Positions 1 to 64,000 of a DNA stretch of 64,000 nucleotides are shown here, in pieces (the first letter of the stretch is position 1; every line of letters starts with the position of its first letter). Position numbers and translations under genes: made by a program. The notes beneath the pieces are model-generated. The model saw nothing but the letters and a program-made list of their open reading frames with translations. It ran no database searches and had not been told where the DNA came from. Where the stretch lies: contig CBDEUS010000002.1 of the NCBI GenBank assembly GCA_965243395.1, positions 1,184,001 through 1,248,000 on the forward strand, given 5' to 3'. This DNA comes from Gammaproteobacteria bacterium. Lineage in GTDB: Bacteria > Pseudomonadota > Gammaproteobacteria > UBA4575.

Positions 1-2
1 CC

Positions 3-362
3 TTAAATGGAGGTGATACAGGGGCATTGAATATTATTTACAATGAAATCTATGATCAATCTTCATCATTAGAAGCGGCTCAAGGAGAATGGATGTATAC
101 AGATCGAGACGAATTGACGACAAATATTTCAATTGATGAAAAAGGGACAATCGTAGGAGATGACTCTGACGGCTGTGCGTATATTGGTTACGTTGATATC
201 ATTAATCCTAATTACAATGTATATAAAATTAACATTGAAATAAAAGAGTGTGGTTCAACAAATGGGGTCTATGAAGGCGTTTCATTTTTTGCAGATGATG
301 TATTTAAACTACAGATTGCTAATCCGCAATACGCCTTATATTACGCTTTTGAGCGCAAGTAG
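3..362 (+). CDS. Hypothetical protein, 3' part of a gene that probably starts before the window
   Basis: The frame is open from position 3 to TAG at 360-362, so the listed TTG start at 27 is probably internal. No recognisable motif. Confidence 0.6.
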   Translation, partial: LNGGDTGALNIIYNEIYDQSSSLEAAQGEWMYTDRDELTTNISIDEKGTIVGDDSDGCAYIGYVDIINPNYNVYKINIEIKECGSTNGVYEGVSFFADDVFKLQIANPQYALYYAFERK

Positions 363-393
363 TTTTTAATATAAATAAATAATATTGTCAGCG

Positions 394-1290
394 ATGTCTG
401 TCGTTAAATATTACCCATTTAATGGCGCTCGCGGACGCTTACGTTTAGGCTTAAAGCAAATCAAGTTTTCAGAATGGCTACAATACGAATCTGATTATGC
501 AAACAGGATTGGGCAAAAAAAACAACTTAAACAAACAGAAGGTAAACGTGTTTTAAATGTATTGCCTGAAAGCATATCTGCTCAGACAGAGTTTTTAGAA
601 TTATTACTTGAGCATATTAATAAGTATCATTCAGATAATTTTAAAGTTTCAAAAGAATATGTATTTAGCAAGTTAGATAATATACGTTACTTGTATTCTG
701 ACTATGAAGCCTGCCCGCTTGAGCTCGCAAGCTATTTGGTTGGTGATGATGTTTGTCTATTGAATGAAGAAGATGGAGATTATAGGTTGGCAGCAGCATC
801 TGTGTGTGCTCCAACCTGGTGGGACTTGCCTGAAAAAATGGGTAAACCTCTTGCAAAAATTCATGCACCTATTGCTAATTTAGAAGAAAAAATAGGCCGG
901 ATGATTCGACATTTCCTGCAAAAGTTAACAGTTGAAGACTGTTATCAACGTTCTAATTGGTTTCTATTCACAAGTTCTGAATTCTGTATATTTCCAAATA
1001 GTTTTGATTTTTACTCAGAAATGACTGGAATCAATTTGGATAATATCGAAAAAAATTTGTTTTTACGCAGTGAACGACAAACGTTTCGTAGGTTATATAA
1101 CACGAAATACATTTCTTTTTGTATTAAGGTTTATTTAGAGCCAATCTCTATTGTAAAGAAATATCCTTCTATTGCTGAAGATCTAATAATTGCATTGAAT
1201 ACAATGAGTGCCGAGCAGAAAAATGACTTGGGAATTAGTTTTGTTGAAGAACCATTAAGAAGTTATTTAAATGTAGCGCTTAAGTCCTAA
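394..1290 (+). CDS. DUF3445 family protein (heme-dependent oxidative N-demethylase alpha-subunit-like)
   Basis: Motifs LAAASVCAPTWW..PEKMGKPL..IHAPI, QRSNW and LFLRSERQTFRRL are typical of DUF3445. ATG at 394; alternative TTG at 385. Confidence 0.75.
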   Translation: MSVVKYYPFNGARGRLRLGLKQIKFSEWLQYESDYANRIGQKKQLKQTEGKRVLNVLPESISAQTEFLELLLEHINKYHSDNFKVSKEYVFSKLDNIRYLYSDYEACPLELASYLVGDDVCLLNEEDGDYRLAAASVCAPTWWDLPEKMGKPLAKIHAPIANLEEKIGRMIRHFLQKLTVEDCYQRSNWFLFTSSEFCIFPNSFDFYSEMTGINLDNIEKNLFLRSERQTFRRLYNTKYISFCIKVYLEPISIVKKYPSIAEDLIIALNTMSAEQKNDLGISFVEEPLRSYLNVALKS

Positions 1291-1293
1291 GTA

Positions 1294-2625
1294 CTATATT
1301 GAATCACCTCGGCCAATTGCAAAATATTTCATTCCAAGTTGTTGCAATAGTTTTGGTTCATAAAGGTTTCGCCCATCAAAAATAACAGCGTTTGAGAGAG
1401 AAGATTTAATTTTATCAAAATTAGGGCTTCTAAATTCATTCCACTCAGTGATAATGACTAATGCATCTGCGGATTCTAATGTCTCTTCTTTTTCATCACA
1501 TAGGGTGAGTGCTGGGTGATCTCCATATATTCGTTTGCATTCATCCATGGCAACTGGATCATAAGCTTTAACTTTTGCGCCAGCTTCCCATAATGATTCC
1601 ATTAACACGCGGCTAGTAGCTTCCCGCATATCATCCGTGTTTGGTTTAAATGCTAATCCCCATAGTGCGATAACTTTATCTTTCAAGTCATTTTCAAAAT
1701 ATTTACTTATCTTGTTAAATAGAACATGTTTCTGATTTTGATTAACTTGGTCAACAGCTGATACTAAAGTTGATTCAATACCCGCTTCTTTAGCAATATG
1801 CTGCAAAGCGTTTACGTCTTTTGGAAAACAGGAGCCGCCATAGCCGCAACCCGGGTAAATAAATTGGTAACCAATACGCGGATCGGATCCAATACCTAGT
1901 CGTACTTCTTCAATATCTGCACCTAAACGTTCTGCAACATTTGCTAATTCATTCATAAAGCTGATTTTAGTGGCCAATAACGCATTTGCAGCATATTTGG
2001 TAAGTTCTGAAGATTCTGGTTCCATAATATGTAGGCGATCATGGCTACGGTTGAAAGGTGCATATAAAGCACGCATAAGTTCAGCAGTTCGCGGATTTTT
2101 AACACCGACAACAATACGGTCGGGTTTCATAAAGTCGTCAATTGCAGCACCTTCTTTCAGGAACTCTGGGTTAGAGACTACATCATATTCAATGGACTCA
2201 TTTCTTGTTTCTAATTCATTTTTAATTGCATCTGAGACTTTTCTTGCAGTTCCTACAGGTACAGTAGATTTATTAACAATGATTTTATATTCACTCATAC
2301 CTTGGCCGATGGTTTCGGCAACTTTCAGTACATGTTGTAAATCTGCAGAACCATCTTCATCGGGTGGAGTACCTACGGCAATAAATTGAAATAGGCCGTG
2401 CTCAATCCCTTCATTTGCATCCAATGTAAAATCAATACGTGTAGCTTCGACGTTTGATTGTATAAGTTCTTGTAAACCTGGTTCATGTATAGGAACGATA
2501 CACTGCTTTAGTTTCTCAATTCGTTCAGGGTCGATGTCCACGCAGAGTACATTGTTGCCGACTTGTGCCAGACATGCTGCTGTTACAAGGCCGACGTAAC
2601 CAGAGCCATATATTGTTATATTCAT
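1294..2625 (-). CDS. ugd: UDP-glucose 6-dehydrogenase
   Basis: GSGYVGL NAD-binding motif, NPEFLKEG, catalytic [23 protein letters not shown]. Confidence 0.95.
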
Positions 2626-2810
2626 ATAGGAAAATTAGTTTTAATTTGTATGTTTAAAGGTTAGATAAGTATTGTTATTCTAGGATTTCCGTGAACCAAT
2701 TGTTCGATACATCTAATACTCACTAACGTAATCGTTTTACGTGCATTTAACAATCGATTAAGGTACCAGCGTGTAATATTTGGGTTTGAACTATGCAGTC
2801 GGTCACAATA

Positions 2811-2840
2811 TTGACAGCTTGCAGAAGGGTCACGCACAAT
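2811..2840 (+). promoter_or_regulatory. Putative sigma70 promoter for the tRNA cluster
   Basis: TTGACA (2811-2816), 18-nt spacer, CACAAT (2835-2840), 10 nt upstream of tRNA-Tyr. Confidence 0.5.
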
Positions 2841-2850
2841 ATTTTATTCT

Positions 2851-2935
2851 GGAGGGGTGGCCGAGTGGTTAAAGGCGACGGACTGTAAATCCGTTCTCTC
2901 TGAGTACGCTGGTTCGAATCCAGCCCCCTCCACCA
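2851..2935 (+). tRNA. tRNA-Tyr(GTA)
   Basis: GGAGGGG/CCCCTCC acceptor stem, anticodon arm ACGGA-CT-GTA-AA-TCCGT, long variable arm, GGTTCGAATCC, encoded CCA. Confidence 0.97.
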
Positions 2936-2992
2936 GACATACGCATGACTATTTTGCGTGAACAAAGTATGACAAAGTCACGCCTTACAAGT

Positions 2993-3066
<74 letters not shown>

Positions 3067-3271
3067 TGCCTCACAAGCTCTTTACTATTTCAATTTATTT
3101 AGGTTTCTCCAAAACATATGTAGGACTATGTTTCATCTCATATGGAAATATTGGTTTAGCACGTGAAAATATCAAAAAGTATCTTCCAAAAAGTTAATCT
3201 GCCTCTATCACAATAGTAAATATAGCTGCATCAACTAATTTCTGCGTTTACAATGCGCCCAATATTTATTT

Positions 3272-3347
3272 GCCCACATAGCTCAGTTGGTAGAGCACAT
3301 CCATGGTAAGGATGAGGTCATCAGTTCGATCCTGATTGTGGGCTCCA
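3272..3347 (+). tRNA. tRNA-Thr(GGT)
   Basis: GCCCACA/TGTGGGC acceptor stem, anticodon arm CATCC-AT-GGT-AA-GGATG, GTTCGATCC, CCA end; canonical position before tuf. Confidence 0.97.
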
Positions 3348-3383
3348 CTAAAATTTTGCCAATTAGAATTGAGGTAAAAGAAA

Positions 3384-4574
<1,191 letters not shown>

Positions 4575-4725
4575 AGGTTAGATAAGTGGTTAAAAACTAT
4601 ACTGATTGTGATTTGGCCACTTATATTTAGGACTATCTCTTTTGAATAAGTAAAAATAGATTCTATCTAGGTTGAAAATCACGCTATAATTTCTTGTTTG
4701 GCGACTGCAAGGCATTGTCGGTTAA

Positions 4726-4801
4726 AGGCCAGTAGCTCAATTGGCAGAGCGGCGGTCTCCAAAACCGCAGGTTGGGGGTTCGATTCCCTCCTGGCCTGCC
4801 A
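4726..4801 (+). tRNA. tRNA-Trp(CCA)
   Basis: AGGCCAG/CTGGCCT acceptor stem, anticodon arm GCGGT-CT-CCA-AA-ACCGC, GGTTCGATTCC, CCA end; typical position before secE. Confidence 0.97.
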
Positions 4802-4859
4802 AGTTGTGTGAAATCAAAGCGAAATTCACGAGTAAGCTCTACACGTAAAATATTTAGAA

Positions 4860-5228
4860 ATGACTGGAAAAGCTGAAGCAACAACTGCAAGCGGCATGGA
4901 TGTCTTTAAGCTGATCATAGCTGCTGCGATAGTGCTGGTAGGGCTTGCAGGTTTTTATGTGTATGCAGACCAACCACTGCTATATCGTGTGTTGGGGATT
5001 GTTGCAGCAGTAATTATTGCTGCAATTATTGCATTTACTACTGAACGTGGTCGCTCACTGGCAAGTTTTATGCAGGATGCGCGTACAGAAGTACGCAAAA
5101 TGGTTTGGCCTACACGGGCTGAAACATTGCAAACAACTCTTGTAGTGTTTGTAGTGGTTTTGTTACTGGCCATCTTTTTATGGATTATAGACTGGATACT
5201 AACGCGATTAATTCAATACGTAATTTGA
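4860..5228 (+). CDS. secE: Preprotein translocase subunit SecE
   Basis: Three TM segments, [13 protein letters not shown] motif, synteny. Confidence 0.95.
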
Positions 5229-5241
5229 TAAGAGTTTATTG

Positions 5242-5775
5242 ATGTCTATGCAATGGTATGTAGTGCATGCGTACTCTGGTTTTGAAAACCAAGTGCAACG
5301 CTCGTTAGCTGAAAGAATTGAGCGTTTTGGTATGCAAGAAAAGTTTGGTGAAATTATGGTGCCAGTTGAGGAAGTTGTAGAAATGCGAGAAGGCCAGAAA
5401 CGTCGCAGTGAACGAAAATTTTTTCCTGGTTACGTTTTAGTGAAAATGGAAATGGATGATGATAGCTGGCATTTAGTAAAAGATTGTCCAAAAGTTTTAG
5501 GGTTTATTGGCGGTTCATCAGACAAACCAGCGCCAATAAGTGAAGCTGAAGCGCAAAATATATTACAACGCATGCAAGAAGGTGTGGATGCGCCTAAACC
5601 TAAAGTCTTGTTTGAGCCTGGTGAAGTCGTACGCGTAACTGATGGGCCATTTAATGACTTTAATGGTGTAGTTGAAGAAGTTAACTATGAAAAGAGTCGC
5701 ATGCTTGTCGCAGTGCAAATATTTGGTCGATCAACACCGGTAGAACTTGAGTTTGGTCAGGTAGAGAAAGGCTAA
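5242..5775 (+). CDS. nusG: Transcription termination/antitermination factor NusG
   Basis: [24 protein letters not shown] motif DGPFNDFNG. Start ambiguous (5239, 5242 or 5248). Confidence 0.97.
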
Positions 5776-5820
5776 AAATAATATATATAGATAAGAGTTG
5801 AATAGATAAAAGAGTAAAAA

Positions 5821-6252
5821 ATGGCAAAGAAAGTTGACGCATATATAAAGTTGCAAGTTCCTGCAAGTGATGCGAATCCGAGCCCACCTGTTGGTCCGGC
5901 TCTGGGCCAGCATGGCGTAAACATCATGGAATTTTGCAAAGCGTTTAATGCACAAACACAAAACTTAGAAAAAGGTATGCCTGTTCCTGTTGTTATTACT
6001 GTTTATAACGACAAGAGTTTTACTTTTATTACTAAAACCCCTCCTGCATCTATTTTGTTAAAGAAAGCTGCAGGTTTAAGCAAAGGTAGTGGTCGGCCTA
6101 ATACTGAGAAGGTTGGTAAAGTAAACCGTGCACAACTTGAAGAGATTGCTAAAACCAAAATGCCTGATATCACAGCAGCAGATATGGATGCGGCAGTACG
6201 CACGATTGCTGGAAGCGCACGTAGCATGGGTTTAGAAGTAGAAGGAGTTTAG
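5821..6252 (+). CDS. rplK: 50S ribosomal protein L11
   Basis: [26 protein letters not shown]. Confidence 0.99.
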
Positions 6253-6255
6253 ATA

Positions 6256-6948
6256 ATGGCTAAAGCGGGTAAAAATTATCGTGCTGCACTTGAAAAAGTT
6301 GATGCAGAAAAAGCTTATGCTCCTGTAGATGGAATTAACTTAGTAAAGGAATGTGCATCCGCAAAATTTAATGAATCTGTAGATGTATCGATTAACCTTG
6401 GCGTAGATCCAAGAAAGTCTGATCAAGTAGTCAGAGGTTCTACCGTATTGCCAAATGGTACCGGTAAAGATGTTCGAGTAGCTGTGTTTGCTGAAGGTGA
6501 TCAAGCTGAGGCTGCGAAAGCTGCGGGTGCTGATTTAGTTGGGCTAGAGGATTTGGCTGATCAAGTTAAAAAAGGTGAAATGGATTTTGATATTGCAATT
6601 GCTGCACCTGATGCAATGCGTGTAGTCGGTCAGTTAGGACAGATACTAGGCCCTAGAGGATTAATGCCAAATCCCAAAGTTGGAACGGTGTCTGCTGATG
6701 TGGCAGGTGCGGTAAAAAATGCTAAAGCTGGGCAAGTACAGTTTAAAACAGACAAAGGCGGTATCGTACATTGCTCAATTGGCAGTGTGCAGTTTGATGC
6801 ACCAAAGCTAGAAGAGAATTTAAAAGCACTCGTTGCAGATTTGGTTAAAGCTAAACCATCTTCAGCTAAAGGTGTTTATATAAAAAAGGTAACTGTTTCC
6901 TCAACCATGGGTGTTGGGGTTAATTTAGACCAATCAGCTTTAGTGTAA
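6256..6948 (+). CDS. rplA: 50S ribosomal protein L1
   Basis: [29 protein letters not shown]. Confidence 0.99.
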
Positions 6949-7007
6949 AAACTACTGATTAGTTTTATAAGAATTGGGTGTTGTTTAAATAGTATTATTT
7001 AAATAAC

Positions 7008-7080
7008 TGTCCAAGACCGTAGGTGCAACTTTTTAAAGGAGTTGCTTAATGAGAGAACTTAGCCTACGTAGACTGTGTAT
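7008..7080 (+). promoter_or_regulatory. L10 leader (rplJL autoregulatory RNA element)
   Basis: CCAAGACCGTAGGTG...TTAAT...CCTACGTAGAC core with an internal GCAACT/AGTTGC stem, in the rplA-rplJ spacer. Confidence 0.8.
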
Positions 7081-7211
7081 CCCAAATCAGGATCTTGTAC
7101 ATGATTTTCCTGGGTTGGTTGCACTTTAAGGGGAATGTATAAAAATTTTAATTTTTATGCATTCGTGTTTTTAAACACCTTGTGTGTATTGTTAACTCAG
7201 AGGACCCAATT

Positions 7212-7742
7212 GTGGCCTTACAACTTGAACAAAAGAAAACAATTGTTTCTGAAGTTTCGCAAGTTGCTGCAAATGCGCACTCTGCTATTGCAGCAGAGTA
7301 TCGTGGATTAACTGTAAGTGAGCTTACTGAATTACGTGCTAAAGCGCGTGAGACAGGGGTTTACTTAAAAGTTGTTAAAAATACATTAGCGAAACGTGCT
7401 TTAGAAGGCACGCCATATGAATGTATGCGTGATGGACTGGTTGGTCCACTTATGCTGGCGTTTTCGCAAGAAGATCCAGGCTCAGCCGCAAGACTTGTTA
7501 AGAACTTTGCAAAAGAAAACGATTTACTTGCAGTAAAAATGATCTCCATTGGTGGAGAGTTATTTGATGCTTCCGAATTAAGCAAGCTATCTAGCTTGCC
7601 TACTAAAGAACAAGGCATCAGCTTACTTATGGCAGTGATGAAAGCACCGATTGAAAAATTTGTGCGCACACTTAATGAACCTCATGCAAAACTGGTTCGT
7701 ACGATTGCTGCCGTCAGAGATCAAAAGCAGGCTGCGGGATAA
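7212..7742 (+). CDS. rplJ: 50S ribosomal protein L10
   Basis: GTG start after GAGGA SD; EYRGLTV, VVKNTLAKRA. Confidence 0.97.
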   Translation: MALQLEQKKTIVSEVSQVAANAHSAIAAEYRGLTVSELTELRAKARETGVYLKVVKNTLAKRALEGTPYECMRDGLVGPLMLAFSQEDPGSAARLVKNFAKENDLLAVKMISIGGELFDASELSKLSSLPTKEQGISLLMAVMKAPIEKFVRTLNEPHAKLVRTIAAVRDQKQAAG

Positions 7743-7801
7743 AAATTAGTTTAATTTTAATGTTACAAAATTGGGAATTTATTTTTAATTAGGAGTGAAA
7801 A

Positions 7802-8182
7802 ATGGCTGTTTCAAAAGAAGACATCCTTGAGACCATCTCGGAAATGAGTGTAATGGAAGTAGTGGATTTAATTTCTGCTATGGAAGAAAAATTTGGTGTG
7901 TCTGCTGCAGCAGCAGTAGCAGCAGCGCCTGCCGCTGCAGGAGATGCAGGTGGTGAAGCCGCAGCTGAGAAAGATGAATTTGATGTTGTAATGAGCAGTT
8001 TTGGTAGTAACAAAGTTGCTGTTATTAAAGTAGTTCGAGCGGTTACCGGACTTGGCTTGAAAGAAGCTAAGGAAATGGTTGAAGGAGCTCCTTCAACGAT
8101 CAAGGAAGCTGCAGCTAAAGACGAAGCAGAAGATATTAAGAAGCAATTGGAAGAAGCAGGCGCAGCCGTAGAGCTCAAGTAG
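7802..8182 (+). CDS. rplL: 50S ribosomal protein L7/L12
   Basis: [10 protein letters not shown], Ala-rich hinge, GLGLKEAK. Confidence 0.99.
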
Positions 8183-8208
8183 TTGCTACAAGCGTTGACA
8201 TTTAACTT

Positions 8209-8244
8209 AACCAAACAACGCATCTCTGCGTTGAGTGGTTCTTT
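8209..8244 (+). terminator. Possible rplL-rpoB attenuator hairpin
   Basis: AACCA..CAACGCA-TCTC-TGCGTTG..TGGTT followed by a short T run; same position as the E. coli rpoB attenuator. Confidence 0.4.
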
Positions 8245-8285
8245 GTGCATTTTGACATCTACTTTTATTACCGTGGAGTAATTTC

Positions 8286-11200
8286 ATGGCGTATAGCTAC
8301 ACCGAAAAGAAAAGAATTCGTAAAGATTTTGGTAAACGTCCAGAAATCTTAGGCGTTCCCTTCATGTTGCAAATTCAGTTGGCGTCTTATCGTCGATTTT
8401 TGCAAGAGGATGTTTCAGCAGATGATCGAGAAACGTCTGGTTTGCATGGCGCATTTAATTCCATTTTTCCAATCATTAGTTACTCAGGTAATGTTGAGTT
8501 GCAATATGTAAGTTACCGCTTAGAGCAACCTCCTTTCGAGGTTAAAGAATGTCAGTTACGTGGTCTTACGTATCATGCGCCGTTGAAAGTCTTATTGCGT
8601 TTAGTTATTTATGATAAAGACGCACCGGCAGGCTCTAAAAAAGTTAAAGATGTAAAAGAGCAAGAAGTTTATATGGGTGAATTGCCACTCATGACTGATA
8701 CGGGTGCATTTGTAATAAATGGAACTGAACGGGTTATTGTTTCGCAATTACATCGTTCTCCAGGTGTATTTTTCGATCACGATAAAGGTAAAACTCACTC
8801 ATCCGGTAAGTTATTGTACTCAGCAAGAGTGATTCCTTATCGTGGTTCTTGGTTGGATTTCGAATTTGATCATAAAGATTGTTTGTTTGTACGTATTGAC
8901 CGTCGTAGAAAATTACCTGCTTCGATTCTACTGCGCGCGCTTGGTTTTAGTACTGAAGAAATTCTTTCTATGTTTTTTGAAACCAATACAGTACGTATTA
9001 CCGATAGCGGTTTTATTCTAGATTTGATTCCAGAACGTTTGCGCGGTGAGATTGCGCCTTTTGAAATTAAAACTGGTGGGAAAACTATTGTTGAGGCAGG
9101 ACGCCGTATAACGGTGCGTCACGTTCGACAAATAGAAAAAGCGGGCATCAAAACTTTAGAAGTTCCTGTTGAATATCTACTTAATAAGTTTTTAGCAAAA
9201 GATTTAATAGACACAGAAACAGGTGAGTTAGTTTGTAAAGCAAATGATGAACTTACAGAAGAAAATATTGAAAAAATCTTAGAATCATCTGTAGAAGTGC
9301 TCGAATTGTTGTACACCAACGATATTGACAGAGGGCCTTATATATCTTCGACGTTGTCAATTGATCCTTCTACCAATGAATTGGAAGCGATGGTTGAGAT
9401 TTATCGCATGATGCGTCCAGGTGAACCACCAACAAAAGAAGCCGCTCAGAATTTATTCCAAAATTTATTCTTCACGCCTGAACGTTATGATTTATCTCCG
9501 GTTGGACGTATGAAATTTAACCGTCGAGTTGGTCGAGAAGAAAAAACCGGCTCGGGAATATTAAGCAATGATGACATTCTTGATGTCATGAAAACGCTTA
9601 TCGATATTCGCAATGGTAATGGCATCGTTGATGACATTGATCACTTAGGTAATCGACGTGTTCGCTGTGTGGGTGAAATGGCAGAAAATGCATTCCGCGT
9701 TGGCCTAGTACGTGTAGAACGTGCAGTTAAAGAGCGCTTAACCCTGGCAGAGTCTGAAGGATTAATGCCTCAAGAAATGATCAATGCAAAACCTGTTGCA
9801 GCGGCAATCAAAGAGTTTTTTGGTTCGAGTCAGTTGTCGCAATTTATGGATCAAAATAACCCATTGTCAGAGATCACTCATAAGAGACGAATTTCGGCAT
9901 TAGGGCCAGGTGGGTTAACTCGTGAACGTGCGGGCTTTGAAGTGCGCGATGTACATCCGACTCACTACGGTCGAGTTTGTCCTATCGAAACTCCTGAAGG
10001 ACCAAACATTGGTCTTATCAATTCACTCGCGATATTTGCGCGTACCAATGATTATGGCTTTTTAGAAACTCCTTATCGAAAAGTTGTAGATGGGAAAGTT
10101 ACTGATCAAATCGAATATCTTTCTGCGATTGAAGAAAGTCAGTTCACTATTGCGCAAGCAAACGCACCGTTAGACTCGAATGGGAAGTTTATTAATGAAT
10201 TAGTTTCTGTAAGACATCTAAATGAGTTTTCGATGGCTCCTTCGGAAAAAGTTGAATATATGGATGTGTCGCCTAAGCAAATTGTTTCGGTAGCGGCAGC
10301 TTTAATCCCATTCTTAGAACACGATGATGCAAACCGGGCGTTAATGGGTTCCAATATGCAACGTCAGGCCGTACCTACTTTACGTGCAGAAAAACCTTTA
10401 GTCGGAACCGGAATTGAAAGGGCTGTGGCCATTGATTCTGGTGCTGCATTAGTCTCACACCGTGGTGGTGTTGTGGATACTGTAGACGCGGGTCGAATCG
10501 TAGTTCGAGTGGATGATAAAGAAACTGAAGCCGGTGAACCGGGTGTCGATATTTATAATCTGACCAAATACATCCGTTCTAATCAAAACACCTGTATTAA
10601 TCAAAAACCACTGGTACGTCCCGGAGATGTAATTGCTCGCGGTGATGTATTAGCTGATGGGCCTTCGACTGATTTAGGTGAATTAGCTTTAGGTCAAAAT
10701 GCATTAGTCGCGTTTATGCCATGGAATGGTTATAACTTTGAGGACTCAATTCTTATTTCTGAGCGTGTTGTAGAAGAAGATCGTTTTACTACTATTCATA
10801 TTGAAGAACTTAGTTGTATTGCGCGTGACACAAAACTTGGTTCTGAGGAAGTTACTGCTGATATTCCTAACGTAAGTGAAAACTTGTTAGCCAAACTGGA
10901 TGATTCCGGAATTGTATATGTAGGTGCTGAAGTAAAACCTAGCGATATCCTAGTTGGTAAAGTTACCCCTAAAGGCGAAACACAACTTACACCTGAAGAA
11001 AAACTTCTTCGCGCAATCTTTGGTGAGAAAGCTTCTGATGTAAAAGATACTTCTTTACGTGTGCCATCTGGAATGGAGGGTACTGTAATTGATGTGCGTG
11101 TATTTACACGAGATGGAGTTGAAAAGGACAAACGTGCACTACAAATTGAAGAGGCTGAAGTAGAGCAAGTACGTAAAGACTTGAATGACCAGCTTCGTAT

Positions 11201-12368
11201 TTATGAAGACGATATCTATGCACGTATTGAACGCTTAATTACTAACAAAGTTACTAATGGTGGTCCCGATGGTTTGTCATCTGGTTCTAAGGTAACGAAA
11301 GCATATTTAGATAGTCTTGATCGCGAACGTTGGTTTGAAATTCGCATGCAAAATGAAGATGTGAATTCTCAACTCGAAAAACTTTCACAACAATTGAAAG
11401 ATCAACGTGAATCTTTTGATCAACGTTTATTAGAGAAGAAGGAAAAAATTACAGCTGGTGATGATTTAGCACCAGGTGTGCTTAAGATGGTCAAGGTTTA
11501 CTTAGCTGTCAAGCGCCGCATGCAGCCAGGTGACAAGATGGCAGGACGTCATGGAAACAAAGGTGTTGTGTCTATGATTGTGCCTGTAGAAGACATGCCA
11601 CATATGGAAGATGGGACGCCAGTAGATATCGTATTAAATCCATTAGGTGTGCCTTCGCGTATGAATGTAGGGCAAGTGCTTGAAGTACATTTAGGTTGGG
11701 CTGCTAAAGGCTTGGGTTTAAAAATTGACGGCATGTTGAATAAAGACGGAAGTGTGCAAGAGCTTCGCTCGTTTTTGGATGAACTTTATAACAAAGATGA
11801 AGGTATCTCCGTTGATCTCAATGAGTTTAATGACGATGAAATCCTGAACATGTCAAATAACTTGCGTAACGGTGTGCCAATGGCGACTCCAGTATTTGAT
11901 GGTGCACAAGAGTCAGAGATAAAGCGCATGTTAAAACTTGCTGATTTACCAGAAGATGGTCAAACACAGTTATGGGACGGCCGCACGGGTGATTCCTTTG
12001 AGCGAAAAGTAACCGTAGGTTATATGCATATGTTGAAACTCAATCATCTTGTTGATGACAAGATGCATGCGCGTTCAACAGGACCTTACAGTCTTGTTAC
12101 ACAGCAGCCTCTCGGTGGAAAAGCTCAGTTTGGTGGTCAGCGGTTTGGTGAAATGGAAGTGTGGGCACTTGAGGCCTACGGTGCATCTTATACATTGCAA
12201 GAAATGCTTACCGTTAAATCCGACGATGTAACCGGACGTAACAAGATGTACAAGAACATTGTTGATGGTAACCACAGTATGGATGCCGGCATGCCCGAGT
12301 CATTTAACGTTTTGATGAAAGAGATTCGTTCGTTAGGACTAAACATAGACTTTGAGCAGGAAACTTAA
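8286..12368 (+). CDS. rpoB: RNA polymerase beta subunit
   Basis: [43 protein letters not shown]. Confidence 0.99.
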
Positions 12369-12422
12369 AGACCTTAAAGAATATTACTTATTGCAAATGT
12401 AATCAGTTGAACTGGAGACATA

Positions 12423-15400
12423 ATGAAAGACTTACTTAGTTTATTAAAGAATCAAGGACAAGTTGAAGACTTTGATTCAATTCGCATCGGTTTAGCATCG
12501 CCGGATATGATTCGTTCGTGGTCGTATGGTGAAGTAAAAAAACCAGAGACAATAAACTACCGTACTTTCAAACCTGAACGTGATGGTTTGTTCTGCGCGA
12601 AAATTTTTGGACCAAATAAAGATTATGAATGTTTATGTGGTAAATATAAGCGTCTTAAGCACCGCGGTGTAGTGTGTGAAAAGTGTGGTGTTGAAGTTAC
12701 CCTCACCAAAGTGCGTCGTGAACGTATGGGGCATATTGAATTAGCCAGTCCGGTTGCACACATCTGGTTTTTGAAGTCTCTACCTTCCAGAATTGGTCTG
12801 TTATTAGACATGACCTTGCGTGATGTAGAACGCATTTTATATTTTGAGGCATTTGTCGTAGTCGATCCGGGTATGACAGAGCTTGAGCACAAACAACTTC
12901 TTTCTGATGAAACTTTTCTAGAAGCCATCGAAGAATATGGTGATGAGTTTGATGCGCGCATGGGTGCGGAAGCCATACTTGAATTACTCAAACAGGTTAA
13001 TTTAGAAGAACAGGCTTTAGAATTGCGCGAAGAAATAGCTGAAACTCGTTCGGAAGCAAAATTAAAACGTTTATCAAAGCGCATTAAATTAGTTGAGTCT
13101 CTAATCGAGTCGGGTAACAAACCTGAGTGGATGGTATTAACCGTTCTTCCTGTTTTGCCACCTGACTTACGTCCACTAGTACCACTTGATGGCGGGCGTT
13201 TTGCAACGTCAGATTTAAATGATTTATATCGTCGTGCTATTAATAGAAATAATCGACTTAAGCGTTTACTAGAACTTAACGCTCCCGATATTATTGTGCG
13301 CAACGAAAAGCGTATGTTGCAAGAAGCGGTTGATGCCTTGTTAGATAATGGACGACGTGGGCGAGCAATTACCGGAACGAATAAGCGCGCACTTAAATCT
13401 CTTGCGGATATGATCAAAGGGAAACAAGGTCGTTTCCGACAAAACCTATTAGGTAAGCGCGTTGATTATTCGGGTCGTTCAGTCATCGTGGTTGGCCCGA
13501 CTTTACGCCTGCAACAATGTGGTTTGCCGAAGAAAATGGCATTGGAATTATTTAAGCCATTTATATTTAGCAAATTACACATGCGTGGAATAGCACCCAC
13601 AATTAAAGCATGTAAAAAAGTGGTAGAAAAAGAAGGTCCTGAAGTTTGGGATATTCTTGAAGAGGTAATACGCGAGCATCCAGTATTGCTTAACCGAGCA
13701 CCCACTTTGCATCGCTTGGGTATTCAAGCGTTTGAACCAATACTTATCGAAGGCAAAGCTATTCAATTGCACCCATTAGTGTGTGCTGCATTCAATGCTG
13801 ATTTTGATGGCGACCAAATGGCTGTTCATGTGCCACTTTCTATCGAAGCTCAATTAGAAAGCCGAGCACTAATGATGTCTACCAATAATATTTTATCGCC
13901 AGCAAATGGTGATCCAATTATTGTGCCATCCCAAGATATCGTTTTAGGTTTGTATTACCTGACGCGCGAAAAAATTAATGTTGCTGGTGAAGGCATGATC
14001 TTTGCTGATGTTGAAGAAGCAGAACGTGCCTATGAAAATAAAAAAGTAGACTTACATGCCAAAGTAAAAATACGTGTAGATGATTATGATATTGATGAAG
14101 ATGGTGCATCTAAATCTATTAGAAGAGTAGTCGAAACGACTGTTGGTCGCGGTATTCTTTCACAAGTTTTACCAGAAGGCTTGGAATTTAATCTTGTTAA
14201 TCGAGATATGAATAAACGTGCTATCTCGGCTTTGATTGATGCCTGTTATCGCAGGGTGGGTTTAAAAGATACCGTAATTTTTGCAGACAAGCTCATGTAT
14301 ACCGGCTTTAAGTTCGCAACACATGCAGGGGTTTCGTTTTGTGCAGATGATATGGTGATACCCGAAAGCAAACAAACCATTTTGAAAGATGCTGAAAAAG
14401 AAGTGAAAGAAATTGCCTCTCAGTATGCATCAGGGTTGGTAACAAAAGGCGAACGCTACAATAAAGTCATTGATATTTGGTCACACACCAATGATCAAGT
14501 TGCTAAAGCTATGATGGATAGCTTGGGTCATGAGGAAGTACAAGATGCAGAGGGAAATTCAGTTACGCAGGATTCCTTCAATTCTATATTTATGATGGCG
14601 GATTCAGGTGCACGGGGTTCTGCAGCACAGATTCGACAATTAGCAGGAATGCGCGGTTTGATGGCAAAACCGGATGGTTCCATTATTGAAACGCCCATCA
14701 CAGCAAATTTCCGTGAAGGCTTAAATGTATTGCAGTATTTCATTTCAACTCACGGTGCGCGCAAAGGATTAGCCGATACCGCACTGAAGACCGCAAACTC
14801 AGGATACTTAACGCGCCGACTGGTTGATGTTGCACAAGATTTAGTAGTAACTGAAGCTGATTGTGGAACAACAAACGGAATGTTGTTAACGGCGATTATT
14901 GAGGGTGGTGACGTAGTTCAAACATTACCAAGTCGCGTATTAGGAAGAGTTACTGCGGAAGACGTTGTCGATGTAAAAGGTAATGTTGCAATTCCTGCAG
15001 GTACTTTTCTAGATGAGGCATGGGTAGAGAAAATTGAAGAGGTTGGAATTGACGAAATCAAAGTCCGTACCCCAATAACATGTGATACTCGTTATGGTGT
15101 GTGTGCAAAATGCTATGGTCGAGACTTAGCACGTGGACACCTTATTAATATTGGTGAATCAGTAGGCGTCATTGCAGCTCAATCTATTGGTGAACCGGGT
15201 ACACAATTAACAATGCGTACTTTCCATATTGGTGGTGCGGCAAGTCGGGCAGCGTCTGCCAGTGATATCACAATTAAGTCTATGGGTACTGTGCGTATGC
15301 ACAACTTGAAGCTTGTGCAGCATAAAAATGGCCATAATGTTGCCGTCTCACGTTCTGGTGAATTAGGTATTGTGGATGAGCAAGGTCGTGAGCGTGAGCG

Positions 15401-16682
15401 CTACAAGATCTCTTATGGTGCATCAATTTCTGTTAATGATGGGGATGCTGTAAATGCTGGACAAGTCGTTGCAACCTGGGATCCACACACTCATCCAATT
15501 ATCACTGAAGTTGCCGGGCAAATTCAGTTAGTTGATTTCGCAGAAGGTGTGACAGTTGATTCGTACACAGATGAAGTAACAGGTTTGTCTTCTACAGTAA
15601 TTTCAGATCCAAAGAGTCGTCCTGCTGCAGGTAGAGATTTACGACCTTCGGTTAACTTGTTAAATAAAAATGGTGAGCCATTAACTTTTGCAGGTACTGA
15701 AATTCCAGCACACTATATTTTACCTCCAGGTGCATTAGTAAGTTTGCAAGATGGTAATGCGGTTGATGTTGGTGATGTAATTGCTCGTATTCCTCAAGAA
15801 TCTTCCAAGACACGTGATATCACAGGTGGTTTACCGCGAGTTGCAGATTTATTTGAAGCACGTAAACCAAAAGAACCTGCGGTTCTTGCTGAACAAACGG
15901 GTACAGTGAGTTTTGGTAAGGATACTAAAGGTAAAGAGCGTTTAGTCATTACAGATGAAGATGGAGAATCTACTGAGGTGCTCATTCCTAAATGGCGACA
16001 AATAAATGTGTTCGAAGGCGAACATGTTGAAAAAGGTGAAGTCGTTGTAGATGGTGAGTTGAACCCGCACGACATTTTGAGATTACTAGGTGTTACAGCG
16101 CTTGCAGAATATCTAGTTAAAGAAATACAAGATGTATATCGCTTACAAGGTGTAGGGATTAATGATAAACACATTGAAGTGATTACAAGACAAATGTTGC
16201 GCAAGGCTGAAATCAAAGACTCGGGTGACACAAACTATTTACGTAATGAACAAGTAGAAAAATCTAGATTATTAGATATCAATGAAAAACTTGTGGAAGA
16301 AGGGAAGGAACCTGCTACTTATGACCCAGTTTTACTAGGTATTACTAAAGCTTCTTTGGTTACAGAGTCGTTTATTTCTGCAGCTTCTTTCCAAGAAACT
16401 ACACGCGTGTTGACTGAAGCATCAGTACGTGGCTCAAGAGATATGTTGCGAGGCTTAAAAGAAAACGTAATTGTGGGTCGTTTGATTCCATCTGGAACAG
16501 GGTTGGCTTATCACGAAAAACGTCGTGAAGATTCGTTAATGACTATGACCACAACCGATGAGGAATCGAGCCCGGAAATCCCTGCTTCTGAAGCGATGGA
16601 AGAAGCTTTGGCAGAAGAGCTATCTAATACTGGCGTTAATACTGAAACGCAAAATGAGGAGAGCCCGCCTGCTGAAAGCTAA
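12423..16682 (+). CDS. rpoC: RNA polymerase beta' subunit
   Basis: [12 protein letters not shown] catalytic motif, Zn finger CLCGKY..CEKCG. Confidence 0.99.
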
Positions 16683-16743
16683 GAAAAATACTACGAATAA
16701 AGAGATACAAAGGTTCTAAAAGGGTATTTTTACTGTGGTTTGC

Positions 16744-16780
16744 TTGACAGTTTATAGTGGGGTTCCTACAATCCCGCGGC
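16744..16780 (+). promoter_or_regulatory. sigma70 promoter of the str operon with GC-rich discriminator
   Basis: TTGACA (16744-16749), 17-nt spacer, TACAAT (16767-16772), then CCCGCGGC. Confidence 0.8.
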
Positions 16781-16867
16781 TGGTCAGGCTGATACAATTC
16801 GGCCTGTTGTTAGTTATGGCTACTGATAAATTGAAGTGCAAGATATAGATATAAGAAGTTAGAAAAA

Positions 16868-17727
<860 letters not shown>

Positions 17728-17745
17728 CGTGAATAGTATTTTCTC

Positions 17746-19845
17746 ATGGCGCGTAAGACTCCTATCTCGCGGTATCGTAATATTGGTATCGTCGCGCATA
17801 TTGATGCTGGTAAAACCACTGTAAGTGAGCGAGTACTTTTTTATACAGGTATCTCACATAAAATAGGTGAAGTTCATGACGGTGCAGCTGTCATGGATTG
17901 GATGGAACAAGAACAAGAACGCGGGATTACCATCACCTCTGCTGCAACCACTTGTTTTTGGAGCGGCATGAGGAATCAATTTGATCAACACCGTATCAAT
18001 ATTATTGATACTCCAGGCCATGTTGATTTCACCATTGAGGTCGAGCGTTCCTTGCGTGTATTAGATGGGGCTTGTGCAATATTTTCAGCAGTTGATGGCG
18101 TAGAGCCGCAATCAGAAACAGTTTGGCGGCAAGCGAACAAGTACCACGTACCACGAATGGCATTCGTTAACAAAATGGATCGTGCGGGAGCAAATTTTTT
18201 GAATGTTGTTGAGCAAATTAGAGAGAAGCTAGGTTCTCATGCTGTACCAATTCAGTTACCCATTGGAACAGAAGAAAATTTCCAAGGCGTGGTAGATCTC
18301 ATAAAGATGAAAGCGATCTATTGGAACGAATCTGATTTGGGCGCTACATTTGAAGAGAAAGATATTCCTGCTGATATGCAAGCTGATTGTGAGTTGTGGC
18401 GAGATAGTATGATCGAAGCCGCAGCTGAATCATCGGATGAAATTGTGGATAAGTATTTAGAAGAGGGAACATTGTCAGAGGATGATATACGCAAAGGATT
18501 ACGTTATCGAACATTAAGTAATGAAATTGTACCTGCTCTATGTGGTTCAGCTTTTAAAAATAAAGGTGTGCAGGCCATGTTGGATGCAGTAATTGACTTT
18601 ATGCCATCACCTACAGATGTACCCGCTATTCAAGGTATTTTAGATGATGGTAAAGATACAGAAGCTGAAAGAAAGTCTTCAGATGATGAGCCGTTTGCGG
18701 CTTTGGCATTTAAAATTGCAACGGACCCTTATGTTGGGTCATTAACTTTTTTTAGAGTTTATTCGGGCGTATTGAATTCTGGAGATTCAATTTATAACTC
18801 GATTAAAGGAAAAAAAGAACGTGTTGGTCGGATATTACAAATGCATTCCAATTCGCGCGAAGAAATTAAAGAAGTTCGTGCGGGTGATATTGCAGCTGCT
18901 GTTGGTTTAAAAGATGTCACAACCGGTGAAACACTTTGTGATGCTAAGCATGTAATTAAATTGGAGCGTATGGAGTTTCCTGAGCCGGTGATTTCGGTTG
19001 CTGTGGAACCTAAAACTAAACCTGATCAAGAAAAGATGGGAATTGCATTACAAAAGTTAGCACAAGAAGATCCGTCTTTTAGAGTGCAGACTGATGAAGA
19101 GTCTGGGCAGACCATTATTTCAGGTATGGGCGAATTACATTTGGACATCATTGTGGACCGCATGAAGCGTGAATTCAGTGTTGAGGCAAATGTGGGTGCA
19201 CCGCAGGTTTCATATCGTGAAACGATTAGAAGCAAAATCGAGCATGAAAGTAAGTTTGTTCGACAATCGGGTGGGCGTGGTCAGTATGGGCATGTGTACT
19301 TAAGAATTGAACCTCAACCAGCAGGCGAAGGCTTTGAATTTGTCAATGAAATTGTGGGTGGAGTAGTGCCACGTGAGTATATACCTGCGGTAGAGAAGGG
19401 TGTAAAAGAGGCCATGGATAATGGGGTGATTGCAGGTTATCCAGTCGTCGATGTCAAAGTGACACTTTATGATGGTTCCTATCATGATGTGGACTCTTCT
19501 GAAATGGCGTTTAAAATAGCCGCCTCTATGGGTTTCCGTGATGGAGTCAAGGATGCTAACCCAGTATTGCTTGAACCTATTATGAAAGTAGAAGTGGTGA
19601 CACCTGAAGAATATATGGGTGATGTGGTCGGTGATTTGAATCGCCGCCGTGGAATGGTAGGCGGAATGGAAGAAAGTCCTTCTGGAAAAATTATACGTTC
19701 TGAAGTTCCATTAGCTGAAATGTTTGGTTATGCGACTGATTTGCGCTCCGCAACGCAGGGTCGTGCAACTTATTCAATGGAATTTCATAAGTATAAAGAA
19801 GTTCCTAATAACCTTGCGGATAGTTTAATTAAAAAGCATGCTTAA
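17746..19845 (+). CDS. fusA: Elongation factor G
   Basis: [33 protein letters not shown]. Confidence 0.99.
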
Positions 19846-19922
19846 TCGCATGCTATTTAGTTTGTAGATAAGAAAAGTTTGTTAAATAGTTGATGTAGAT
19901 ATCTTTTGTGAGGTAAAAGAAA

Positions 19923-21113
<1,191 letters not shown>

Positions 21114-21170
21114 CAAGGTCGTAGATTCCTTTATTTAGAGCCATTATTAAGTTAGAGAAGAGGTAAAAAT

Positions 21171-21485
21171 ATGCCAGCCGGACAGACTATTCGCATACGC
21201 TTGAAAGCGTTTGATCACCGATTGATTGATCGCTCTGCGAGCGAAATAGTGGATACTGCAAAGCGTACCGGAGCTCGAGTGAAGGGTCCTATTCCTCTGC
21301 CGACTAAGAAAGAACGTTTTACGGTATTAATTTCTCCACATGTGGATAAGAATGCTCGAGATCAGTACGAAATTCGCACCCATAAGCGCATTATGGACAT
21401 CGTTGAGCCTACGGAGAAAACGGTGGACGCATTGATGAAATTGGACCTTGCGGCTGGTGTGGATGTACAGATTAAGTTGAATTAA
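21171..21485 (+). CDS. rpsJ: 30S ribosomal protein S10
   Basis: [30 protein letters not shown]. Confidence 0.99.
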
Positions 21486-21600
21486 TCAGCCTGATAAGTA
21501 CAACTAGAGCAAAACAGATTAACGAACAAAAAAATGGCTAAAAATATTGGAAAATATAGCTTTTTGAGTAGATAAAATGGTTTTCTAACCCGCTGATTTT

Positions 21601-21654
21601 TGTGATAATGCACGGCTCACTATGGCCCGGCTATGAGGTAACTCATGCCGGGCC
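21601..21654 (+). promoter_or_regulatory. Putative internal extended -10 promoter and GC-rich leader hairpin upstream of rplC
   Basis: TG-T-GATAAT followed by GCACGGC; hairpin GGCCCGGC-T-ATGAG-GTAA-CTCAT-GCCGGGCC at 21624-21654. Confidence 0.55.
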
Positions 21655-21719
21655 TTGGTTATCCAGGACTATAGAAATCACTATCTCGCCTTATTAGAGC
21701 AGACGAGTATTAACGAATT

Positions 21720-22454
21720 ATGTCATTAGGTTTAGTAGGTAAAAAAGTAGGTATGACGCGAGTCTTTACAGAGGCAGGTGTTTCTGTGCCCGTGACAGTT
21801 GTGCATGCTCCTGCAAATCGCGTTACGCAACTGCGGACGATTGATAATGATGGCTACCATGCTGTGCAAGTGACCTATGGCGAAAAAAAAGCATCGCGAA
21901 TTAATAAAGCTACAGCAGGGCAATTTGCAAAGAGTGGAGTAGCAGCGGGAAGAGGTTTACGCGAATTTAGATTAGAGAAGGATGTACCTGAGGGTTTGCA
22001 AGTAGGTGCCGAACTAAAGACAACATTATTTTCAGTTGGACAAAAAGTATCTGTAGCAGGTGTTACTAAAGGAAAAGGTTTTGCTGGTCCAGTTAAGCGA
22101 CATAATTTCCACATGCAAGATGCTACACACGGTAACTCAATTTCTCATCGAGCCCACGGTTCCACAGGTCAGTGTCAAGATCCCGGTCGCGTTTTTAAAG
22201 GTAAAAAAATGGCAGGCCACATGGGTAGCGTACGTGTAACTACAAAAAATTTAGAAGTAGTACAAATTGATAGTGAAAAAGATTTATTACTCATTAAAGG
22301 CGCAGTACCAGGTGCTCCCGGCGGAGATGTAATCGTTAAACCGGTGAATGCTGAAGAAATAAATTTAGCGTCTGATGATGTTCCTGTAGAAGATCAACAA
22401 AACACAGAAGAAACAGCCCAAGATGAAGTGGCTGAAGAAAAATCCGAATCATAA
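21720..22454 (+). CDS. rplC: 50S ribosomal protein L3
   Basis: [32 protein letters not shown]; acidic C-terminal extension. Confidence 0.99.
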
Positions 22455-22456
22455 AC

Positions 22457-23062
22457 ATGCAACTCTCACTCGCAAATTCAAAAGCTAAAGTTAAAGTATC
22501 AGACGATATATTTGCGTGTGAATACAATGAAGATTTAGTGCATCAAGCGGTTACCGCCTATCTGGCGGGAGGACGTCAGGGAACTAAGGCACAAAAGAGA
22601 CGTAGTGATGTAAAAGGCGGTGGCGCAAAACCGTGGCGGCAAAAAGGAACGGGTCGTGCGCGTGCAGGTACTTCCAACAGTCCAATCTGGCGTTCGGGTG
22701 GTGTGGCGTTTGCAGCAAGGCCGCGAAACTATAAACAAAAAATCAATAAAAAAATGCTTCGTTCTGCTTATGCATCCATGTTTTCAGAATTAGTGCGACA
22801 AAAACGAATTCATATAGTTGAAGATTTTACTGTCACCGAACCTAAGACCAAGCAAGCACTTGAACATTTAAACAAACTTTCCATTTCCTCCGCATTAGTC
22901 ATTACCGAAGAAGCCGATAAAAATTTATATTTATCTGTGCGAAATTTACCGTATGTTGATGTAACTGAAATTGGTGGGTTAGATCCTGTAAGTTTGCTCA
23001 AATATGAAAATGTAGTTGTGACTAAAGATGCACTAGGTGCAATTGAGGAGTGGTTGCAATGA
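22457..23062 (+). CDS. rplD: 50S ribosomal protein L4
   Basis: KPWRQKGTGRARAG. Confidence 0.99.
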   Translation: MQLSLANSKAKVKVSDDIFACEYNEDLVHQAVTAYLAGGRQGTKAQKRRSDVKGGGAKPWRQKGTGRARAGTSNSPIWRSGGVAFAARPRNYKQKINKKMLRSAYASMFSELVRQKRIHIVEDFTVTEPKTKQALEHLNKLSISSALVITEEADKNLYLSVRNLPYVDVTEIGGLDPVSLLKYENVVVTKDALGAIEEWLQ

Positions 23063-23355
23063 ATCAAGAACGTTTAATGACAATTCTATTAGGCCCTCAT
23101 ATTTCTGAGAAAACAGCCTCAATCGCAGATAGCAATAACCAGCACTCATTTAAAGTTATTCGCGGTGCAAAAAAAGAAGAAATTAAAAAAGCGGTTGAGA
23201 AATTATTTGATGTGAAAGTGGCTGCGGTGAACACCATTAATATGAATGGTAAACAAAAGCGTTTTGGACGTCATGCTGGTAAGCGTGCTGATTGGAAAAA
23301 AGCCATTGTGACTCTAGAAGAAGGTCACGATATCGATTTTGGTGGATTTGAATAA
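23059..23355 (+). CDS. rplW: 50S ribosomal protein L23
   Basis: ATG overlaps the rplD stop (ATGA) after GAGGAG; [14 protein letters not shown]. Confidence 0.97.
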
Positions 23356-23363
23356 ATAAAGTT

Positions 23364-24191
23364 ATGGCGATCGCAAAAGCAAAACCTACTTCTCCGGGGC
23401 GCAGATTTGTAGTACAGGTCACTACACCTGGATTATATAAAGACGGACCGTATAAGCCATTACTTGATGAAAAGCGAAAAAGTGGTGGCAGGAATAATGC
23501 CGGACGTATTACTACACGTCATCGAGGCGGTGGTCATAAACAGCGTTATCGCATTATTGATTTTAAACGCAACAAAGATGAGATTACCGCGGAAGTAGAG
23601 CGAATTGAATATGATCCTAATCGGAGTGCAAACATAGCATTACTCAAGTATGCAGATGGTGAACGTCGTTACATCATTGCACCAAAGAATTTAAAAGTTA
23701 AAGACCAACTAGTTTCGGGTAATCAGGTGCCTATAAAAGTTGGTAATACATCCCCAATTCGTAACATTCCTGTAGGTACGATTGTGCACTGTATTGAAAT
23801 GAAACCTGGTAAAGGTGCACAAATTGCAAGAAGTGCTGGTGCAGCGGTACAAATTGTTGCGCGTGAAGGCAATTATGCAACATTACGCTTACGTTCAGGT
23901 GAGATGCGAAAAGTTTTATCGGCTTGTCGTGCAACGATTGGTGAAGTGGGTAATGCTGAGCATAACTTACGTAAATTAGGTAAAGCGGGTGCTAAGCGTT
24001 GGCGTGGAGTTCGTCCTACTGTTCGCGGTGTTGCAATGAATCCAGTGGATCATCCGCATGGTGGCGGTGAAGGTAGAACTTCTGGAGGTAGACATCCGGT
24101 TTCCCCTTGGGCAATGCCAACTAAAGGTTATAAAACACGTAAGAACCACCGCACGGATCGTTTGATTGTACGCCGTAGGAATAAAAAATAA
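23364..24191 (+). CDS. rplB: 50S ribosomal protein L2
   Basis: [31 protein letters not shown]. Confidence 0.99.
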
Positions 24192-24230
24192 TTCATTTTA
24201 GTTTTTTGTAAAGTATTTAGAGAAAAGTAA

Positions 24231-24500
24231 ATGCCAAGATCGTTAAACAAAGGACCTCACATAGATCATCACTTGATGAAAAAGGTCGAGCAAGCTGTGG
24301 AAAAAAATGATCGAAAGCCAATTAAGACTTGGTCACGTCGATCACTCATTATTCCAGACATGGTGGGATTAACGATTGCAGTACATAACGGGCGCCAACA
24401 TGTACCTGTACTAATTAGCGAAAATATGGTGGGTCATAAACTTGGTGAATTTGCGATTACGAGAACATTTAAAGGTCACTCTGGAGATCGTAAGGCGTAA
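24231..24500 (+). CDS. rpsS: 30S ribosomal protein S19
   Basis: [22 protein letters not shown]. Confidence 0.99.
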
Positions 24501-24502
24501 TT

Positions 24503-24835
24503 ATGCAAACTTCAGCGAAATTAACATTTATACGTATTGCGCCCCAAAAGGCCAGATTAGTTGCAGATCAAATACGTGGCAAAAAAGTAGACCGTGCTTT
24601 AGAAATTTTAAAGTTCAGTCCTAAAAAAGGTGCGGCTCTGATTAAGAAAGTTCTTGATTCAGCCATTGCAAATGCCGAGCACAATGAAGGTGCAGATATT
24701 GATGAACTAAAAGTTTCAAAAGTTTTTGTAGATGATGGTCCAACACATCGTCGCTTTAGAGCTCGTGCCAAAGGTCGTGCAGCTAAAATTTTGAAGCGAA
24801 CTAGTCATATTACTGTTGAAGTGAGTGATAGTTAA
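24503..24835 (+). CDS. rplV: 50S ribosomal protein L22
   Basis: [27 protein letters not shown]. Confidence 0.99.
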
Positions 24836-24915
24836 ATTAAATGAGTATTTATTTAAGAATGTTTATGTTCAAAGCCAACAAATTAATCACCTTGAATAAG
24901 GTTAGGTACTAAACG

Positions 24916-25629
24916 ATGGGGCAGAAAGTACATCCAACTGGAATGCGTTTAGGAATATCTACCGACTGGACATCGCGGTGGTATGCAGAAGGCAAAGATT
25001 ATGCAGACTTTTTGCAAAGTGATTTAGAGATTAGGGAGTACCTAAAGAAAAAATTATCGCAAGCTTCTGTGAGTAGGATTCAGATAGACCGTCCAGCTAG
25101 AGCAGCATTTATAACCATTCATACTGCGCGACCAGGAATAGTTATTGGTAAGAAGGGTGAAGACATTGAGGCATTGCGTCATGAAGTATCTAGAAGAACT
25201 GGACTTAATGTAAACAATGTAAAAATTAATATTGAAGAAATTCGTAAACCTGAAATTGATTCACAGCTCGTTGCTGAAAGTATTGCACAGCAACTAGAGC
25301 GACGCATTATGTTTAGGCGTGCAATGAAGCGTGCAGTAAGTAATGCAATGAGATTGGGTGCATTAGGTGTAAAAGTTAATGTAGGTGGACGACTAAATGG
25401 TGCAGAAATAGCACGTAGCGAATGGTACCGCGAAGGTCGTGTGCCTCTGCACACATTGCGTGCAAATATTGATTATGGAACTGCTGAAGCGCTGACAACA
25501 TACGGAATCATAGGAATTAAAACCTGGATTTATAAAGGCGATGTGTTTGATTTAAATGACAAAGACAGTGATGAAGACAATAAACCCGCTGCTACAAAAC
25601 AAGCTAAAGCTAAAACTAAAACTAATTAA
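24916..25629 (+). CDS. rpsC: 30S ribosomal protein S3
   Basis: [28 protein letters not shown]. Confidence 0.99.
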
Positions 25630-25661
25630 TTTAAATTTAATTTAAAAATTAAGTATCTGTC

Positions 25662-26075
25662 ATGTTACAGCCGAAAAGAACAAAGTTTAGAAAACAGCAA
25701 AAAGGACGTAATCGCGGTTTAGCTTTAAATGGCAATAAGGTTAGCTTTGGTGAGTACGGTTTAAAAGCTGTATCGAGAGGACGAATTACTGCTCGCCAAA
25801 TTGAGGCGGCAAGACGAGCTATGACGCGTCATGTTAAGCGTGGCGGAAAGATTTGGATTCGAATTTTTCCTGATGTACCGGTTACCAAAAAGCCTTTAGA
25901 GGTTAGACAAGGTAAAGGTAAGGGTAATGTCGAATATTGGGTTGCAAAAATTCAACCCGGGAAAATGCTATATGAGATGGAAGGTGTGGATGAAGAGATT
26001 GCGCGTGAAGCCTTCCGTTTGGCAGATGCTAAGTTGCCAATTCGAACTACATTTGTTTCGCGCACAGTAATGTAA
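25662..26075 (+). CDS. rplP: 50S ribosomal protein L16
   Basis: [25 protein letters not shown]. Confidence 0.99.
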
Positions 26076-26098
26076 AGGAAAGTAACTGAGTCAGTATT

Positions 26099-26296
26099 AT
26101 GAAAGCAGAAGAGTTAAGAGATAAATCTGTTACGGAGCTTAATGAAGAGTTACTCGAGTTACGTAAAGAGCAATTTAATTTACGTATGCAAAAAGGTGTG
26201 GGTCAGGCTTCACGTGTGCATCAGTTTAAATTGAATAGAAAGAATATTGCCCGTGTTAAAACAGTGATGAATGAAAAGGCAAAACAAAAGGCTTAA
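26099..26296 (+). CDS. rpmC: 50S ribosomal protein L29
   Basis: [17 protein letters not shown]; synteny. Confidence 0.98.
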
Positions 26297-26370
26297 TCAA
26301 TAATTTGGAATTTATGCAAATGATTTATTTAGATTGTTTATTACTTAAGACTTGTCATTGAGAGTTGCGA

Positions 26371-26634
26371 ATGTCTGAAGATAAAAAGATACGTACACTG
26401 CAAGGTAAAGTGATAAGTGACAAGATGAATAAGACGATAACTGTCTTGTTGGAACGTCAGGTTAAGCATCCTTTGTATAAAAAATACATAAGACGTTCGA
26501 CTAAATTACATGTGCATGATGAGAATAATGAGTGCTCTATTGGCGATGTTGTAGCAATTCGCGAATGTCGCCCGATGTCAAAAACTAAGTCTTGGACATT
26601 AGTTGAGATAACAGAGCGTGGCGCAGAAACCTAG
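26371..26634 (+). CDS. rpsQ: 30S ribosomal protein S17
   Basis: ATG at 26371; [22 protein letters not shown]. Confidence 0.97.
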
Positions 26635-26652
26635 GTGTGATGAGGGGTAGTT

Positions 26653-27021
26653 ATGATACAGATGCAAACTACGCTGGAAGCAGCAGACAACAGTGGGGCA
26701 CGCAAGCTGCAGTGCATCAAAGTGCTTGGCGGATCGCACCGGCGTTACGCCAGAATTGGTGACGTTATTAAGGTTAGCGTTAAAGATGCTATACCACGTG
26801 GCAAAGTAAAAAAAGGTGAGGTGTATAACGCAGTAGTTGTTCGTACAGCAAAAGGTGTACGTCGTACTGATGGATCATTAATTCGTTTTGATACTAATGC
26901 GGCAGTGTTATTGAACACGCAATTACAACCCATTGGCACTCGAATTTTTGGACCTGTAACACGTGAATTAAGAACAGAGCGTTTTATGAAAATTATTTCA
27001 TTAGCGCCGGAAGTGCTTTAA
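26653..27021 (+). CDS. rplN: 50S ribosomal protein L14
   Basis: [21 protein letters not shown]. Confidence 0.99.
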
Positions 27022-27047
27022 ATATTTTATTTGGTAGTTAAGAAAAC

Positions 27048-27365
27048 ATGCAAAAAATACATAGAGGAGACGATGTAATCGTAATTGCCGGCAAAGATAA
27101 AGGTCGACGTGGCACTGTGCTTAAAGTGCTAGATGATCAGCGTGTTGTGGTTGAAAGTATAAATATTGCTAAAAGACATCAAAAGCCAAACCCTAATGCT
27201 GGGATCGCGGGTGGAATTGTTGATCGGGAAATGCCGATAGATGTGTCTAATGTAATGATATTTAATCCTTCTACTAATAAAGGTGATCGTGTGGGCTTTA
27301 AAATTCTAAAAGACAATAAAAAAGTTCGCTATTTTAAATCGAATGGCGAAGTGGTTGACGTATAA
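27048..27365 (+). CDS. rplX: 50S ribosomal protein L24
   Basis: KOW motif [13 protein letters not shown]. Confidence 0.99.
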
Positions 27366-27389
27366 GGTAAGCAATCAGAGATTATTAAG

Positions 27390-27929
27390 ATGGCGCGTCT
27401 ACAAGAATATTACAACGATACTGTTCGGGAACAGCTCAAAGAAAAGTTTGGGTTCAAGAACATTATGCAAGTTCCACGTATTGAGAAAATTACACTCAAT
27501 ACCGGAATGGGCGAGGCAGTGCGCGATAAGAAGTTGATTGAGAAAGTGGTTGCAGATATGGAACAAATTTCTGGTCAAAAAGCTGTTGTGACTAAAGCAA
27601 AAAAATCTATTGCTGGGTTTAGTATTCGTGATAACTATCCAATTGGTTGCAAAGTAACATTGCGTAAAACACGTATGTATGAGTTTTTAGATCGCTTAAT
27701 CAATATTGCGATTCCACGCATACGCGATTTTAGGGGTTTAAATGCACGTGCTTTTGATGGGCGAGGTAATTATAGCCTCGGTATAACTGAGCAAATCATT
27801 TTTCCTGAAATTGATTACGACAAAATAGATGCAATACGTGGAATGGATATTGCGATTACAACCAGTGCTAATACAGATGAAGAGGCGAAGGCTTTATTAG
27901 AGGCCTTTAGTTTTCCATTTAGAAAGTAA
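27390..27929 (+). CDS. rplE: 50S ribosomal protein L5
   Basis: [27 protein letters not shown]. Confidence 0.99.
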
Positions 27930-27955
27930 ACATTTGATCAGTAGAGACTATAGAT

Positions 27956-28261
27956 ATGGCTAAGCTTTCAATGATTGCGCGCGACACAAAACGAGAAAAA
28001 GTAGTGCGTAGGTATGCAGCGAAACGCGCAGAGTTAAAGGCAATAATTAAAAGCCCAACCGCAAGCTACGAAGAAAAAGAAGCGGCAACATTAAAATTAC
28101 AAAAGTTGCCTAAGAATGCGAGTCCTGTGCGCTTGCGTAATCGTTGTAACTTAACCGGTAGACCTAAAGGCTACTATCGTAAATTTGGTTTAGGTCGCAA
28201 TAAACTTCGTGAAGCAGCGATGCGTGGTGATGTGCCAGGATTAGTAAAAGCAAGCTGGTGA
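27956..28261 (+). CDS. rpsN: 30S ribosomal protein S14 (long, Zn-free type)
   Basis: [23 protein letters not shown]. Confidence 0.99.
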
Positions 28262-28283
28262 TAAAGAGTAAGGAATTCGTTAT

Positions 28284-28679
28284 ATGAGTATGAGTGACCC
28301 AATTTCCGATATGTTAACGCGTATTCGTAATGGACAAAGTGCGAATAAAGTCACAGTCGATATTCCAGCTTCAAATGTTAAAAAAGCTATTGCGAATGTG
28401 CTTAAAGAAGAAGGTTTTATTGAAGACTTTGCTATAAATGAAGATGGTGCAAAGTCAACTATTACGGTAACGCTTAAATACTATATGGGTGAACCTGTGA
28501 TCTCCAAGTTAAAGCGTATAAGTCGTCCGGGACTGCGTATATATAAAAGTGTTGACGAATTACCACGTGTTATAGGCGGTATGGGAGTTGCCATTATTTC
28601 TACATCTAATGGTGTTATGAGTGACCGTGCTGCTCGTGCAGCTGGGCACGGTGGTGAAGTGTTGTGTACTGTCGAATAA
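28284..28679 (+). CDS. rpsH: 30S ribosomal protein S8
   Basis: [20 protein letters not shown]. Confidence 0.99.
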
Positions 28680-28708
28680 TTTAGAGCAGATATAAAGAGT
28701 TAATAGTT

Positions 28709-29236
28709 ATGTCACGAGTCGCTAGCCAACCAGTTGTTATACCGTCAGGTGTTCATGTAAAGCTTGACGGCCAGCATCTTGCTGTGAAGGGTTCTAAGGG
28801 CGAAATGTCCATGGATATTCATGACGATGTACATGTCGAACATAATGATAATGAAATTAATGTGCAAACCGAAAAATCAAAAAACATTGCAATGGCTGGA
28901 ACTATGCGATCACTGATTAACAACTTGGTTATAGGTGTAAGTGATGGTTTTGAGAAAAAATTAGAACTTGTGGGTGTGGGTTATCGTGCTCAATCAAAAG
29001 GAAAAGTTTTAAATTTAAATTTAGGTTTCTCTCACCCAATTGATTATAACGTCCCCGAGGGTGTGAAAATTGAAACCCCTAGCCAAACAGAAGTGGTTGT
29101 GAGTGGTTTTGATAAACAAAAAGTAGGCCAAGTGGCTGCAGAAATTCGAGCTTTTAGACCACCTGAACCTTATAAAGGTAAAGGCGTGAAATATGCAGAT
29201 GAAAGAATTGTGCGTAAAGAAGCTAAAAAGAAATAA
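28709..29236 (+). CDS. rplF: 50S ribosomal protein L6
   Basis: [19 protein letters not shown]. Confidence 0.99.
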
Positions 29237-29248
29237 ATAAGTAAAAGC

Positions 29249-29602
29249 ATGGATAAAACGAAATCAAGATTACGAAGAGCGCGCAAAACTCGCAGCAAAA
29301 TTGCTGAGTTGAATGAGCATCGATTATGTGTACATCGTACCTCTAAACATATTTATGCTCAGGTGATTGCTCCAAGTGGCGATCAAACTTTGGTTGCGGC
29401 TTCATCTGTCGAGCCCGAAGTTCGTGGCGCTATTAAATATAGTGGCAATGTAGATGCTGCGAAAGCAGTTGGTGAAAAAATTGCACAGCGTGCAAAAGAT
29501 AAAGGTATAGAGTCTGTTGCATTTGATCGATCTGGTTTTAGATATCATGGTCGGGTTAAAGCACTCGCTGAGGCTGCGCGCGAAGCAGGCCTTAAATTTT
29601 AA
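29249..29602 (+). CDS. rplR: 50S ribosomal protein L18
   Basis: [23 protein letters not shown]. Confidence 0.99.
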
Positions 29603-29636
29603 CTAGAGATTTTAATTTAGAGAACGTAAAGAACTT

Positions 29637-30143
29637 ATGGCTGCAAACGAACCAGCAAGAATATCAGACGGTCTTGAAGAGAGATTGGTTTCAGTTAACC
29701 GTGTGGCCAAAGTTGTTAAAGGTGGTCGCCAGTTTGGCTTTACTGCATTGACAGTAGTTGGCGATGGAAACGGCAAAATTGGTGTCGGATATGGTAAGGC
29801 GCGTGAAGTTCCACTAGCAATTCAAAAAGCGATGGAAAAAGCACGAAAAGAAATGGTCCAAGTACCAATTAATGAAGGGACCTTATATTACCCGGTAGTG
29901 GGTACGCATGGAGCAGCTAAAGTATTCATGCAGCCAGCATCTGTCGGTACGGGAATTATCGCAGGTGGTGCAATGCGAGCGGTGTTTGAAGTAGTAGGCG
30001 TTAAGAATGTTTTATCTAAATGTATCGGTTCAAGAAATCCTATTAATGTTGTTAAGGCAACAATTGATGCATTAAACACTATGCAATCACCCGACTATAT
30101 TGCGGCTAAACGTGGCAAGACAGTAGAAGAAGTACTGTCATAG
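29637..30143 (+). CDS. rpsE: 30S ribosomal protein S5
   Basis: [19 protein letters not shown]. Confidence 0.99.
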
Positions 30144-30157
30144 CGAATTTTGTAGAT

Positions 30158-30340
30158 ATGAGTAAACAATTAAAAGTTACGTTGGTGAAAAGTCTAAATG
30201 GTCGCTTGGCGGCACATAAGGCTTGCGCGCACGGGTTAGGTATTCGGCGTATTCACAACCCTGTTACAGTAATCGATACTCCAGAAAATCGAGGCATGAT
30301 CAATAAGATTAGCTACATGCTTAAAGTAGAAGAAGCGTAA
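30158..30340 (+). CDS. rpmD: 50S ribosomal protein L30
   Basis: [19 protein letters not shown]. Confidence 0.98.
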
Positions 30341-30348
30341 GACAATTT

Positions 30349-30783
30349 ATGAATTTAAACTCACTAAAACCAGCTGAAGGAAGTCGTCCTAGTCGTAAAC
30401 GAGTGGGCCGTGGAATGGGCTCTGGCTCTGGCAAAACCTGTGGTCGTGGTCATAAAGGTCAACGTTCGCGTTCTGGTGGATATCACAAAGTTGGTTTTGA
30501 AGGTGGTCAAATGCCTTTGCAAAGACGTTTGCCAAAAGTTGGTTTTCGTTCTCGTAAAGTTTCGTTGACTGCTGAGGTTCGATTACATGAACTTGAATTA
30601 GTGGATGATGAAGTAATTGATATGGATGCGCTTAAAGACGCAAAGTTAATCCCAGCTGTAACTAAAAAAGTTAAAGTCATTCAATCTGGCAAGATTGAAA
30701 AGGCAGTTAAAACAAAAGGTTTGCATTTTACTGCGGGCGCAAAAAAAGCAGTTGAAGCTGCTGGAGGGACAATAGAAGTATAA
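30349..30783 (+). CDS. rplO: 50S ribosomal protein L15
   Basis: [24 protein letters not shown]. Confidence 0.99.
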
Positions 30784-32120
30784 TGTCTCGTGCTGCTGCT
30801 AATGTAGGTTCTCTTGCAGGCTTGGGTCAGGTATCTGAGCTACGTAAGCGTCTTTTATTCGTTTTATTTGCACTAATTGTTTATCGCATTGGTACGTTTA
30901 TTCCTGTGCCAGGTATCGACCCAGGCGCGATGAGCAGATTTTTTGACCAGCAAAGTAGTACGATTTTGGGAATGTTCAATATGTTTTCGGGTGGAGCGTT
31001 GGAACGTTTGAGCATATTTGCCCTAGGAATCATGCCTTACATATCTGCATCTATCATCATGCAATTAATGAGTGCTGTATTGCCATCTCTTAAAGAATTA
31101 AAGAAAGAGGGCGAATCTGGACGTAGAAAAATTACCCAGTACACACGTTATGGAACATTATTTTTAGCTACTTTCCAAGCCATAGGTGTATCTGTTGCAT
31201 TACAAAATCAGCAAATTGCACTATCACCTGGAATTGGTTTTATGTTTACCGCGACTATTTCTTTAGTAACCGGTGCAATCTTTTTAATGTGGTTAGGTGA
31301 GCAAATTACCGAATTCGGAATTGGCAATGGAATATCTATTATTATTTTTGCAGGCATAGTGGCGGGTCTTCCTTCTGCGATCGGTGGCACCTTGGATTTA
31401 GTTTCTCAAGGCGCAATGGGTGAAGGATTTGCACTATTTTTATTTCTCATGGCTATTTTAGTTACTGCATTCGTCATATTTGTTGAACGTGCACAAAGGC
31501 GTATTACCGTCAACTACGCCCGCAGACAACAAGGTAGAAAAATGTATGCAGCTCAGTCTTCGCATTTGCCTTTGAAGCTGAACATGTCAGGTGTAATTCC
31601 GCCTATTTTTGCATCGAGTATAATTTTATTTCCTGCGACTTTATTACAATGGACTAGTAGTGCCGAAGGTAACTTTTCGTTTTTAAACAGTATTGCTACT
31701 GCAATTTCGCCGGGACAACCTTTATATGTGATGTTATATGCACTAGCAATTGTATTTTTCTGTTTCTTTTATACAGCAATCGTTTTTGATTCACGTGAGA
31801 CTGCAGATAATTTAAAGCGTTCAGGAGCCTTTATTCCAGGTATTCGTCCAGGTGATCAAACAGCAAATTATATTGATTCAGTTTTGACTCGCTTAACGGC
31901 TGTGGGTGCTGTCTACATTACACTAGTGTGTTTACTACCAGAATTTCTAATTTTAAAATTTGGTGTACCGTTTTATTTTGGCGGCACATCTTTATTGATT
32001 ATCGTTGTAGTGGTGATGGATTTTATGGCGCAAGTGCAAGCACATTTAATGTCCCATCAGTATGAAGGCTTAATGAAGAAAGCAAATTTGAGAGGATCGG
32101 GACGTAATAGGGCTCGTTAA
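30783..32120 (+). CDS. secY: Preprotein translocase subunit SecY
   Basis: [41 protein letters not shown]. Confidence 0.99.
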
Positions 32121-32146
32121 TAAAGTAAAGAAATAGAGATAGAGTA

Positions 32147-32260
32147 ATGAAAGTACGAGCATCCGTTAAAAAAATGTGTCGCAATTGCAAAGTGATTCGC
32201 CGAAATGGTGTTGTACGCGTGATTTGTAAAGATCCGCGTCACAAGCAGCGACAAGGTTAA
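32147..32260 (+). CDS. rpmJ: 50S ribosomal protein L36 (Zn-binding type); not in the ORF track
   Basis: Hand translation: [37 protein letters not shown], 37 aa. Confidence 0.98.
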
Positions 32261-32289
32261 ACTAGAATTAGATTAAGGCTTATTTATAA

Positions 32290-32646
32290 ATGGCACGTAT
32301 AGCAGGCATTAATGTACCGGTGCACAAGCATACCGTAATTGCATTGACCTCCATTTATGGTATTGGTCGTGCTCTGTCGAACAAAATTTGTGAGTCGGCA
32401 AATGTAGCACCTGATGCAAAGATAAAAGATCTTAGCGAAGATGAAGTCGGTCGACTACGTACCGAAATTGCAAAATATAGAGTTGAAGGTGATTTGCGTA
32501 GAGAAATCACAGTAAATATTAAAAGATTAATGGACCTTGGCACCTACAGAGGTATCCGGCATCGCCGTGGATTACCGCTTCGTGGACAACGTACACGTAC
32601 AAATGCACGTACACGTAAAGGTCCCCGTAGACCAATTAAGAGATAA
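32290..32646 (+). CDS. rpsM: 30S ribosomal protein S13
   Basis: [20 protein letters not shown]. Confidence 0.99.
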
Positions 32647-32665
32647 AGTTTAAAGAATATTTGTT

Positions 32666-33055
32666 ATGGCAAAAACACCAACACGTACACGAAAAAAAGT
32701 AAAACGCGTTGTAACGGATGGCGTTGCACATGTGCACGCTTCATTTAATAACACTATTGTGACAATTACTGATCGTCAAGGTAATGCACTTTCTTGGGCG
32801 ACTTCGGGCGGTTCGGGTTTTCGCGGTTCACGTAAAAGTACGCCTTTTGCAGCACAAGTCGCAGCGGATCGTGCAGGGCAAGCAGCATTAGAATATGGGT
32901 TAAAAAATTTAGAAGTGCGTATTAAAGGTCCGGGACCTGGCCGCGAATCGGCAGTGCGTGCATTGCATGCGGTTGGCTATAAAATTACTAATATAAACGA
33001 CATTACACCCATTCCACATAATGGTTGTCGTCCGCCAAAACGTCGTCGTGTTTAA
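32666..33055 (+). CDS. rpsK: 30S ribosomal protein S11
   Basis: [27 protein letters not shown]. Confidence 0.99.
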
Positions 33056-33069
33056 AGGTTGAAATTATT

Positions 33070-33690
33070 ATGGCACGTTACTTAGGACCAAAATGTAAAT
33101 TAAGCCGTCGTGAAGGTACCGACCTCATGTTGAAAGGTCGCGCCCGACCGCTTGATAGTAAATGTAAGATTGACAAACAACCGGGTCAGCATGGTGATAA
33201 GCGTGGTCGACCCTCCAACTATGGTATGCAACTGCGTGAGAAACAAAAGTTGCGCCGTATTTATGGGGTTTTAGAGCGTCAGTTTAGGAACTATTATAAA
33301 AAAGCCTCACGCATAAAAGGTTCTACTGGTGAAAACTTGTTACAGTTGCTTGAATGTAGATTAGACAACGTTCTTTATCGTATGGGCTTTGGAGTAACCC
33401 GTGCAGAATGTCGTCAACTCATTAGTCATAAAGCAATTATGGTGAATGGAGGTATTGTGAATATTCCTTCTTTTCACGTTTCACCCAGTGATGTGGTTGA
33501 GGTAAGAGAAAAAGCCAAGAAGCAGTTAAGAATTCAGGACGCACTTAATACAGCGGAGCAGTTAGGTTTACCAGATTGGGTTGAGGTGGATATCAAGAAG
33601 ATGCAAGGAACATTTAAATCTGTTCCAGAACGGGGAGATTTACCACCTGATATAAATGAATCACTCGTAGTTGAGTTGTATTCGAAGTAA
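33070..33690 (+). CDS. rpsD: 30S ribosomal protein S4
   Basis: ATG at 33070 gives [16 protein letters not shown]; [14 protein letters not shown]. Confidence 0.98.
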
Positions 33691-33742
33691 TCAGTAAGAT
33701 TAAATTTGCCAATTATATATTTAGTTATAAAGAGGGTTATCA

Positions 33743-34735
33743 ATGGTTGCAACAAGTGAATTATTAAAGCCTAGAGTTGTTGATGTTCAAGTAACTGATG
33801 AATGTCACGCCAAAGTTGTACTAGAGCCGCTTGAGCGTGGCTTTGGTCATACTCTTGGTAATGCATTACGTCGAATTCTGTTGTCATCAATTCAAGGTTG
33901 CGCAGTGGTTGAAGTTCAAATTGATGGCGTGTTGCACGAATACACTGCTATTGAGGGTGTACAAGAAGATGTCGTGGACATCTTATTGAATCTCAAAGGT
34001 GTTGCTGCAGTCATGCATAATAAAAATGAAGCGATGTTAACTTTGCATAAGACAGGTCCAGGTGTTGCCACTGCAGGGGATATCGAAACTGATCATGATG
34101 TAGAGATCATTAACAAAGACCATGTAATTGCGCATTTGACTGAGCAAGGTTCTTTAAGCATGACACTTAAGATTTCAAAAGGTCGTGGATATCAACCGGC
34201 AACGCAACGAAGAAATGAAGATGATCGTGCTATCGGTTCATTATTACTTGATGCAAGCTTTAGCCCGGTTCGCAAGGTTGCTTATTCAGTTGATAGTGCT
34301 CGTGTAGAGCAAAGAACAGACTTAGATAAACTCATCGTTGATTTAGAGACTAATGGTACGGTTGATCCAGAAGAAACTATTCGCAAGGCCGCGGGAATTT
34401 TACAGCAACAATTATCCGTATTTGTTGATTTGCAAGGCGATGAACAGGTTGAACAAGAGAAAACTGAAACAGAAATTGATCCGATTTTGGTTCGTCCTGT
34501 AGACGATTTAGAATTAACCGTGCGTTCTGCAAATTGTTTGAAAGCAGAAAATATTTACTATATCGGTGACCTAATTCAACGCACTGAAGTGGAGTTATTA
34601 AAAACACCTAATTTGGGTAAAAAATCACTTACTGAAATTAAAGATGTATTAGGGACGCACGGATTGTCTTTAGGCATGCGTCTAGAAAACTGGCCTCCGG
34701 CTAACTTGCGTGAAGAACGTAAAGTGATTATTTGA
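33743..34735 (+). CDS. rpoA: RNA polymerase alpha subunit
   Basis: [33 protein letters not shown]. Confidence 0.99.
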
Positions 34736-34753
34736 TAAAGATAGGAAATTGTT

Positions 34754-35122
34754 GTGAGACATCGAAAATCAGGTCGACATTTAAATCGCAATAGCCCACA
34801 TCGTAAAGCGATGATGAGCAACATGGCGACCTCGTTATTTTCACATGAAATAATACGAACTACTTTGCCAAAGGCAAAGGAGCTGCGACGCTATGCAGAG
34901 CCGCTGATTACTTTAGCGAAAGAAGATAGTGTCGATAAAAGACGTTTAGCCTTTTCACGCTTACGTGATAAAGCTGCGGTTGGAAAATTATTTTCTGAGC
35001 TTGGGCCACGTTATAAAGAGCGACCTGGTGGATATACACGAATACTTAAATGCGGATTTCGTCCGGGTGACAAAGCCCCTATGGCACTGGTTGAACTTGT
35101 AGATCGCCCCCTCGAAGAATAA
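34754..35122 (+). CDS. rplQ: 50S ribosomal protein L17
   Basis: GTG start; [18 protein letters not shown]. Confidence 0.99.
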
Positions 35123-35147
35123 AAAACTTTAATTAAATTGTATTAAC

Positions 35148-35172
35148 AAGCCAGGTTAACCCTGGCTTTTTT
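35148..35172 (+). terminator. Rho-independent terminator of the alpha operon
   Basis: AAGCCAGG-TTAAC-CCTGGCTT followed by TTTT. Confidence 0.85.
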
Positions 35173-35205
35173 GTGCTTATTTGATAGTAAAAACACAAAG
35201 TCAAA

Positions 35206-35227
35206 AAATGTGAATATTGTCACAAGT
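35206..35227. promoter_or_regulatory. CRP/Vfr/Clp-type binding site
   Basis: AAA-TGTGA-ATATTG-TCACA-AGT: perfect TGTGA-N6-TCACA core at 35209-35224. Confidence 0.65.
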
Positions 35228-35360
35228 TAGTGTAAACAGCTGTGATCTTTAATAAATTTCAATCAGTTAACAAGCGTATTTAAAAATAACATCCAAAATA
35301 CTTGCTGATTCAACTATTTTATATATGTAGAATTTGACAATAAATGTTTATGAGTTGGAC

Positions 35361-38300
35361 ATGAAATTCTTCACAAAATTTAAGATAGCAATAAATTTAC
35401 TTTTAATCTTTTTATTGTTTTCTGCTAATGCGACATATGCAGCAACTATTATCGTATTAGATAGTGAGCCCGGTGATTTTGTTGGTGCAGGCCAATTAAT
35501 AATACGTGATACCACGGATGGCACATTTACTACGATGCGCGCGAACTCAAGCCATGTGAATATTAGAATGAGTGGGACTGGGACTTTTTGGGGGCTAGAT
35601 TTCGAAGCTATAGAAGGTCAAGAGCTAGTTCCTGGAACATATTTAAATGCTACTAGATATCCGTTTAATCCAACAAATGTAAATGGGCTTTCTGTAAGTG
35701 GTGATGGCCGTGGTTGTAATCAACTCTCAGGTCAATTTACCGTACTTGAAGCAGTTTATAATTCGTCTGATGGGTCTGTCCAAAGTTTTGCAGCAGACTT
35801 TGAGCAGCATTGTGAAAATGCTATACCAGCGTTATTTGGGCAAGTACGTTTTAATAGCAATGTGCCACTATCTATTAATGTAGATTATGACTTGTCAATA
35901 AGTAATCTTGCTAGTAAGGAAAACTATCTTGTCGGTGAAGATATTATTTATACCATTGATGTTTCTAATTTACATACTACAGTCGCGAGAGATGTAACTG
36001 TAACTGATAGTTTACCATCAGGCTTAAATTTTATTTCAGTAACACCAAGTATCGGTAACTGCACAGGTGGTATAAATATAACATGCAGTCTTGGGGACCT
36101 TAATCCAGGCGTAAGTGCAAGTATTAATTTAGTCACTAGAGCACAATCTACTGGTAATTTCTTTAATACGGTATCCGTATCTGCAAGTGGTATTAATTTA
36201 AATGATTCAAATGATAACTTCACAGAAGTAGTAACGGTTAATCCCCTTCCATTAACTGAAAATTTATATCCACTCACAGAAAGAAATCATTGGACTTATT
36301 TGCAAGATGGTGGGTTAAATTATACTGAAACGGTTACGGATGTAGGCGTTACATTTAATGGACAAACTACGGTAAGTGTACTTGACTCAGACGGAGATAC
36401 GACTTACTACTCCAATGATCAGAATGGATTATTAGAACATGGATTCAAAGATAATAGTGGAGATATTGCAACACTGACACCACCTGTAAAAATTTTGAAT
36501 GCTCAACCGCAAATTGGAGACATTATAAATAGTGGTGGAACAGCACAATTTAACTTATCGAGTCAGGGTTTAGGTACATTCGATTTTCTCTACACAGCAA
36601 CCTCTGAAGTTCTTGGTGTTGAACAAGTATCTGTACCATTTGGCAGTCTTATTGCTGTCAAAGTACAACTTACTGCAATGATAAGTGGAAATGTTCAAGG
36701 AATCCCTTTTAATGAATCTAGTATTGACACTATATGGTTTGTTGAAGATGTTGGATATGTAAAGAACATAGTTAATGATCAAGATGATTTCTCAACAACA
36801 ACTTTTGAACTCTTTAGTTTTGAAACTTTACCACCACCCCCTACGATTACATCGCCGACCGATGGCTCCACGTTTACGGGAAGCAGCGTGACCTTCATGT
36901 GGGATGCGATGGGCACGCCGGTGAGTGAATGGTGGATCAACTTAGGCAGCACCTTGGGTGGGCGCGACATTCATGTGAGTGGATCGTTGGGCAGTGCCAC
37001 GAGTGTCACGATTAACAACATCCCTGTGGATGGCAGCACAGTGTATGCACGGTTATGGTATCGCAACGGTGGCGGTGCATGGCAATCACAAGACTTTACC
37101 TATACCGCATTTACCGGACCGCCTCCGCAACTTCCTACGATTACATCGCCGACCGATGGCTCCACGTTTACGGGAAGCAGCGTGACCTTCATGTGGGATG
37201 CGATGGGCACGCCGGTGAGTGAATGGTGGATCAACTTAGGCAGCACCTTGGGTGGGCGCGACATTCATGTGAGTGGATCGTTGGGCAGTGCCACGAGTGT
37301 CACGATTAACAACATCCCTGTGGATGGCAGCACAGTGTATGCACGGTTATGGTATCGCAACGGTGGCGGTTCATGGCAATCACAAGACTTTACCTATACC
37401 GCATTTACCGGACCGCCTCCGCAACTTCCTACGATTACATCGCCGACCGATGGCTCCACGTTTACGGGAAGCAGCGTGACCTTCATGTGGGATGCGATGG
37501 GCACGCCGGTGAGTGAATGGTGGATCAACTTAGGCAGCACCTTGGGTGGGCGCGACATTCATGTGAGTGGATCGTTGGGCAGTGCCACGAGTGTCACGAT
37601 TAACAATATCCCTGTGGATGGCAGCACAGTGTATGCACGGTTATGGTATCGCAACGGTGGCGGTGCATGGCAATCACAAGACTTTACCTATACCGCATTT
37701 ACCGGACCGCCTCCGCAACTTCCTACGATTACATCGCCGACCGATGGCTCCACGTTTACGGGAAGCAGCGTGACCTTCATGTGGGATGCGATGGGCGCGC
37801 CGGTGAGTGAATGGTGGATCAACTTAGGCAGCACCTTGGGTGGGCGCGACATTCATGTGAGTGGATCGTTGGGCAGTGCCACGAGTGTCACGATTAACAA
37901 CATCCCTGTGGATGGCAGCACAGTGTATGCACGGTTATGGTATCGCAACGGTGGCGGTGCATGGCAATCACAAGACTTTACCTATACCGCATTTACCGGA
38001 CCGCCTCCGCAACTTCCTACGATTACATCGCCGACCGATGGCTCCACGTTTACGGGAAGCAGCGTGACCTTCATGTGGGATGCGATGGGCACGCCGGTGA
38101 GTGAATGGTGGATCAACTTAGGCAGCACCTTGGGTGGGCGCGACATTCATGTGAGTGGATCGTTGGGCAGTGCCACGAGTGTCACGATTAACAACATCCC
38201 TGTGGATGGCAGCACAGTGTATGCACGGTTATGGTATCGCAACGGTGGCGGTGCATGGCAATCACAAGACTTTACCTATACCGCATTTACCGGACCGCCT

Positions 38301-38984
38301 CCGCAACTTCCTACGATTACATCGCCGACCGATGGCTCCACGTTTACGGGAAGCAGCGTGACCTTCATGTGGGATGCGATGGGCACGCCGGTGAGTGAAT
38401 GGTGGATCAACTTAGGCAGCACCTTGGGTGGGCGCGACATTCATGTGAGTGGATCGTTGGGCAGTGCCACGAGTGTCACGATTAACAACATCCCTGTGGA
38501 TGGCAGCACAGTGTATGCACGGTTATGGTATCGCAACGGTGGCGGTTCATGGCAATCACAAGACTTTACGTACACTGCTGCTACTATATTTGTTGGCGTT
38601 TATTCAATGAGTGGGACCAATGTAGATAGCGGTTGTCAAGATCCGTCAGATAATGGCGTGACAACTCTAGCAGGTAGTTTCTCGATACCGAGTCAATCCA
38701 GCAATGCATTTGTAGGGACTTTTGATGTAGAGACACTTGATGGAATTGTACTTTCGCAGACAGGAATAAGTATTACTGGCACATTTAATTCAAATTATAC
38801 ATCTGCAACTAACATTTCAGGTACCTATGTATTCGAGGCAAATGAAGGTGTAAATTTGTTAGCGAGAAACGAAGGGACATTTACGGCAAACTTAATCGGA
38901 AATCAATTCTCAATCAGTTACTCAGGTATGGATACAGTAGGCGATGTTTGTCAAAGTACTGGGGGATTATCAGGGCGTACTTAA
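35361..38984 (+). CDS. Secreted multidomain surface/adhesin-like protein (signal peptide, DUF11-like domain, six tandem Ig/FN3-like repeats)
   Basis: ATG at 35361 gives a Sec-type signal peptide (MKFFTKFK...ANATYA). DUF11-like DLSISN..VGEDIIYTIDVSN..VTVTDSLPSGL. Six 98-aa beta-rich repeats with Pro-rich linkers. Confidence 0.8.
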   Translation: MKFFTKFKIAINLLLIFLLFSANATYAATIIVLDSEPGDFVGAGQLIIRDTTDGTFTTMRANSSHVNIRMSGTGTFWGLDFEAIEGQELVPGTYLNATRYPFNPTNVNGLSVSGDGRGCNQLSGQFTVLEAVYNSSDGSVQSFAADFEQHCENAIPALFGQVRFNSNVPLSINVDYDLSISNLASKENYLVGEDIIYTIDVSNLHTTVARDVTVTDSLPSGLNFISVTPSIGNCTGGINITCSLGDLNPGVSASINLVTRAQSTGNFFNTVSVSASGINLNDSNDNFTEVVTVNPLPLTENLYPLTERNHWTYLQDGGLNYTETVTDVGVTFNGQTTVSVLDSDGDTTYYSNDQNGLLEHGFKDNSGDIATLTPPVKILNAQPQIGDIINSGGTAQFNLSSQGLGTFDFLYTATSEVLGVEQVSVPFGSLIAVKVQLTAMISGNVQGIPFNESSIDTIWFVEDVGYVKNIVNDQDDFSTTTFELFSFETLPPPPTITSPTDGSTFTGSSVTFMWDAMGTPVSEWWINLGSTLGGRDIHVSGSLGSATSVTINNIPVDGSTVYARLWYRNGGGAWQSQDFTYTAFTGPPPQLPTITSPTDGSTFTGSSVTFMWDAMGTPVSEWWINLGSTLGGRDIHVSGSLGSATSVTINNIPVDGSTVYARLWYRNGGGSWQSQDFTYTAFTGPPPQLPTITSPTDGSTFTGSSVTFMWDAMGTPVSEWWINLGSTLGGRDIHVSGSLGSATSVTINNIPVDGSTVYARLWYRNGGGAWQSQDFTYTAFTGPPPQLPTITSPTDGSTFTGSSVTFMWDAMGAPVSEWWINLGSTLGGRDIHVSGSLGSATSVTINNIPVDGSTVYARLWYRNGGGAWQSQDFTYTAFTGPPPQLPTITSPTDGSTFTGSSVTFMWDAMGTPVSEWWINLGSTLGGRDIHVSGSLGSATSVTINNIPVDGSTVYARLWYRNGGGAWQSQDFTYTAFTGPPPQLPTITSPTDGSTFTGSSVTFMWDAMGTPVSEWWINLGSTLGGRDIHVSGSLGSATSVTINNIPVDGSTVYARLWYRNGGGSWQSQDFTYTAATIFVGVYSMSGTNVDSGCQDPSDNGVTTLAGSFSIPSQSSNAFVGTFDVETLDGIVLSQTGISITGTFNSNYTSATNISGTYVFEANEGVNLLARNEGTFTANLIGNQFSISYSGMDTVGDVCQSTGGLSGRT
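36840..38569 (+). repeat. Intragenic tandem repeat, 294-bp unit, about 5.9 copies
   Basis: Units start CCTACGATTACATCGCCG at 36840, 37134, 37428, 37722, 38016 and 38310; only a few single-base differences seen. Confidence 0.97.
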
Positions 38985-39000
38985 GTTACATTGTTTTAAT

Positions 39001-41823
39001 TTACATTAAAATATTTTCTAAATATTGTCCTGTGAATGAATGTTTAGTAGAGGAAATATCTTCTGGTGTTCCAGTAGCAACAACACTGCCTCCTCTATGT
39101 CCACCTTCTGGCCCAAGATCAATTATCCAATCTGCTGTTTTAATTACATCAAGATTGTGTTCAATCACAATTACTGTATTACCTTGGTCTCGTAGTCGAT
39201 GGAGCACTTTTAAAAGTTGTTCTACATCATAAAAATGCAAGCCTGTTGTAGGTTCATCCAGTATATATAATGTGCTTCCTGTGCTACGTTTTGAAAGTTC
39301 ACGAGAAAGTTTCACACGTTGGGCTTCACCACCAGATAAAGTAGTCGCACTTTGCCCAAGTGTAATGTAGGAAAGCCCCACGTCCATCAACGTATCTAAT
39401 TTACGTTTTACCACTGGAATGGCATCGAAAAATTCCACTGCATCTTCAACAGTCATTTCCAGGACTTCATGTATATTTTTCTCTTTGAATAGAATCTCAA
39501 GCGTCTCGCGGTTATAACGTTTGCCATGACAAATATCACAAGGAACATAGATGTCTGGAAGAAAATGCATTTCAACTTTTATTACGCCATCACCTTGGCA
39601 GGCTTCACATCTTCCACCTTTAACATTAAAACTGAATCTTCCCGGAGAATAGCCGCGAGAACGCGATTCTTGTGTATTGGCAAATAATTCGCGAATGGGT
39701 GTGAATAAGCCTGTGTAAGTTGCAGGGTTTGAACGTGGTGTTCGTCCAATGGGGCTTTGATTAATATCTATAACTTTATCAATTTTATCTAAGCCTTTTA
39801 TATCTTTGCATTCAGAAGGGAGCAGTCCCGAGCCATATATGTACCTCATGCAGAACTTATATAAAGTATCATTTATAAGAGTTGATTTTCCTGAGCCAGA
39901 CACACCCGTGATTACCGTTAGTAGCCCTAAGGGGATTTCGACATTAATATTTTTTAGATTATTACCTGATGCTTTTACTATTTTAATGGCGTCGCTTTTT
40001 TGAAAAGGCAACCTCATCTCTGGGAGTGGTATCTTCCTGTTGCCTGAAAGATATTGCCCAGTAAGAGATGCTGAGTTACTTTCGATTTCATTAGGAGCGC
40101 CTTCTGCTACCACTTTTCCACCATGTACGCCTGCGCCTGGGCCAATATCTAAAACATGGTCTGCGCTACGAATCGCTTCCTCATCATGTTCAACAACAAT
40201 TACAGTATTGCCTAATTCTTTCAAATAGTTGAGTGTATCAAGCAAGCGTTGGTTATCGCGTTGGTGTAAACCAATGGAGGGTTCATCAAGGATGTAAGTT
40301 ACGCCAACCAAACCCGATCCAATTTGACTCGCAAGACGAATACGTTGCGCTTCTCCACCGGATAAGGTGTCAGCACTCCTGTCAAGGGTTAAATAGTCAA
40401 GGCCTACATTGACTAAGAATTTGAGTCGCTCGTTAATTTCATTTATAACTTTTTCACCCACTTTCGCAAGGTGACCCGGTAATTTCAGTTTTTGAAAAAA
40501 ATTAAGAGCTTCTTCTGTAGACCACGAAGTTATCGTGGGTAAGTTAATCTTTTGAATAAATACGTTTCTTGCTTCAGTATTTAATCTCTCGCCATTACAA
40601 GTCTGACAAGTCTGGGTGGTTAAATATTTGCTTAGTTCTTCACGTACCGCACTGGATTCTGTTTCGTGAAAACGCCTATCCATATTTGGAATGATGCCTT
40701 CAAAAGTATGCCAGCGTTTATAGATTTTTCCATTTTCGTTAGTGTATTTAAATTGAATTTCCTCATCTTCACTACCATAAAGGAGAATATCCTGTATTTC
40801 TTCTTCTAAATCGTTAAAAGGTGCTTCGATGTCAAATTCGTAGTGATCAGCAAGTGATTGGATCATATTAAAATAATAGGCGTTGCGTCGATCCCAACCG
40901 CGTATCGCTCCACCCGCTAAGCTAATATCATCATTTACAACCACTAGTTCAGGGTCAAAAAATTCTTCAATGCCTAGACCATCGCAATCCTTACAAGCAC
41001 CTACTGGATTATTAAAAGAGAATAAACGTGGTTCAAGTTCATTCAAGCTATAACCACATTTTGGACAAGCAAACTTCGCAGAAAAAACAAGTTCGGCCTC
41101 ATCTGGATTATCCATTGAGGAAATGATTGCAATATCATCAGCTAGCTTTAATGCGGTTTCAAAGGACTCAGCTAATCGCGATTTTAAATTTTGCTTTATT
41201 TTGAATCGGTCAACGATTACTTCGATATTATGTTTGCGGCGTAAATCTAACTTTGGAGGTGCATCCAGCTCATAAATCTCTCCATCTATACGAGCACGAA
41301 TGAATCCATCGGCTTGGAGTTTTGCAAGTAATTGAACATGCTCACCTTTGCGATTTTGAATGACCGGTGCAAGCAACATATATTTTTTATCTTCCTCAAA
41401 AGAAAGTACTTTATCCACCATTTGACTAATGGTTTGTGCATGAAGATCTATATGATGTGTTGGGCACCTTGGAGTGCCTGCTCTTGCGTATAAAAGTCTA
41501 AGGTAGTCGTATATCTCTGTAATGGTGCCTACAGTTGAGCGTGGGTTATGAGAAGTTGCTTTTTGTTCTATAGATATTGAAGGAGATAAACCATCAATGG
41601 AATCCACATCGGGTTTATCCATGCGAGCCAAAAATTGTCGTGCATAAGCGGATAAAGATTCAACGTAACGTCTTTGGCCTTCGGCAAATATTGTGTCGAA
41701 TGCTAGAGATGATTTTCCTGAACCTGATAGTCCAGTAATTACAATTAATTTATCTCTGGGTAGATCGATATCGATATTTTGTAGATTATGAGTTCTTGCC
41801 CCACGGATACTAATTTTTTTCAT
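39001..41823 (-). CDS. uvrA: Excinuclease ABC subunit A
   Basis: GARTHNL, two Walker A motifs ([18 protein letters not shown]), LSGGEAQR, Zn fingers. Confidence 0.99.
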
Positions 41824-42081
41824 TCCTTGGCTCGGTAAGTATCAAACCCACTAATATACTTGTATTTTAAGAGGAGAGTGAACTATTGATTGATATTCTT
41901 AGAGATATAGTAATTCATATTTCAGTAAATTAGCTTGTAAGATTCAACTAGATTCTTAAGAGATGCTTTGGAATATGGATGGTTAAAAAATACACATCTT
42001 TATATAGTCACCGTGTGTTTTTGGGTATAAGGACGTAAAATACAAACTTATAAATTTATACTTATATATAGGTGAATAGAG

Positions 42082-42519
42082 ATGGCTAGAGGCGTGAATA
42101 AAGTTATATTGGTTGGAAATCTAGGGCAGGACCCTGAAATAAAATATATGCCTAGTGGGCAAGCGGTATGTAATATCAGTATTGCAACTACTGAATCTTG
42201 GAATGATAAAACGTCTGGGGAAAAAGTAGAAAAAACGGAGTGGCACCGTGTAGTTTTTTTTCGTCGTTTAGCTGAAATTGCGGGAGAGTATTTACGCAAA
42301 GGTTCACAGGTTTATGTAGAAGGACGTTTGCAAACAAGAAAATGGCAGGATCAAAGTGGAAACGACCGCTATACTACAGAAATTGTTGCAAATGAAATGC
42401 AAATGTTAGGCGGAAAAGGCTCAGGTGTTGCTTCAATGCCTGAATCAAACCCAACTTCGCAACCTGAACCTGTGGCAGCTGGATCATCTGATGATTTTGA
42501 TGATGATATTCCATTTTAA
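42082..42519 (+). CDS. ssb: Single-stranded DNA-binding protein
   Basis: [18 protein letters not shown]-terminal DDDIPF. Confidence 0.99.
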
Positions 42520-42599
42520 AGTTATAGCCTTAGAAGTTAGTCATTAAAAACTTAGACTCATTCTTCGGATACAATTAACAGTTTATAAAACAGTCTAAA

Positions 42600-43538
42600 T
42601 TATATTTGCTGTCTGGAAAGTAAGCGTCTTGCAACGGACCGCAAGTATCGCCCAGAATTTAAATCAAATTTCTTTTTAAATGCTGGTGGTAAACACCGGC
42701 AAAGAATAGATTCAATAGCGTAGGAAATACGTAAAGTACGCAATCCCTGGCGGTAAGCTTTGCGATCAGAAATGCTGTAGTGCTTTCCCATCAATTGAAA
42801 AGCTTGAATGGAAATCTTAACAGTTTCTTTTCTAGGTGCTCCACTGGATAGTCCCTGTGAATGTATTCGGTAAAATCCCATTACCTCATCGATAAAGCCA
42901 TAATCACCATGTAATAGATTGCCTGTATGTAAAAGTATGTCACCAATAAGTGACTTCTTGAACCAATCCGGAGCAACATTCTCACGATTACGAAACACAA
43001 CACTCAGTACTGGTGAAAAAACTCCATAGCGTAGTAAGTAATCGAGAGAATATTGCTCTCTACGTATTGGTGGGTACCCCATATCTGAACATATGATTTC
43101 GTCGTTTTCGTTTACTTGCCCAACTTTATGATAACAGCCTGATAAGTTCGGATGATTTTCAAGATAACTTATCTGTTTTTGTAGTTTTTGATCATTACTC
43201 CAAAAATCATCGCCATCACATAAAGCGATATACTTTCCACGACATGCTCTTAATGTCTCAATATAATTAAATTGCCAGTTGCCGATGCAACCCTCGCGAT
43301 TCGGATCGTCACGTTTGCGTTCAAAAAGCCGAATGGTATCGGGATAGTTGCTCGCATACTTTTGACAAACTTCCCTTGTTCCATCATTTGAGTCGTCTTC
43401 ACCTAAGCATATTTCAAAACTAAAGTTGGTTTTTTGACAAAGGATACTATCGAGACATTTACTGATGTAGTTGACATGATTATAAGTGATGACCCACACG
43501 CTCACTAAAGGTGGATCGTTCTTTAGATGAACATTCAT
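42600..43538 (-). CDS. Family 2 glycosyltransferase
   Basis: VSVWVITYNH, EDDSNDGT, GKYIALCDGDDFW, YRIH. Confidence 0.92.
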   Translation of the reverse strand: MNVHLKNDPPLVSVWVITYNHVNYISKCLDSILCQKTNFSFEICLGEDDSNDGTREVCQKYASNYPDTIRLFERKRDDPNREGCIGNWQFNYIETLRACRGKYIALCDGDDFWSNDQKLQKQISYLENHPNLSGCYHKVGQVNENDEIICSDMGYPPIRREQYSLDYLLRYGVFSPVLSVVFRNRENVAPDWFKKSLIGDILLHTGNLLHGDYGFIDEVMGFYRIHSQGLSSGAPRKETVKISIQAFQLMGKHYSISDRKAYRQGLRTLRISYAIESILCRCLPPAFKKKFDLNSGRYLRSVARRLLSRQQI

Positions 43539-43541
43539 TAA

Positions 43542-44525
43542 TTATTTGAAAAGGGGGGCTTTTCGTGACAATGCGTTTAAAATACGTTTGGCAACGGGAA
43601 TAGGGCCATGTGAACAACCTAAAAGAAGCATTTCTCTACACCTGCCGCGTAAAGTTACGCGTTCGTCTAGTCTTGAATAATAACGTTTAATAACGCGTAT
43701 TGCGCGCTGTTTGTTTAGTTCTCCATTATTTTGTATAAATCGTTGATTAACTGGACGTCTGTCTTGTACTTCGGGTAAGCGTCGCCAATCATCGTAGTAT
43801 GATAGGTATTGCTCAGGTTTAGAAGGAATCATAACTTTTAATCCATTATATTCGATATCTTTAAGAGGAAAAATATCTGTGTAACGATGATGTTGCATGG
43901 TATTTTCACGAGTAAAGTTATTAACGCAAAGTTCTTCAGGTTTGCAATTTTCACTTCTTGCCAGCAATTCAGCAGCATAGTCATTATAATAGTAATTTCT
44001 GAATTCTTTTTTTTCCTTACGGCTTAATGTTGGTTGTGAAGAATTTATCTTAAATCCGGTCGAGCAGTATGTCAGCATTTGGGACATTTCTCGTTCTTTA
44101 GAAATATCTTCAGGGGTATTTGGAAAAATTTTCATTGGAGCAATATCTATTCGCACTGGTAACCACCCTGGCGCCGCCATTACAAGCACTTGTAACGAGC
44201 CGAAGTATTCTGCCCATAATCGACCACTGTCCTCAGGATAAAAGAAAAGCAAGCGGCTATCATCTAATTTACAACGTTTGTGGAGAAGAGGGATAAGCTG
44301 ATCAAAATCTTCTTTGGGGACACATATATCCATATCGTCATCCCATGGAATAGGCTTTCCATGTCTCATTGCACCAATTAACGTACCACCATCCAACCAA
44401 TAAGAGAGATTATTTTCACGACAAACTTCGTCGACAATTGCTAATTGACCTAACAGCTGTTCTTGCATCTCCTCTAAGCCATCAATCGTGTAATACTCCA
44501 ATCCATCTTTGTTGATTAATTTCAT
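43542..44525 (-). CDS. licD: LicD/fukutin-family phosphotransferase
   Basis: YWLDGGTLIGAMRHGKPIPWDDDMDI and C-terminal IFPLK..IP..PEQYL..Y.DW..LP. Confidence 0.88.
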   Translation of the reverse strand: MKLINKDGLEYYTIDGLEEMQEQLLGQLAIVDEVCRENNLSYWLDGGTLIGAMRHGKPIPWDDDMDICVPKEDFDQLIPLLHKRCKLDDSRLLFFYPEDSGRLWAEYFGSLQVLVMAAPGWLPVRIDIAPMKIFPNTPEDISKEREMSQMLTYCSTGFKINSSQPTLSRKEKKEFRNYYYNDYAAELLARSENCKPEELCVNNFTRENTMQHHRYTDIFPLKDIEYNGLKVMIPSKPEQYLSYYDDWRRLPEVQDRRPVNQRFIQNNGELNKQRAIRVIKRYYSRLDERVTLRGRCREMLLLGCSHGPIPVAKRILNALSRKAPLFK

Positions 44526-44528
44526 TAT

Positions 44529-45206
44529 TTAAGTTTTTGGTTGGCCGAAATACTCTGATTGTTTTTCGCGATTGAAATTTCTATACAAGTAATCTAGATC
44601 TTGTGGCGTGTCAATTTCAAAGACATCAACAACTTCCGCAGCAATTGGCAACATTTTCTCAACTTCGTTATAAACAAAATTTGCATGTGGTGAAATTTGT
44701 AAATCTGAAAAATATGCAATTCCACACCATTCAAATTTATCAGGGGGACTTCTGCGGAAAGCTTCAATCATCTGTTGTTTTTTATTTAGCTCAACGAACA
44801 CTGCTTCTTGTGTAAATGATTCAGAAATACCGATTAGATTTCGGTGTTTACTGCAACTTTCTACAAAATGGAGAAACGAGTCTGGCTCAACATACATATC
44901 TCCATCTATAGATAAATAAGGTTCTGTGAGATCACGTGTTGCTAAATATAGACTGTATGCATTTGTGCTATTTGCATAGTTAGGATTCCTTACGAAAGTA
45001 ACGTCGGGGCGAAGTGCACGAACATAGTCAATGACTTGTTGTTCCTTAAAACCAACTACTATTCTGATATCAGGTACATTATTGAGAAGTTGCAACAAGT
45101 AGTAAATTAGACAGTGACCTTCAAGCTCTACCAAACATTTTGGTATATCTAGCCCTAACCTGTTACCTAATCCTGCAGCGGATATTACAGCATGTTTTAT
45201 TTCCAT
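44529..45206 (-). CDS. Nucleotidyltransferase (LicC-like cytidylyltransferase; PA1090/CD0242-like)
   Basis: AVISAAGLGNRLG..IPKCL, NPNY..TNAYSL, DGD, EIDTPQDL. Confidence 0.85.
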   Translation of the reverse strand: MEIKHAVISAAGLGNRLGLDIPKCLVELEGHCLIYYLLQLLNNVPDIRIVVGFKEQQVIDYVRALRPDVTFVRNPNYANSTNAYSLYLATRDLTEPYLSIDGDMYVEPDSFLHFVESCSKHRNLIGISESFTQEAVFVELNKKQQMIEAFRRSPPDKFEWCGIAYFSDLQISPHANFVYNEVEKMLPIAAEVVDVFEIDTPQDLDYLYRNFNREKQSEYFGQPKT

Positions 45207-45209
45207 TGC

Positions 45210-45818
45210 TTAAGGATTCCTTAATGTTGTTAATATGTTTAATAGACCATTTGGATGATAAGTTACAAAATCTGCCATTTTAATCAGAGTTTCAACCGGG
45301 TCATGAACTCCGCCATAAGCTATGCGTATGTCTGCTGCCTCAAATAGGGGAGTATCATTCATACCATCTCCTACAGCTACAATCTCGTCATATGAACTTT
45401 TTAATTCTTGAATGGCTTCGGACTTATTAATAATACGTGCAACACCCAGAAGTTTGTCATCCTCCCATTCTGCATCAGAGCTGAAAACTTTGCATTTCAA
45501 TTTAGGTTTAAGATCATCAATCCAAACATTCAGGTTGCCCGTAACTACGTAACAGTCAGTTTGGTTAGCATGTAAAAATTCTAAAAGACATTGTTCTATG
45601 GGTACGCCGGATATAATACGACGTACTTTAGAAATAGGAACTTCCGATAACAACCTCACACGTAAGCGAAACGAGTTCTCAAAAGGCAACAATCCTTCCA
45701 TTGTTGCTCGAGTCAAAGTGGAAATTTCTTCGAATAAGCCAATTTCTTTGGCTAGCATTGGAAGTATTTCCTCTGAAGTAAGTGTTCCATCCAGATCAAA
45801 ACAAAATGCTCTTTTCAT
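45210..45818 (-). CDS. HAD-IB phosphoserine-phosphatase-like enzyme (PA1089/CD0241-like)
   Basis: FDLDGT, SFRLRVRLL cap region, VTGN, GDGMND. Confidence 0.85.
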   Translation of the reverse strand: MKRAFCFDLDGTLTSEEILPMLAKEIGLFEEISTLTRATMEGLLPFENSFRLRVRLLSEVPISKVRRIISGVPIEQCLLEFLHANQTDCYVVTGNLNVWIDDLKPKLKCKVFSSDAEWEDDKLLGVARIINKSEAIQELKSSYDEIVAVGDGMNDTPLFEAADIRIAYGGVHDPVETLIKMADFVTYHPNGLLNILTTLRNP

Positions 45819-45825
45819 AAGAGAT

Positions 45826-46488
45826 TTATCCTTCAGATATTGCTTTGGTGCAGACGAATAAAAAATGACGAGTGTTAGGCCACTTATTTAACCAGTCGGG
45901 GAATATGTCGTGAAGCTCAACTGTTTCAAATCCAGAATCTAATATTCGTTGCTTTTCGTCCTCGTAATAGCGGTACTCGGCGTAATAGTTAGTATCAAGT
46001 TCTTCAGAAAATCGATCAACAATGACATCTTCCTTTATTCCACAGTGGATGTGCGCAATAAAATGGCCTCCAGGTTTAGTCATATTGAAAATGTTTTGAT
46101 ACAAATCTTGAATAAAACTCCCTTCTAGACATTGAATTACACCGGTTGCAAGAACCAAGTCAAATTGTTTATATAAACGAAATCCTATGATATCGGCATT
46201 GATAAGTTCGAGTTTTTTTGACTGTTGAATATATTGTGAAAAATTCTGAAACTTTTCCACTGCAGTAATATGGCCTACTAATTCGACAAGTTTGTTTACA
46301 ACTAATCCAGTGCCACTACCTAAATCGAGAACTGATAAATCAGGCTTAAGATACGGTCTTAGAAATTCGATTTCTAAATCTGAATAGTCACCTCGCTTAT
46401 TGCGCGTTTGTTGTGGGTCTGTGATCCGATTTGCAAGATTTGCCCAGTATTCTTTTGATATGGTTTTTTCATTTGCTTTCATAATCAT
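45826..46488 (-). CDS. Class I SAM-dependent methyltransferase
   Basis: VLDLGSGTG, FDLVLA, KPGG. Confidence 0.88.
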   Translation of the reverse strand: MIMKANEKTISKEYWANLANRITDPQQTRNKRGDYSDLEIEFLRPYLKPDLSVLDLGSGTGLVVNKLVELVGHITAVEKFQNFSQYIQQSKKLELINADIIGFRLYKQFDLVLATGVIQCLEGSFIQDLYQNIFNMTKPGGHFIAHIHCGIKEDVIVDRFSEELDTNYYAEYRYYEDEKQRILDSGFETVELHDIFPDWLNKWPNTRHFLFVCTKAISEG

Positions 46489-46523
46489 TAATCTTATGTC
46501 AGTTTATTATTTACCTTGAAGAT

Positions 46524-47798
46524 TTATATAGGGTTATGAGATTTTATATTTATTTTATAAATACTTATAAAAATATATGCGAATAACAACATCATTGCAT
46601 TTAATATTGCGACCGTATACACAACTCCTTCTACAGCAAAAAATTTAGCCGCAAAACTGTAGAAGATTAAGGCCAGTAGTGCAAAAGCTATTTGGATAAC
46701 AGCTAATTTTATTGTTTTCATTTCGGCACGAAGTTTTAATAATAGTTGTTGTGTTATACCATAAAATCCACCTGCCATGATTAGCCATGGGAATATCCAG
46801 CTATACGAGCGAAAATGCTCTCCCATTAGTAATTTAGCCAAAAAGGGGTGTGCAAAAAAAGCAATTATAACAACAAGTAAAACAGTAGCTAATGTTAATG
46901 TACTCAACCGGAACGTGCTCACCATAGCTTCGTCAATAGATTCAATAGTTTTTTCATAAACAATTGGAGCTAAAAATGTTAGTAGAATTCCACTTATGAT
47001 TAGCATCGGAATAAATGCTAATTGATGATAGGCCCCATAGATACCTACATCAGCAATATCGCAAAACCATCCTAATACCCATAGAGGCGACATCAAAAAA
47101 ATCCAGACACCAAAACCTACTATTAGCAAAGGTATAGCATAATTAATAAAAGACTTGCTTAATTGTTTTTGCTTCTCAAAATTTTTATTTTCTTGATTAT
47201 TGCGTAGAAGCTGAAAGCGTACATATAAAATGTGAAAGCAGGCGATAATACCAGCACCTAACAAAAACCCACTCATTGCGAATTCCGCTGATGCGGATCC
47301 AAAATAAATAAAAAAAGCAGCTATACTAAATCGTGTTAGTTCAAAAGAAACACGAAATATTGCGCTGACTTGACGTCGTCTTGCGCCTTCTACTAATCTG
47401 ACTCCAACACCTGAAATGAGCAGTACTATAGAAAAGCCAAATGTTAGCAAATATAAGGGATCTATTACTGGCCAATTTATGTAGCTGACCATTATCGCAC
47501 CTATTGCACAAATTATTGCGCTACCTACCCAGAAACGAAATATAATTTTTCGTAAATCACTTAGCCTATCTTCTGCACGATAAATCGAATAGAAACGCAT
47601 CGATGCACCTCCGACTGCATGCCCTACGACTTGGTCGAAAACTCCGGCAAGACTTATCATCAATGCAAGCCGTCCATATTCAACATGTGAGAGAAAGGTT
47701 GTGAGGAAGCGTGTTCCAGCTAAAACTACACTTATTGAAAAAATCGTACCGAATGCAACCCATAACATCTCACTGTTCATCCGCTTAGCAACTAGCAT
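46524..47798 (-). CDS. Wzx-like polysaccharide flippase (MOP superfamily)
   Basis: About 12 hydrophobic segments; TRFLTTFLSHVEYG and DVGIYG patterns. Start uncertain (47834, 47798 or 47780). Confidence 0.75.
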   Translation of the reverse strand: MLVAKRMNSEMLWVAFGTIFSISVVLAGTRFLTTFLSHVEYGRLALMISLAGVFDQVVGHAVGGASMRFYSIYRAEDRLSDLRKIIFRFWVGSAIICAIGAIMVSYINWPVIDPLYLLTFGFSIVLLISGVGVRLVEGARRRQVSAIFRVSFELTRFSIAAFFIYFGSASAEFAMSGFLLGAGIIACFHILYVRFQLLRNNQENKNFEKQKQLSKSFINYAIPLLIVGFGVWIFLMSPLWVLGWFCDIADVGIYGAYHQLAFIPMLIISGILLTFLAPIVYEKTIESIDEAMVSTFRLSTLTLATVLLVVIIAFFAHPFLAKLLMGEHFRSYSWIFPWLIMAGGFYGITQQLLLKLRAEMKTIKLAVIQIAFALLALIFYSFAAKFFAVEGVVYTVAILNAMMLLFAYIFISIYKINIKSHNPI

Positions 47799-48617
47799 AA
47801 TATTTTTTATATAACAAATTCTTAGAATAGGCACATAATTGAATACGTATAGTTTTCAACTATTTCGAAACACAATTTACATTGATTCGAGATTAAGCTT
47901 ATATGGGCTGTTTTGTGGAATATAAATAAAGAATATAGAAACCGGAAATTGTAACATTACTGTGTCATTCATGAAAATCGCATAAACACCTAAATTATAA
48001 ATTGATTCACACAGTAGCGTGCATAGATAAAGTTAAATTAAAGTTTATATACAACGCGGTTCCACTAATAAGGGCTAAATATATTCTAGAAAATATTCAT
48101 TTGGTTCATGTGCAGATTTGGGGCCATCCCACTCATTAATAATTTAATTTAGAAGATATATAACCCAAACTAATTAAACATTCAGGTTTAATATTCTTTG
48201 TACAGTCTAGTACTGGATTTACATGACTGATAAAAATTATTTTGCTATAATATTTTGAATCGGTTGGAGATATTTAAGCATTTGCTTAGGTATGTCATCT
48301 ATGCGAAATGTGTTCGTAAAGCTAGACGTTCATTTTTAAACAGCTTGAGAAAATATTTTACAACAATATTCTGAAAAGAATTTAGTTTTAAAATAGCAAG
48401 TGCGTAATTAAGGTTGTTACACACTTTAAAGTAAATTAAGTGTCTTCGGGGACATCGTTTAAATAAATTCAACAAAATCGAGTGGCAATGAATGTGCTTC
48501 GTTGTCCTTGCGCGTCATTGTATTTTTTAACAAGGAATGTGTTAGAGCTTTATTAAATAGGCATGAGTAAATTTAGTAATCCAGTATATAGAAATATACA
48601 GATATTAATGTAGCCAC

Positions 48618-51602
48618 ATGACCGACAGTACTACTACTGATTTTTTTATTCCTAAGGTTCTTTGGGTTTTGTATTTCTGTTTTGCAACTTGTATTGCTCT
48701 TATCTTTCAGAAACTTGTATTACCTATGGTCCCATCATTGCATGCGGGAAGTGGTCTGCTAACTAACGATGCAATATATTTTCATACAATAGCAATAAAT
48801 TTAGCTGACCAAATTCGAGATGACGGTTGGTCTAATTGGTCACTGTGGCCAGCTCAAGGATGCGGGGCGAATGTTGCAGACTTGTCAATATTATATGTTT
48901 TTTTTGAACCTGACCCATCATTAGCTATTCCTATAAATGCTATATTGCACGCAAGTAGTGGTGTACTAATCTACTTAATTGCACATGCAATTTTTCCAGG
49001 ACGTGTTGGCAAATATGCTGGAATCTTTAGTTCAGTCCTTTTTATTGTGTTTCCTTCTAGTCTGAATTGGTATGCGCAGCTTCACAAAGATGGCTACGCA
49101 ATTTTAGGTATTTTAATTGTACTTTATTCATGGGTGCAGTGGACAGCACAAGAATTTAGTGTATCTAGGATTATTTTATTTCTAATTGGGAACATCGCAG
49201 GATGTATTTTAATTTTATCTGTTCGCCCTTATGCATTAGATGTGTTGTTTCTTGCTGTGGCTATATTACTCTTAATTTGTTTTTTTAATATTATTTTAAA
49301 TAAAAACAATATATGGATTAAATTTATAGGAGGTATATTCGCACTATTATTTATTGGGTTGTTTGTATTGTCAGTTCATACGCATAAATTAGGCAATAAT
49401 ATAAATTCCTTTATTTTATCTACTGGCTATAGTTTTAGTAGCGATAACTCTAGTGACGCTAGTTCTAGTAGTGATAGTTCTAGTGGTAATAGTTCTAGTA
49501 GCGAAAATTCTAGTAGCGATGATCAAGTAACGAATAATTGTCCAATCCAAAATGGGTGGCAATGGCAATCAGAAGATCTGGTTCCGGAAAAAATAGATAA
49601 TTTTGCTTATACAGCAGCAAAGGTGAGACTAATATCTATTTGTACAACTTATGAATCCAACTCCATTTACGATAAGCATAAAGCTCCAGATAATATTTTA
49701 AGTCTAGTTGGATACCTGCCAAGAGCAATTCAAATCGGATTATTTGCGCCATTTCCTAATACTTGGTTAAAAGAGATATCAATAACTAAAATAATTGGTT
49801 GGATTGAAATATTTGCATGGTATTTATTAGTTCCCGGAATAATTTATTTATTGTGTCAACGTCAGACTCAACAGATTTGGCTAGTATTAAGTTTTGCATT
49901 AGTTTTTTTGCTTGTGTATAGCTACGTTACTCCAAATCTAGGATCACTGCATCGAATTCGATATCCATTCATAATGCTATTGATGTTACTAGGTGCTTTA
50001 GGTTGGTGTCATTTAATTTTAAAACATTTTTACAGAGAGAACTTCAAGAAAAATATAAAGCAATTCTATCTTGATAATACAGGTGTATCTGCACCGGGAC
50101 GTGCAAAAATTCTTTATGCGGGTTTTTCAGTAGTTGGGTTCACTGCATTTTCTTTTTTATTGCTCTTTTATCGCGATGTTTTGATGGGCCAAAAATTTGG
50201 AGTTGGAACTGAACTTGATGCATTCTTTTTGGCCATGTTGTTACCTATGTTTATTGTAAATGTTTTTAGTATCCCTTTAGGTTCTGCTCTTATCCCGGTT
50301 TACCATAAGTTAAATACATCCTCTCAAAGAGATGCAGAATCGATGCTTTCAACATTGCTGTTCTATTCACTGTCTGGGCTAATATTAATTGGTGGCATGT
50401 TGCTCATTTTAGGAGAGACGATATATCCGAGTATAGTGAGCGATTTAGAAGAAGTTACAATTAGGAGAACATTAGATTTACTGCCTATCGCAGTACTAAT
50501 TCTAGTTTTAAGTATTGTAGTTATATTAGGTAATGCTGTACTCAATGCGAGACAAATTTACAGTTGGCCTGCAATTTTTCAAATTGTTGTTCCAGTTTGT
50601 GCAATCATATCTTTACTCGCATTTGGCAAGGAATTTAATGCAACTAGCGTTGCTGCAGGAATGCTTATTGGACAAATTATTAACTTAATTTTAGTAGTCT
50701 ACTTGTTATATAAAGATAATTTTAGATTAAAACTCAGTTTTCCAAATAAATTTCGAGGTGAAAATTATAACTCATTGTGGCAACTTTATGGTGCACTTGC
50801 TGTAGCTGCGTTATTTGTAAGTGCAGCTGCGGTGATTGATAATATTATGGCTTCTAGCCTTGGAGAAGGCAGTATAGGGGTTTATTCATTAGGAAATAAG
50901 GTAATAATATTTGTAACCGGTGTTATTGGCGCTGGTGTTACTTCAGTTGTATTACCACGATTTTCCGCTTTATTGTCACAAGGAAATATTGAGGGTTGTA
51001 GACGAGATCTTGCTTTTTTTATTTACATAGGAACGGCTATAACTATTCCAGCTGGATTAATATTGTTCGGATTATGTGATGATGTTGTACGTTTAATTTT
51101 TAAAGGCGAAATGATGACTATAGAAGATGCTGACGAAATTGGGCGTGTTGCTATATTTGGGGTTATACAACTTCCATTCTTTGTTTCACATGCCTTGCTA
51201 ATTAAGTTTGCTAATGCGAAACAAAAGGGAAGAATAGTTGTAATTACAGCCGCATTTGGTCTTTTGTTAAATATTGTATTAAATATTTTCTTAATGCGTG
51301 AAATTGGTGTAGCAGGTCTTGCGCTTGCAACAACGTTGTCTATGTTAGTGACCAGTTTTATCCTTTTAGCTATTATTATGAGACTCGGTTATCTCAGACC
51401 TCTCGAAATCGTATTAATCTCACTTTCGTGGGGGCTTTATTTAACTACTATATTATGTATATATTTTCGAAGTTATGCTGGAGTCGTAGTTTCTATTATT
51501 GCAATGATAATATTATTATGGGAAATTTGGATGATAAATCGAGAAAATGCTTCAAAAAGTGGGCCTAGGTTTTACTGGTTAAAAAACAGCTTTAGTTCTT
51601 AA
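48618..51602 (+). CDS. Fusion protein: N-terminal GT-C/Wzy-like membrane domain plus C-terminal MurJ/MviN-like flippase
   Basis: N-half: NDAIYFH after TM1, QLHKD, NLGSLHRIRYP. C-half: FYRDVLMGQKFGVGTELDAFFLA..LP, ASSLGEGSI, GVAGLALATTLS. Confidence 0.7.
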   Translation: MTDSTTTDFFIPKVLWVLYFCFATCIALIFQKLVLPMVPSLHAGSGLLTNDAIYFHTIAINLADQIRDDGWSNWSLWPAQGCGANVADLSILYVFFEPDPSLAIPINAILHASSGVLIYLIAHAIFPGRVGKYAGIFSSVLFIVFPSSLNWYAQLHKDGYAILGILIVLYSWVQWTAQEFSVSRIILFLIGNIAGCILILSVRPYALDVLFLAVAILLLICFFNIILNKNNIWIKFIGGIFALLFIGLFVLSVHTHKLGNNINSFILSTGYSFSSDNSSDASSSSDSSSGNSSSSENSSSDDQVTNNCPIQNGWQWQSEDLVPEKIDNFAYTAAKVRLISICTTYESNSIYDKHKAPDNILSLVGYLPRAIQIGLFAPFPNTWLKEISITKIIGWIEIFAWYLLVPGIIYLLCQRQTQQIWLVLSFALVFLLVYSYVTPNLGSLHRIRYPFIMLLMLLGALGWCHLILKHFYRENFKKNIKQFYLDNTGVSAPGRAKILYAGFSVVGFTAFSFLLLFYRDVLMGQKFGVGTELDAFFLAMLLPMFIVNVFSIPLGSALIPVYHKLNTSSQRDAESMLSTLLFYSLSGLILIGGMLLILGETIYPSIVSDLEEVTIRRTLDLLPIAVLILVLSIVVILGNAVLNARQIYSWPAIFQIVVPVCAIISLLAFGKEFNATSVAAGMLIGQIINLILVVYLLYKDNFRLKLSFPNKFRGENYNSLWQLYGALAVAALFVSAAAVIDNIMASSLGEGSIGVYSLGNKVIIFVTGVIGAGVTSVVLPRFSALLSQGNIEGCRRDLAFFIYIGTAITIPAGLILFGLCDDVVRLIFKGEMMTIEDADEIGRVAIFGVIQLPFFVSHALLIKFANAKQKGRIVVITAAFGLLLNIVLNIFLMREIGVAGLALATTLSMLVTSFILLAIIMRLGYLRPLEIVLISLSWGLYLTTILCIYFRSYAGVVVSIIAMIILLWEIWMINRENASKSGPRFYWLKNSFSS
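49431..49520 (+). repeat. Degenerate 15-bp tandem repeat, six copies, encoding a Ser/Asp-rich loop
   Basis: agttttagtagcgat / aactctagtgacgct / agttctagtagtgat / agttctagtggtaat / agttctagtagcgaa / aattctagtagcgat. Confidence 0.85.
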
Positions 51603-51743
51603 GTTAAAAACAATGGTATTTAATATACCCTACATACATTAAGATAAAATCTTATAACAGTTTACTCAAATTTATTGTTTTATATTAAAAACGAAATTTA
51701 AATTTAACTAATTACAAAGATAAATTGAAACATTGCTAGACAC

Positions 51744-52889
51744 ATGAAGATTGCAATAGTTGTATCTAGCCCAATGACAATCAAAGCATTCTTGCATGAT
51801 CTAATCATACGTCTGTCCGAGATCTCTGAAGTTACTGTTGTAGCAAATATTTCAAATCCTAAAGATCTAGTAGTGCTTGAAAATAGTGCAAAAATTGTTA
51901 GTGTCAAAATTGTCCGTAAGATTGCACTTTTTACAGATGTGAAAGCACTGTTAACATTATTGAGTTTATTCAGGAGAAATAAGTATGATCTAGTTTATTC
52001 AGTTACTCCAAAAGCAGGGTTACTAGCAATGACTGCTAGTTTTTTAGCTCGGATTAATTGCAGAATTCATATATTTACCGGACAAGTTTGGGTAATGAAG
52101 CGTGGAGTAAGGCGATTATTTTTAAAAATTGTGGATAAACTAATTGTAAGATTAGCTACCAACGTATTAGCAGATAGTATCAGCCAAAGTAAATTCTTAA
52201 TTAACGAAAATGTAGTTAATTCAAATAAGATTGCAGTATTGGCTAATGGTTCAATTAGTGGGGTTAACTTAAAACGATTTTGTAAGGACGAAAATATTAG
52301 AAATGAAGTTCGCGAGCAATTAAATATTGATAAAAATGAGTTAGTATTTTTATTTCTTGGTAGGCTTGATCCTGATAAGGGGATACTTGATTTAGTAGAT
52401 GCATTTAGTCTGATCTATAATCGATATAAATTTGTCAGGCTTGTTATTGTTGGGCCTGATGAAGCAGGAATATGCAGTCAAATTGATTCGAAAATTCCGT
52501 CTAAAACTAATAATATAATTTTCGTAGATTTTACAAATCGACCAGAGTCGTACATGAATGCGGCTGATGTTATTTGTCTCCCCAGTTATAGAGAAGGTTT
52601 TGGTAGTGTTGTGATTGAAGCAGCTGCAATAGGTATACCTGCAATAGGTAGCAATATTTACGGTATAAGAGATGCAATAGAAGATGGAGTAACTGGCATT
52701 TTATATCCTCCTCGAGATAAAAAGGCACTATATTCAGCAATGCAAAAACTTATTTTAGAACCGGAGACAAGAATACGATTTGGTGTTGCAGCACAAAAAC
52801 GTGCCAAGCGTTTATTTTCACAGAATCTTGTAACTTCATCTTATATAGACTATTTCAAACAAGCAGTAGATAGTTGTATTTCTCGATGA
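51744..52889 (+). CDS. Family 4 glycosyltransferase (CapM/PglA-like)
   Basis: TPKAGLL, FLGRL..DKG, LPSYREGFG..VIEA. Confidence 0.92.
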   Translation: MKIAIVVSSPMTIKAFLHDLIIRLSEISEVTVVANISNPKDLVVLENSAKIVSVKIVRKIALFTDVKALLTLLSLFRRNKYDLVYSVTPKAGLLAMTASFLARINCRIHIFTGQVWVMKRGVRRLFLKIVDKLIVRLATNVLADSISQSKFLINENVVNSNKIAVLANGSISGVNLKRFCKDENIRNEVREQLNIDKNELVFLFLGRLDPDKGILDLVDAFSLIYNRYKFVRLVIVGPDEAGICSQIDSKIPSKTNNIIFVDFTNRPESYMNAADVICLPSYREGFGSVVIEAAAIGIPAIGSNIYGIRDAIEDGVTGILYPPRDKKALYSAMQKLILEPETRIRFGVAAQKRAKRLFSQNLVTSSYIDYFKQAVDSCISR

Positions 52890-53476
52890 AACGAATATTC
52901 GACATAATTATTACTGTTATACTTTTTGTATTGCTAAGCTTTATATTCATTGTCATTGCTTTTCTGATACTCATTACTCTCGGCAAACCCATATTGTTTA
53001 CTCAAATGCGTCCAGGTCTTAATGGCGAGCTTTTCAAGATTTATAAATTTCGAACCATGAAAATAAAATATGACAAAAATGGAATGCCATTGCATGATAG
53101 TCAAAGACTTACACGATTTGGTGCTTGGTTAAGACGCACCAGCTTGGATGAATTACCAACTTTATGGAATGTTCTGTGTGGTCATATGAGTTTAGTAGGG
53201 CCAAGACCTTTGCTAATTGAGTATCTTTCTTTATATTCGCCTGAACAAAAGCGAAGGCATAACGTTAAGCCAGGAATAACAGGCTGGGCGCAAGTTAATG
53301 GTAGAAATGCAGTCAGCTGGGAAGAGAAATTCAAACTAGATGTATGGTATGTGGAAAACCATAATTTTTGTTTGGACCTTAAGATTTTATTTTTAACTAT
53401 AATTGCTGTGTTTAAATCTACGGGAATAACCCAAGAAGGGCATGTAACAACAGAAAAGTTTCGAGGTTCAAATTGA
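52886..53476 (+). CDS. pglC: Monotopic phosphoglycosyl transferase (PglC-type initiating sugar transferase)
   Basis: MKRIFD, YKFRTM, SLDELP, MSLVGPRP, KPGITGWAQVNGRN; ATG overlaps the upstream stop. Confidence 0.88.
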   Translation: MKRIFDIIITVILFVLLSFIFIVIAFLILITLGKPILFTQMRPGLNGELFKIYKFRTMKIKYDKNGMPLHDSQRLTRFGAWLRRTSLDELPTLWNVLCGHMSLVGPRPLLIEYLSLYSPEQKRRHNVKPGITGWAQVNGRNAVSWEEKFKLDVWYVENHNFCLDLKILFLTIIAVFKSTGITQEGHVTTEKFRGSN

Positions 53477-54102
53477 AACCCAAGTTATTAATTGTTGGAG
53501 CAGGAGGGCATGGGTCTGTAGTTGCTGATGCTGCTATTGAACAGAACATATGGTCTGAAATTGCTTTTTTAGATGATAATGTAAATGAGCCTAGCATAGT
53601 GAATGACATACCTGTTTTAGGGGTAATTGCTGATATACATAAGTATTCTGGTCAATTTGGAGATTTGGCAATAGCTATTGGCGATAATATTCTTAGGATG
53701 AAACTAATAGAAGAATTTATAAATAGTGACTTTTGTTTACCGGTCATTTCTCACCCAAAGGCAATTGTTAGTAAAAATTCAGAAATTGGGCCAGGCACAT
53801 TTTTAGCAGCGAACGCTGTAATCAATGCAGGGTCCACGTTGGGTAAAGGTTGCATAATAAACACTGCTGCAACTGTTGATCATGACAATATTTTGTCAGA
53901 TGGTGTGCATGTATCTCCAGGTGCTCACCTTGGCGGAAATGTGGTAGTCGGGAAGTGTAGCTGGATTGGAATTGGCGCGAGTATTAGGGAACAAGTTTCC
54001 ATAGGCGAGAATGTAATCATTGGTGCAGGTGCAGCAGTCGTGGAGAACGTAGGTAATTCTTTGCAAATGCTGGGTGTACCAGCCCGCCCAAATGAGAAGT
54101 AA
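53473..54102 (+). CDS. pglD: PglD/NeuD-family sugar acetyltransferase
   Basis: GAGGHG, FLDD, AIGDN..R, hexapeptide repeats with VDHD, GVPAR; TTG start. Confidence 0.85.
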   Translation: MKPKLLIVGAGGHGSVVADAAIEQNIWSEIAFLDDNVNEPSIVNDIPVLGVIADIHKYSGQFGDLAIAIGDNILRMKLIEEFINSDFCLPVISHPKAIVSKNSEIGPGTFLAANAVINAGSTLGKGCIINTAATVDHDNILSDGVHVSPGAHLGGNVVVGKCSWIGIGASIREQVSIGENVIIGAGAAVVENVGNSLQMLGVPARPNEK

Positions 54103-54104
54103 AG

Positions 54105-55337
54105 ATGTCGCCTATAGTTAAAAATGATTCTCTTGCGATTGAGGGAGGTGATTGTGAAGTTAGTCGTTCATTCCCTGCTTGGCCACAATATTCGAGTGAA
54201 GAAATTAAGGCTGTTACAGATGTACTAGTATCCGGAAAAGTTAATTATTGGACAGGTAATGTAGGTAAAACTTTTGAAAATGAGTTTGCAAACTATTTTG
54301 GATTAAAACATGCCGTTGCATTATCAAATGGTAGTGTTGCACTTGAAGTTGCTTTGAAAGCTCTAAAAATTGGTGAAGGTGATGAAGTGATAGTTACGCC
54401 ACGCACATTCATTGCTTCGGCTAGTAGTATATCTATTTGTGGGGCAACCCCGGTTTTTGTAGATGTTGATAGAGAAAGTCAAAACATAACTGCAGAAACA
54501 ATCCAAACTGCAATCACTAGTAATACAAAAGCTATTTTATTAGTGCATTTAGCAGGCTGGCCTTGTGAAATGGATACAATAATTGATATAGCTCACCGTC
54601 ATAATCTAAAAGTAATAGAAGATTGTGCCCAGGCGCATGGTGCAAAATATAATACTCAATATGTTGGCACATTTGGTAACGTGGCTACATTTTCATTTTG
54701 TCAAGACAAAATAATATCTACAGGTGGGGAAGGTGGAATGTTATTAACGAATGACGAGTCTATATGGAGTTTTGCATGGAGCTATAAAGATCATGGAAAG
54801 AATGTAGATTGCCTGAATCATTCTAATGGATTTAATAATAATTTGTTTAGGTGGGTACATGATTCAATTGGGTCTAATTATAGAATGACTGAAATTCAGG
54901 CAGCTATTGGATTAGAGCAGTTGCATAAACTTAATGATTGGGTGCTTCAGCGTCAAAAAAATGCTGAACAGTTAACTAGTTATTTTAAAAATATACCTGC
55001 ATTAAGAGTGACAATACCAAATAAAAATATTGATCATGCGTATTATAAATATTATGTATTTGTTAGAAATAAACTACTAAAACCAGGATGGACAAGAGAT
55101 AAAATTGTCCAGGCAATTAATAAAGAAGGAGTGCCTTGTTTCACAGGCAGCTGTAGTGAGGTATATAAAGAAAAAGCTTTTGTTGATGCAAAAATATTTC
55201 CCAGCAAAGACTTTAAAATTGCAAAAGAGTTAGGAGAGACAAGTCTAATGTTTAATGTCCATCCTATGCTAAATACTCAAGATATTGAGAGTATTTATCA
55301 TGCAGTAAAGAAAGTATTCAACCATGCCTCTATTTAG
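54105..55337 (+). CDS. DegT/DnrJ/EryC1/StrS aminotransferase (bacillosamine-type)
   Basis: SGKVNYWTG, IEDCAQAHG, FSFCQDKIISTGGEGG (PLP Lys). Confidence 0.92.
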   Translation: MSPIVKNDSLAIEGGDCEVSRSFPAWPQYSSEEIKAVTDVLVSGKVNYWTGNVGKTFENEFANYFGLKHAVALSNGSVALEVALKALKIGEGDEVIVTPRTFIASASSISICGATPVFVDVDRESQNITAETIQTAITSNTKAILLVHLAGWPCEMDTIIDIAHRHNLKVIEDCAQAHGAKYNTQYVGTFGNVATFSFCQDKIISTGGEGGMLLTNDESIWSFAWSYKDHGKNVDCLNHSNGFNNNLFRWVHDSIGSNYRMTEIQAAIGLEQLHKLNDWVLQRQKNAEQLTSYFKNIPALRVTIPNKNIDHAYYKYYVFVRNKLLKPGWTRDKIVQAINKEGVPCFTGSCSEVYKEKAFVDAKIFPSKDFKIAKELGETSLMFNVHPMLNTQDIESIYHAVKKVFNHASI

Positions 55338-55361
55338 AAATTTTAATTTTATCTTTTAATT

Positions 55362-57245
55362 ATGTCGCTTATTCATAATCGCTGGTTGGCACTTATCCAT
55401 GACATTATTTGGATTCCGCTAGCCTTATTAATTGCATTTTGGGTTAGATTCAATTTAGGAATGATTCCATCGGAATTTTGGCCTGGCATTTATCAAATTA
55501 TTATTGTTTCTCTCGTCGTGCAAACTGCGAGTTATTGGTATTTTGGTTTATATAGGGGTATTTGGAGATTTGCATCGGTTCCTGATATTTTTCGAATATT
55601 AAAAGCAGTCATAATTGGCGTTAGTTTGTCACTTTTAGGGGTATTTTTATTTTCAAGATTAAGTAATTTTCCTCGGTCAATTTTAGTTTTATATCCGCTT
55701 TTTTTATTTTTAGGATTAAGTGCGTCGCGTCTTTTATATAGATGGTATAAAGACAGGGATTTTTATTTTGAGAGCGGTGAAAAAAAACATGTCTTGATCG
55801 TAGGTGCAGGTCAAGCGGGTGAAATGCTTGTAAGAAGTATGTTGCGAGAAAATAAGCTTGTTCCTGTAGGGTTTGTAGATGATGATGTTGGAAAAATAGG
55901 ACGAGATATCCATGGTGTCAGGGTAAAAGACAAAATAGATTCATTAGAGAAAGTAATAAAAAAAATAGATGTGGATTTGGTTATTATCAGCATCAGAAAT
56001 ATTTCTGCGAAACCTTTAAAAAATATTTTACGTGTTTGCAATGATAATAAAATTGATTGTCAAATTATTCCGTCACTTATTGAAATCAGTAGTGATAGTG
56101 TGGATCTCTCATTACTCAGACGAGTTAAAATTGAAGATTTATTAGGTAGAGAATCTGTAAAATTAGATAACCAATTGATTAGAAAGTTTATTAAAGATAA
56201 ATGTATTTTGGTTACGGGAGCAGGTGGCTCTATAGGCTCTGAGTTAAGCAAACAAGTGCTTACATATGCTCCAAACAAACTTATCTTACTTGAGCAAAGT
56301 GAATTTAACTTGTACACGATAAAAAAGAAATTATTCGACCGTGAAGATCTTGGAGAATCAGATGTAATTTCAGTGCTTTGTGATATCAGAGATGATAAAG
56401 CTTTAAATGAAGTGTTTAATAAATACAAACCTCATGTAGTACTTCATGCAGCTGCTTATAAACATGTGCCGATCATTGAGGAAAATATATTTGAAGGCGT
56501 AAAAACTAATATATTTGGAACTAAAAAATTAGCCGAAATAGCTGCTAAAAATAATGTCGATAAGTTTGTGATGGTGTCAACAGATAAAGCGGTTAATCCA
56601 AGTAGTATGATGGGCGCTACTAAACGTGCAGCTGAGATATTTTGTCAAGCATTAAGCAATCAAAATAATACAAAATTTATCACTACCAGATTTGGTAATG
56701 TTTTAGATTCGACAGGATCTGTGGTGCCACTATTTCGTGAGCAAATAAATAATGGAGGGCCGGTTACGGTAACTCATAAAGATATGTCCCGATATTTTAT
56801 GAGTATTCCTGAAGCGGCTAGTTTGATATTGCAAGCAGCTTCTATGGGAGAGGGTGGTGAAATATTTGTGTTAGATATGGGCAATCCGGTAAAGATATAT
56901 GATTTAGCAAGACAAATGATCCGATTATCAGGCTACGACCCTGATCATGATATTAAAATTGAAATTATTGGATTGCGTCCAGGCGAGAAACTATATGAGG
57001 AGCTATTCCATGAGTCAGAGGACTATATTGGGACTGAGCACCCAAAAATATTATTGGCAGCATCTAGGAAAGTAGACTGGGATATTTTTTCGATACAGCT
57101 TGAAAATATTTTAAGTGCCTGTGAAAAACGAGATGCCGATAATCTAATTGAGACTATGAAATCAATAATTCCAGAATATACTAAAGACTATTCAGAATCT
57201 TCTGATAAGATTGCGAAACCAAGTGAGGCGCCTATTATTCACTAA
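55362..57245 (+). CDS. Membrane-bound UDP-GlcNAc 4,6-dehydratase (PglF/WbpM/CapD family)
   Basis: N-terminal TMs, VTGAGGSIGSEL, HAAAYKHVP, STDKAVNP..MGATK, RFGNVL, GLRPGEKLYEEL. Confidence 0.95.
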   Translation: MSLIHNRWLALIHDIIWIPLALLIAFWVRFNLGMIPSEFWPGIYQIIIVSLVVQTASYWYFGLYRGIWRFASVPDIFRILKAVIIGVSLSLLGVFLFSRLSNFPRSILVLYPLFLFLGLSASRLLYRWYKDRDFYFESGEKKHVLIVGAGQAGEMLVRSMLRENKLVPVGFVDDDVGKIGRDIHGVRVKDKIDSLEKVIKKIDVDLVIISIRNISAKPLKNILRVCNDNKIDCQIIPSLIEISSDSVDLSLLRRVKIEDLLGRESVKLDNQLIRKFIKDKCILVTGAGGSIGSELSKQVLTYAPNKLILLEQSEFNLYTIKKKLFDREDLGESDVISVLCDIRDDKALNEVFNKYKPHVVLHAAAYKHVPIIEENIFEGVKTNIFGTKKLAEIAAKNNVDKFVMVSTDKAVNPSSMMGATKRAAEIFCQALSNQNNTKFITTRFGNVLDSTGSVVPLFREQINNGGPVTVTHKDMSRYFMSIPEAASLILQAASMGEGGEIFVLDMGNPVKIYDLARQMIRLSGYDPDHDIKIEIIGLRPGEKLYEELFHESEDYIGTEHPKILLAASRKVDWDIFSIQLENILSACEKRDADNLIETMKSIIPEYTKDYSESSDKIAKPSEAPIIH

Positions 57246-57284
57246 ATTTATAGGGTATTTGTGGTCAATCTTTGAATAGTTGAA

Positions 57285-58616
57285 ATGAAAAAAGTTTTTG
57301 TAAAGACACAAGGATGTCAGATGAATGAGTATGATTCAGATAAAATGCTGGATGTACTTAGTCATGAGTGTGGGATGCAAGTTACTCAAGATGCTTCCGA
57401 AGCTGATTTATTACTTTTAAATACATGTTCTATTAGGGAAAAAGCACAAGAGAAAGTGTTTTCTCAGTTAGGGCAGTGGCGGCCGCTTAAAGAAAAAAAC
57501 CCAAACCTAATGATTGGGGTTGGTGGTTGTGTTGCAAGTCAAGAAGGAGATGCGTTATCAAAGAGAGCAAAGCAAGTAGATTTTGTATTTGGCCCTCAAA
57601 CGATTCACAGATTACCAGAACTATTATCTAAAGCTCGATCGACTAAAAAAGCAGTTGTTGATATTTCTTTTCCAGAAATAGAGAAGTTTGATTGTTTACC
57701 TGATCCTAGGGCAGATGGTCCAAAAGCATATGTTTCCATCATGGAAGGTTGTAGCAAGTATTGTACGTATTGTGTCGTACCTTACACGAGAGGAGAAGAG
57801 TTTAGTCGACCATTGCTAGATGTTATGCGGGAGGTAAATTCACTTGCTAAACAGGGGGTACGTGAAATTACATTGCTTGGTCAAAATGTGAATGGATATC
57901 GCGGTTTAGATGAGAATGGTGAAGTAGTAGATTTTTCTTTACTTGTTTATTTTGTTAGTCAAGTAAATGGGTTAAAAAGAATTCGTTATACAAGTTCACA
58001 TCCGATAGAGTTTTCTGAAAATCTTGTTAATGCTTATGCAGAGATACCTGAGTTAGTGAATCATGTGCATTTGCCTGTGCAAAGTGGGTCAGATCGTGTG
58101 CTAGCCTCAATGAAACGAGGGCATACCGCTATAGAATTTAAATCAATAATAAAAAAATTACGTGAACACCGGCCTGACATAAGTATAACTTCTGATTTTA
58201 TTGTTGGATTTCCAGGGGAAACCGATGAAGATTTTGAAGATACTTTGAAATTTGTTGAAAATATAGGGTTCGACCAGTCATATAGCTTTGTTTATAGCCG
58301 TCGACCAGGAACACCTGCTGCTGCTCTAGACGACGATGTTAAACCTGAAGTAAAAAAACAACGTTTACGACGATTACAACGACTTATAAATAAATTGTCT
58401 GCAGAATATTCAAAAGCGATGCTAGGTACGGAACAAATTGTATTAGTAGAGGGATTGTCAAAAAAATCAGATCAAGAATATTCTGGCCGTACAGAAAACA
58501 ATCGGGTTGTTAACTTTTCAACAACAGAAAATGTAATTGGAAAATTTGTTAATCTTTTTATATCTGATGTATATGCAAATTCTTTGCGAGGTAAATATCT
58601 TGAAACCTTGTACTAG
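57285..58616 (+). CDS. miaB: tRNA 2-methylthio-N6-dimethylallyladenosine synthase
   Basis: [16 protein letters not shown], radical [12 protein letters not shown]-terminal TRAM domain. Confidence 0.97.
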
Positions 58617-58629
58617 AGGGTTTTAAAGT

Positions 58630-59595
58630 TTGTCTTCAGAAGATTATTCCATAGATGTCGTGCTTGAACCTGCCGATAATCCAAGACTTGCGAATTTGTG
58701 TGGACCTCTAAATGAGCATCTTAGCCAAATGGAAAAAAGGCTCGGTATTGAAATAAATAACCGTGGCAATACTTTTTCAATTCGGGGTGATGCAAAAACT
58801 GTAAATACGGCTGCTGAAGTCTTAAAAGAGTTATATGACTCAACGAAGGAAAATACTTTATCTTCATCTGATATACATCTTTATCTTCAAGAGTCTGAAT
58901 TAGCACAGACCGCTGAACAGAATCAGGTAACAAATCGCTCAACTATCCACACAAGACGCTCGATAATTAAAGCGAGAGGAAATAATCAAGAAAAATATAT
59001 CAAGGCGATTGAAGAGTGTGATCTAGTATTTGGCGTTGGGCCAGCGGGTACGGGTAAGACTTATTTGGCAGTAGCATCTGCAGTTGAGGCGCTTGAACGA
59101 GATAATATACGCAAGCTCGTTTTGGTTAGACCCGCGGTTGAAGCAGGAGAAAGGCTAGGATTTCTTCCTGGAGATTTAGCACAAAAAATTGATCCGTATC
59201 TCAGGCCTATGTATGACGCGTTGTATGAAATGATGGGCTTTGAGAAAGTGAATAAATTAATTGATAGAAACATAATAGAAATTGCTCCGCTAGCATATAT
59301 GCGTGGACGCACATTGAATGATGCCTTTATTATTCTAGATGAAGCCCAAAATACTACGGTTGAACAGATGAAGATGTTTCTTACACGTATAGGCTTTGGT
59401 TCAAAAGCTATTGTTACTGGAGATATCACTCAAATCGATTTGCCGAATGCAAAAGAGTCTGGTCTAAAGCATGTAATACGTATTTTGCAAAATACTAAAG
59501 GTATTTCTTTTTGTAACTTTGAGTCTAAAGATGTAGTGAGACATCCTCTCGTTAAAAAGATTATCCAGGCTTATGCTAAAAATTCAAAAGAATAA
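58630..59595 (+). CDS. ybeZ: PhoH-like ATPase
   Basis: GPAGTGKT, RPAVEAGERLGFLPG, YMRGRTL, DEAQN; TTG start. Confidence 0.95.
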   Translation: MSSEDYSIDVVLEPADNPRLANLCGPLNEHLSQMEKRLGIEINNRGNTFSIRGDAKTVNTAAEVLKELYDSTKENTLSSSDIHLYLQESELAQTAEQNQVTNRSTIHTRRSIIKARGNNQEKYIKAIEECDLVFGVGPAGTGKTYLAVASAVEALERDNIRKLVLVRPAVEAGERLGFLPGDLAQKIDPYLRPMYDALYEMMGFEKVNKLIDRNIIEIAPLAYMRGRTLNDAFIILDEAQNTTVEQMKMFLTRIGFGSKAIVTGDITQIDLPNAKESGLKHVIRILQNTKGISFCNFESKDVVRHPLVKKIIQAYAKNSKE

Positions 59596-59609
59596 ATAAT
59601 AAAGTTTCA

Positions 59610-60059
59610 ATGAGCATTAATTTGGATGTGCAAATTGCTTCTAAAAATTTAGATATTCCTAAAGCAGCCGAGTTTAAGATCTGGGCTGACTCGGTGCCCA
59701 TTGATTATGAAACAAGTTTATGTTTGAGAATAGTTGATGAACAGGAAGCTAAAACACTAAATAAAAAATATAGAAAGATTGAAAAAGCTACGAATGTGCT
59801 TTCATTCCCAGCAGGACTTCCTTCTGGTTTAAAAATTGATTTTCTTGGAGATATAGTAATTTGTGCGCCAATAGTAACTCTTGAGGCACAGGAATATAAT
59901 AAAGATTTAAAGAATCATTGGGCACATTTACTTATTCATGGGATATTGCATTTACAAGGGTATGATCATGAGCAAAATGTCGATGCTGAAAAAATGGAGT
60001 CGTTAGAGATTAAAATTCTCAGTAGTTTAGGTATTTCTAACCCGTATGAATCAATTTGA
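59610..60059 (+). CDS. ybeY: rRNA maturation endoribonuclease YbeY
   Basis: TNVLSFP, LGDIVIC, HGILHLQGYDH. Confidence 0.96.
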   Translation: MSINLDVQIASKNLDIPKAAEFKIWADSVPIDYETSLCLRIVDEQEAKTLNKKYRKIEKATNVLSFPAGLPSGLKIDFLGDIVICAPIVTLEAQEYNKDLKNHWAHLLIHGILHLQGYDHEQNVDAEKMESLEIKILSSLGISNPYESI

Positions 60060-60078
60060 ATATAAGAACTAAATAATA

Positions 60079-60918
60079 ATGAGTACAGATACAGATAATA
60101 GTTCTACAAGTTTAGGTTTAATTGCATCCATAAAGCTGTTTTTGAATGGTGTTCCTCAAAATCGAGAACAAATTATTAAGCTACTACGTAATGCCGAAAA
60201 AAATAATATTTTAAGTAGAGACATCCTTGAAATGATTGAGGGTGCATTTCAAGTTTCAAATATACAAGTAAAAAATATCATGATTCCTCGTTCTCACATG
60301 GTAGTAGTTCGAGAGGGTTCCACTTTGCAAGATATGTTACCGCTAATCATTGATTCAGCTCACTCCAGATTTCCTGTAATCGGTGATAGTCGTGATGAAG
60401 TGCTTGGAATATTACTAGCAAAAGATTTATTACGTTTTTTTATCGAAGGCAAACAAGAAGAGTTTAATTTAGCTGATGTGCTGCGCCCCACTGTTGTAGT
60501 GCCAGAATCTAAGCGCGTCAACACATTGTTAAATGAATTTAAAGATGGCAGAAATCACATGGCCATTGTGGTCGATGAGTACAGCAGTGTGTCAGGTTTA
60601 GTTACTATTGAAGATGTGTTAGAGCAAATTGTTGGAGAAATTACCGACGAACATGATATTGAGGAAGACCGTTATATTTTTGAACACTCTAAAGGTCATT
60701 TTGGCGTGAAGGCATTAACTCCGATTGAGGATTTCAATGAATTTTTCTCAACAGAATATAGCGATACTGATTTTGAAACATTTGGAGGTTTAGTGCTGAG
60801 TAAATTTGGACACTTACCGAAAAAAGGTGAAAAAATAGAATTCGATAGTTTTAAAATAGAAGTGTTACGTGCCGATCGGAGAAGATTGCATCTTTTAAAT
60901 GTATCCCAACATAGCTAA
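60079..60918 (+). CDS. corC: CBS-domain Mg/Co-associated protein CorC (YbeX)
   Basis: IMIPRS, HSRFPV, HMAIVVDEY, VTIEDVLEQIVGEI. Confidence 0.95.
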   Translation: MSTDTDNSSTSLGLIASIKLFLNGVPQNREQIIKLLRNAEKNNILSRDILEMIEGAFQVSNIQVKNIMIPRSHMVVVREGSTLQDMLPLIIDSAHSRFPVIGDSRDEVLGILLAKDLLRFFIEGKQEEFNLADVLRPTVVVPESKRVNTLLNEFKDGRNHMAIVVDEYSSVSGLVTIEDVLEQIVGEITDEHDIEEDRYIFEHSKGHFGVKALTPIEDFNEFFSTEYSDTDFETFGGLVLSKFGHLPKKGEKIEFDSFKIEVLRADRRRLHLLNVSQHS

Positions 60919-60971
60919 TTAAGGAATCTTTTTAGCTCATTATTAATTAGCTGATAGTCTAACAACAATAC

Positions 60972-62462
60972 ATGCCATTGTTATTTAAAATAATTCTGCT
61001 TGCTATTTCAGGCGCAGCACTCGTTTTAGCTTATGCGCCATTTTCTTATTGGTGGCTAACGTTTATTTGTCCAATTTTTCTATACTTGGCTACTATAAAA
61101 TTACCAGTGCGCACTGCATTTCTGTGTGGATTTATATTTGGCTTATTCTTTTTTGGATTTGGTGTTCCCTGGACATTTAATAGCATACATGAGTTTGGTG
61201 GTGCGCCATTATTGTTGAGCGCAATTCTTGCAAGTTTATTGGTTTTAGTGCTCGCTTTATTTCCTGCAACTATTGCAGCATTGAATGTTTATTTATGTCG
61301 TGATGATTGTCGTCGTTTATTCAGTGCTCTAACTTTTGCGAGTTTATGGGTATTGTTTGAGTGGCTGAGAGGTTGGGTATTTACAGGATTTCCTTGGTTG
61401 CTGATTGGGCATGTTCATCATACAGGGCCTTTGCAAAGTATATTACCTATCTTTGGATCATATGGCGCAAGCTGGATTACATTATTAATAGGATGCTTGG
61501 TCGTTACCTTGTTATTAGCTGAGTATAAGCAGAAAATTTATTCTGCAATAATTTTAGTAATTATTGCATTCTCTTTATATTCATTGGATCAAATTACATG
61601 GACTGAAGCGGAAGAAGAATCATTAGATGTGATTTTAGTACAAGGAAATATACCTCAAGAAATGAAATGGGATCGTAGTAAGCACAATTTCATAATGAAT
61701 AAATATTTACAGATGAGTAGCCGTCATTTTAATGCAGATATTATTATTTGGCCTGAAACCGCAATTCCTACTTATTATTCAATAGTAAAAGATTCATTTA
61801 TTCCGCAAGTAAGCGAGACTGCAGAAAAAAATGATTTGAATTATTTGATTGGTGTTTTCACTTTTGATCCAGAAAATGAGCATGTCTACAATAGTGTAAT
61901 GACATTGGGCGACGAGTTGGGATTTTATCGTAAACAGCATTTAGTCCCGTTCGGAGAATATCTTCCTTTCCGCGGGATACTCACAATTCTTGAACGTTAT
62001 ATCAATCTTCCAATGGCAGATATTTCTAGTGGCGAGGGAAGGCCATTGGTGAAGTTAAAAGGGCATGCGGTGGGCGCTTCTATTTGCTACGAAGCCGTAT
62101 ACGGAAATGAAGTGATTAGGGCACTACCTGAAGCTAAGTTCTTAGTTAATGTGAGTAATGATGCATGGTTTGGTGATTCACTTGCCCCGCATCAACATTT
62201 AGAAATCACACGTTCAAGAGCGGTCGAAACGGGCAGGTATCTATTGCGTGCAACGAATACTGGTATTTCGGCAGTGATTGATCCAAATGGAACGATAATT
62301 AATAAGTCTGTCCAGTTTGAAGACGATATAGTTCGATCGACTATAAAACCACACACAGGGACTACGCTCTATGCGAAATGGGGGAATTGGGGTATTGTCA
62401 TCACTGTATTAGTTACATTGATTATTCTGTGTTTTCAAAGATGGGTAACTGCAAAACATTAA
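60972..62462 (+). CDS. lnt: Apolipoprotein N-acyltransferase
   Basis: TGFPW, QGNI, WPETA, KQHLVPFGEY, ICYE, SNDAWFG, NTGIS. Confidence 0.96.
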   Translation: MPLLFKIILLAISGAALVLAYAPFSYWWLTFICPIFLYLATIKLPVRTAFLCGFIFGLFFFGFGVPWTFNSIHEFGGAPLLLSAILASLLVLVLALFPATIAALNVYLCRDDCRRLFSALTFASLWVLFEWLRGWVFTGFPWLLIGHVHHTGPLQSILPIFGSYGASWITLLIGCLVVTLLLAEYKQKIYSAIILVIIAFSLYSLDQITWTEAEEESLDVILVQGNIPQEMKWDRSKHNFIMNKYLQMSSRHFNADIIIWPETAIPTYYSIVKDSFIPQVSETAEKNDLNYLIGVFTFDPENEHVYNSVMTLGDELGFYRKQHLVPFGEYLPFRGILTILERYINLPMADISSGEGRPLVKLKGHAVGASICYEAVYGNEVIRALPEAKFLVNVSNDAWFGDSLAPHQHLEITRSRAVETGRYLLRATNTGISAVIDPNGTIINKSVQFEDDIVRSTIKPHTGTTLYAKWGNWGIVITVLVTLIILCFQRWVTAKH

Positions 62463-62480
62463 TAATGCAGTAAAAATATT

Positions 62481-63899
62481 ATGTCAGTATTTTCAATTAT
62501 TCCTGTTGTTTTATCGGGTGGAACGGGTTCACGTTTATGGCCACTCTCTAGGAAACTTTACCCAAAGCAGTTTATTCCTTTGAATGGAGATAAAAGCCTC
62601 TACCAGTCCACACTTGAACGAATAGCAGATTTAAATGGCGTCGAGAAAATAATAACAATTTGTAATGATGAACACCGATTTATGGCTGCTGAACAAGCTC
62701 GTCAGATTAAAGCTGGACGTTCTGAAATTATATTAGAGCCTGTTGGGAGAAATACTGCACCCGCAATAACCATTGCAGCTTTGCACGCAGTGAGCACTCA
62801 AGATGATGCCTATTTGCTAGTGCTTCCTGCGGACCATATCCTTGGTGATAAGAAGAAGTTTGCATTAGCCGTTCAACATGCGCATGAAGCGGCGACTAAT
62901 AATCTGGTAACTTTTGGTGTTTTGCCAACCCGTGTTGAATCGGGTTATGGATATATAAAACATGATAACAATACAATTTCAGATAACGCTTTTTCAGTAA
63001 CGAAATTTGTTGAAAAGCCCGATCATAAAACCGCTGAAGCCTATCTTAAAAGCGGTAACTATCTTTGGAATAGTGGGATGTTTTTGTTTCGTGCTGAACT
63101 TTTATTACAAGAAATACAGCAATATCAGCCTGAAGTTTATAATGCCTGCAAACTAGCATATGAAAATAGTGAAAAAGATCTAGACTTTATTCGCCTGCAT
63201 GAAGAGTTTTTTGCTTCTGCACCTAATATCTCTATTGATTATGCAGTCATGGAGAAAACAAAAAATGTCGCAGTTGTGTCTTTAGAAAGTGGTTGGAGTG
63301 ATGTCGGTTCATGGCATGCGCTGTGGGATTCTTTTGAACATGATGCTAATAGCAATGCTACATATGGAGATGTTGTTGAGGAAGATTGTAGTGGTTGTTT
63401 AATTCACGCCAATAATCGCTTGGTAGCCGCAGTTGGTGTTAAAGATCAAGTCATCGTAGAAACTGCAGATGCAGTATTAGTAGCGCCACGTGATCGCTCT
63501 CAAGATGTTAAAGAAATTGTTAATACTTTAAAGCTTTCAAAACGTGATGAAGTAGATATTCACCCAAAGGTATACCGACCTTGGGGTGCTTATGAAACCA
63601 TTGATATTGAGGATCGCTTCCAAGTAAAACGGATCACGGTTTATCCTTTACAAAAATTATCTTTGCAAATGCATCATCACCGTGCAGAACATTGGATTGT
63701 TGTTAAGGGTACCGCACGAGTCACTTGTGGAGAAGAAGAATTTATTTTAAGTGAAAATGAGTCTACCTACATTCCCATAGGTACCAAGCACCGCTTAGAA
63801 AATCCGGGCAAGATCCCACTTGAGCTAATTGAAGTGCAATCTGGTACGTATCTAGGAGAAGATGATATCGAGCGTTTTGATGATGTATATGGTCGTTAA
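62481..63899 (+). CDS. manC: Mannose-1-phosphate guanylyltransferase / mannose-6-phosphate isomerase
   Basis: GGTGSRLWPLSR..PKQF, FVEKPD, SIDYAVME, C-terminal cupin RPWG...SLQMHHHRAEHW. Confidence 0.95.
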   Translation: MSVFSIIPVVLSGGTGSRLWPLSRKLYPKQFIPLNGDKSLYQSTLERIADLNGVEKIITICNDEHRFMAAEQARQIKAGRSEIILEPVGRNTAPAITIAALHAVSTQDDAYLLVLPADHILGDKKKFALAVQHAHEAATNNLVTFGVLPTRVESGYGYIKHDNNTISDNAFSVTKFVEKPDHKTAEAYLKSGNYLWNSGMFLFRAELLLQEIQQYQPEVYNACKLAYENSEKDLDFIRLHEEFFASAPNISIDYAVMEKTKNVAVVSLESGWSDVGSWHALWDSFEHDANSNATYGDVVEEDCSGCLIHANNRLVAAVGVKDQVIVETADAVLVAPRDRSQDVKEIVNTLKLSKRDEVDIHPKVYRPWGAYETIDIEDRFQVKRITVYPLQKLSLQMHHHRAEHWIVVKGTARVTCGEEEFILSENESTYIPIGTKHRLENPGKIPLELIEVQSGTYLGEDDIERFDDVYGR

Positions 63900-64000
63900 A
63901 AAACTAAGTAGCATCATATGATCCAGTGTTCATTGGTAGTATTGTCTATATACTCTCATTAATCTTCTCTACTGTTGAGACTAATGCGCACTAGCTGTTA

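Follow-up and report, generated by a model that had tools for sequence, protein, structure and literature searches.

The question raised by this locus is what group its LicD-family phosphotransferase transfers, and onto what acceptor. Within the window (the whole stretch of DNA analyzed, 64,000 nucleotides), six minus-strand ORFs at positions 42600-47834 encode a Wzx flippase, a SAM methyltransferase (MT), a HAD protein, a nucleotidyltransferase (NT), LicD, and a GT2 enzyme. All six were in place with Pfam support, bearing out the six-gene operon proposed in a preliminary description of this DNA:

46524..47834, minus strand: Wzx-type flippase of the MOP family, opening the operon (Pfam Polysacc_synt, 42.8 bits)
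45826..46488, minus strand: small class I SAM methyltransferase (Pfam Methyltransf_25, 37.5 bits; also Methyltransf_11/12)
45210..45818, minus strand: HAD-IB phosphoserine-phosphatase-like protein (Pfam PF12710, 40.5 bits; PF00702, 40.6 bits)
44529..45206, minus strand: LicC-superfamily nucleotidyltransferase (Pfam NTP_transf_3, 41.9 bits)
43542..44525, minus strand: LicD-family phosphotransferase (Pfam LicD, 101.4 bits against a cut-off of 22.6; model positions 1-223 of 227)
42600..43538, minus strand: GT2 glycosyltransferase, final gene of the operon (Pfam Glycos_transf_2, 69.6 bits)

Intergenic gaps were 35 nt (Wzx-MT), 7 nt (MT-HAD), and 3 nt each (HAD-NT, NT-LicD, and LicD-GT2), so the 3-7 nt spacing earlier given for the last five genes held, as did the absence of a choline kinase from the cluster. 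The Wzx and GT2 proteins were 63% and 79% identical to their counterparts in a genome of the same genus (G016). LicD is the sole copy in the genome. Its best solved relative was FKRP (6KAJ; E 6e-7, 39-residue stretch aligned); fukutin and FKRP belong to the same Pfam family as the window LicD, but use CDP-ribitol.

Our preferred reading, to which we assign a probability of about 0.62, is that an Fta-type module makes a CDP-activated (N-methyl)hydroxy-amino acid, with threonine the likeliest, which LicD places on an undecaprenyl-linked bacillosamine-type oligosaccharide. For this organism, we infer the HAD and NT reactions, the LicD transfer, the identity of the amino acid, its degree of methylation, and the acceptor from gene content, gene order, homology, and co-occurrence.

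The FtaABCD proteins of Clostridioides difficile 630 (CD0241-CD0244, Type A flagellin glycan), set beside the window by description rather than by sequence, likewise include a phosphoserine phosphatase (PSP)-like HAD, a LicC-like NT, and a small SAM methyltransferase. Their transferase is the TagF-like FtaD, whereas the window has LicD and the gene order MT-HAD-NT. Their acceptor is GlcNAc already on flagellin, whereas the window is predicted to use an oligosaccharide on a lipid carrier within a Wzx pathway, and no fliC lies near its module. The flagellin genes sit on the genome's other contig, in keeping with the earlier claim that the module is uncoupled from flagellin. In its available text, a 2026 preprint (bioRxiv 10.64898/2026.02.12.704994) reports that C. 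difficile cells contain CDP-Thr and CDP-N-Me-Thr, that FtaC methylates CDP-Thr, and that transfer is carried out by a TagF-like enzyme. Even for C. difficile, the available part of PMC10714395 offers phosphotransferase activity of the HAD as a hypothesis. An FtaABCD-like Lachnospiraceae cluster has the order HAD-NT-MT and a TagF-like gene, and its MT was 36% identical to that of the window (E 2e-43). The MT-HAD-NT order of the window recurs in PA1088-PA1091 of Pseudomonas aeruginosa PAO1 (b-type flagellin island) and in other Pseudomonas relatives. The available part of PMC11833859 gives the PA1088-PA1091 product as phosphodiester-linked N,N-dimethylthreonine. Unlike the window module, the Pseudomonas islands sit among flagellar genes; in place of LicD they carry a TagF-like domain, which may stand alone or form part of giant proteins together with GT2 and MT domains, and their MT falls in the other of two MT families. 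The trios that the preliminary description had named from PAO1 and C. difficile 630 agree with these three sources.

Phytopseudomonas straminea, a pa1088-1091-like species according to the available preprint text (bioRxiv 10.64898/2026.02.12.704994), served as a proxy for PAO1 PA1088-1090. Against the flagellin island of this proxy, identities were 46% for the HAD (E 2e-66), 40% for the NT (E 1e-54, 161 bits), and 28% for the MT (E 8e-13), as the proposed kinship with the flagellin trios anticipated. By comparison, the HAD scored 74.5 bits against solved PSP, and the NT scored 45.3 bits against its best solved relative, LicC (1JYK; E 6.9e-11, residues 5-112, the N-terminal half), and 29.1 bits against the second among solved matches, PntC (6PD1). 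Judged by sequence, the flagellin-island pair resembles the HAD and NT far more than solved PSP, LicC, or PntC do.

The HAD scored 75.1 bits with the NCBIfam HAD-IB subfamily model (cut-off 45) and 100.5 bits with the serB equivalog, below its cut-off of 144.15. No protein in the genome exceeded the SerB family cut-off, and the cassette HAD was the best SerB-like protein. In three genomes of this genus that lack the cassette, too, PSP-like (SerB-like) proteins scoring above 40 bits were absent, which means that the HAD does not serve as housekeeping SerB in this lineage. Residues D8, D10, E17, F46, and R53, invariant across 24 family members, align with D11, D13, E20, F49, and R56 of 1F5S, which we take to be the phosphoserine site, with the residues that bind the carboxylate and amine in PSP. 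In the MT tree, the window MT fell within a 13-row clade composed entirely of LicD-type loci (support 99). On these grounds the HAD is a predicted phosphoserine:hydroxy-amino-acid phosphotransferase (FtaA/PA1089-like), the NT a predicted CTP:phospho-amino-acid cytidylyltransferase (FtaB/PA1090-like), and the MT a predicted N-methyltransferase of the CDP-activated amino acid (FtaC-like role).

In the Lic pathway, a CDP-X donor is made by a cytidylyltransferase, and LicD adds phospho-X to a glycan that is still on its lipid carrier at the cytoplasmic side and has yet to be flipped. This pathway (LicA/B/C/D; Streptococcus pneumoniae and Haemophilus influenzae) resembles the window in its LicC-superfamily cytidylyltransferase and LicD, as outlined in the available text of PMC6697681. 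In the genome under study, by contrast, the best choline kinase match (PF01633) reached 19.8 bits, below the cut-off of 29, the LicC match is weak, and there are a HAD and an MT instead; the predicted X is an amino acid, and LicD is predicted to take the phospho-(N-methyl)amino acid from its CDP donor and attach it to a sugar in the lipid-linked glycan. The same text describes Pnt phosphonate tailoring, in which the LicC-like PntC activates a non-choline substrate, 2-aminoethylphosphonate (AEP), beside LicD-like phosphotransferases that serve cell-surface glycans (PMC6697681). Unlike Pnt, the window cluster had no PEP mutase, decarboxylase, or AEP transaminase by Pfam and NCBIfam, and its donor would be a phosphoester rather than a phosphonate. 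In the available preprint text, TagF, TarL, fukutin, and FKRP are classed together among phosphotransferases without the classical CDP-AP motif (bioRxiv 10.64898/2026.02.12.704994). In the literature searched, we found no report of a CDP-amino-acid donor for any LicD-family member, and no published case of an Fta-type module coupled to either LicD or a Wzx pathway.

A survey of trio neighborhoods covered 79 loci, with the best 80 of 143 confirmed stretches kept. The transferase beside the HAD-NT pair was LicD in 25 loci, TagF-like in 42, and neither in 12 (best 80 of 143 stretches), with LicD-type loci over-represented because the search patterns came from an NT alignment in which near relatives of the window NT abound and only these best stretches were kept. 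Transferases were scored within 5 kb of the NT in 72 loci; the 42 TagF-like loci comprise 35 scored in this way and 7 Pseudomonas/Pantoea loci read by neighborhood. Six of the 12 loci with neither transferase end at a contig edge, and LicD and TagF-like enzymes occurred together in 0 of the 79 (both among the best 80 of 143 stretches). LicD thus stands where relatives carry a TagF-like enzyme, as had been suggested. Even near-identical NTs take either transferase (LicD in L061, TagF-like in L062).

Among the best 80 of 143 stretches, a HAD was encoded no more than 5 kb from the NT in 64 of 72 scored loci, and LicD directly adjoined a module gene in 21 of 25 LicD-type loci. Natural fusions join HAD to NT (L076, L079, and L085) or HAD-NT to an MT of the window type (L069). 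In L049, the MT-HAD-NT trio of the P. straminea type used as proxy lies between flagellin and FlaG/FliD, beside a 1764-aa protein with a TagF-like region. The MT-HAD-NT-LicD block itself recurred in 11 Bacteroidota loci (best 80 of 143 stretches). The label "new system" is therefore too strong, as this recurrence and the 25 LicD-type loci among 79 attest. The Fta-type module was already known; its joining to LicD and a lipid-linked glycan pathway looks widespread yet unstudied.

The putative acceptor pathway is encoded mainly by a divergent plus-strand arm:

47835..48617, no strand: intergenic region between the divergent arms, AT-rich (29.4% GC), with presumed promoters
48618..51602, plus strand: 994-aa membrane protein (Pfam MurJ, 157.4 bits, residues 526-949)
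51744..52889, plus strand: GT4 glycosyltransferase (Pfam Glycos_transf_1, 128.9 bits; 56% identical in G016)
52874..53476, plus strand: small PglC-type polyprenyl-phosphate sugar-phosphate transferase, the initiating enzyme (Pfam Bac_transf, 220 bits)
53473..54102, plus strand: PglD/NeuD-type sugar N-acetyltransferase (NCBIfam TIGR03570, 211 bits against a cut-off of 160.8; Pfam PglD_N, 70.5 bits)
54105..55337, plus strand: DegT/PglE-type sugar aminotransferase (Pfam DegT_DnrJ_EryC1, 343.5 bits)
55362..57245, plus strand: PglF/WbpM-type membrane-anchored UDP-HexNAc 4,6-dehydratase (Pfam Polysacc_synt_2, 401.8 bits; CoA_binding_3, 49.1 bits)

The glycan island ends with this last gene, followed by miaB (from 57285) and phoH. 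In the proposed pathway, phosphoserine derived from SerC, which is present in the genome, would serve as the donor with which the PSP-like HAD phosphorylates a hydroxy-amino acid, likeliest L-threonine. The NT would join the phospho-amino acid to CTP, forming a CDP-amino acid for N-methylation by the small SAM methyltransferase. LicD would then release CMP as it attaches the phospho-(N-methyl)amino acid to an oligosaccharide carried on undecaprenyl diphosphate, at the hydroxyl of one of its sugars. The PglC-like enzyme would start this oligosaccharide from a bacillosamine-type sugar made by the PglF/E/D-like enzymes; GT4 and GT2 would extend it, Wzx would flip it, and a ligase or O-oligosaccharyltransferase encoded elsewhere would pass it on. 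Phosphodiester-linked N-methylthreonine has a negative phosphate, a negative carboxylate, and a positive amine, for a net charge of -1. Such a group resembles a phosphoserine head group more than it does phosphocholine, and its predicted negative charge weakens the idea of a zwitterionic phosphocholine mimic.

An alternative that we consider unlikely retains the module logic with another amino acid (Ser, homoserine, allo-/D-threonine, or a related residue), yielding a phospho-(N-methyl)Ser-type group. The NT tree placed the window and Pseudomonas-type rows in different major clades, so threonine is not bracketed phylogenetically. At NT position 82, all 8 window-clade rows had N, versus T in the other 11, and the HAD pocket is PSP-like. 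Asp/Glu racemases were neighbors of the module in 21 of 72 loci, the LicD-type L016 among them (best 80 of 143 stretches), which shows that more than one stereochemistry is dealt with in the family; the window, however, had none by ORF calls and Pfam. Moreover, of the columns invariant in flagellar-type and third-clade rows, the window clade kept 34 of 42 in the HAD and 32 of 40 in the NT, where position 82 is among the 8 lost, and the family's only two known structures, as given in the available text of the sources, are both threonine-based (PMC11833859; bioRxiv 10.64898/2026.02.12.704994).

De novo synthesis of phosphocholine or N-methyl-phosphoethanolamine is quite improbable. Here the HAD would make phosphoethanolamine by phosphoryl transfer, with a LicC/ECT-like NT, an MT like phosphoethanolamine N-methyltransferases, and a LicD transferring phosphocholine. 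LicC is indeed the best solved relative of the NT, whose homologues carry the names "choline kinase" or "phosphocholine cytidylyltransferase" in some sources. Among solved structures, the MT comes closest to phosphoethanolamine N-methyltransferases from plants and Plasmodium (E 1.1e-6, 5.3e-5, and 0.0062). Yet the LicC match covers only the N-terminal half and falls far below that to the flagellin-island NT, and the HAD retains the residues aligned with the presumed carboxylate- and amine-binding positions of PSP. The racemase neighbors, one in a LicD-type locus, and an L-amino-acid-ligase-type ATP-grasp gene adjoining the NT in L021 imply an alpha-amino acid. We know of no route that employs a PSP-like HAD for phosphoethanolamine, which also counts against this scheme. 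The characterized bacterial LicD enzymes described in the available text of PMC6697681 transfer phosphocholine, which favors it, but CD0242 likewise resembles LicC and its pathway makes CDP-threonine, according to the available parts of PMC10714395 and bioRxiv 10.64898/2026.02.12.704994.

Very improbable is a set of neighbors sharing no pathway (a plain PSP, a sugar O-methyltransferase, and a LicD using CDP-glycerol, CDP-ribitol, or another donor made elsewhere), for which the SerB-like rank of the HAD, the several CDP-alcohols used by the LicD family, and the FKRP match speak, but against which stand the 3-7 nt gaps, the HAD-NT linkage and fusions, the mutual exclusion of LicD and TagF-like enzymes, and the cassette-less relatives that also lack a SerB-like protein.

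Returning to the preferred assignment of a CDP-(N-methyl)amino acid and LicD, the 994-aa membrane protein may lie outside the core system. It was missing from the G016 version of the locus and had a homologue in 0 of the 79 surveyed loci (best 80 of 143 stretches). By hydropathy, its first ~500 aa form a polytopic segment that includes a Ser-rich stretch (no Pfam match in residues 1-511), while the C-terminal half is a MurJ-like flippase. Language-model features resembled GT-C (PMT_2/GT39/STT3) clusters with a score of 0.97, which we treat as a lead only. A promoter scan of the intergenic region returned 18 sites versus 26.4 expected, no more than chance. At its edge, the Wzx ORF starts with GTG at 47834 and has an in-frame ATG alternative at 47798, 12 codons inside; the latter is the end coordinate used in the preliminary description.

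The operon lies within a glycan island spanning 42600-57245. ORF calls, with domains assigned by Pfam and NCBIfam, gave the following features:

42600-47834, minus strand: whole operon, six ORFs
46524-47834, minus strand: Wzx-type flippase, first in transcription order (Polysacc_synt, 42.8 bits)
45826-46488, minus strand: small SAM methyltransferase (MT), second
45210-45818, minus strand: HAD-IB phosphoserine-phosphatase-like protein (HAD), third
44529-45206, minus strand: LicC-superfamily nucleotidyltransferase (NT), fourth
43542-44525, minus strand: LicD protein, fifth (Pfam LicD, 101.4 bits; cut-off 22.6)
42600-43538, minus strand: GT2 glycosyltransferase, last in transcription order
42082-42519: ssb, left of the operon with uvrA
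783 bp, 29% GC: spacer between the operon and a divergent arm
ending at 57245, plus strand: divergent arm encoding a 994-aa membrane protein, GT4, a PglC-type initiating transferase, a PglD/NeuD-type acetyltransferase, a DegT aminotransferase, and a PglF-type dehydratase
48618-51602, plus strand: the 994-aa ORF, a polytopic N-terminal half fused to a MurJ-like flippase C-terminal half (157 bits)

The preliminary description had the gene order and tight spacing right. From coordinates, the intergenic gaps along the operon are 35, 7, 3, 3, and 3 nt, with 3 nt between HAD and NT. Its genes stand, while the end it gave, 47798, corresponds to an ATG inside the flippase ORF, which starts with GTG and extends to 47834. 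Right of the divergent arm, after 57245, follow miaB, phoH, ybeY, corC, and lnt. The arm scored well against its domain models (Polysacc_synt_2, 401.8 bits; DegT, 343.5 bits; Bac_transf, 220 bits; TIGR03570, 211 bits and above its cut-off), and the pgl-like set is complete in the window: 4,6-dehydratase, aminotransferase, N-acetyltransferase, and small PglC-type initiating transferase. The island thus looks like a Wzx-dependent route to a short oligosaccharide begun on a 2,4-diacetamido-trideoxyhexose-type sugar. The exact starting sugar is one we only infer, because equivalog models such as PseB and PseC scored below their cut-offs in the window. No Wzy_C protein is encoded in the island; a genome search located two elsewhere (C2:885662 and C1:167941, on the two contigs). 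The genome (2.58 Mb, two contigs, 100% complete) carries a single LicD copy. The GC content of the operon (37.0%; genome, 38.6%) gave no compositional signal of recent transfer. A promoter and terminator scan found no more sites than chance would give (18 promoter sites, 26.4 expected; 4 terminator sites, 3.7 expected).

The N-terminal half of the 994-aa ORF had no Pfam match and contains a Ser-rich stretch around residues 275-300. Its language-model features fell near GT-C clusters (PMT_2/GT39/STT3; score 0.97). The idea that this ORF is a conserved cassette partner was rejected: none of 79 related loci has a homologue, and the ORF does not occur in G016, a same-genus genome whose locus is syntenic in other respects.

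We read the operon as a donor module of the Fta type (MT, HAD, and NT) coupled to LicD in a lipid-linked glycan pathway, with a probability of roughly 0.6 on the sequence evidence. The module itself is known. In the accessible text of the cited work, CD0241-CD0244 of Clostridioides difficile 630 (ftaABCD) encode a PSP-like HAD, a nucleotidyltransferase, a methyltransferase, and a TagF-like phosphotransferase (PMC10714395; bioRxiv 10.64898/2026.02.12.704994). PA1088 (MT), PA1089 (PSP-like), and PA1090 (NT) of Pseudomonas aeruginosa PAO1 are described as working with PA1091, which combines GT2 and phosphotransferase (PMC11833859). The glycans are reported to carry phosphodiester-linked N-methyl-threonine in C. 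difficile and N,N-dimethyl-threonine in PAO1 (PMC11833859, PMC10714395). FtaC is described as methylating CDP-threonine and FtaD as transferring the group, and an FtaA-FtaB heterodimer was predicted with AlphaFold 3 (bioRxiv 10.64898/2026.02.12.704994). The phosphoserine:threonine phosphotransferase activity of the HAD is presented as still hypothetical in C. difficile (PMC10714395).

Comparisons of HAD, NT, and MT were made through loci of proxy species from named genomes, in place of the PAO1 or C. difficile sequences. The main proxy was Phytopseudomonas straminea, listed as carrying a pa1088-1091-like cluster (bioRxiv 10.64898/2026.02.12.704994, accessible text). Its flagellin island (L049) has the order FlgK, flagellin, MT, HAD, NT, a 1764-aa protein with a TagF-like region, FlaG, and FliD. 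By this proxy, the known module resembles the operon in HAD (46% identity over 201 aa, E 2e-66, 190 bits) and in NT (40% over 208 aa, E 1e-54, 161 bits), which directly follows HAD. It differs in its TagF-like FtaD/PA1091 transferase and its flagellar location. Scores of the window HAD against all Pseudomonas-type HADs ranged from 190 to 205 bits and were far lower against the solved Methanocaldococcus jannaschii PSP (74.5 bits). NT matched LicC (1JYK) at 45.3 bits (E 6.9e-11) over residues 5-112 only, the N-terminal half, and PntC at 29.1 bits, making the flagellin-island NT much the closer relative. The affinity proposed earlier, with PA1089 and PA1090 rather than with SerB or LicC/PntC, is thus borne out by proxy.

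Could the HAD be a housekeeping SerB? On the SerB equivalog model it scored 100.5 bits, below the cut-off of 144.15, and is still the top SerB-like protein of its genome (101.4 bits; next, 32.5). In three other genomes of the genus, which lack the cassette and are 100%, 100%, and 94% complete, no PSP-like protein exceeds 40 bits, and PSP-like scores of 78-101 bits occurred only at the cassette (genomes G000, G016, and G037). Because the lineage manages without SerB, we assign the HAD to the cassette. SerC is encoded in the genome (454.8 bits; cut-off 443.6), so phosphoserine should be available. In alignment with 1F5S, residues D8, D10, E17, M40, F46, and R53 of the HAD correspond to D11, D13, E20, M43, F49, and R56; all of these HAD residues except M40 are invariant across 24 family members spanning three clades. 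We take the D11, D13, E20, F49, and R56-type positions of 1F5S to bind phosphoserine in PSP. ThrH was rejected as the nearest relative: the NCBIfam ThrH model gave 28.1 bits (cut-off 133), and no ThrH structure was among PDB matches at E <=1e-2. Canonical SerB is apparently missing from the genus, with nothing above the TIGR00338 cut-off in the window's own genome, G008, G009, or G019.

The window MT shares 28% identity with the P. straminea MT (E 8e-13), in an alignment reaching the C-terminal part past the SAM fold, and 36% (E 2e-43) with its counterpart in a HAD-NT-MT cluster from Lachnospiraceae (L068). Among the 120 listed of 143 matches to the Lachnospiraceae MT, none bore a C. difficile name. 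In a sample of 399 scored genomes from the same class as L068, two had an NT homologue: that of L068 itself and G316. The latter has HAD-NT, but its surroundings contain neither flagellin nor LicD, and neither a TagF-like gene nor a window-type MT. A tree of 67 MT rows resolved two methyltransferase families (support 99, starred). The window MT fell in a clade of 13 rows, all from LicD loci (99, starred), nested in the family that also holds the MTs of HAD-NT-MT clusters. A window-type MT is present in 16 of the 25 loci with LicD, against 6 of the 35 TagF loci.

To compare neighbourhoods, one genome per species was scanned with an alignment of NT homologues. This gave 198 pattern matches and 143 confirmed relatives, the best 80 of which formed 79 loci. 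ORFs in these loci were matched to the six window proteins, neighbours were clustered, and 93 cluster representatives were compared with Pfam, with a few unknowns searched at a relaxed threshold. As the alignment was dominated by close relatives of the window NT and the best 80 of 143 were kept, the proportions are not family-wide. The nearest locus in this set was that of an uncultured Thiotrichales MAG (83%). Next came Bacteroidota loci at about 50%, then a group from Pseudomonas, Pantoea, and Erwinia at 36-44%. A TagF-like family of 33 members emerged with no clear Pfam name and weak likeness to Glyphos_transf (22.8 and 20.5 bits; cut-off 22.1). Its profile also matched giant MT-TagF-GT2 proteins of Pseudomonas-type loci.

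The two transferases were mutually exclusive in this sample. Among 72 scored loci, 25 had LicD, 35 had the TagF-like gene, none had both, and 12 had neither (6 of these at a contig end). In seven further loci, all Pseudomonas or Pantoea (L036, L038, L040, L042, L044, L046, and L053), NT had been dropped by an overlap filter; each carries a TagF-like gene or fusion. The comparison called for in the preliminary description therefore stands at 25 LicD and 42 TagF-type among the 79 loci. In 21 of the 25 LicD loci and 32 of the 35 TagF-like loci, the transferase gene stands right next to one of the module genes. Flagellar genes were found in none of the 25 LicD loci (within the stretch surveyed), in 6 of 35 scored TagF loci, and in 6 of the 7 unscored ones. 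Both flagellin genes of the window's genome lie on contig C1, whereas the window lies on C2, in keeping with the proposed uncoupling from flagellin. The proposal that LicD replaces the usual transferase also held: a Pfam scan gave no Glyphos_transf match among the window's cluster proteins (our TagF-like profile was run on the related loci), and LicD occupies the TagF place.

Several local arrangements recurred. Directly after NT, giant proteins of 1688-2060 aa (L039:10581-16745, L054:2727-7793, and similar) fuse MT, TagF-like, and GT2 regions, some with a GT1-like region; these belong to flagellar islands of Pseudomonas, Pantoea, and Erwinia. In six Bacteroidota loci (L010, L012, L013, L019, L022, and L029), the MT-HAD-NT-LicD block is accompanied by a GT-C membrane protein resembling YfhO; a GDSL hydrolase and a MatE-like flippase are frequent additions. 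Such YfhO-like genes were counted in 6 of 25 LicD-type loci versus 1 of 35 TagF-type loci. In archaeal loci of Methanobrevibacter (L050, L055, and L056), NT, MT, and LicD lie close together, with no FtaA-like HAD within 5 kb.

An NT tree (74 rows, quick method) placed the window and the Thiotrichales MAG in a 14-row group (SH-aLRT 92, unstarred), whose other members are 11 Bacteroidota LicD loci and one locus at a contig end. Pseudomonas-type rows formed a separate starred clade, and a third starred clade of 25 rows had the gene order HAD-NT-MT. The starred branches require at least three changes of the LicD label, and nearly identical NTs are shared by LicD and TagF loci (e.g. L061/L062 and L067/L077). 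From this tree, we read the LicD and TagF-like families as probably interchangeable users of one donor.

Which group is transferred was considered from gene neighbours and conserved positions. Of the 72 loci, 21 have a gene of the Asp/Glu-racemase family (PF01177) close to the module (e.g. L016, L066:4965-5702, and L068). Five of these are LicD-type, and in Brumimicrobium salinarum (L016) the racemase directly precedes MT-HAD-NT-LicD. So frequent a neighbour hints that D- or allo-amino-acid variants of the decoration may exist. In locus L021, an ATP-grasp gene of the L-amino-acid-ligase type follows NT. Together with the HAD residues matching 1F5S and the presence of SerC, these neighbours favour an alpha-amino-acid substrate. 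Threonine specifically is about an even call. It is less certain because characterised members do not bracket the window clade, which also departs from the other clades at 8 of their 42 invariant HAD columns and 8 of their 40 invariant NT columns. One such difference, at NT position 82 (T elsewhere, N in 8 of 8 window-clade rows), would suit the same module logic acting on another hydroxy-amino acid, as would the racemases; we consider this unlikely.

The top solved relatives of MT are phosphoethanolamine N-methyltransferases (5WP5, E 1.1e-6), which would be expected if the operon made a choline-type head group de novo. This likeness fits an amino-acid product as well, because phosphothreonine contains the phosphoethanolamine skeleton, and the substrate clues from racemase, ATP-grasp, and HAD residues point to an alpha-amino acid instead. 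A choline-type product is accordingly given a low probability, about one in eight. The Lic phosphocholine pathway shares LicD with the operon, but its choline kinase LicA is missing: across the genome, no PF01633 match rose above 19.8 bits (cut-off 29), which upholds the earlier statement that no LicA is present. The suggestion that the group mimics phosphocholine fared less well, since simple charge counting gives it a net charge of -1. The CDP-2-glycerol pathway (Gtp1-3 with WchX; PMC1391919, accessible text) was set aside as a model, the window being without a reductase. That the operon genes are merely unrelated neighbours is very improbable, given that HAD lies within 5 kb of NT in 64 of 72 loci and that natural fusions join HAD-NT-MT (L069:9383-11251, 622 aa, from a Polaromonas MAG, with an MT of the window's type) and HAD-NT (412-417 aa, in three other MAGs: L076:9395-10633, L079:254-1507, and L085:9377-10630).

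NT homologues (E <=1e-20) were present in 3 of 56 genomes of the order: the window's own, 1 of 14 others in the genus (83%), and one from another genus (39%). The stretch from ssb to miaB (42519-57285; compared in L096-L099) holds different sugar genes in G008, G009, and G019, and the window's gene set minus the 994-aa ORF in G016. This site is a hypervariable glycan island in the genus. Because its contents differ between relatives, we regard the cassette as an accessory, serotype-like module in a variable island; in this genus, the block probably marks a serotype-like surface variant. In a different genus of the same family, a weak-MT-HAD-NT set lies beside miaB/phoH with a TagF-like gene and no LicD (L100, G037:C1:2464000-2483999, at about 9771-13787). 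This TagF-like gene comprises two overlapping ORFs (12484-12990 and 12912-13787) and may be frameshifted.

The donor module was already known from papers of 2014-2026; as far as found in CC-licensed PMC papers and bioRxiv, its coupling to LicD in a lipid-linked glycan pathway is the new part. We found no published account in these sources of LicD coupled to a PSP-like/MT/NT module. Among the matches listed there, CDP-threonine was confined to C. difficile and P. aeruginosa flagellin work. N-methylthreonine glycans appeared, in the titles and abstract openings of the matches listed, in the same flagellin work and in a single mention in one C. difficile S-layer paper. In its accessible text, the 2026 preprint describes FtaB (cytidylyltransferase) homologues as mostly flagellar, with one Methanobrevibacter case, and a search of that text for the term LicD gave no match (bioRxiv 10.64898/2026.02.12.704994).

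MT-HAD-NT-LicD blocks occur in Flavobacteriales, Saprospiraceae, a Thiotrichales-type genus, Melainabacteria, gut Bacteroidales, and, without HAD, Methanobrevibacter. We see perhaps an even chance that CDP-amino acids are an undescribed donor class of the LicD family, that the block is the mark of a widespread decoration, hitherto unnoticed, in which (N-methyl)threonine or a similar amino acid is joined to lipid-linked surface glycans through a phosphodiester, and that TagF-like and LicD enzymes have been swapped repeatedly on one donor module. Two unrelated transferase families would then draw on Fta-type donor chemistry, the second being LicD (the fukutin/FKRP family), whose donor range would be wider than known. 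Ordinary lipid-linked glycans (O-antigen, LOS, and protein O-glycans) would be decorated in many non-flagellar contexts. An amino-acid phosphodiester would join phosphocholine, phosphoethanolamine, aminoethylphosphonate, and glycerol or ribitol phosphate as a surface-glycan substituent, and a HAD-NT pair beside LicD would be a simple genomic marker for such glycans.

Elsewhere in the window, a 1216-aa protein encoded just upstream of uvrA (35334-38984, plus strand) contains DUF11 and Big_7 repeats and is probably surface-exposed or adhesin-like. Four tRNA genes lie at 2851-4798, and a 2-kb stretch at 20001-22000 has 49% GC, compared with about 40% around it.
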